From NCBI GenBank assembly GCA_904063045.1, contig CAJFCJ010000095.1, positions 141,184-184,822 on the forward strand: a DNA stretch of 43,639 bases. The letters run 5' to 3'. The notes below the pieces were generated by a model that saw only the letters and a program-made list of their open reading frames with translations, searched no databases and was not told where the DNA came from. Positions 1 through 43,639 of the stretch are shown piece by piece; positions within the stretch are counted from its first letter, which is position 1; the number at the start of each line of letters is the position of its first letter. The DNA comes from Dimorphilus gyrociliatus. Its lineage: Eukaryota > Animalia > Annelida. The translations under genes were made by a program, and so were the position numbers.

Positions 1-1830
1 ATATCGCTCTCACCACAGATGAAGTTAGCAATGTTTTGCAATTGAAGGAAAATAAGAACGATGGCAAGCAGTCTATTAATTTCCCAAAATGTTTCCAAAC
101 AAGGCAACAAAATTGAAATCTATCTCCATGGATTTCTTTGACTTTTCCAAGTCCAGATAGCATATTTCTTGCTTCCAAAAATGGAATATTTGATTGATTT
201 ATGTAAACGAATTCAAGACTTTTCAAAGAAAGAAATGAGTTTTTTTCAATTGTTTTAATTGGACATTTTGACATTTTCAAAATCTTTAATTTTTTCAAAA
301 TTTTAAAGTCATCTTGTTTAATCATTTTTATGAAATTGAAGGAAATGTCAAGATATCTTAAATTGGAACATTGCAAATACTTTGAAATGAAATTTAGGGA
401 TTGAATATAATTTAATGAAAGATCTAAGTGCTGTAAAAGTAGTAGAGGTCCATTTATGATTATTTGCTTTTCCAGATTATTGGTTATATTATGAAGTTGT
501 AGATGAATTAAATTTGGAAATTGGGTAGCATTCATTTGGAAATATAAACAATGTTTTACATTTAGAAGTAATAGATTTAATGATGAAAATTCTAGAAAGT
601 CTTTTGGCATTGTTCCAATAACTAATATTGTTCTTAGGTGAGTTAATAGGCTACTTTTGTTACTGTTGTATTGTGGAAATTGCACTGGATCAATATCTGT
701 AAATTGGCAGTACATTTGAAACTTCAAATTGATATTACAATTTGATATTTCAGTAATTTTTGGTAATGAACAAAACATCTCATCACTTCCACTTAGACAA
801 TTCATCAGTCCATCACAAACTTTTGAAATGATAATGAAATATTTTTGGCCTCTGCACTTGAAATATCCTTTTGCAACAAATTGATCTGAAATGTAGGTGA
901 AAACAGTGGAAATTTACTGAAAATACTTTTAAAGGACCAACCGCAATCAATTTCATCATCACCAAGGTAACAGTCATGTGTACCATCGCAAATCTGTTCA
1001 ATGGAAATGCAATACTTATCTCTGTGGCAGAGATATTGTCCATAAGGACATGACTTCCTGACACAATTTGAGTTTATTAAGTATAAATCTGTTTTTGGTA
1101 GTCCTAATGTGCTTTTTAGAAAAAAGCATGAACTTTCATTGGGTTTAAAGATACGTCTATCTGTTTTTTCATCTTTCTCACAGTCTCTTTTACCATCATT
1201 CTTCATAGAAACTGGTATACAATAATTCTCACACTTTAGTTGAAAATCTCTGTTACAACCTGTTCATAAAAACAAGAGTAACAAAAATAGTATTTAAAAG
1301 AATCTTGCCTGTTTGATACTCTTCTATTAAAGCATTTTCATTGAAGCAAATTTCATCAGATCGATCAAAGCAGTTTTTTTCATTATTACAGACTTGACTT
1401 TTATGAATACATTGTTCATTGTGACAATTTCTACATTAAAATATAAAAGAGGAGTATTATTTGTTATTTTTTGAATATTATCAGAACTAACATGAAATTC
1501 CCTAAACAATTTTCCCTCTCTGTGAAAAAAAAAGAAAAAGGTACAAAAATGTTATGCTAAGATATTGAGAAACCAAACTACAATATCTCTCATCTGACCT
1601 ATCAGAACAATCATTCTGATAATTACAAACATTTATAATGCTGATACTTTCATTGTTGGAGAAACAATAAAAGTAATTCGTTTGATAGTCTTGACAGTAT
1701 TCTTTATCTTCATCTTCATTTGTTATACAATCATTAACTCCATCACAAATCAATATTACATTTATGTAAATATTACTCTGGTTGCAAAAGAAAGTATTCA
1801 ATGGAACAGAAGTTGATTTCACTTTAAATT
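1..1830 (-). other. LDLa x6 + LRR + pre-TM1 hinge of the GRL101-like GPCR
   Basis: LDLa motifs seen: ICDGVNDCITNEDE, VCNYQNDCSDRSDE, VCNNEKNCFDRSDE, NDGKRDCEKDE, ICDGTHDCYLGDDE, VCDGLMNCLSGSDE. LRRs: LQHLDLSLNYIQSL, LRYLDISFNFIKMI, LKILKMSKCPIKTI. Hinge: RFQFCCLVWKHFGKLIDCLPSFLFSFNCKTLLTSSVVRAI, matching the CC..C.P..S.C..LL...R pattern before TM1 in this receptor class. The last exon is missing from the ORF track. Confidence 0.9.
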
Positions 1831-4800
1831 CTTTAAAATTTTGTGGATAATTCAGTTTTGTGGCTAGAAATTTAATGTTATGGAATGGAGAAATAGTGGA
1901 GATGAAAGGAAATGAAGAAAAAACCTATGACTCACTCTGAAATTGTTGACAGTAGACTGGTCCATTAAACTTTTCGAGACAACTGTGAAAATCTACTGCT
2001 ATATTGTCAAATTGAAGAATACTAGTAATTTGTATCATGGAGAAAAAAAACTGGTAATATTTAAAATAGTTGCAATTTGTCTGATACAAACAATAGTGAT
2101 GATACTGTTGGGCGGTAAAAATTCTCTGCCAACTGTTCGGTATACAAAAAGAGTAGACCGTGATGGATGTATTCCAGAGAGTTTTACATCAACACTTACA
2201 GGATATCCAAAAGTCAGGCATTGAGATTGAGGTATTCTTTTAGCATGTTCAGGTTCAAAAAGAAATTCTTTGTTGAAATTATAAAATATATGGCTTGGCT
2301 AAAAAATTTCAAATTTTTTTTTATTCTATTGCTTTCTATGTTTTTTTCATTTTTCCACATACATCTGTATGAATGTAGAGGGGAATATTGGTATTTAGTC
2401 CACTGGAACTCTGATATACTGAATTGTTTTTGTGAAATTTCTCTTGTAAATGTACTTTTTTAAACAAAACACAACATTTCTATTTAAAATTTTGTTTGAA
2501 AATCTATGTTTTAAAATTATTTACTAGTCATTAAATATCTAGTATTTTGCTGGAAAGATGTTTTATATCCATCAAATGTTTCCTTTAACATCACTACAGA
2601 AGTAACAAAAGCTTTTTGCATGGTTGAAAAATCGGCTGATTTAAGATTTTCCCTTTGACAAACCATTTCCCTATCCTTGACATTCAATGACTTATTTATA
2701 TAAAATGTAAAGTAACAAATGTCATAGATTATCAAGACTTTTTCACCCAAACAATCTAACAAGATAAGTTTTTAATAGAATAGAATTTCAAAAATAGGAC
2801 AGAAAGTTTCCATAATAATTATTACATTATCCTTAGTGGCTTTTGACTAATAATGGTCACTTTCTGTTATGTTAATCAAACCTATATGAGAATTTTTGGA
2901 ACATTCCACAAAGTACATTACTCCCTGGAAAAGTCGGTTCTGTCTTCTTTCATTTCTTTTGAATTAGAGAAATAGCTTTCAGGGTTCATAGTGACTTGGA
3001 GGCTTAGGACAACTGAATTCACAAACAGTTGATTAAAATAATAACTAATATATATTTACTATGAATAAATAAAATTGTTCAGCTGTAAATCCTGTTTTCA
3101 GTTGTCCCAGGTCCTCTTTTAATTGACAACTGTAATTACAATTTAATGACATTGCAGTCAGAAAGGGTAGTTTCATTTTTATCACAAAGGAGTGTTGAAA
3201 AAAAAGTGAAATTGTTATGTAATGTCATTGTCTCTTTCAGCCTATTAAAATATGGATTTTCTCCAATAATTGTTCCATACTTGAAACCAAAGGCTTGACA
3301 TATCTTTTGAATTTCATTGTAATATAAAAATTTAAAATTGATCCAAACATATTTAAATATTTGAAATCTTCCAGCAAAACTATAAAATGAGTGTTTGTCA
3401 CCAAGATATAGAATTTTACTAGGACTATTAAATAATCTAAAGGCTACAGAATTTTTTAATTAAAGCATGAAATTTTAAAACACTAATGAAATATTACAAG
3501 AATTATTTTTAATTTTTTCACATTTTGGTCTAACAAGTGTCAACCTAACTTTCTCGTTTGGAGAAAATATTCTACAGTTCTCAAAGCTTCCTTCAATATT
3601 CTGACAATTTGTTATATATGGTATCCTTTTCTGTTTAAAGTATAAAAGTATAGTTTGTGAGATTGTGTTAGATCAACATTCTATATGGACATCTATAATA
3701 TTATTTCCTTCAAAGCAACTTTTTTCTTTCAGTGCCATTGATTGAAGGACACAAAGTAATTGGCAGTAAAAAATGATTGGATTTCTCTGCATATTATAGG
3801 CTGTTAGCAGTAATCCGTACGTTTTAGATTTGATATAATATGTCATGGCTGGATCTGAGGCAAATGATAAGAAATATTTCTCTAAAGTATTTGCACTACT
3901 GTATTCTAGTATTTGAAAATCTTTGAAAAAACATAAAGTAAGACATTTCATTTGACTATTTTTAAAAATGTTTAAGGTTAAAAACCTTCAAGTTCCATAT
4001 ATGAACAATAAACATTGTGAACATTTTGGGATATTTGATCAGTCAATACTGATTTATTTAAATTTAAAAATAGTTTTATTTGTCTTGAAATATTGCTTGA
4101 AACCATTGGATATTGAAGAATAAAACTGCTTTTCCTACATAATTCCTTACTGTACTTTGAATAAGAGTATATTTTGTAGTAGTTAAAATTTTCATAAAAG
4201 TATAATTGATATTTATTATCCTTTATTTGAATAGAAAAATAATCTGCAAATATTTCCAATGGAATATAAACAATGTCATATTTTATAAAATCAATATGTA
4301 TCAATAGTTTACTTTTTTTGGAACAAATCAAAAATGTTCCATTTTGCTCTCCATCTTCTTTTGAATTAATTGAAATATTCCTAGAAGATGAGTATGTTTT
4401 GATTTCTTATATGACTTTTTTCAATTATGCCCAACACTTACAGAAAACAATTTGGTATTATTTCATTACAGAGCATTTTTACAAAAGTGCTATTTTTGTC
4501 AATTATTTTCCAAGGGTAAGATAATGAATGAAGTGTGTTGTAGCCCAATTTTGAACAGAAGGAATTGAGAACAACAACTGAAAACTTATCATAAATTGCA
4601 AAAAAATCATTCTCAGGTAATTTTATTTTCAAAATTCCTTTAATCACTGATTCATTCTCCTCTAAGTGAATCATAGAGAATTTAATTTGACCATATGTTG
4701 CTAATCCATCAACTATGTTGATAATAGATTGCTATATATATAAACTAATGAAAGAAACATGAACACTGAGTACTAACCATCGCTGATATTTTCCACACAC

Positions 4801-6076
4801 TTGACATCAACTAATATTTTATCTGAAGAACGGGTCTCAGGAGCAATTGAACAGTATATTCCTCCATAATTTTTAGGTGTAGTGCAATTTTGAAAGAATG
4901 GATATGATTTCTGTTTAAGCAAACTGTTTTGTTACCATTCATTTGTTATAAGTACATTTTATGAACAAGCTGAATATGCCTAATATCCTTGCATGAATAT
5001 ACATCAAAGGACTTGTTGATCAAGCCACAAAGGAAAGTACATGCATTATATATTTGAGTTTCAAAACTAAATGCAGTTGGCAGAATTCCAAAAGATTTGG
5101 ATTTAATATAATAGTTTAAGTGGATTTGCTCCTGGTCCGAGAAGTGTGTGAAGAAATGTTTGGTCCATATTGAATGAATTGAACTGGTTATTTTTAGTTC
5201 AATATCTTGGAAAAACAATATATGATGTACTACATTTCAAAACACGTTTTAAAGAATATATACCAACCACGCAATTCATGAAAGGAACATGTGACCCATA
5301 AACTAAAATTGAAGTTTTGGAAAATTTTCTTATACATTTTATCTGAGTATGAAGGCAGTGAAACACCAAAAGACGTGTTGTATTTTATTGATGTTCTAAT
5401 GAAGAATTCAGCATGTTCACAAAAATCATTTTTAGTTGAAAAATGGCCTTGAATTTGATAATTCTTTTGTTCATTTCTTAAAATTAGGTTATAGTTTCCA
5501 ATCATATTTGTATTTGAAACATAGATAGCATAGATATCTATTGGATAAAGGATTAATGAAGAAGAAAGTGAAAATAGAAAAAGAATAGATATCTGACATG
5601 TAGCATGTTTTCTAAAACACTTCAATTCCATTGCTCCAGTGTTTCTCCATGCATGATCTTTGGAGTTATAAAGCAGGCTTTCAACACAAATTGCAGAAGA
5701 AGAAAACAGATATTGGATGTAAAATCAGTGAAAATATTACTTACAATTTACAAGGTTGTATATCTTCATATAGTAAGAATTTAGCATTTTCAGCTACCTT
5801 TATTAGTGACGTTCTTGAAAAAACATGATCATAGCCTAATTTTTTACAAATTGCATTTAAATCTGCCAAATCTATTCTTTCATACATAATATAATAAAAC
5901 GATCTATCACGTGACACCCATCCTGTCAATAATCCTTCAACAGAGATATTTTTTTCATCTCTCTTTATGTTAATCAGAGATAATTTAGGACACAATATTC
6001 CTTCACAAAAATTTGACTTTAAACCAAATTCGTGTAGAACAAAACCAAATTTGAAAATGAAATTTATAATTTTCAT
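1..6076 (-). CDS. Multi-exon GRL101/RXFP-like leucine-rich-repeat GPCR: degenerate SRCR-like modules, 6 LDLa, LRRs and hinge; 7TM lies beyond the left edge
   Basis: ATG at 6076 (MKIINFIFKFGF...). Exons joined in phase by hand from about 2762 down to base 1. Junctions between 2762 and 6076 were not all checked, so the upstream part could be a separate gene. The 3' exon (885 to <1) has no stop in the window. Confidence 0.75.
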
Positions 6077-6799
6077 TTTAGATATTGAACAAAAATAGAA
6101 TAAAGAATATTCAATATTTAATATATAGGCCTAAAAATCATTCTTTTACATAAAGTAAACGATTCATCAGAAGCAGAATGTCAAAGAAAACAAGTATTGA
6201 AATTATGGATTTTAAATGAAACTTTGAAGAAATCGGACTACCTGAGGAAGAAGAAGTTCTAGGTGTTGGAAGAGAGACAAACGTCTGCTTATTTGTTTTA
6301 TATTAGAAAGCAAAATGATACGCATTAATAAAAGACAAACTGCTATTCAATTGCTTGATAGTGCTGATGATCACCTTCTATTCAATTCTATAGATGACTC
6401 ATTTTTGATATAATGATAAATGAGAAATAAGTTTTAATCTGTTGAAAAGTAAAATTTACTTCTTGGAATTTCGAGAAAATAATGCAATAAAAGGACAGCT
6501 TTGTTGAAATGATCTGATAAAGCTACAATCACAAAGGAATGTTAAGGAAACCATACTCCTTTTATATATTCTCAGGCTCGAAGAATAATTAGGAAATTGG
6601 AATAAATTTAATTAAAAATTATTTTTAGATATAGTTTTTTACTTGTTAAGAATTGGAGGATAAATTATGAAAACTTGGCAATTTGCCATATATTATAGTT
6701 ATTATATGCACACAAGTCTCTTTACAATAGATTTCATTAGAAATCAAAGATGGTCATTGTCTCCAGATGCTGGATACAATGTCCCCTATTTTGGATAAT

Positions 6800-7330
6800 T
6801 TAGATTGGTCAAGAGTGATATTACAGATGAGGCAAGGTTTTCACTGAGTGGTCCTGACGTGACGACCTTAGGACCTGGACAAATGACAGTGAAACTGAGT
6901 TCAGGTTGACGAAAAATATGGGCAGGGGTAGCGTAATGGTTTGGGGTATATCCTCAGGTGGTGAAGTTTTCATTCAAAGACTTCCTTCCAACATCTCTGG
7001 AAAAATTTATTCCAAGTTAATTCAGGGAACAATTTTCCCAACATTGAGGGAAAAATTTGGTGAAAACTTCAACTGATATCAGGATTATGCACCCCCACAA
7101 ACTTCCAGTGTAACAATAAGATAAACTGGAGGAGAATGGAATTCAAGTCCTTGATTGGCCTCCATATTCTCCATAACCTCAACCCTATAGAAAATTTATG
7201 GGGTTGTTTAAAGCAAAAAATGTATGAAGTTCAGACACCAAAAACCCTTGACTATTTATGGACCAAGATACAGCAAGAGGTAGTAAAAATCAATAACAAC
7301 AATAAAGATTTTGTAAAACATTTAGATTGA
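6800..7330 (+). mobile_element. Decayed Tc1-like (DD34E) transposase fragment
   Basis: Across frameshifts and stops it reads DWSRVI-TDEARFSLSGPD, G.GSVMVWG, QDYAPP and IQVLDWPPYSP*NLNPIENLWGCLKQKMY. These are the catalytic-domain motifs of Tc1 transposases. No TIRs identified. Confidence 0.9.
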
Positions 7331-7579
7331 GAAATGGGGGAGAGTTTGGCAGGTTATTATTAACAAAGACAATAGGATTGATATGTAACTCTTAGACTAA
7401 GACAAAAACCAGAATTTAAATAAAATAATTTTATCACAAAAACTTTTTTTTTCATATATAGATATTTTTGTCAAGGACTCTATTTGTTACATTTTGATCA
7501 AATTTTAAATGTACTAATGTGTATTAATTCTTTAAAATAGGGTATGATTTAACCCCAATTCAAGAAGATGACTCTGTCA

Positions 7580-8085
7580 AAAATTGTTACAAGAGATGAA
7601 ACATGGGTATTCTATCATGAATCATTCACTAAAAGAGCATCTTTAGAATACCATACAAAATTGTTATCACCACCAAACACGGTTAAGGAAGGTAAGTCTG
7701 TAGACAAATTAATTGTATGTGTGTTTTGAGAGAAGTAATAGCTTTCTCTAGTATTTCTAACTTTACAAATCAAAATAAATTCAGAATTTTTTATAGAGAA
7801 TAAAGCAAGAATTGAATAGAATCAGGTCTAATAAAAAAGTGATTTTTCCACAATGCCAATCTCTTGCAACAACTCGATGGGTAATATTGCCTCATCCAGC
7901 TCAGATCTGGTGCCATCAGACACCATCTTTGTGGTCAAACATATGAGAATTATGATAAATTGAAAAAGGTACTAAGTGCACTTTTTAAGTCCAAACTGCC
8001 CAAATACTTCGTCAGAGGAATTGATCAACTTCCCACTAGGTGGCAAATGTGCATTGACAATAATGGGGAATTCGAAGTTAAATAG
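7580..8085 (+). mobile_element. Decayed, internally deleted mariner-like (DD34D) transposase fragment
   Basis: KIVTRDETWVFYH (IVTGDETW motif), SSDLVPSD (YSPDLAPSD motif) and C-terminal FFKSKLPKYFVRGIDQLPTRWQMCIDNNGEF. Multiple frameshifts. Confidence 0.88.
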
Positions 8086-8637
8086 ACATACCCAAGGCAT
8101 TAACAAATATTTAGGAAGAAGCATATTACGTAAATTTCTTTTTCCTTAACTGTAAGACACAAGTGATTAAAACTTTCAGCACGGCTCTAATATTTAATAA
8201 AAAACTTGAATTGCGAGCACTTTCAACAATTGAAGATTCTTCGAGTACTAAACTTATTTTTCCAGTTTTAGGTTGAATGTTGTTATTTTGTATTTAATCA
8301 ACCTTTTGCAATTATCTTCTCACGTGCAACTTGCAACTGAAACTTTGACTTCAGAAGTAGCACACGTTAACATATGTCAATTGTCGCATTCTTTTCCTCT
8401 CTTTTGACAATACAAAATTAAAATAACTTTTTGCCTCTATCTTGTAGGATCACAGGAATGAATTGTATTGCATCATTGTGTTTTATGTATAGAAAGAACA
8501 AGAAAGGGTTTGAATTTTCAAATTAAATATCTATTTGTTAAAAAGTTATTTTGTAAGCATTTAGCTTGTCATACCATTCATAACTGACAGAAGAGACATA
8601 TTTGAACTGTGTTCTATAGTATTAATACTGAGATTAT

Positions 8638-8640
<3 letters not shown>

Positions 8641-8668
<28 letters not shown>
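8641..8668. repeat. (TC)14 microsatellite
   Basis: Read directly from the sequence. Confidence 0.97.
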
Positions 8669-8672
<4 letters not shown>

Positions 8673-9375
8673 CTTTCTTGCTTTCTTTCTCCCTTTCCTT
8701 CTAAATGAAATTAGAATAGTTAGGTGATTAATTGGAAATTTTTGAAATCCACTTACAGCAACTAATTAATGGGAAAATAGATTGACTACAAACATGCAAG
8801 AAAGTCACATATTTGATTTATACCTATTAAGTGAATCAATAGACACCTTTTGTTACCACAATATAACATGGCTTAGTAAACATAAGTCCTACTTTGCTTC
8901 CAAACATATTCTGTTGTGTATTTATTGTACAAACAAAACATGAAATAGAAGCAAATATATTTTTACCTTAAAAATTAATTAAGAAAAAAGAGCAATAAAC
9001 TGCAATATAAGATTGCAGTTTTTATTCTATGTATTGATTAGTATCTTTAACAAATTCCCACTTAAGATTTCTTTATAAAATATAGGACAAAATCGGTATG
9101 AAGGTCATATATTCAACTCTCCTGGGTTTTCCATTGCAGAATAGGATGATTCTATAAATAGATTTTGTTAATAAAATATGTCTTGTGTGGAATTTCCAAC
9201 CAGTAAGACTTTGACAAAAGACATTTTTTTATTATAAATTATATGAATGTATTGACACTGCTCATGAATAAATTTTCAAGTAAAATGATACACACAATAA
9301 CTGTATTTTTTAGATGTATTTATATTACTTATAAAATATTAATTACATTTAAAGAGAAAAAACACTAAACTATCA

Positions 9376-9407
9376 CATGCGCACAGACAACGCAGCTCTA
9401 TTTAAAA
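9376..9407 (+). promoter_or_regulatory. Possible core promoter of the polycystin gene
   Basis: CATGCGCA (NRF1-like half site) and TATTTAAAA (TATA-like), about 40-70 nt before the ATG. Position only; such motifs arise easily in AT-rich DNA. Confidence 0.25.
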
Positions 9408-9443
9408 GAAGTCGGTTGCATTTGAAAATATCTGAATTTTTGA

Positions 9444-12400
9444 ATGTTCAAGATGATGATGATAATTTTTAAGTTGTTTTCAATTTTAACTATTGCAACT
9501 ATTTTAAAAGGTATTTTTTTAAGTTTTCTTTTCGCTTTTTTTACATATTTATACACATATTTTTTCCAACCCATTCCACCCACACTTTAGGTGACAATTG
9601 CCCCTCTGGCTGGATGAGATATCTTGATAGTTGCATAGCTAAATTGGATGATAACTCAAGTTTTCCTTTGTGCCGAAATCATTCTTCAAATCTCATTAAA
9701 ATTGATTCTTCAAGAAAACTTTCGTTTGTTCAATTATTTATTGAATACTCACCAAAACAAAATTATCTTATTGGATTAAATAGAACAAATAATACTAAAG
9801 GAAATTTTTCAACAAATTTCATTTGGAATGATGGTACACCATTAAATTTTCATAATTTCCATCCAGGTGAAGAAACCAATCTTTTGAATACACTTTACGT
9901 AACCATGGAAACTAATAATGGATTATGGAGAAATATCCAAAATTTAACAAATAATTCTGGTTATGTATGTGAAATGTCAAAAAGTTTGTAATTTTCTTAC
10001 TTTTTTTTATATTTTGAGTTATTTAAAAACCATTCTAATTGTTTTTTAAAAACAACAAACAAACAAACAAACAGTTGATACAACAGGATGTAGACCATAT
10101 TGGCACGTTTTAAAAGGTTATAAAGATTTAAGGAATTCTACAAAAATTGATAGTTCAAAAGAAATTTGCCTTCAGGTTTTTAAAATTTTCCATTCAAATT
10201 AATTTCTCTCTTTAATTGGAATTTATTGAATATTTTAGGATTGTTTTTCCGGTAAATACGGTGTTTGTCATAGTATTTCTTGGGATGTTCAAGCTAAACA
10301 ATGCTATTTACATTCTACAAAAATTTTTGCTGAAGATTTTAGCAGTCTGGTTACTGATATTATGTTCAATATCTATCAATGGGAATGCGAAGGTGACAGT
10401 GAACCAGTCTGTTTTAGGGAGAATAATATTATTGATAACTTACCGGATAAAAGTTTCACAGCATCGACTGTTGCAACAGCAGCTAAATCTCTGCCTGTTC
10501 AAGCAAAATTCAGTAGTTATAGACAAGAGAACCAATTAGGAGCATTTAGGCCTGAATCTATTTATCCATACCAATGGCTTCAAGTGGACCTATTAAATTT
10601 ATACAATGTAACTGGCTACCATATTTTAGGAGGAGAAAGATACGACAAAAACACAGTTATCAATCATTATGTCTTGTACAGTTTAAATTGTCAAGACTTT
10701 TCCTACTACAGTACAATGCACACCAAAGAAATTATTGTAAGTAAATTATTTAGTAATTTATTCATCTATTCATTTGCCTCTTCATTTTTCCAAGATGATG
10801 ATTGGCCACGGTTTTTGGTCTTTAACAAGAGTAATACTATTTAAATATCCTATTATCGCTCGTTGTTTTCGTATACTTCCAATAACTTGGGATACAACAC
10901 CTGATTTGCGTCTATCACTTCGCGGTTGTCAACTCAATAAGCAGATTTTAGTTTCGGGTAAAAAAACAATTAGTACGGTTAATGTTTTTTCTATTCCGTA
11001 ACATTTTCAATTAAAGATTTAGAAGGGGTTGCATTAGGAATGGAGTCGGGTCATATTGAAGATTATCAATTAAGCGTAAAAGAAATGAAAGCGAGTTTAA
11101 CAGTTCATTATCCGCCATTTTTAGCGAGATTAAGAGGTCGACCAAAAGATTATCCTTTCCAAATTCCCTGTTTCTATCCAATAGAGAAGGATAATTGGTT
11201 CGAAGTAATGTGGTCGCTTCCCATTCAATTTTATGGATTATCTATAGACCCTTCTCAAGCTTCTTATGGTAATATTCAAGTGTTTACAATGGCAGTGGCT
11301 AGTCAGATTGGCGTCGACATGTTGGAAAAGGTAAAAGATGACAATGGAAATGTTCTTCAATTTTCCCTTCCCAATGACCTTGTTACAATTACTCCAATTC
11401 AAATAAGATTGGACGAACCCCTAACGGCTAGATATGTTCGTATTTATCCAGTTAAATGGCAAAGTCTTGGATGCAGCGTATTCGAATTCTATGGAAAATT
11501 AGACGGTATGAAAAGTAGACGCCATCTTGAAATATAATTTAATAATTTTACTTAAAAATATCCTTTTTTCTTAGCTATTTGTCCTAATCTTGGTCTTGAA
11601 AACAATAAAATTTGCCCAATAATGCAGAATATTTCTACAGTTTACAACGAAACATCAGGATTAATGTACTCTAGAGTAGAATCAACAATATTAATTGAAT
11701 TGGATCAATTATATCATTTGACCTCATTTCAAATAAAATTCGCTCGTACACCACTTCCGGTTTGGACATTAAACTGGTCAAGAGACAATAACATTTGGAA
11801 GTCATTAGACAAGTATAAAATTGACAAACAGGATGACAAAACCCATAACATAACATTTTTAAATCAACATTCTGCAACAAAACTACGTATAAACTTATGG
11901 AATTTAAATACAAGTTTGACAATTCCTTGTATTGAATATTCAATAAATGGCTGCGAAGCTGAAACATGTCCACCAAATACTATTGAATATGATCATTCTT
12001 GTTATCATTATTTTCCTGGAGAGATATACGGGGCTTCTGATTTTGATACTGGCCCTATAAGGCATATTTGCGATAATATTGTATGGAAAAATCAGGCCTA
12101 TACTGTTGAAGTATCATCTATTGAAGAAGATTCTCTGGTTGTATATTTGAATAGAAGGTTTGTTTTCAAAACAATGAAATAAATAACCCACTTACACCCA
12201 TAACTTCCGCCCTTCGCCCAATATATTTTTATGTATTAAAATATCTACTGTTCTTTCATGTCTTTAGGACAGGGTTTAGAGTATTTTATGGACTGGTTGT
12301 AAATAATTCAATACCCCAAACCCCTCATATGAAATTACTCAATCCAGATCTTAATTGGCAATGGTCCAATAATGCTGAACATAACTTTACAAATTTTGAT

Positions 12401-15400
12401 CGTAATAACGATGTAGGTGAACCAGGATTACCAACTGAACATTGCGTAATGTACTCAACGAAATTTTATGCCTGGCATAATATTAACTGTAATGCTCCTT
12501 GCCAATATCTTTGCGAAATGAAAGCCAACAAGAAAAGGCAAAGTACTCAGAGTACAAAATGGTTTTATTATCAAAATTCTTCATTAAATTCTAATCATTT
12601 GCATAAAGTTTACGAAACTACTCAAGTGGAAAGTTGTTCGTATTTGTGTCAACAACAAAAGGAATTTCAATGCAAAAGATTCGCTTTTGGGCATGATTCA
12701 CAAAAATGTTTCTTGTATAATGAAACTACAAATTACGATATCAATTCTATACCTGTAGATGGCGTTAGTAGTTTGGATACTTGGGAAATATATTCAACAG
12801 TTAACGAATGCGAACAACCACTAATTGAAAGTCCAAATGGAATATCAGATTCAAATATTCAAACCAATTCTCCACCAATGTCTTCAAGGTACGGTATATC
12901 TCAATTACGGATGGTTTACCGTCAATTTTATGGTTCAAGACACCCGGATAATGCAGGATACTTTAAAGGATCAGATCAAACTACTTATCTAAAAGTAGGC
13001 TTAATATCTATTTTGCATTTATATTAAAAAGTTTTTTCGTGTTTTTTTTTTAAAAAAAAACAGTTCGACTTTGGAAGGATTGTTCGAATGACACGAATCA
13101 AGATAGAAGGAGCCGGAAGCTACAGCCAAAAATGGATAGAATATTTCTACTTAGCAATCAGTAATAGAACAGACAGTTTAAATTTTGTTAAAACGTCTAA
13201 TGGAGATCGTCGAGTAAGTTATAGACCTAAATTTTGTTTTATGAATAAATTATTCAAATTAGTAAATTTTTAGAAATTTTTTGGAAATTTTAATCAATTA
13301 GCAATTATTCAAAATGCTTTTCGTCCCCATTTAATTGCTCAATACGTTCAGTTTTTTGCCTATTCGTACCACCGTGAATATGCAGTTAGACTGGAATTTT
13401 ACGGTTGTAATTATACCGGAATTGTGGATGAGTTTACTAAACCTCTTGGTCTGAAGAGTAATTATATATTACATTCTCAAATGCTAGCCGAACAACTTTA
13501 TACTGCTCATACGGGAATTCACGAAATTCGATTAGGTTGTCTACCAGTTTTCCACTCTACTGGGTACTTTCATGTAATTGGAAAATGGCAATTTGACCTT
13601 GGCATTCAACATTTTATAGTAAAAACAATATCTACCGGTAATTGTAATGGACGTATCGGATATTTGAAAACTTTTTCAATAATGTATACAAATGACCTTG
13701 AACAATGGTCATACCATGTGACTAATAATGGATCAGTTAAAAATTACTATGTTAGCGAATCGAATGAAAAGGCAGAAGTAACCTTTGATCCTATAATAAA
13801 AGCTCGTTACATAAGATTTATACATACTGACCAAAGCAATTCTATTATACCAGCTATTACAATGGAACTTTACGGCTATCCAGCAAAACATTCCAAATTG
13901 GGAGTAACTGGTAAATTCCCCAAAACAATTACTGTATCATCTCAGAAGAGTTTGTCTACTTCCGGTAAGATGGCGTTAATGTTTGACAATAGTTTCTGGT
14001 GTAAGGAAGATAATGACACTGATGGTTGGTGGTTGGCTGACATGAATACCATACATTACATAGAGAGAATTTATATATATCATAAAGAGAACCAATTCAA
14101 AGATTCTTGTAAGGATATTTCTGTGTCTGGAGCTCAATTCGATAAAAAAAATATCACTAAAATGGCCGATGTAGGGCAAAGAGAATAATATTATTCAACA
14201 ACCTTGACATTTATCTCTTTTTTTTCATTCCTTTAGGAAATAACATGTAAATCCGAATTGAATAGGACAATTATCTTTTCGTCACCAGCATTGAGATTGA
14301 GATATATCCTTCTAAATTTCACTAATGGACCAAAAGATTGTGTCAGATTCGAATTGTATGGTGAAAAAGCTCCAATTTGCCCTCCCGGCTCTCTAAGGCA
14401 GTTGGATAAGTGCTATACGATTTCAGATGCGCCAGCAAATTTTGAACAATGCGATAAATTTTGCAAAACTGGATTTAATTGGAAAGATCAAGGTTATTTG
14501 GTAATGCCAAAAAATTCATTCGAAGTAGATCTCGTTCAAAGATATTATATGTTTAAGTAAATATTTCTAAGGATATTGGGAGAAATAGCCGCCAAAATGG
14601 TGGCTATATACAGAAAAGTATCCCAAATTATCTCTCCCAAAATCCAATATTTTCAATATAATAATAAAGTAATAATTTATTTTTTAAATAAAACTTTTTA
14701 TTAGAGATAAGAACTATGGTATCTATATTGGAGCTAAACAAACAACACTAACTAGCTATGATTGGTTGGATGGAACACCAATTACCAACTATTTACAAAA
14801 AAGCTTTCACTTTTCTGCAAATATTTTTAAAACATACCTTATCAGAAAAGACACCTTTGAAAATAGTGAGGGCACTGAAAACGGTTACGCAATGTGCGAA
14901 ACAATGGCGAATTGTTAGTTTCGTATTATTTTTTCAATTCTTTACAAAATACGAAAATAACAATGAAAAATGTTCTCTTTTTGTTCCCCAAATAGTACCA
15001 GATGATGAAAATGATTATGATGAAGAAGAAAATTGCCAGCCTTTATATAGTTTATTGCCTCATCATACTTTAAATAGTACCCCAATAGCATCTCTAGATA
15101 TCACGTATCTAAGAAATTGTCTAGAGTATTGTTCATCAAAGAAATGGTGTAAATCAATTGGATGGGAATTTCAGTGTGTATTATGTTTATTTCATAAAAA
15201 AAAGATGCATTTGACAACATTTTTTTTGCAGATTAAACAAACAAAAAACATGTAAATTATATAATCAAACAAGTTCAATGTTGAAATATAACAAATCTAA
15301 TTTTGATTATAAAGAAAACATGTATTTCTTTGAAAAGTTTTGTTTTGATAGAAAAAGTTACAAATTGTTACCGGAAGGTAACTTTGAAAGTGAAAAAGAT

Positions 15401-18400
15401 TTTAATGTTACAACTAGAGTTTATAAACAGTCGGATAGTGATTATACTGATTTTCGTCTTGGAAAATCAATGACAAGTTATATCGTTGCAACTTGTTCAG
15501 ATGAATATGTTTATGAATGCTATTTGGAAGTGAATTTTGAGAGATTAGTAACATTGACTGCCTTTACTACAGCTTATAGGCTGTTTCATGACCAATATAC
15601 AAGAACAGCTCAAATCTTCTACAAAAGATCTTCGTATGATCAATGGCTGGCTGTTAGAGACAAGGATGGTGATATTATTGTAAGATAGACTTTCTCTTCT
15701 CTTTATTGAAACACACATTACTTAATACTGAATTTATATAACAGAGTTATTTTATTCAAGAAGATCAAGGCTATTATAATCACATTGAATTTTCTTCTTA
15801 CATTGTTTGTAAGGGATTTAGATTTAATCCAATAGATCAGAGACTCAAGGCAATTTTAAGCCTCCAACTATATGGAAGATATTTAGAGGATGATGATATT
15901 CCTATCTATACTCCAAAGTGCAATCATCCACTTGGAATTGGTGATAAAAATCAGATACACATCTCTCAGATAACTACTCCATCTTATTTAAAACCCTATT
16001 ATGCTAATAATGTAAGATTGGACAGCTTAAATTGTTGGATTCCTGAATCTCTACAACCGAATGATTACATTCAAATAGATTTAGGTCATGTATACCACGT
16101 GACAGGTTTTATTTCGCAATCGTGCAAAAGTGAAAAAAAGTACATTTATGAATTTAATGTTAAGTACTCGTTATATAGAATTCACGGATGGAAAACGTAT
16201 AATGAAGAATCATTGAATAATAAAGTAAGATTTTAAAATGACCTTGAGTATTGACCTTTCCAAAATGTAACTCAATTTTTAGACCCTCTTTATAAGAAGT
16301 AGCCCAATATTAACAACAAATATGAAATATCTATTGCTCTTTAACGAAACAATAGATTTACGATTTATGCGATTATCGCCCAAAGGATGGTACAATAACA
16401 AAGGATTACGCTTAGAGATTATCGGATGTATAAAACGTAAGAGTGACTAATACAACAAAAAAACCAAAAATTGAGTAATCATCTTTGTATTTTTTTCTTT
16501 AACTCTTTGCAGAAGAAGCTGCAATAACAACTGCAAAAAATGAACTACAACAGATTACTGTTCAAGAGGATACTTTAGGGGGAAATTCAATTTATTGGGG
16601 AGAATTGATTAATCCAAATTTAACTTGCCTAAAACAACCAATCAAAATAGGCCTAAACTGTAAAAGTGTTTATAAAATTACTGGATTTACAATTTATTCG
16701 AATTTAACTGAGAATTTAAACTTAACAATTGAATATTCGTTAGATTCTTTAAAATGGATAACTTATTCAAATGGTTATGATTATAATTACTCAAACAATG
16801 TAAATAATTTGATAAAATAGAATTTTAGTACAGTTTTTATTTTGTGTTTTATTGTTTTTTAGACAAAAAAACACCAAATATTATTATCTATTCCAATAAT
16901 TGCTATTTACGTAACGTTATCAGTTCAAACTGATAGTTTGATTTGTTGGAAAATATCTATTCATGGAGGGAAATATTCTGGTATTTATACTACTCAATAA
17001 TCAATACAATACCTTATCTTTTCTTCTTCTAGAATGTCCACCTGGATACTTTCTCTTTGGTACAAAATGCATTTCACACCATTCTTCTACAACTGCTACC
17101 CATTTCAGTTCTGCTAATGAGTGTAAAGGCCTACCGTGGAAAGGTGAAGGTTACATGCTTTTACCAAAGTATGATGAAATTTTAAATGTATTCTTACAAG
17201 GTTTTTTCTCAAGGTCAGTTGATAAATTTTTCTGTAGTGTTTTTAATCTAAATTTTTCCCTTCTGTTTTATTGTTCTTAAATTATAGCGAATCAACAGAA
17301 ACACGTATGGGATTAATGCTCCACAATGGAAAATTTACCTGGTCAGACGGAAGTACATTACCAGAAAATGAGGTTATAAGATGGAATGGTCCTATTGGCT
17401 TTGACACCTGTGGAGCTTTTGACAAATCAAACGGATTCTGGCAAAAGATATCTTGTTTTACCGACAGTTTATTATTCTCATGCGAAAAGGACGCATTACG
17501 TAATCAATACTTTTACTAAAAAAACATTTTCAAAACACTTATTTATTTATTTCATAAACATCCACAGCGCCACCTAGCGAAAAAAAAAATAAATTTTGGA
17601 CAGTTGTCCCATCGGCATCGCTGAACACATCTAATGCAAATAGTTGGATTTATAAAAGCGATTTCAATACAAAATTCGATTGTTTAATGGCATGTAATGA
17701 AGAAATAAGATTCGATTGTATCTCATTTTCATTTGATACAAAGACAAAAGAGTGTATGTTCTATTCTACAAACACTTACTCAAAAGATAGCTACCTGAAA
17801 AGGGATATATATGATCAAGATAAATTCTACTTTGAAGCTCATTATCATGGTTTTTAAACATTTAAATTTTTAAATTTATCTTCTCCTAGTTTATCTATGT
17901 TAAAATTCTTGCAGGTGAATGCTCAATTAGCCTGATAAAAGAAAATGTATTGGGAGTAAAATGGAATGTTTCTTCTGAATACGATTCGTCAACTGATAAA
18001 ACTCATTTACCATTACACGAAAAAAAAGGTTTAAAGGGCTATTGGAGACCTAAAGATACTGATACTAAACCATGGATTCTCTTCTATTTCGATCAAATCT
18101 TATCAATATCTTCTTTCATTTTACAAGGAAGTGGAAAATTGAGTGATTTTGCATATGTTAAAAAATTTACAATTCAATCGTCAATAGATAATATCGAATG
18201 GAGTAATGTCACGTGGGATTATAGTAATACATATGACTTTGAAGGATCATTTGATCATGTTTATTCAAGATTATATACATTTAAAAATTCATTGCGAACA
18301 CGTTACGTAAAATTCGATCTAATTGAAAAAAGAAACTCTTTTTCTATGCAAATTGAATTGTTTGGTTGTGTTGAATTTATTCCAGATTGTTTTACTGTAC

Positions 18401-21400
18401 CGTCAACAAACGACCTTCACATTGAAGGTACCGATAAGAAATCTAAATTAAAATGCTTTGAAGATTGGACAGTTATTGGTCAGAAACTCTCAGCCGACAA
18501 TGATTATTGGCTAAAAAATTGGTATGATTATAAACATGGATTTGAAAGTGATAAAGAATTTTGGTCTGGTAATGAATTAGCAACATATTTAACTAATTTT
18601 AGACAATATAATGCTAGGATTGATATGTGGTCTAAAGACGGAAGTCACGTGCACAGTGAATTTGAAGGAATTAAATTTCAATCTGAAAGAAATTCCTATT
18701 CAAAAACTATTGAAAAATTCCAAAGTGGTAGCGCACCGTCAACGAAATTTTTAACAACAACCTACTTTTATTCAATTGATAACGATAATGAACTTTCTTG
18801 TGCTCAAAACACAAAAAGTGGTTGGTGGTTTTCTAAAAGTTCCTGTTCCTCTTCGAATTTAGTAGGTTCAAATTCTTATTGGTTTCTTGATGCAACTGAT
18901 TTGAATGACGTTTATAAATTTAAAGTTGAAAAATTTCTTTTTAAAATTAAACCAAAGACGCCGTGTTAGTATAAAAAAGGGGGTTTTTAGACAGTTTAGT
19001 AGTAATTAACCAGTTTTCATTAACCTTTTCAGATAATATCGCTCTTGGTAAAAAAGCATATCAAAAAGTAACCAATGGTAAAAATGAAGCAAACCTAGCC
19101 ATTGATGGTATTGCTTTAAGTGACGCCTCACTAGGTTATTGCGCAATTGGTGAATTAACAACAAATCCTTGGTGGGTTGTTGACTTGCTCAAATCATTTA
19201 ATGTCACCGGAATTACAGTACTCAATAGAAAAGATTGCTGTTGTAAGAGAACAATAATTAACATTTATTTATTTAAGTTTAAAATTTTGAAATTTATTTG
19301 TTTTCCTATTTTTTAGCATCAGAACTATCCAACTTTACAATTGGACTAGCAGACAGCTTTGATGAGAGTAATTTCAATCCTACATTATTCAAATTATGTA
19401 AATATTACAACAGAACTATTGGATCTGGTGTAAAAGTGGCTATAAATTGCGAAAATGAAAGTACTCAAGGTTCTTATCTAGCTATATGGATGGAAGGTGA
19501 AAATCGTAGATTAGGCCTATGCGAAGTTGAAATTAAAGCGAAGTTAAAATATGGTGAAAGCAGTTTTGGAGAAGATTGCGAAACGGATTCGAATTGTGTT
19601 GAAGAATTAACGTCTTGTCTTCCAAGATTCGAACCTAAAAATCTCGATATTTTATCCTATTCTTGTCAATGTTCCCTCTACACTATTCGAAAAGATAACA
19701 AATGTTATGCTGGTAAGAAATTAGGCCTAATTTTTTAAAATGTGACCTAGATATTTTTTTTTGAAATACAGCTACAGACATTCTGTTGAAGAATATCAAC
19801 TTTCAAGGTGAATTTATAAGGGAGGAAGAAAGTACTCAACAATCGACAGTCTTATTGGTTAATAATGGTGGTTGGACAATTGCTGAATCAACTTTACCAA
19901 ACAATAATTTTGAATTTTCAGCATTAATTTCAAATTTGGAGAGTAATTTTACTGAAACATGGAGACAAGATTTAATTTTAACTTTCATATATGGATTAAA
20001 CGCCGAATTGCCTAGTAGAAATTTAACAAATTTAACAAAAAGAGGTGAAGCGTCTATTTCTTTATCAGCTTCATTGAAATTTCCAATTTTACAATGCTAT
20101 AATCAAACTTATGTTTGTGGGAATGTATTGAGATCTCCAAACAGCTCATTTATTGAATGGGATTCATCAAACAATGAAAAATGTTTCTCATTTTTACCTT
20201 TCATTAACTGTAAACCGGAAATAGATTTATCAATATTCAAGATAACTCTCATGTGGAAAGAATACATTTATAGGAGTATTACTCAAAATCATACATTTGT
20301 TGTTACCTTGTTAAATAACAATTCAAATGTTCATGACGTAATACCCCTTTTTGACGAATACTTTAATTTCGATATGGAATATGTTTTATCCGATAAAATT
20401 GAAGATATTAATAGTAGCAATCCAAAATGGAAGAAAGCAACAATGGATTTAAAAGATAAACAGAAAGGACTAAAAATTGGAACAAATTTAAATTTAACAA
20501 TTAATTTATCAGCCTATATCTCAAGATCTCAATGCGAAAATGATCTTAATATCTGCTTTAGAATCGTCTTATCAAATTCATCATCCTATAAGGAAAGTAA
20601 TAGAAATAATGATATTCTTTGCCTAAATCTGGAAAAATATAAAAATTGTACACCAGGTAAGTTAGCTAATTATAAGGCGAGTATGAGAAAATGTCAACAA
20701 TGAGAACAGGTTAGGTCAAGGTTATTGTAAAGGGTTAGAAATAATTGAACATTGAAAACTAGAGGTTTGACAATTTCTCCAATGTCCCAACAGTTGCTGT
20801 CTCTATGTAAAATATACTAAATACCAGTTTTTATTTAGCTGTGAAAATTCTGACAAACCTTACAATTCCGAATAAAAGTATAATAAGAGGCTATATTCAA
20901 CCTTTACAAACAATTGTTAAATGGACAAACATTGATGACAGATTTAATGTTGAGTCTATTCCAACTGATAGATATAATTTTAATATTACACTCTTCTTTA
21001 CTGAAATCAATATGGAGGAAAATGATGAGTCATCACAAAATTTCTATAGTCTTATTAATTCATCATATATATCAAACAATTTATCTATAAATAGTAACAT
21101 TGTTTTGGAATATTGGAATGTTGTAAAAATTCCCAGAATTCATTGCTCTAAATATAAATTCTTATGTTTCAAACTTTTACCGGCAGACGGAGCTTCCTAT
21201 TCAGTTTTTAATGAAGATAAAAGTTTTATTTCTTGTTTGAATATGGAAAATTATATAAATTGTTTAGGCCTAGCGATAAAAGGTTTAAATTTTCAAATAA
21301 CAAATGACAACCTAATGGAGGGAAGCCAAAGTGAATTTTCAGTTTTATGGAAAGAAGGGACAGATGTAAATTATATTGTAAATTTTACAAATATAGATTC

Positions 21401-24400
21401 AACATATTGGAATTGGTTAGAATCAGGTCACGTGTCCTCATTTGGACAAATTAGTAAACAAACTTTACAATATAATTATACAAACTACGGCAGGTATAAC
21501 GTTAGTTTAACAGCATGGAATGAAGTTGGAATTGAAATATTTTGGTTAATTAAAATTGTTGAACCAATATTAGAGAATCATATTGAAATTTTGAATGAAT
21601 ATATTCCAAATGAACCACCTGTTCAAGTAATTTTCAATGTTTATTATAAATATGATACAAACAAGAAAACAAAACAAATTTCATTGAGTTGTATTGTTGA
21701 AATGGATCAAAATTTTACTACATACAAAACTGGTACTCTTAGTCATAATCTACCAGTTTTTATTGATTTTATCTATCCTATTGACAAATTACAAACAACG
21801 GCAATTGTCGTTTGTAATAATACAGTTTCGAGTTTTAATTCTACTTATATATTGAAACTTCAACAAAATGTTTCCGATCTAATAATGAAATTTAATGCCA
21901 CCTATTGGCCATCATTTAAAAATATTTCTCTAGAATTAACGTTAAAAAACGGAAGTGACGTTGAATATGAAATTTCATTTGGTGATGGAATAATTAAGGT
22001 ATTTAAACATCCTGAGTTGTTTGCGAATAGAAGGCCATTTTTAACATATTATTCCTACTCGCTGATTGGTGAATATAAAGCAAAGGCAATAGTTAGAAAT
22101 GAATTTTTTAACTGTTCAAGCGAAACTACTCAAAACCTTTTCATTCAGCATGAAATAAAGAAAATTGACTTGAGACTTTCTTATAAACAACCTAGAACAG
22201 TTAATTTAACTATAACAGAAGTTGAGAATGGGTTTTCACCCACAAATGTCACATGTCTAATTCAATATAGCAATAGAGGAAATGAAAGGATATTATACAA
22301 CGTTGACCTAATTAATGGGGTATTTCTAATTTATGAATATAGTAGAGAGTTTAACGAAAGGGAGAAAAGAAATTTAACAATAAAAGCTGTCTGTTATAAT
22401 AACGTTTCCAGTTCGTCTGCCCAACAAAATCTTTTACTAGAGGAGGAAATTTCTCACTTGAACGCTTCAATTGACAAAACTACTGTGAAAACTTTTGAAC
22501 AGTTTAGTATAAATTTAACAGCAATAACCGGAACAAATATAAACTGGACAATTGATTTTGGAGATGATGGAACCAGTCTAAATAAATTTAATGATGGCCC
22601 AGGAATGGAATATAATTTAAATTATACTTATAAAACTCCTGGATTATTTCAAATTGTGATTAAAATGTTCAATTCAGTTAATAATATCACTAGACACTAC
22701 TCAATTATTGTTCAAGTACCAATTATTGATTTTATAGTTGATACACCAAAAACTGGTACTATTGACAATCAACCAATAAATTTTAATGTCAAGGTCAACC
22801 AGCAAGGTCAACAGCAATCTCCAACGGATGTTTTCTGTTCATTTCAGCCAGTATTAAAACAAAATGCAACAATTGAATATGTATACAAACCGGAAATGAC
22901 AAATAAAAAACAAATGACACTAAGCTATAACTATTCAAAAATGGATGTTGGTAGAAATATTACAGTTGGAATATCATGTAAGAATTTGGTTAGTAAATTT
23001 GAATATTATTCTAATTTATCCATATTTGAAAAAATTCAAAATTTAACGGTCAATATTGAAAAATACGGTTATGAAAAATATGAAAATATATCACTAATTT
23101 TAAATGTTGATGCTGGATCGTCAATTATTTATAAAATAAACCAATCGGCCACCATTTTAGTGGAGAAACATCCAATGATATTCGCCAATCAGCAACCGTT
23201 TGTTAAAGTTTTACAATTCTCTAATATTGGTAATCATTCTTTAAGGATAGTTGGAGAAAATGACGTCAGTCAACAAGAACAAATCATTGGTGTAGTTGTA
23301 CAGAATAGAATTGAAAATATAGACTTAATGGCAAATGAATCAATATTATGGACGCCTGGCGTTATTTCATATCAACTTTACTCTGAATCTACTCAACAGA
23401 TTCTTACGGATGTCTATTGTCAATTTGAATTTAGTAATGGTATGTCAGCAAATAAATTCATACCAATATGGCCGCCGAGTGGTTTATTTACCTATAATTT
23501 CTACTTTCCAAAAACTGCTATTGGTAACCTAACTACAAATTTGTCTTGCAGTAATTTGCTATCTGTTAAGAAACTGCAAACTAGGACAGAAATTATATTA
23601 GACGCCGTAATAATAGAACAAATAAGAGATAACGGAACTGTCCTATTAACCAATGAAACAACTATAATTATTGAAATTAGCAGAATGGGTACAAATTCCT
23701 GTTTTATCCTTGACCTTGGTGATACATACTCAACAAAATTGGCATTTGGGGTTAATGAGCTTTGCGAGAATTTTGCCTTTGAAAGGTCAATAAACTTTAC
23801 TAAAATAGGTTATGAAGAGAAGACAATTGTAATTAATCATGTTTACGAAGCGGTAGCCTATTACAGTATTAAAGTCGAAGGATTTAACAATATAACAAAA
23901 GATGAAAAATCGTTTATTACAAGAGTTGCAGATTGGCATTGCTATAGTCCAAATGCAACTGTACCCATTGAATATACAATTGCAGATAATCCATTGCAAA
24001 TTATTAAAAGTATTGCAGTAGAAATACCAGTAAATATTAGTTGGGATTGTATGAAGACTAATCAACTGCAATACGAATGGAAAATAATCGAATTGAGTAC
24101 TAATTCTTTAGTATTTCAATCGAATAATAAAACACTAAAAGTAGGTGAGCGACAATTGGATTATGGACAATATAAAATTGAATATTTTATACAAATGTTC
24201 AATATTTCTTATGCTAATAATACTTATGAATATTTTATTGAAATCATACCAAGTCAACTACATGCAGAAATTGAAAATGGTAAATGGATTAGTGTCAATT
24301 ATGGGATTAATCAAACGTTTAATGCCGGATTATACAGTTACGATCCGGATAATCAAGAAAATGATAAACTTAAAGGCCTACACTTTCATTGGTACTGCAG

Positions 24401-27400
24401 GCAACAAAATGAAGTAATACCATTCAATTTCAATAGTTATATTCAAACAGGACTAAATTTATTAAAAATACCAACATTAAGTGAATTTAAAAAAAATGGC
24501 GGATGTTTTGGAAATGGTCCAGGATATATTGGCAACAGCAAAACTGGAAAATTAACATTAAAAACATATTATATGATACCGAATATAACTTACATTATAA
24601 CAGTTAAAATTCAATCAAATATTCAAAATAGACAAGCAATATATGAACAAAATCTCTATTTAAAACCATTTGAAAAGCCAATTTTAAATATAAGGTAATT
24701 TTAATACAAATATAATAATTAAATATATGAGAATATATGAAACACCTTCTTTACAGATGTAAAAAGAATTGTCTTAGGAAGAAAGCTCTCTCTTCTTCAA
24801 TCATTTACAAAGCTGTTTGTTTGTCAAAGTGTACTAGCCTCTATTGGAAAATTTCATACTTTTGGAAAAGTTTTGTGTACGCTAATCAAACTTTATCATT
24901 TGTTCAAGATTTTCAAGATAGAGTCCTTAATGGGAATTTATCTTTAGTTTCCATAGAAATAAAGGAAAATGGTCTATTTCCAGGACATTATCATACTGTA
25001 AGTGTTGAAGGGCAAATGGGAGAAATTGGCGATATTGGATACACTAATGAGACATTTCTAGTTAATAAACCACCATTTGGTGGCCATTGTAGTTGCCAAC
25101 CAAGATATGGTTTTGCTTCGATAACAAACTTCCGGATAAGTTGTCTAGGTTATAAAGAATTTGAAAAATCCCCCGACGCTCCAGGTTTAAAATACGAGTA
25201 CAGAGTAAGATGGAAAGGCAGAAGGCAAAGTTTCCCCCTATACTTTTCTTACAATCAGGAAGCAGTTTATCTTATGTTACCAGTTGGAGATCCCAAGTAT
25301 GGAATTACTGAAACTGTAGTCCGAGTTATTGATTCCATTGATGATAAATACGAATTCATTTTTGATGTTCACGTTCAACCACCCCCAAAACCTGAACGTT
25401 TACTATTAGAATCAACTCTTAATGATATAAATAATGGAAATTTAGAAATTTTGTTGGACGTTGGTAATTTTAGCCAATTAGCTTCGAGTATTTACTCAGT
25501 TGCTTCCATTCTGAATACAAATTTGAGTAAGCCGCCGAAAGAATTAGAGAGAGATAAATGCGAAAAAAGAACCACACGAATTGGGGTAATATATATATAT
25601 ACTTTATATAAATGCTATTTAATATATAAACTCTTCTAATTGTATCAATCCTTTAAAAGATACGAAAACAATTGATTGAATATGTATTGAAGACTCCCCA
25701 TGAATCGGTTGATGAACTTGAACAAAATAATGGTCTTATAAGTTCTCTTGTATTCAAACCAAAAGAAGTGGACATCAATTCCCAGGTAAAATTACAATAT
25801 TTAAGTTAATTGAGTAGTGTTACCATTAACAATTTTCTTTCAGGTAAATGTAGCTAATCAAGTTGGCAAGTTAAATACCGTATTAAATACGAAGAAAATC
25901 ACTCCAAAACTTAGAAGAGAAATATCCATTAGTACGAAAATAACTTTTACATAATAATTCAATTGAAATTATGTTTTTTTTCTTTATATAGGCCTATTAG
26001 AAACATCTATTCTAGTAACTACAGCTGCTGACACTTTTAAGCAAGATGTTGAGAAGAAAGAAGAATTTATCGCCAGTAATAAAAATAATAATTCGACAAT
26101 CTTCTTTTGCGACATTACGTCACGTGACAATGGAACAAACTTACCAAACAATAATACTATAGATTATATTGTTAATAGTACAAATAACAAACTGAGAATC
26201 GTTATGACTAACATTTTAAATGCTATTCATAACGTTACGAATGAATTGCTCTTGAGACAGAAATTGAATGATCCACCTTTAATTGTTGAGTATGAAGAAA
26301 TGGCTATTAGTATTGAAAGATTGTCCATAAATCGGGTCATAAATAATAACTACTCATCAAAATTTGGTTCAGTGAATTTGAATTCATTCAAAATTGATAA
26401 TAATAGTGATTCTTGCGTAACGAAAATGTTAATTATGTCAAGAATTAATCCCTATATGTGGGATAAATCTTCTCTAAATGTGACGTCATCAGTAACTGAA
26501 TTACAAATTAAACCTTGTAATTCAAATTCTGAACAATCAGCTAGAAGGAAGAAGAGAAGTGTTGAAAACATTCAAACAAATTTTACACTTAATTTACATA
26601 TGCTGAGTGATAATACGGCCTTTCAACATATAAATACAACAAATACAACAGCTCTTCATATCATTAATGCCACTAGGAGTGTTTTACTGTTAACGTTCAA
26701 ACTGAAGAGAGACGATAGCATCTCAGTGCTCATTGGTTATAATTTCATACCAGTTTCTGATAGAAATAACGCTTCGTTTATTCTACCAAATGCAAATAAG
26801 ACTTGTTCGTCCAACATGAATTTGGAAGATTGTATCCAGTACAAAAGAACAATAATGCTTAGGATAAATGAAAATCAAACTGTCATAACTTCCATTTCCT
26901 GTTCAAATTGCTCAAATGGAAATCTCAATTACAGCATTCATATCGCCTATCCAACCTGTAAAATGTGGAAAGGTAACAGCTGGGAAGAAAGTGACGCCTG
27001 TAGAATTGATAAAGAGACGACAGCGTCTAAAACAAAATTTACAAGTAATCTATTTGGTAGTTTAGGAGCTGGATTAGAAATGGCACCGAATCTTATTGAT
27101 TTTAGAACAGTTTTTAATGACTTTTCAACAAAATTGGCAAACAATGCAGCAGTGTTCGGAACGATATGTTCACTATTGATTCTCTTCATTCTCTTAGCAT
27201 TGCCAGTTAGAAGAATGGACAAGAGAGATACATTACTCTGGACTCCATTACCATTACTTGATAATTGTAAAGAAGATCAGTATGTATACGAGGTACACGT
27301 CTATACCGGAAGTAGGAAAGATTGCGGAACTAAATCAAAAGTTTGCTTAACTTGTTACGGAAGCGACTGCAATACCGGAAATCGTATACTATCATCTTCA

Positions 27401-30041
27401 AAGGAGGAAACAAGTAATTTTTTTCGTGAAGGGTCAACTAGATCATTCATAATGAAAACTACTCAGAGTCTAGGATCAATTATCTGTATTAAGATATCCC
27501 TTGAAAAAGATAATCCCAATAATGCGGATAATCCCGATGATCTTTCATTAAAAGAATACGATCCCTGGTTTTTATCAAGGATAATAATCATAGATAAAAG
27601 TGCAAATGCTTGGTACAATTTCGATTGCGACGAATGGTTGTCACCGAAACACGGCGATCGTCAAACTGAAAGAATACTAATTGGGGCGAGAAGTGACGCT
27701 AATACGAAAATTGATGGACTGTTTAAGAAGAATTTAAGACAAAGATTAACTGATGATCATCTCTGGGTATCCATTGGAGCTAGGAGGACAAAATCGCAGT
27801 TTACCAGACTACAAAGATTAACAGTCTGTTTTGTTGCTCTATTCCTGTCGATGATTGCTAGTTGCATGTTCTATAGAAATTCTGATGAATCATCTGTTCA
27901 AAATGGCTTGAAAATTGGCGTCATTACATTTACTGTATACGAATTATATGTTGGATTGGCTAGTAGTATTGTTGTATTTCCGGGATTGATTCTTATTACT
28001 TTGCTGTTCAATTCGAAAAGATGGCCCAAGTATACAATACCTCTTGGGTGGTCTTTTGCTGTTTTAACTGCATTTACTGCGGCGTTCTTTACAGTTTTAT
28101 ACTCTATTCAATGGGGAGAGGAAAAATCGTTACAATGGCTGATATCATTCATCCTATCATTTGTACAAAGTATTATTCTAGTTCAACCAATCAAAGTTAT
28201 ATGTATAGTATTCTTGCTGACGTTTTTCTTGAAAAAAGACGCCATTTTAACGGAATACGAAGATGATATTGGAGATATGAGAAAAATGGACATGAAGGAT
28301 CTATCACATGTTCCAGCTGAATTGAATATTTTTGAAAGATTAAAAATGGCGGCTGATAAGGAAAATAAATCAAAAATGGAAAATCACTTGGACGGAAAGA
28401 TGCGTATCATGATAAAAGATATTGTCCTACATACTATCTTTTTGATCTTTATCATCTTTATCTGCTACAGTAATCACAATCCTATGATTTATTATCAAAA
28501 TAGGTCGATATATAATACAATACCAAATGTTCAAAACGTAAAAAATTACGAAAAATTATGGGATTGGTTGGAAAATTACGCAATACCGGAACTTTATCCA
28601 AAGACCCATTATAATAAAAGAAATCTATCTTCGTATAATTTGAAATATACAAGAGAATTGAATCATATGAGATTTTCTTCTGTCAGACTATTTCAAAGAA
28701 GAGTTCAACAATCTAATTGTATATTAACAACAGAAATGAAAAGTCTATTTAAAAATCGTTCCTGTTGCGGTTTTGATGATAGTACTCTAGATTATTCATC
28801 AAGTTTGAATAGTACTCTACGTAACGCTTTTACGTATTCCATAAAGGAGAAGGGTTTCTCAGTATCGTTACGTCAGAACGGCGACGAAGCTTTACAAATA
28901 ATAACAAATTTGAAAAAATACGGTTGGTTAGATAGACAAACTCGTCACGTGATACTAGACGTCACAATTCTAAATCAAGTGATAGTTTCTCAAGCATCTT
29001 GGTCTTTTGAATTCAAACCAGTTGGAGGTATAATAGCCAAGGTTCGAAGTGATTCTCTGAAATTATATAGATATACTGGAGCAGGTGGTCTAGCAACTCT
29101 TATCTTTGAAATTCTATCAGTCCTAGTCTGGCTAATCTTTATCATTCGATGCATTTATCGTTACAAAAAATATTTTGAAATGCCTGGTGTCTTGCTGCTC
29201 ATCTCGCTGGTCTCTTTCACAATCTCTATTGTTTTATATATTTGGAGGACGATAATAGGTGTAAAATCAGTAGAAGAAGTAATGAATTCGAGAACGGAAT
29301 ATGTGGACTTATCATTGATTTTTTCAACACACCAATACTTTATGACATTTATTGCATTTTGCGGTTTTTTTGGGCAGCTTCACGTTCTATCTCTGCTGAA
29401 ATTATCAAAAACCATCACAGTTCTTGTCAGTACAATAAAGAAATCTTGCAAACAATTGATATCAATCGGACTTTGCTGTTGTATTATATTTATCGCTTAT
29501 GCTTGTTGGGGTTACGTCATATTTGGAAAGTCTATAAATAACTATAAATCTTTTAAATATGTCTGCTACTCACTACTTGTCACAATCTTCGGACATTTAG
29601 ACTTTGAAGCATTGTCGACAACTTCCGGTTTGATGGGAAAAATCTACATTACGTCATACGCATCTATAATGCTCTATTTAATTTTAAATATATTCATTAC
29701 AACATTAAATGAATTTTTATATAGTGTCAGGTTAGATCCAACCGCATTGCCAGAAGATCATAAAGTATTTAAATACATGACTGCAACAATTGCAAAGATG
29801 TTTTCAAAGAATAATACAAAACCAGAAGAGAATTTAAATCCTGAGCGTAACGATAAATGTAATAATTCAAAATTTAAAGGTTTGTTGATCGATAACAATT
29901 GAGTAGTATTGAACAAATATTCAATTTTCAGAGTTAAATACTAAAATTGATTATATGGAAAAGATTATCTTCTTGAATTCTGATAAAGATATTGAAATAT
30001 ATGAAAAAGTATTGAATGTACTCAAGTTGAAAACATTTTGA
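9444..30041 (+). CDS. Giant polycystin-1 family (PKD1-like/REJ-type) protein, 31 exons, about 6,100 aa, with a lectin-array ectodomain
   Basis: Signal-peptide exon MFKMMMIIFKLFSILTIATILK (9444-9510). All 30 GT-AG introns join in compatible phase by hand, e.g. 9511-9590, 18965-19032, 20657-20838, 29880-29931. Stop TGA at 30039-30041 and AATAAA at 30135. PKD, REJ, GAIN/GPS, PLAT and the 11-TM polycystin channel region are recognisable. Confidence 0.9.
9591..18369 (+). other. Polycystin ectodomain part 1: 4 C-type lectin, 4 PAN/apple and about 10 F5/8-type-C (discoidin)-like domains
   Basis: CTLs start CPSGW (9600), CPPNT (11967), CPPGS (14379) and CPPGY (17035). PAN examples: CSYLCQQQKEFQCKRFAF..KCFLY and CLMACNEEIRFDCISFSF..ECMFY. 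F5/8C examples: WLQVDL..VTG, ARYVRIYP..FEFYG, YIQIDLGHVYHVTG, MQIELFGC. Several discoidin copies are degenerate. Confidence 0.85.
18385..18960 (+). other. Fibrinogen C-terminal (FReD) domain in the polycystin
   Basis: WTVIGQK, NWYDYKHGFESDKEFWSGNE, FYSIDNDNELSCAQNTKSGWWF..CSSSNL.G. Confidence 0.9.
19033..19711 (+). other. F-type lectin (fucolectin) domain followed by a small Cys-rich (EB-like) module
   Basis: NIALGKKAYQ..A..AIDG..NPWWVVDL..V..I.V.NRKDCC..LGLCEVEI, then GEDCETDSNC...CQC...KCY. Confidence 0.85.
21300..25400 (+). other. About 9 PKD/PKD-like Ig-fold domains followed by a REJ module
   Basis: YEISFGDG, WTIDFGDDG, Y..PG.F.I...N.V. REJ motifs: FNAGLYSYDPD, LHFHWYC, GGCFG, C.KNC, VNKPPFGGHCSCQP.YG...TNFRISC. 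Confidence 0.85.
25400..29720 (+). other. GAIN/GPS, TM1, PLAT and TM2-TM11 polycystin channel region
   Basis: PTCKMW..W....C, APNLIDF, TM1 (AAVFGTICSLLILFILLALPV), YEVHVYTG..GT.SKV..YG..F.EG..WFLSRI..DEWL, HLWVSI..S.FTRLQRLTVC, WLDRQTR, FGHLDF, LNIFITTLNE. Eleven hydrophobic segments counted. Confidence 0.93.
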
Positions 30042-30134
30042 CATAATTAAAAGTTCTATTTCTTTCAGTCTTTTTCTTTTCTAATCTATCTATTCTTACA
30101 TTTCAAATGCTATGGTGTAGTCTTAATCTTAATG

Positions 30135-30140
30135 AATAAA
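30135..30140 (+). terminator. Likely polyadenylation signal of the polycystin gene
   Basis: AATAAA about 95 nt after the stop codon. Confidence 0.45.
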
Positions 30141-30742
30141 TACTGATTAAGATGATAGGCCTATATTATCATCGTTAATAGAAAGGGAAATGATTACTGT
30201 ACTGTCACTAAAACCTTTCACAACTTACAATACTTGAATGAAAAGTTGTTGAGAATTCAGTAGTGGCGTGGCAGAGATGATGGTATAAAGCAGAGAGTAA
30301 TTATTCAATTTCTGTCATTTAGGCCATGCAGCCGTTGAGTGTTTGAATAGATATTTTATCCTTAATATAATCAAACCTTTTTACTCTGTGCCAATAGTGT
30401 AGTGACAGTCCAAGCACAATATCTATTTTTAACCAATTATTGACAACATATAACAATAGAGCATTAAACAGTGTAAAAATAAATATTCGTAACAAAGATA
30501 AAAAAATTGAATAAATTGAATTTTTTAATTAAAAGATAATGTAAAGTTTACTGATTAAATACTAATTAATTAAGATTTATGCGTAGTTAAAAAATCAAAT
30601 TATTCGATTTGTCCTACGCAATCTCTTACTTTTCGACCATATTGGAACTAAGTATTGTTCAAACAAATTGAACAAAACTAAACAATTAAAAATGTGTTAT
30701 AAAATAAGGAATTCTTTCGAAAATAGAAATCTCTCTTTAACC

Positions 30743-31937
30743 ATGTTTAAAGGAATATTATACAATCTCTTCTTTTTTACCTTACCAACCGAAATGATTC
30801 TGAATCAAATCTACTTGAAAAAATCGGGTAAAAAAAGGGCGAAATCAAAAATATTTTCAATTCTATCATAAAAATGTTTGTTTTTCAGTTTGTAATACAT
30901 TTATTGGAAGAAAAGATACTAAATTAATAAATAATGAAGGATATCAAAGAAATTTTAATAAGAAATTAAGTGTTTGTTTGGGAATATGTAAAGGAAACAG
31001 TAAATGTTCAAGTTTTGAATATAATCCAGATGCAAATTTTGAGTGTATACGTAAAAATATTGGCTCTTATCTAAGCAATCTAAAACACGAAAGCAATAAA
31101 TATTTATATACAAAAATTATTAATAAAGGTATTTTAAAGATAAAATGAAAGAAAAACACCAAAAACATGTAGTTGTCTCTTTTTTTGCTTTTTGAATAGA
31201 CTGCGAAAAGTGGAATGACTTTTTGGGATATAAAATAGGCGATTGTAATAATTGCAGAATTGCAGTTTTTTATAATACTTCTGAAATGATATGCAAGGAA
31301 AAGTGTATTGAAAATTCTGAATGTCTATCAATTCGGTTGATTAACGGAACGTGTTCTTTGTATAGAATTGTTGTAACTTCTTCTGCACTAGTAGCAGCGG
31401 AAAATTACTTCTATTCTCAGAAGCCAACTTGTTTAAGTACGTTATCTATTTTTTTTGAATTGTTAGGGTAAAAGTTGACCTATATTTTTTTTACAACATT
31501 TAGGAGAATTTACTGTTTCCATTGAGAATTTTTGCCTGAAATATTCATTTGAGAGTTTTATTACATCGATTGGAGATGGAATTCGTGAATGTCCAACAAA
31601 CAAATACAATATTCCAATAGATGGAAAAATAAGATATTATTCTTTGAAAAACATTACTGGCGTTATTGAAGTTACCGTTTATATTTTAAATAATAATAAT
31701 CATTGTCATAATTTTGTCGTTCTAAATGATCCAATGGAAAAAAGTAGAATTTGTAAAATCGTTATGAAAAGCGAAACGATGTGTAAATTTGAATGTTCTG
31801 GAAAATCATACAAAAACATTATTATTCATAGTTTAACCAGCTTGAATGTTTTTGCGAAATTGAAATTCTTCCTAAATTTGGAATCTTTAATGTTTGCTTT
31901 TAAGAAAATTGTTAATTTTTTGTCAGTACTTTTTTAA
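30743..31937 (+). CDS. Small, probably secreted protein with two PAN/apple domains and a Cys-containing C-terminal domain (4 exons)
   Basis: Hydrophobic start MFKGILYNLFFFTLP. Phase-1 joins give VCLGICKGNSKCSSFEY..ECI and ICKEKCIENSECLSIRL..CSLY, then an exon with HC..ICK..CKFEC. The start exon is less certain. Confidence 0.7.
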
Positions 31938-33083
31938 TATTCATTCAAAATTTACTAAAACTTATATTTGTTGTCACGTGATGCATTAAAAAATGTATTA
32001 CGTCATAATAACTTAATAACACTCCACCTGTAAAACATTCATAATATTCAAGTAGAAAACAGTTAAAAATCTTCCTTTGTATGCAATTGGACAGTTTTTG
32101 GTTTGTCAATCGGGACTTGTAGTGATTGTAGAGGATGGCAAGAAAAGATACAATGACATTCCGTATCTACTCTCCCTTAGCATAAAGTTAAAAGTAGCAC
32201 TACTCAATGTTTAGGATAAATTTTCTGAGCATAATCCATGCGTATTTCTCTCTATAAATAGGCCTATCACACTAAAATAATAATACTTCTAAGATATAAA
32301 GCACAAACACATATAGTGTTAACAATGACTTTTTAATCAGGCTATGTATTCAAAAATGCAATTACATAAGAAAGATAAAAAGGGCGGGAACGTACCGAAA
32401 CACATCAACACCAGTTGGGATATGTTAACACCCTGAACGTTGGCTGTTGACCCTGCATATAACGCTCTCAACTATCAGTGCTAAAACATTACCCTTTCCT
32501 AGATTTTGTTATAATAGAACTACTGAGTATCTAGGCCTAGGTAAATGATTAATATTAAATAAAGAAAGAAATATAAACAAAACATTCAGTCAGCGCACCC
32601 GATCTAAAAGAGAAAGAGATCAATTCTTTATTTATTATTGATCTGTGAGAAATAGCAGGTGAAAAGACACATAAAAATTTTTCTAGAGTTCATTGACCTC
32701 TTGATCTTAGTAAGATGAAAAGGTTTATGAATAGTTTGTAATTGTTTAGTATGTTTGCAGTAAAGTTAATTATTCTATCTTTTTACTTTTGCGCAGCAAT
32801 TTCACTTACCTTCCATATAGATTTGTTGTGAAGATCTACTAATCTTTAACGAGGACACTGATTTAAGCCTTACTAAAACGTGGGTGGCGTTCTCTTGTAG
32901 AGTTAATCCTTTTCCGCTAGAGCAATATATCTTAAAATTCCCGGAATTATGCCAACAAATTTCTGTAGAAGTATACAGATAATTTTTCTAGAGAAAGTTA
33001 ACTATCATTCATATATATACTTGATTTTCCTCAATTGCCTTTGGGACTTTGGATGACACCTACTGCAAAAAAGTAGAATAGCG

Positions 33084-36000
33084 ATGACTTTGTTTATTAC
33101 TTTGTTTCTTTCCATCTTACTTTTTCAGGGTATTTTTTTCTTAATTTACATATTTGACAAATACTTTACGACCTTCTAAATGGATATATGAAACTTTTAG
33201 AAATAAATCCGGCTGTTTTATCGCAAAATGAAATTTTCAACTGCAAAACTGGACAAACAACTAATACGGCAAAATTTTGCGGAGTTTGTCAAACTGGAAC
33301 AATTCATTCAGCGGATCGTCTAAAATGCTATAGTTTGTATTTTAAATTTAAAAAAATAGAAACGCTTCTCTCTCCAGTTTTGAAAATTTAAAAATATTCT
33401 TTTGGAAACTTTTTTAGAATGTCCTGATTTCTGTTCGGAAAGATCTTGCAACCTCAAATCCGATACTAGTAACGAAGCGGATGCTACAACTTGTACAAAT
33501 TGTACTGAACACTATTACAATAAAGACGGACGTTGCCATGGTAACGGTGTAAACTAATTTTGGAAAAAGTTGTTAAAATTATTGTTTCCCTTTAGAATGT
33601 TCTAATGGATGTAAAAAATGCGAATCGAACGAAAAATGTCTACAGTGTTCTACCAGTTTTGCCTATCGAGATTCGTCGAATGATTGTGTTGCCTGTCCTT
33701 CTAACTGTAATAAATGTAGATGGGATACTTCTACTTCTAATGTACAATGCGAAGTTTGTCACTCAAGATATACTGTTAAAGGTCAAGGTTGTGTTTGTAA
33801 GTAATTTATATTACTCATCAACATTTGCTGATAGACGTTTCTATTTTATCAAGTATGTGGACCATACTGCAAAACGTGCACATACAATAATGATAATGGA
33901 GTAAGCTGTGTCAGTTGTGATATTAACGCCTATAAAGAAACTACTACAAAAAGTAGTTGTAAACTATGTTCAACATCAATTTCCGGTTGTGAAAAATGTT
34001 CTGACGGGAATACTTGTACAAAATGCCTGTCTAACGCCTACGCGCTAACACAGTCAAAACAGTGTGAAAAGTGCAGTGCTATTCATTCTTCGTGCTTAGA
34101 ATGTGAAGCAAGTACTGGAACAAATAAATGTACTAAATGTCAAATCGGTTACTACATCAAAGGTAATTCCTGCTCAGCTTGTCCAAGGAATTGCCATTCC
34201 TGCTCAGAAGATAACTCTATTTTGAAATGTTCCAAATGCATGATCAATTATACACTTCTGCAATCAATAACTTGTGATAAGTGTCCTGATAATTGTCTGG
34301 AATGTGACGTTGTCAACTCCAAACTGATCTGTAAAGATGGAAAATGCAGTCCAAAATACGTTAGAAATTCTGATAAACTATGCTCAAAGTGCCCTGATAA
34401 TTGTGTGGATTGCACCTGGAATTGGGCTAAAGCGAGAACAGAATGCAGAGGAACGGCGTCGACTCATTTCTGTATCGAGAGAGAGAATGGAAGATCTTGG
34501 GGACTTAAGAATGATGGAACATGCGTACCTTGTCCAACCAACTGCAATAAATGCTATTTTGAAGATGATTCCTCTCCAATTCCAGTTTGCTATCCTTCAA
34601 TGTGTCAAAAGAAGTTTACTTTTGACGATGAGACTGGAACTTGTGTTCAGTGTCCAAATGGTTGCGACTACTGCAAGAAAAGGTCAACAGGGTTAACGTG
34701 TCTAGCATGCAGCGAAAATTTTGCACCGAAGTATGGAACTTTATCAACAATTGAGTCTTGTGAAGCCTGTTCAATTGCAAATTGCGATTATTGCGAAATA
34801 GTATCGAATGCAGTTCAATGTATGAGATCTCCGTGTGGTAATAAATCTCCCAATTCCAACAGTAAAATGTTCTCTTTCACAAGTGGAACTTGCTCAGAAT
34901 CTTGCAAAGATAATACCTTATGTACTTCCGGTTCTATAGTTGATGAGAATGGATCGTGTTTTTGTAGATCGTGTTCAGAAGGAAGTACATTAATCCTTTT
35001 TGGCCCAAATGCTGGAGTTTGCAAAAATTGTGGACTGAATTGTGCTGATTGTCAATTGAACAGTGATAAAACTGATGTGGAATGCAAAACGTGTATTGGC
35101 AGTACCCAATGGGTTGATATTGAAATAGGAGGAACCTTATCAAGAGGATGCTACGGTAGGACAAATGAATGATATAGTCTTTAAGCTATGTAAATTCTCA
35201 AAAATAGATTGCGGAGAGGCGAGACTTCAATGCAAAAGATTCGAAAGATTCGGATCATCTCCAGATTACAAATGTAGATGTAAGGCTAATGAATGTATTG
35301 GAGACCAAACAAATTCTACAGAATATACAGTTTTCCAAGAATCTAATACTCCATCTACACCATTTCAGAAGTGTAAAGGTAAGAAATTAATCGAAACTGC
35401 AAAACGTCTAAACTGCAAAATATCCAAAAATAGCCTGCTCAGAGGAATTTCCAAATGCTGTACAGTGTACTAAAGTGAGTGGATCAACACCTACACCTGG
35501 TGTAAAAGTTTGTCAAAGTGGTTACGAGAAAGATACTGGTGTTATACCAACAACTTGTCAAAGTTAGTAATACAGTAATCTCTTGTTTAAATCAGCATTT
35601 CCCTAATTTCTATGTTCATTATTAGAGATTGGAGAATGGTGTGTTACTTGGTCCCTTCCTAATAGCGTATCCACTCAAGAAGTTACATGTACTAAATGTG
35701 CAAATGGTGCATTTTTAAATAGTACAAAATGCCAACCTTGCCCTGATAGATGTAGTGAGTGTATTATGATTGATCTTGTTCTCGTCTGTCTTGCCTGCTC
35801 CAACGGAAATTCTGGAATGGATTGCGCATCTCCGTCAAACGTTTGCGATTCAGCATCAATAGACTTTTGCGAAGAAAAATGGAATATGGCTCCTAGCGGA
35901 AGTACACCGAACTGCTATTGTTCAAAATGCCTTCCTACTTATGCTGCTAATAATTTTTATTCTTATAAGGTGTTAAATGTTGGAAGTTGTACTGCATTTC

Positions 36001-39000
36001 CTTTTGATAAAAGTGTTGTAGGTTGTTACCAGATGGCAACGCTAACTGACACTCTTAAATGTGCCAAATGCTTAAATTCCTTTGTTTTGACAGCTATGGG
36101 AAGCTGTCTTCCAGCAATATCTTCTTGTAAAGATGGATTCAGTTATGCATTTAATAACGTTAATGCATCTTGTAATGTACTTCTTCCACATCATGTGAAA
36201 TCAGGAGATATATATCCGGTTCCATTGTCAAATCAAGGAGGTCAGCAATGTCAAGGATACTTTGCAAAATCTGGAACATTTTCTCCTAGCTTGGCTAGAT
36301 GTTCTGGCTGTACAACTGGATATATTTTGGATACTTCAAATCCAGAAAAGTACGAATGTGTCGCCTGCAACGGGATAAGCTTGTTAAATTGTAAATTTGC
36401 AGTAGTTTCTGATGGTACATGCCTTTGTGGTAGATGCAGTGAAGCAGGAGAAGGGAAACATTACCTTAAACATCCGATTGATCCGGGATGCGTAGAAATT
36501 GCAGATATAGCAAATTGTAATGCATACACAATGAAACTGAACGAAGGAGTGTATATTGCAGTATGTTCAGAATGTTCTGCAGGTCAAATTGTCGCCAAAA
36601 ATGGTCTTTCTTGTTTACAATGTGGAACTTGCAATGGTGGAATAAACAAATTAAATTCGGTTGGTGATGCTTGCGAATGTACTTGTCCATTAACTGGGTC
36701 AATAATAAATTCTGATTTAAACGCCTGCATTGATTGTTCATCAGATAAAATTGCAAATTGTACAGAATTCATGCTAGTCAATGACATTTGTAAATGTTCT
36801 CAGTGTGCACAGAATTATATAATCAAAGATGATACGGAATGTATTGATTGTGAAAGCGGAGAAGGTGGGGCTAAATGTATTGAATGCAATTTGGCGGCTG
36901 GATCGTCAATCGTTTCAAGTTGTACAAAATGCGCTTCTGGTTGGGCTTTAGAGCCCGCTTCTTCGTCAACTAAGCCAAAATGTTATCAATGTCAGGATGG
37001 ATGTGAAAAGTGTACAGTTGATGTATCTTCCACAACTCCTAGTACAATTAACAGATGCCTTCAATGTACAGCAAACTATGCTCTTAACAATGCTGGAGAG
37101 TGTATAAAATGTCCATTAAACTGCAATGAATGCAGGATTGACCCCACTAATCAGAATAGCGTTATTTGCTTATCATTTGGATGTGCATCGTCACGAGCTC
37201 TAAAAGATTCCGATTTCAGTTGCGAATTATGCTCAATTACCAATTGCGCAATATGCGTACAGCAAATTAATGACTCATTTACGTGTTTGCAGTGTAGTAG
37301 CGGCTATTATAAAGACAACAGTGGAAATTGTCAAGCGTGCGTTGAAGGTTGCAGTTTCTGTTTGAATGGTGAAACTTGTATACCCAATGGCTGCACAGAA
37401 GGATTCATTAGACACAGAACAGAGGGAACTTGTTTGCCCTGTACTGGAGCTGGCGTTGCAAGGTGTTCTTTTGAAGCCGCTGATTCCGAGATACTTGTTC
37501 CGGAAGTGTGTAAATCTGGCAATACGTTAACTAAATCTTCTGGTGGTAGCCTATTGTGTGAAAGTAGGTTAAAATTTCAATAGACCATGTTTAAACCTGA
37601 ATTGTTCTAATTGTTTTGAAACAGGATGCGATCTAAACTGTAAAAAGTGCGATGTGAACGGGCTTACTAAATGCGACGAAGGGCAGTGTAACACTGGCTA
37701 TTTTTATGATCCAACTGATAAGGTATGTTATCAGAATAAATATGGATGTTTACAGTCAAAAAGATGGAATGGAGAGACAATCTGTTCTGCCTGCGATACT
37801 GCAATATCTGTTTTATCGAATGGCAAATGTAAAAACTGTCCAACTGGTTGTTCCGGTTGTACTTTTGATATGACTTCTGCTAAATTTTCATGCGCTTCAT
37901 GTAAAGATGAATACTATAGAACAGCTAATAATCTTTGCGCTGCTTGTCCAACTGGATGTAACACTTGCTTATCAAAAGAAGGAAGTGTTCAATGTACTTC
38001 TTGCAAATCAAATTATGGGCTGAATGGAGAACAATGCGAACCATGCAATACAGACAATTGTGAAAATTGTCAAACTTCTTCCGGAAGCGGAAGTAGTTCG
38101 GTAGAGTGTACATTTTGTGCAAAAAAGTATTACATAAACTCTGAAAGTTGCGGACAATGTCCAAACCTATGTCAAGAGTGCTCTTACAATGGCAAATACG
38201 AATGTTTAATATGTCAAGAAGGAACTGGAAGGTCACCAGACGGAACTTGTATTCCTTGCCCGGCAACCTGCCAATCGTGTGCCGTGAATTCCGATAGGAC
38301 TATTAGATGTATTAAATGCAAATCAAATGAATACTCTCTTCAACCTGACGGAAGATGTAGGCCCTGTTCAGAAGTAACATTTGCTAATTGCGCAACATGC
38401 AGTTCTAACCCATTCAAGGCCAAGGTTAGTTGCTACTCATGCAATGCTGGCTATTCTCTACAAAATGATGGAGAGGGTTGCATCGACTGTTCCATAGCTA
38501 AATGTGACAAATGTATCCATGGTAACATTTGTTTGGAATGTAAATCAGGATTCCAGTTGACCAATCATAATACGGAGTGTGCTCGTAAGTGGTTTTTTCA
38601 AGTCTCCTTCTATACAAAGAGCATTTATTAATTATTTCATTCATTTTTATAGAAAAATGCTACGAATGCAAAGGAAATGAAGCTGATTGCGGAAATGACG
38701 TTTCAAATTTAAAGAATAGCACCAGTAATTTAAAGGTTGTAGATTGTTCCATTGGAGATTGTTGGGCCTATAGAATGGAAAGTCTTGGACAAGTAACATT
38801 TGCTAGAGGATGCTCAAATGAAACTTGCACTTCCGCAACGACAAATGAAAATTGCAAGACAATTAACGAAAAGAAAGAATGTGTTAAATGCTGTAGTGGA
38901 GATCGATGTAATACCTGGGCATTAGACGGGAAAGCAGGAGCCGAAAGAATAGCCAATATCCCTTACTTCATCTTTTTATTAATTCTCATAAATATTCTAA

Positions 39001-39020
39001 CAACGGGATTAAGAATATAA
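33084..39020 (+). CDS. About 1,790-aa Cys-rich (CXXC/furin-like repeat) surface protein with a C-terminal Ly6/uPAR-like domain and GPI-anchor signal (10 exons)
   Basis: Signal peptide MTLFITLFLSILLFQ. Dozens of CPxxCxxC..CxxC..GY..C repeats. Nine introns, all phase 1 and joining in frame. Last exon KCYEC..C..C..RGC..C..C..CCSGDRCN plus hydrophobic tail IPYFIFLLILINIL. Confidence 0.88.
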
Positions 39021-39512
39021 GAAGCCGCCATTTTTTTGGTGTGTGGCTAAACGAAGATTTTGTAAAAATAAACAAATATTATTATACAGAACTTTTCAAA
39101 ATTTTCAGAATAGCCACTAATTGAAGAACTACTAGTCGAACTGTAAATCTGTATAGTTTGAGTGTTGTAACAGCAAAAAAAAACAAACAATGCGTCTTTG
39201 CAGTATCTATACAAACAAGAGTTTTGAGAGAAAATGTCACACTGTTTGCCAATGTACTCAAAAAAATCTGTAATAGATGAAAATAATCCAGTTTTTATAT
39301 AGCTTATATTCCACTTATTATCAATAATTCAACTACCTTTGATACTGTTGAAGTTTTCTAAACTATCTTCTCTAATGATATAGAAGAATCTGGTTAAAAA
39401 GAGAAGAAAGACAATGTTTTATTAGCCTCAATCTCAGCTTTTGAAAAATAGACAATACATAAGATTTTTCAGTGACATTTCTCATCAGTCTGCTGTCTGT
39501 AAATAGCCAAAA

Positions 39513-40043
39513 ATGGATAATTCAAGTCTGACGTCTAAGATTATTTTTCCACCAGATACTTTGAATTGGTTTATTGGCTATAAAATTATTGGTACAATTC
39601 TTTTCCTACTTGAAATATTTGGAAATTGTGTAAGCTTTATAATATTTGGAAAACGAACGATGAGCGGTACAACGACATCAATCTATCTACGAACATTAGC
39701 CATAATGGATACTTACGCAATGATGGCTTGGTACTTTTTCAATATGTTTTATACAATAGAAGTAAGCGTGTTTAAAGATGTTCAAGTGTTTGTTTACGTT
39801 AAATGTCAAATATACAACTATTTAGAGAAGACTTCACAACCGGATATAGGTGATTATCATTTTTTAGCCATATCCGCATTGGTTACAAAGCTATTATTAA
39901 AATCGAATAGCGCACTGAATTTCTATTTTTACTGTTTAAGCGGTAAAAAGTTTCGTAGAGAATTTATGAAATTAATTGTAAAAACTGGAATTAGTCTATC
40001 AACAGCAACAGAAAAAGTCATTTTTTCTACTTCTGCACTGTAA
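39513..40043 (+). pseudogene. Intronless class A peptide-receptor-like GPCR with TM3-TM6 deleted in frame (pseudogene, truncated receptor or assembly gap)
   Basis: TM1 (FGNCVSFIIF), TM2 (IYLRTLAIMD) and the start of TM3 (KCQIYNYL) run straight into TM7/helix 8 (NSALNFYFYCLSGKKFRREF). Only 176 aa; no DRY motif and no TM4-6. Confidence 0.65.
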
Positions 40044-40412
40044 ATAAATTGCTATTGATTTGCTATAGAAACGAGATTTTATGATCAAGACACTAACATG
40101 AACGATGCATGTAAAATTGATGTCAACAAGTAAAGATGTTTATTGTTGTCTTTGATTGATAAATAAAAAAAGAAGTGAATGTATAAAACTTACAAAAGGA
40201 ATTGATTGGTGTAGCGGAGAGGAGAAATGCTACGTTCAACCATCAAAAAGCTATTCAATTCGCTTGAATTTTTTATTATCGTATATTGTTTTTCCCTTTA
40301 AAAACTAGGTTTAAGTTTCATTGATATCGCTCAAATATTATCTTGTTCCTAGTGGCGTTGATAATAAGGTAAGAGCGTCACTTTATAGTTGAATAAAAGT
40401 TTTGCATAAAGG

Positions 40413-41572
40413 TCATTTGCCAAATCTTTGATCGAGTTTTCCAAAATGGCGTATGCCCAAAAATCGGATATAGGATTTACGAAAATGTTTGTTCATGATA
40501 CCGTAGATAATACTATTACAACTGGAATTAAAATGAGCAATGATAAGCGTAAATACGTGAACCTCAAGTGGTAATTTATCGTGTTTATCGTATAGAATAA
40601 CAATTCCATATGGCAACCAACAGGAGATAAACACAATAAAGATGACAAACAATGTTCTCGCTAGACGCAGTGCGTTTTTTCTCTCTTTCCTGTTTATTGT
40701 ATTCCTGATTGTCTTTTGCATCTTTATCTTTCTTTCCGCAATTTTCCTCTTTCTTTTTGTGACGTAAATAAAGATTTTCAAATAGGAAAATGCAATTAAA
40801 ACTATAGGGAATATAATTCCAACTATAACTAAAAAATTTGAATATGAATGAGAATTAGTCCTATCCCATAAACATGTCATCGCCTTTCTATCGAATTTAA
40901 TACTAGTCCAATTGATAAAGTGTAAATTAGGAATTTGGATAAGAAAGCATACCGTCCATAAGAGAATAACAATTCCAAATGTATTGGAAAGAGTAAAGAT
41001 TCTAAGGAGAGGAAGAGGAAGATGGAGGAGAAGAAGATTTATTGTAAAAGAAAAGAAATTCACTAACCTGTCGTGTAAACTTCTCTGAACAATATGAAAA
41101 TATCTATTGACGCTAATAGCTCCAATAGAGAACAAAGATGCCAAACAAGCAATTATGCACACCGAACCGACAATTTGACAAACAACTTGTCTTTCCAAAA
41201 ACCATTTTTCGCCATTAACAAGACCAATTATGCTAAAGATGTTTACAAAACTAGAAACTAACAAATCAGCAATTGCCAAATTGATAATAAAAATATTACC
41301 AATTCTCTTTAAATGCTATAACAAACAAAACAAACAAAACAAACAAAAAACGGAACGAAATAAAAAGAGATTGTTTTTTTTTTCATTTTTTTAAATTTTA
41401 AATTACAAACTTTATTAAAAAAAACTGCTCCAATTGCTAAAATATTTCCCACAGTTCCAAGGAAAATTGAAATGACCATAATAATTAAATATGGAATTGC
41501 AACATCCGCTCTACTATTCATAATTCCAGATTCCATAATTGATGTATTTTGCAGCAGATATGATAAATCCAT
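40413..41572 (-). CDS. Melatonin-receptor-like class A GPCR (3 exons)
   Basis: GTVGNIL..AV, NIFIINLAIADL, ISVNRY (NRY rather than DRY, typical of melatonin receptors), CWLPY, AHFNSSCNSIIYG.MNKHFR. Introns at 41316-41410 and 41002-41067. Confidence 0.85.
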
Positions 41573-42184
41573 GTTTTAGCGTTATATTTGAATACTGCAA
41601 CTAGTTTGATATTAAGTATAAAAGCTATCCTTATTTCTTATTGGCTAAAGAGATAATATTTAACCAATGACAACATAATTACATTAATTGGAAATTTTTT
41701 CCTAATTACTCTTAGATAGACTTAGCGACTCTTTAACATTAAAGATATGACATTCTAACTGGATTTAATTATTTAGATTGGATATTTAATATCAATTTAA
41801 TACAGTATAACGGCGTTCTTTGGAAAATTATAAATAGATACTTTATCAACAAATCACCAATTAGAATCAAGTATAGAATGTCAACTTTTCAGCTATTTAA
41901 ACCTTTTTCAAGTACAAACAAAAGACGTAAACATCGAAAAATATCTATGACAAAATTATCAAACGTTGTTTTCGTATTAGTTGACCTAGAAAAGATAATA
42001 TTCCAATACAGTTTAAAGAATTATACAGACAAACATAGTATGGATTCTAATTGAGCTTATAGGCCTACCATTTCATCAATATTGACCTTCACGATCTTTT
42101 ATAAATTGCTTAGTAATATTTTCAATTCATATTGTTTTTAAAATATTAACAAAACAATTGAAATAGTTGTTTATTTCCCGAATT

Positions 42185-43639
42185 ATGAAGTTTTTTCAAA
42201 GTAGCGTCTACAAAGCGTTTATCATTGTATTTTCAATTTATAGATTTACCAATTCAGCCTATTCATCTTGCTCTTTAAATTATCATTTATATTCATCATT
42301 AATTTTTAATAATTCAATAAAATATCAATTAATTTCAATTGAGGAAACTAACTATTACATTTATGGAAAATTGAAAATATTCTTTTTAAATAAGAATGAA
42401 AGCTTTTTCTTAGAAATTCGATCAGAAAATGAAAAAGAAATCTATGGAAAACTTTGCCAATCAATGGGATACGATAATATATCATTTTGGGCTCAGACGT
42501 GTAAAAATGGACGAGGTAATTAATTGTCAGAATATTGATTAATGAACCTTTTAATCTCCTTCTTTCGGAGCTTGAGAGAAAACGGTGCAGTAAGCAAACG
42601 TTTAGGATAGGATTTTAGGCTTTTATAGGGTTAGGAATCGTAAAATGGATAGAATCTTATTAAATGTTGGGTTTAGGGTTAGGGAAAAACATCAAAAAAG
42701 AAATAGAAAAATGGACCGTTTTCTTCCCATTACAATCTCTATCTTTGCATTAATTCTAGTCTGAAAAAATCTTACAGAGAAAGCGGAAGTGTTAATTTTA
42801 AATAGTAAAATGTAAATAAATTATTTTCGGATTATTTCTTTGATTGATTGTGAAATAATCTTTCATTCATTTCAGTTATAGATATTCAAGTATGGTGAAT
42901 GTTCAAAATCATGAATTCTGTATGAAATGTTACAAGAGAAACGTCACGTGTTAGTTGGGTTCTGTTTTTTAAATTGGATTTTGTTGGCTGTAATACTATT
43001 TTGTCTAAAAATCTATTAGATTTTCTCGCCTCCGAAGAGAAAGAGTCTTATAAACTTTTATTAAATAATAACGGTTCAATTTGTTCCGTGTTTGTAAACC
43101 AATCGGTAAACGTTGAAAGATATTGCCAAAGATCTTTGTTTATAGTAAATCAAAGGGGGGAAGAGTTGAAAATGGAAGAAGAATGTCAATTTCGAGTTTA
43201 TTTGAATGAAAATGATGAAATTATGATTATTTCGAAATTGAAATACGAAACTAATTCATTATTTTGTAAATCATCTCAACTAAATGATTTTCAGTTTATA
43301 AAAACTGGTAATAACAAATTGGAAACTATAGAATATTATACAAAACATACATTAAATCATTTACCCGTTATTCAATCAAAAACATATGGAAGGATTCCAA
43401 TGCTTATTGATACCAGTTCTCAAAGTATTCAAAGTTGTCGAATTGTTGACAAAAAGCGTCGAATAGAAGAGACGTTTTCCGTCATAATTCACTTTTTGAA
43501 TGGAATAATTGTTGCGTAATTTTTAACATGATTTGTTTTCTTCCTTAGACAAAGAGATACATTATAGAATTCTACCTGCTCCATGTTGGTCCATTGGCAA
43601 AATTCCAAGTCCGAAATATACAAGGTTAATATATTTTCC
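42185..43639 (+). CDS. 5' part of a gene with the same degenerate SRCR-like / SKTYG module as the N-terminus of the left-edge GPCR
   Basis: ATG at 42185. IYGKLKIFF..SFFLEI..KLCQSMGYD aligns by eye with VEGLLTGW..SFYYI..AICKKLGYD (left gene), and QSKTYGRIP with IKSKTYGLL. The first intron has a phase problem: the best donor (42516) is phase 1 but the acceptors (42875/42881) need phase 2. The gene runs off the window. Confidence 0.6.

Follow-up and report, generated by a model that had tools for sequence, protein, structure and literature searches.

Positions 9444-30041 on the forward strand of the Dimorphilus gyrociliatus window (the whole 43,639-nucleotide stretch of DNA that was analyzed) constitute one expressed gene encoding a protein of the polycystin-1 (PKD1-like/REJ) family. 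A hand-curated splice model joins 31 exons into one stop-free frame, with a coding sequence of 18,369 nt specifying 6,122 amino acids, the ATG at 9444, and the stop codon at 30039-30041; the 30 introns of this curated model are all of the GT-AG type and range from 52 to 182 bp (mean, 74 bp). The extent of the gene and the size of about 6,100 residues put forward in a preliminary description of this DNA were both reproduced, the coordinates exactly. Chance cannot account for an 18-kb frame that stays open over 30 splice junctions; this is far beyond what it could produce. The model combines a conservative pass with hand curation; an iterated splice-site model was dropped when it diverged to 116 spurious micro-exons, and an earlier 3' end, with a stop codon at 29900-29902, was rejected because an extra exon, 29932-30041, is conserved in the tail of the paralogue DgyrCDS14777. 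The exons and the features of the encoded protein are as follows.

Exons 1-16 (+): 9444-9510, 9591-9983, 10075-10175, 10239-10736, 10795-10957, 11023-11505, 11575-12157, 12268-12994, 13064-13213, 13274-14170, 14237-14556, 14705-14913, 14996-15173, 15232-15679, 15745-16224, 16283-16436
Exons 17-31 (+): 16513-16799, 16863-16980, 17033-17213, 17288-17499, 17568-17849, 17915-18964, 19033-19242, 19317-19712, 19772-20656, 20839-24694, 24757-25585, 25660-25785, 25844-25931, 25992-29879, 29932-30041
9444-9509 (+): signal peptide exon (MFKMMMIIFKLFSILTIATILK), hydropathy peak at residues 3-21, joined in frame by splicing to the beginning of C-type lectin 1
9593-11960 (+): super-repeat 1, with C-type lectin 1 (9593-9982), PAN1 (10080-10397), and discoidin 1-3 (10410-10935, 10948-11504, 11577-11960); Pfam, internal HMMs
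11964-14368 (+): super-repeat 2, with C-type lectin 2 (11964-12523), PAN2 (12542-12814), and discoidin 4-6 (12827-13414, 13430-13858, 13871-14368); Pfam, internal HMMs, PDB alignment of C-type lectin 2
14375-16973 (+): super-repeat 3, with C-type lectin 3 (14375-14906), PAN3 (15031-15352), and discoidin 7-9 (15365-15882, 15916-16435, 16539-16973); Pfam, internal HMMs
17035-18375 (+): partial repeat 4, with C-type lectin 4 (17035-17489), PAN4 (17582-17848), and discoidin 10 (17849-18375); Pfam, internal HMMs; intron 17850-17914 RNA-confirmed
18379-18963 (+): fibrinogen-related domain; Pfam Fibrinogen_C, E = 6.1e-18, profile positions 42-189 of 221
18964-19543 (+): F-type lectin (FTP) domain; PDB 3CQO, E = 5.8e-17, and 1K12, E = 2.7e-10
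19553-19711 (+): EGF-like Cys-rich segment, read by eye from the translation, with no Pfam match
19712-21269 (+): R1-R3, three tandem unnamed Cys-containing all-beta modules of about 146 aa each, spanning intron 20657-20838; pairwise BLAST, E = 1e-5 to 9e-7
20657-20838 (+): longest intron (182 bp), RNA-bridged, separating the lectin half from the PKD/REJ half
21270-25585 (+): PKD repeats followed by REJ; Pfam PKD, E = 5.8e-18, with REJ values given below
25660-27130 (+): GAIN-like region, with polybasic RRKKR/S (26543-26560) and degenerate GPS KFTSNLFGS (27023-27070); alignments
27146-28228 (+): TM1 (27146-27202), PLAT (27314-27706), and TM2-5 (27818-28228); Pfam PLAT, E = 6.8e-16, hydropathy, match to polycystin-1 chains 6A70_B and 8Z6F_A
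28406-29725 (+): channel half, with S1, polycystin/TOP domain (28463-29086), S2-S6, and pore; Pfam Polycystin_dom, PKD_channel, and Ion_trans, PDB alignments to PKD2L1 and PKD2
29726-30038 (+): cytoplasmic tail, including a last small helical exon, 29932-30041, conserved in DgyrCDS14777

A Pfam scan of stop-to-stop pieces placed all domain matches on the forward strand, within 9473-29899, and the families matched were Lectin_C, PAN_1, F5_F8_type_C, F5_F8_type_C_2, Fibrinogen_C, PKD, REJ, PLAT, Polycystin_dom, and PKD_channel. From the N terminus, the protein consists of a signal peptide, three rounds of C-type lectin-PAN-three discoidin, a C-type lectin-PAN-discoidin-fibrinogen-F-type lectin-EGF segment, three unnamed Cys modules, PKD repeats, REJ, a GAIN-like region, TM1, PLAT, TM2-5, and a six-TM channel half. 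Some 20 lectin-type domains, belonging to five fold families, make up the outer half of the protein, with about 2,800 aa of lectin- and adhesion-type modules. The domain counts in the preliminary description were recovered: four C-type lectin and four PAN domains by internal HMMs, one fibrinogen and one F-type lectin domain, and 10 discoidin positions. Eight significant F5_F8_type_C stretches were found by Pfam in the spliced public protein (whole-protein E = 6.6e-79), and two discoidin positions are weak, giving only weak matches (i-E of 0.16 and 0.017) to an internal HMM built from five of this gene's own discoidin domains, together with weak or moderate ones to F5_F8_type_C_2. A recent tandem duplication of the super-repeat was rejected, as the units are about 20 to 27% identical or not detectably alike by BLAST. 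The R1-R3 modules matched no Pfam family, and AlphaFold modeling of the unnamed exon-25 region from a three-sequence alignment gave a pLDDT of 42, too poor for use. The Pfam match to REJ, with an E value of 2.1e-21 on one exon, reached 4e-50 on the spliced protein, where it covers profile positions 3-448 of 452.

That these exons belong to a single gene, as had been proposed, is upheld by the continuous frame, by an RNA contig that crosses 20656|20839 without mismatch, by the R1-R3 array lying over the same junction, and by collinear sequences in paralogues and in another species. Spliced contigs with no mismatches confirm four introns (17850-17914, 19243-19316, 19713-19771, and 20657-20838), and the contig that bridges the lectin and PKD/REJ halves is 503 nt in length, with 315 nt from exon 25 and 188 nt from exon 26. 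For exon 26, 33% of the words sampled were present in the RNA run, versus 7% for 9591-14170; because the 5' lectin exons are less well covered by RNA words and no full-length transcript was seen among the RNA contigs, shorter 3' isoforms may also be produced. RNA support was not found for the first 127 residues, the signal peptide exon included. The gene is already public with Pfam domains attached, as an unnamed prediction only: DgyrCDS14890 (5,744 aa) corresponds to this gene, and 5,741 of its 5,744 residues are identical to those of the curated model. Five segments, 378 residues in all, are missing from it: the signal peptide together with the greater part of C-type lectin 1, most of PAN3, a portion of C-type lectin 4, the end of PAN4, and one of the Cys modules.

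Two paralogues in the same genome are collinear with this gene domain by domain: DgyrCDS14777 (5,543 aa), with 51 to 74% identity per domain and 57% overall, and DgyrCDS14438 (6,071 aa), with 20 to 63% per domain and approximately 30 to 43% overall. Both share the whole ectodomain and membrane layout, the lost GPS, and the RRKKR/S site, and both differ from it most in the lectin modules; between paralogues, these modules are 21 to 49% identical, versus 52 to 63% for the membrane part. A further member, DgyrCDS13672 (2,634 aa), lacks the lectin half and has its own signal peptide. Collinearity extends over residues 23-6063 in a contig of another species (Logan SRR23372228). Queried with the DgyrCDS14777 ectodomain, a word-indexed search matched only DgyrCDS14777 and the present gene. 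Among named relatives, the nearest are "PKD1L2-like" proteins from Lingula and Owenia; NCBI labels the nearest nondinophilid proteins "polycystin-1-like protein 2."

Proteins of the polycystin-1 family have a GAIN domain with a GPS autoproteolysis motif directly ahead of TM1, and GPS autoproteolysis is considered central to the maturation of PC1. Here, the GPS region is homologous, but the C.C.HL^T/S signature is lost, both Cys, the His, and the Thr being gone, and Pfam GPS found no match in this gene. In the alignment, HL^T and both Cys are lost in all members of the Dimorphilus clade, whereas mollusc, echinoderm, and amphioxus relatives keep C.C.HLT; the loss is common to the Lingula relatives too. 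A polybasic site, R(R/K)KKR(S/N), is conserved amid otherwise variable sequence in four D. gyrociliatus members (this gene, DgyrCDS14777, DgyrCDS14438, and the short DgyrCDS13672) and in the other-species contig L005, and it is carried as ARKKRS by the Logan fragment P0004; the distance from this site to a downstream PN.IDF anchor is about 180 aa in five of these sequences and 107 aa in DgyrCDS13672, and none of nine outgroup proteins examined has the site. The conservation of this motif suggests that a furin-type convertase acting at RRKKR/S probably separates or remodels the ectodomain with respect to the membrane part, in place of GPS autoproteolysis.

The claim that the protein is an 11-TM member of the polycystin-1 family with a PKD2-like channel half was confirmed by the REJ, PLAT, Polycystin_dom, and PKD_channel matches, by hydropathy, which gave 11 hydrophobic segments after the ectodomain in the polycystin-1 pattern, and by PDB matches to polycystin-1 over TM1-PLAT-TM5 and to PKD2 and PKD2L1 over S1-S6. 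Alignment with PKD2 and PKD2L1 shows that the S6 "LN..F" motif is conserved and that the selectivity filter, ILGD in both of these channels, reads IFGHLDF (29585-29605), with His in place of the filter Asp, a substitution that would be expected of a non-PKD2 subunit. Two word-indexed searches, confined to protein records and dependent on shared 5-residue words, yielded no named D. gyrociliatus PKD2: the search with the channel half of this gene returned only Logan fragments of the same family, and that with a PKD2-like Logan protein returned mostly unnamed proteins, none from Dimorphilus.

The proposal that the ectodomain senses glycans was not sustained, as it followed from the names of the folds only and the residues of the classical sugar sites are largely missing. 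In the alignment, the EPN/QPD-WND motif for Ca2+ and sugar is absent from all four C-type lectin domains, the first two of which have GEETN/WRN and GEPGL/WHN at the equivalent positions and the third and fourth nothing comparable. Their best PDB matches were mostly to DEC-205/Ly75 and Reg3-alpha, and also to mannose-receptor chains, with no known sugar-binding domain singled out; the C-type lectin domains of DEC-205/Ly75 and Reg3-alpha are not known to bind sugar via the canonical site. The F-type lectin keeps the AIDG Ca motif (h2DGx) in the PDB alignment, but of the fucose-binding motif HX24RXDX4(R/K) (PMC5712786) two of the three fucose-contact residues are lost, the His being replaced by Ile and the last basic residue by Glu, with R-K-D kept; the Glu was placed by counting on the translated RKDCCSSE, as its exon is unaligned to a solved F-type lectin at that point. 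In the fibrinogen domain, the D.DND-type Ca region is kept, as read from the translation. Discoidin and PAN domains often have proteins or lipids as ligands, and the discoidin and fibrinogen domains could yet bind sugars.

Much of this organization is familiar from human polycystin-1 relatives. PKD1L2, PKD1L3, and PKDREJ likewise have REJ, PLAT in the first cytoplasmic loop, 11 TM segments, a TOP domain, and a PKD2-like channel half, and N-terminal lectin-type domains are present as C-type lectins in human PKD1, PKD1L2, and PKD1L3 and as SUEL in PKD1L2 (PMC1934368). In contrast to the one or two lectin-type domains of PKD1L2, PKD1L3, and PKDREJ, the present gene has about 20 from five fold families in a protein two to three times longer, and it lacks the GPS HL^T and carries a conserved furin-type site and the three unnamed Cys modules. 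The sea urchin proteins SpREJ1-10, of the PKD1 family, combine C-type lectin domains, EGF, PKD repeats, REJ, GPS, and PLAT with 1 to 11 TM segments; C-type lectin, SUEL, EGF, and WSC are the only added modules reported for them, whereas discoidin, fibrinogen, PAN, F-type lectin, and a super-repeat, none of which was reported there, are all found in the gene described here (PMC1934368). Also comparable are predicted PKD1-like proteins of amphioxus and a crinoid (Branchiostoma lanceolatum "PKD1L3" A0A8K0A8R5, Branchiostoma XP_078669286.1 and XP_078659501.1, and Antedon XP_071965421.1), which also combine F5/8C, Fibrinogen_C, Lectin_C, PAN, EGF, WSC, and LCCL with REJ/GPS/PLAT/PKD_channel, but with one to three copies per module, no C-type lectin-PAN-three discoidin super-repeat, lengths of 2,000 to 4,100 aa, and a canonical C.C.HLT GPS. 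The lectin modules were probably gained independently, because the amphioxus and crinoid proteins fall in other branches of a channel-domain tree, which is unrooted, unresolved inside the dinophilid clade, and built without human PKD1-family sequences. The suggestion that the architecture was undescribed therefore holds in part: our literature search found no description of it, but mixed lectin ectodomains exist in the amphioxus and crinoid predictions and the gene itself was already public with its Pfam domains, and the multilectin layout is unusual but not unique. Among annelids, PKD1-1 and PKD2-1 of Platynereis dumerilii are needed in ciliated collar-receptor neurons for the hydrodynamic startle response (PMC6294549); PKD1-1 is a polycystin-1-family receptor with a PKD2 partner and no reported lectin array, and its likeness to the present protein is one of family, not of compared sequence.

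We lean, if only slightly, toward the view that this one polycystin-1-family gene encodes the receptor subunit of a cation channel, with an ectodomain that serves as an antenna on sensory cilia and undergoes furin-type processing. The protein would form part of a polycystin-type complex, most likely as one copy with three PKD2-like subunits, by analogy with the solved PKD1-PKD2 and PKD1L3-PKD2L1 complexes, and would probably be located in the cilia of sensory cells, a placement that the Platynereis pair in ciliated hydrodynamic sensory neurons favors by analogy. The long multivalent ectodomain, processed at RRKKR/S by a furin-type convertase if the conserved motif is a guide, may attach to mucus, cuticle, matrix, the coat of another cell, or other extracellular material, and the engagement of a ligand or a pulling force on the antenna could be relayed through REJ/GAIN to the channel half. 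As neither the C-type lectins nor the F-type lectin have intact classical sugar sites, binding would probably use noncanonical surfaces.

The presence of five lectin-type fold families, the retention of the fibrinogen D.DND-type Ca region and of AIDG in the F-type lectin, and the faster divergence of the lectin modules than of the membrane part between paralogues would also suit a true multispecific glycan sensor, coupling the recognition of microbial, mucus, settlement-cue, or gamete glycans to Ca2+ entry with a PKD2 partner; the lack of EPN/QPD-WND, PDB matches that are mostly to noncanonical C-type lectins, and the frequent binding of proteins or lipids by discoidin and PAN domains speak against this. 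The C-type lectin domains of sea urchin REJ proteins have been linked to egg-jelly recognition (PMC1934368), but the F-type lectin here lacks the fucose contacts noted above (PMC5712786), and we regard such a sensor as unlikely. A more specialized form of recognition, in which a receptor of the sea urchin REJ type on the sperm of the dwarf male recognizes the egg coat and admits Ca2+, draws on membership of the PKD1/REJ family with C-type lectins upstream of REJ, as in SpREJ1-3 (PMC1934368), and on the rapid divergence of the ectodomain between paralogues. The nearest named relatives are nevertheless PKD1L2-like rather than REJ, and the existence of several paralogues of the same layout fits a family of sensory receptors at least equally; a gamete receptor seems quite unlikely.

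The channel-like half could instead be only a scaffold, with the protein working in the way proposed for PKD1, as an adhesion or atypical G-protein-coupled receptor; a recent study reportedly argues that PKD1 is a WNT-activated GPCR (PMC13061903), and the replacement of the filter Asp by His would accord with this. Against it, conservation with PKD2 and PKD2L1 is good in S5, the pore, and S6, the L and N gate residues of S6 are kept, and paralogues differ least in the channel half, making a nonchannel role very unlikely. A gene-model artifact, in which a secreted multilectin gene and a separate polycystin gene, or more than two genes, lie in series, might be read from the low RNA word coverage of the 5' lectin exons (0.07, against 0.33 over exon 26) and from DgyrCDS13672, which has no lectin half but its own signal peptide. 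It is extremely improbable given the RNA contig that joins exon 25 to exon 26, 20.6 kb with no in-frame stop and no gap greater than 182 bp, the crossing of the lectin/PKD junction by R1-R3, and the same domain order in two paralogues and another species. Extending the preferred reading of a ciliary receptor subunit, these genes might represent a dinophilid-specific class of polycystin in which convertase cleavage at RRKKR/S replaces GAIN/GPS self-cleavage and an antenna of about 20 lectin-fold domains, acting as a multivalent ligand or force sensor, directly gates the channel on glycoconjugate binding or pulling, with the paralogues forming a small family of different ectodomain specificities on a conserved channel core; in this full form, we consider the proposal unlikely.

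What the huge ectodomains of the polycystin-1 family sense is a question that extends to the human disease protein. The gene described here takes ectodomain elaboration to an extreme while its channel half is well conserved, and it does so in a tiny, very compact, culturable marine annelid in which a pair of collinear paralogues, together with a family member that lacks the lectin half, offers natural comparisons. A whole clade that lacks the GPS autoproteolysis site and has a conserved furin-type site instead constitutes a natural experiment on the relationship between ectodomain cleavage and function.

Open reading pieces follow one another in dense succession on the plus strand at about 9.4 to 30 kb of the AT-rich window (GC content, 0.26 to 0.38), and Pfam searches of the stop-to-stop translations placed Lectin_C, PAN_1, F5_F8_type_C, F5_F8_type_C_2, Fibrinogen_C, PKD, REJ, PLAT, Polycystin_dom, PKD_channel, and Ion_trans on this strand only and in that order. 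A splice model obtained by dynamic programming and then curated by hand joined these pieces into a 31-exon coding sequence at 9444-30041, from the ATG at 9444 to a stop codon at 30039-30041, with no internal stops and a product of 6,122 aa, reproducing the coordinates and the size of about 6,100 aa in the preliminary description; all 30 introns are GT-AG, with lengths of 52 to 182 bp (mean, 74). The gene structure and its assignment to the polycystin-1 (PKD1-like/REJ) family are established, and the encoded features are as follows.

Features of the 6,122-aa protein, in order
N terminus, plus strand: signal peptide
After the signal peptide, plus strand: three super-repeats, each C-type lectin, PAN, and three discoidin-type domains
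After the super-repeats, plus strand: fourth, partial unit of C-type lectin, PAN, and discoidin
After the partial unit, plus strand: fibrinogen-related domain
After the fibrinogen-related domain, plus strand: F-type lectin domain (best PDB matches, MsaFBP32 3CQO and eel agglutinin 1K12)
After the F-type lectin domain, plus strand: EGF-like segment
19712-21269, plus strand: three tandem copies (R1 to R3) of an unnamed Cys-containing module of about 146 aa, predicted to be all beta
After R1 to R3, plus strand: PKD repeats, then a full REJ domain (E = 4e-50)
Between REJ and TM1, plus strand: GAIN-like region
After the GAIN-like region, plus strand: TM1, PLAT, and TM2 to TM5 (PDB sequence match to polycystin-1, 6A70_B and 8Z6F_A)
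C-terminal to TM5, plus strand: PKD2-like half with S1, TOP domain, and S2 to S6 (PDB sequence alignment to PKD2 and PKD2L1)

Queried with the final 1,200 residues, an exhaustive HMMER search returned two other proteins of the miniature annelid D. gyrociliatus, DgyrCDS14438 (6,071 aa) and DgyrCDS14777 (5,543 aa), as its top two matches, and a further protein search found DgyrCDS14890 (5,744 aa), with the same precomputed Pfam domain set. The gene at 9444-30041 is DgyrCDS14890, since the exons match at 100% and 5,741 of 5,744 residues are identical to the splice model. The public model lacks five coding segments, together 378 aa, and at two of them RNA-contig joints favor the splice model. In the public model of DgyrCDS14777, S2 to S6 of the channel half are absent (residues about 5232-5449), through either misannotation or real truncation.

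Segments missing from DgyrCDS14890
9444-9902, plus strand: residues 1-127, signal peptide and most of C-type lectin domain 1
15106-15350, plus strand: residues 1568-1630, most of the third PAN domain
17167-17209, plus strand: residues 2131-2145
17756-17849, plus strand: residues 2280-2311, end of the fourth PAN domain
20656-21264, plus strand: residues 3158-3300, third Cys module

That the locus is one spliced gene, as had been proposed, is supported by the open frame, by RNA, and by collinear relatives. Logan contigs from one public run (X1, 2017) were aligned to 6 kb of the window (17500-23400), and spliced contigs without mismatches joined across introns 17850-17914, 19243-19316, 19713-19771, and 20657-20838. 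The last of these is the key joint for a one-gene reading and is bridged by a 503-nt contig with 315 nt in exon 25, on the lectin side, and 188 nt in exon 26, on the PKD/REJ side. Independent support for one transcript comes from the R1 to R3 array, which straddles this same intron, from domain-by-domain collinearity with both giant paralogues (DgyrCDS14777 and DgyrCDS14438), and from a 30.5-kb genomic contig of another organism (Logan SRR23372228; GC content, 0.32), with which residues 23-6063 are collinear at 22 to 43% identity. Because the RNA was aligned over 6 kb, and sampled-word coverage in X1 was just 7% at 9591-14170 versus 33% in exon 26, we infer rather than observe that the transcript is continuous over its whole length, that it includes the signal-peptide exon, and that no shorter isoforms exist. 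One RNA contig has a noncanonical joint at 18638-19152 (513 bases skipped, CG..GT, shorter side of only 20 letters), which probably arose by chimeric assembly across domains that resemble each other.

Pfam and internal HMMs bore out the earlier domain counts (four C-type lectin, four PAN, about 10 discoidin, fibrinogen, and F-type lectin); eight discoidin stretches were significant F5_F8_type_C matches on the spliced protein, and two further positions are weak, matching only a gene-derived HMM and F5_F8_type_C_2. The super-repeat units are only about 20 to 27% identical or not detectably alike, so the duplications are old. The R1 to R3 module matched no Pfam family, and its AlphaFold model (pLDDT, 42) is too poor to name the fold. 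The lectin-type folds behind the proposal of glycan recognition are present, but the canonical C-type and F-type lectin sugar sites are not intact. In the alignment of the four C-type lectin domains, no copy has EPN or QPD together with WND. The PDB matches of C-type lectin domain 2 are mainly DEC-205/Ly75, mannose-receptor chains, and Reg3-alpha; DEC-205/Ly75 and Reg3-alpha are not known to use the canonical sugar site. The Ca motif is retained in the F-type lectin domain; relative to the fucose-binding motif HX24RXDX4(R/K) (PMC5712786), this domain has Ile in place of the fucose-binding His and by count along the translation carries Glu at the last basic position. Glycan sensing by the ectodomain is possible but unsupported, since the canonical site is not intact in two of the five families and sequence does not reveal which ligands the discoidin, PAN, and fibrinogen domains would bind.

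The pore filter reads IFGH, versus ILGD in PKD2 and PKD2L1, with Asp replaced by His, and S6 is conserved (ILNIF...LN versus LLNMF...IN). The PKD1L3-PKD2L1 structure 7D7E is a 1:3 complex in which the single non-PKD2 subunit still lines the pore; by analogy, the filter and S6 pattern is what would be expected of such a subunit, although it does not prove conduction. At the GPS position (27023-27070), the alignment reads KF(T/K)SNLFGS in all members of the Dimorphilus clade, with both Cys, the His, and the Thr gone, a loss common to the Lingula relatives; relatives from molluscs, echinoderms, and amphioxus retain C.C.HLT. A polybasic R(R/K)KKR(S/N) at 26543-26560, set in otherwise variable sequence upstream of a PN.IDF anchor, is carried by four D. 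gyrociliatus members (the window gene, DgyrCDS14777, DgyrCDS14438, and DgyrCDS13672) and by the other-species contig L005, and the site reads ARKKRS in Logan fragment P0004, which likewise comes from another organism. The distance to the anchor is about 180 aa in five carriers and 107 aa in DgyrCDS13672. None of the nine outgroup PKD1-like proteins examined has the site, and seven of these nine retain HLT. From these alignments, we infer that furin-type convertase cleavage may replace GPS autoproteolysis.

The architecture had been put forward as undescribed, and no paper on polycystins with discoidin, fibrinogen, or F-type lectin modules, or on Dimorphilus polycystins, was found in the literature searched; similar mixing does occur in predicted proteins. 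In the sea urchin SpREJ study, the accessory modules given for the PKD1 family, with its human members among those covered, are confined to C-type lectin, SUEL, EGF, and WSC (PMC1934368). A predicted amphioxus PKD1L3 combines two F5/8C_2 domains with Fibrinogen_C, EGF, Lectin_C, GPS, PLAT, and the channel; further amphioxus models also contain PAN, WSC, LCCL, Xlink, and Trefoil; and a crinoid model joins WSC and PKD to three F5/8C domains and REJ. In the channel-domain tree, which is unrooted and unresolved within the dinophilid clade, a 100/100 clade on a long stem unites the Dimorphilus genes with related Logan fragments, and its grouping with Lingula and Owenia is loose. Because this clade stands apart from the lectin-bearing deuterostome forms, the lectin modules were probably acquired independently of them. 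DgyrCDS13672 (2,634 aa), a member of the dinophilid clade, has no lectin half. A giant uncharacterized abalone protein (Haliotis rufescens XP_048238653.1; 6,593 aa) falls into the same 90% cluster as a "receptor for egg jelly-like" protein of 3,121 aa and could represent either a fused gene model or one more PKD1-like ectodomain of very great length.

A rhodopsin-family GPCR (7tm_1, E = 3.5e-32; 40413-41572, minus strand) is encoded beyond the 3' end of the polycystin gene in the opposite orientation. As a 7tm_1 open reading frame is likewise downstream and opposite in the other-species contig (L001:16629-16877, minus strand), synteny may be partly conserved. The upstream neighbor (805-6076, minus strand) has an LDL-receptor class A module (E = 2.9e-5). 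Large open reading frames of 605, 325, and 316 aa at 33084-39020 (plus strand), where GC content is higher (0.38), matched no Pfam family except for a weak cEGF match.

The preliminary observation is thus confirmed and its interpretation partly supported. Two word-indexed protein searches, which need shared 5-residue words, found no D. gyrociliatus PKD2 gene. In databases, the architecture exists solely as an unnamed, partly mismodeled prediction. The window gene encodes a receptor of the PKD1-like/REJ type whose lectin-fold array is conserved and exceptionally large and whose cleavage logic is altered. On the basis of the conserved anatomy, the solved polycystin complexes, and the mechanosensory precedent of Platynereis PKD1-1/PKD2-1 (PMC6294549), the protein would be a ciliary or sensory polycystin receptor subunit, processed by a furin-type protease, whose multivalent ectodomain antenna would bind extracellular material and convey binding or force to a heteromeric channel.
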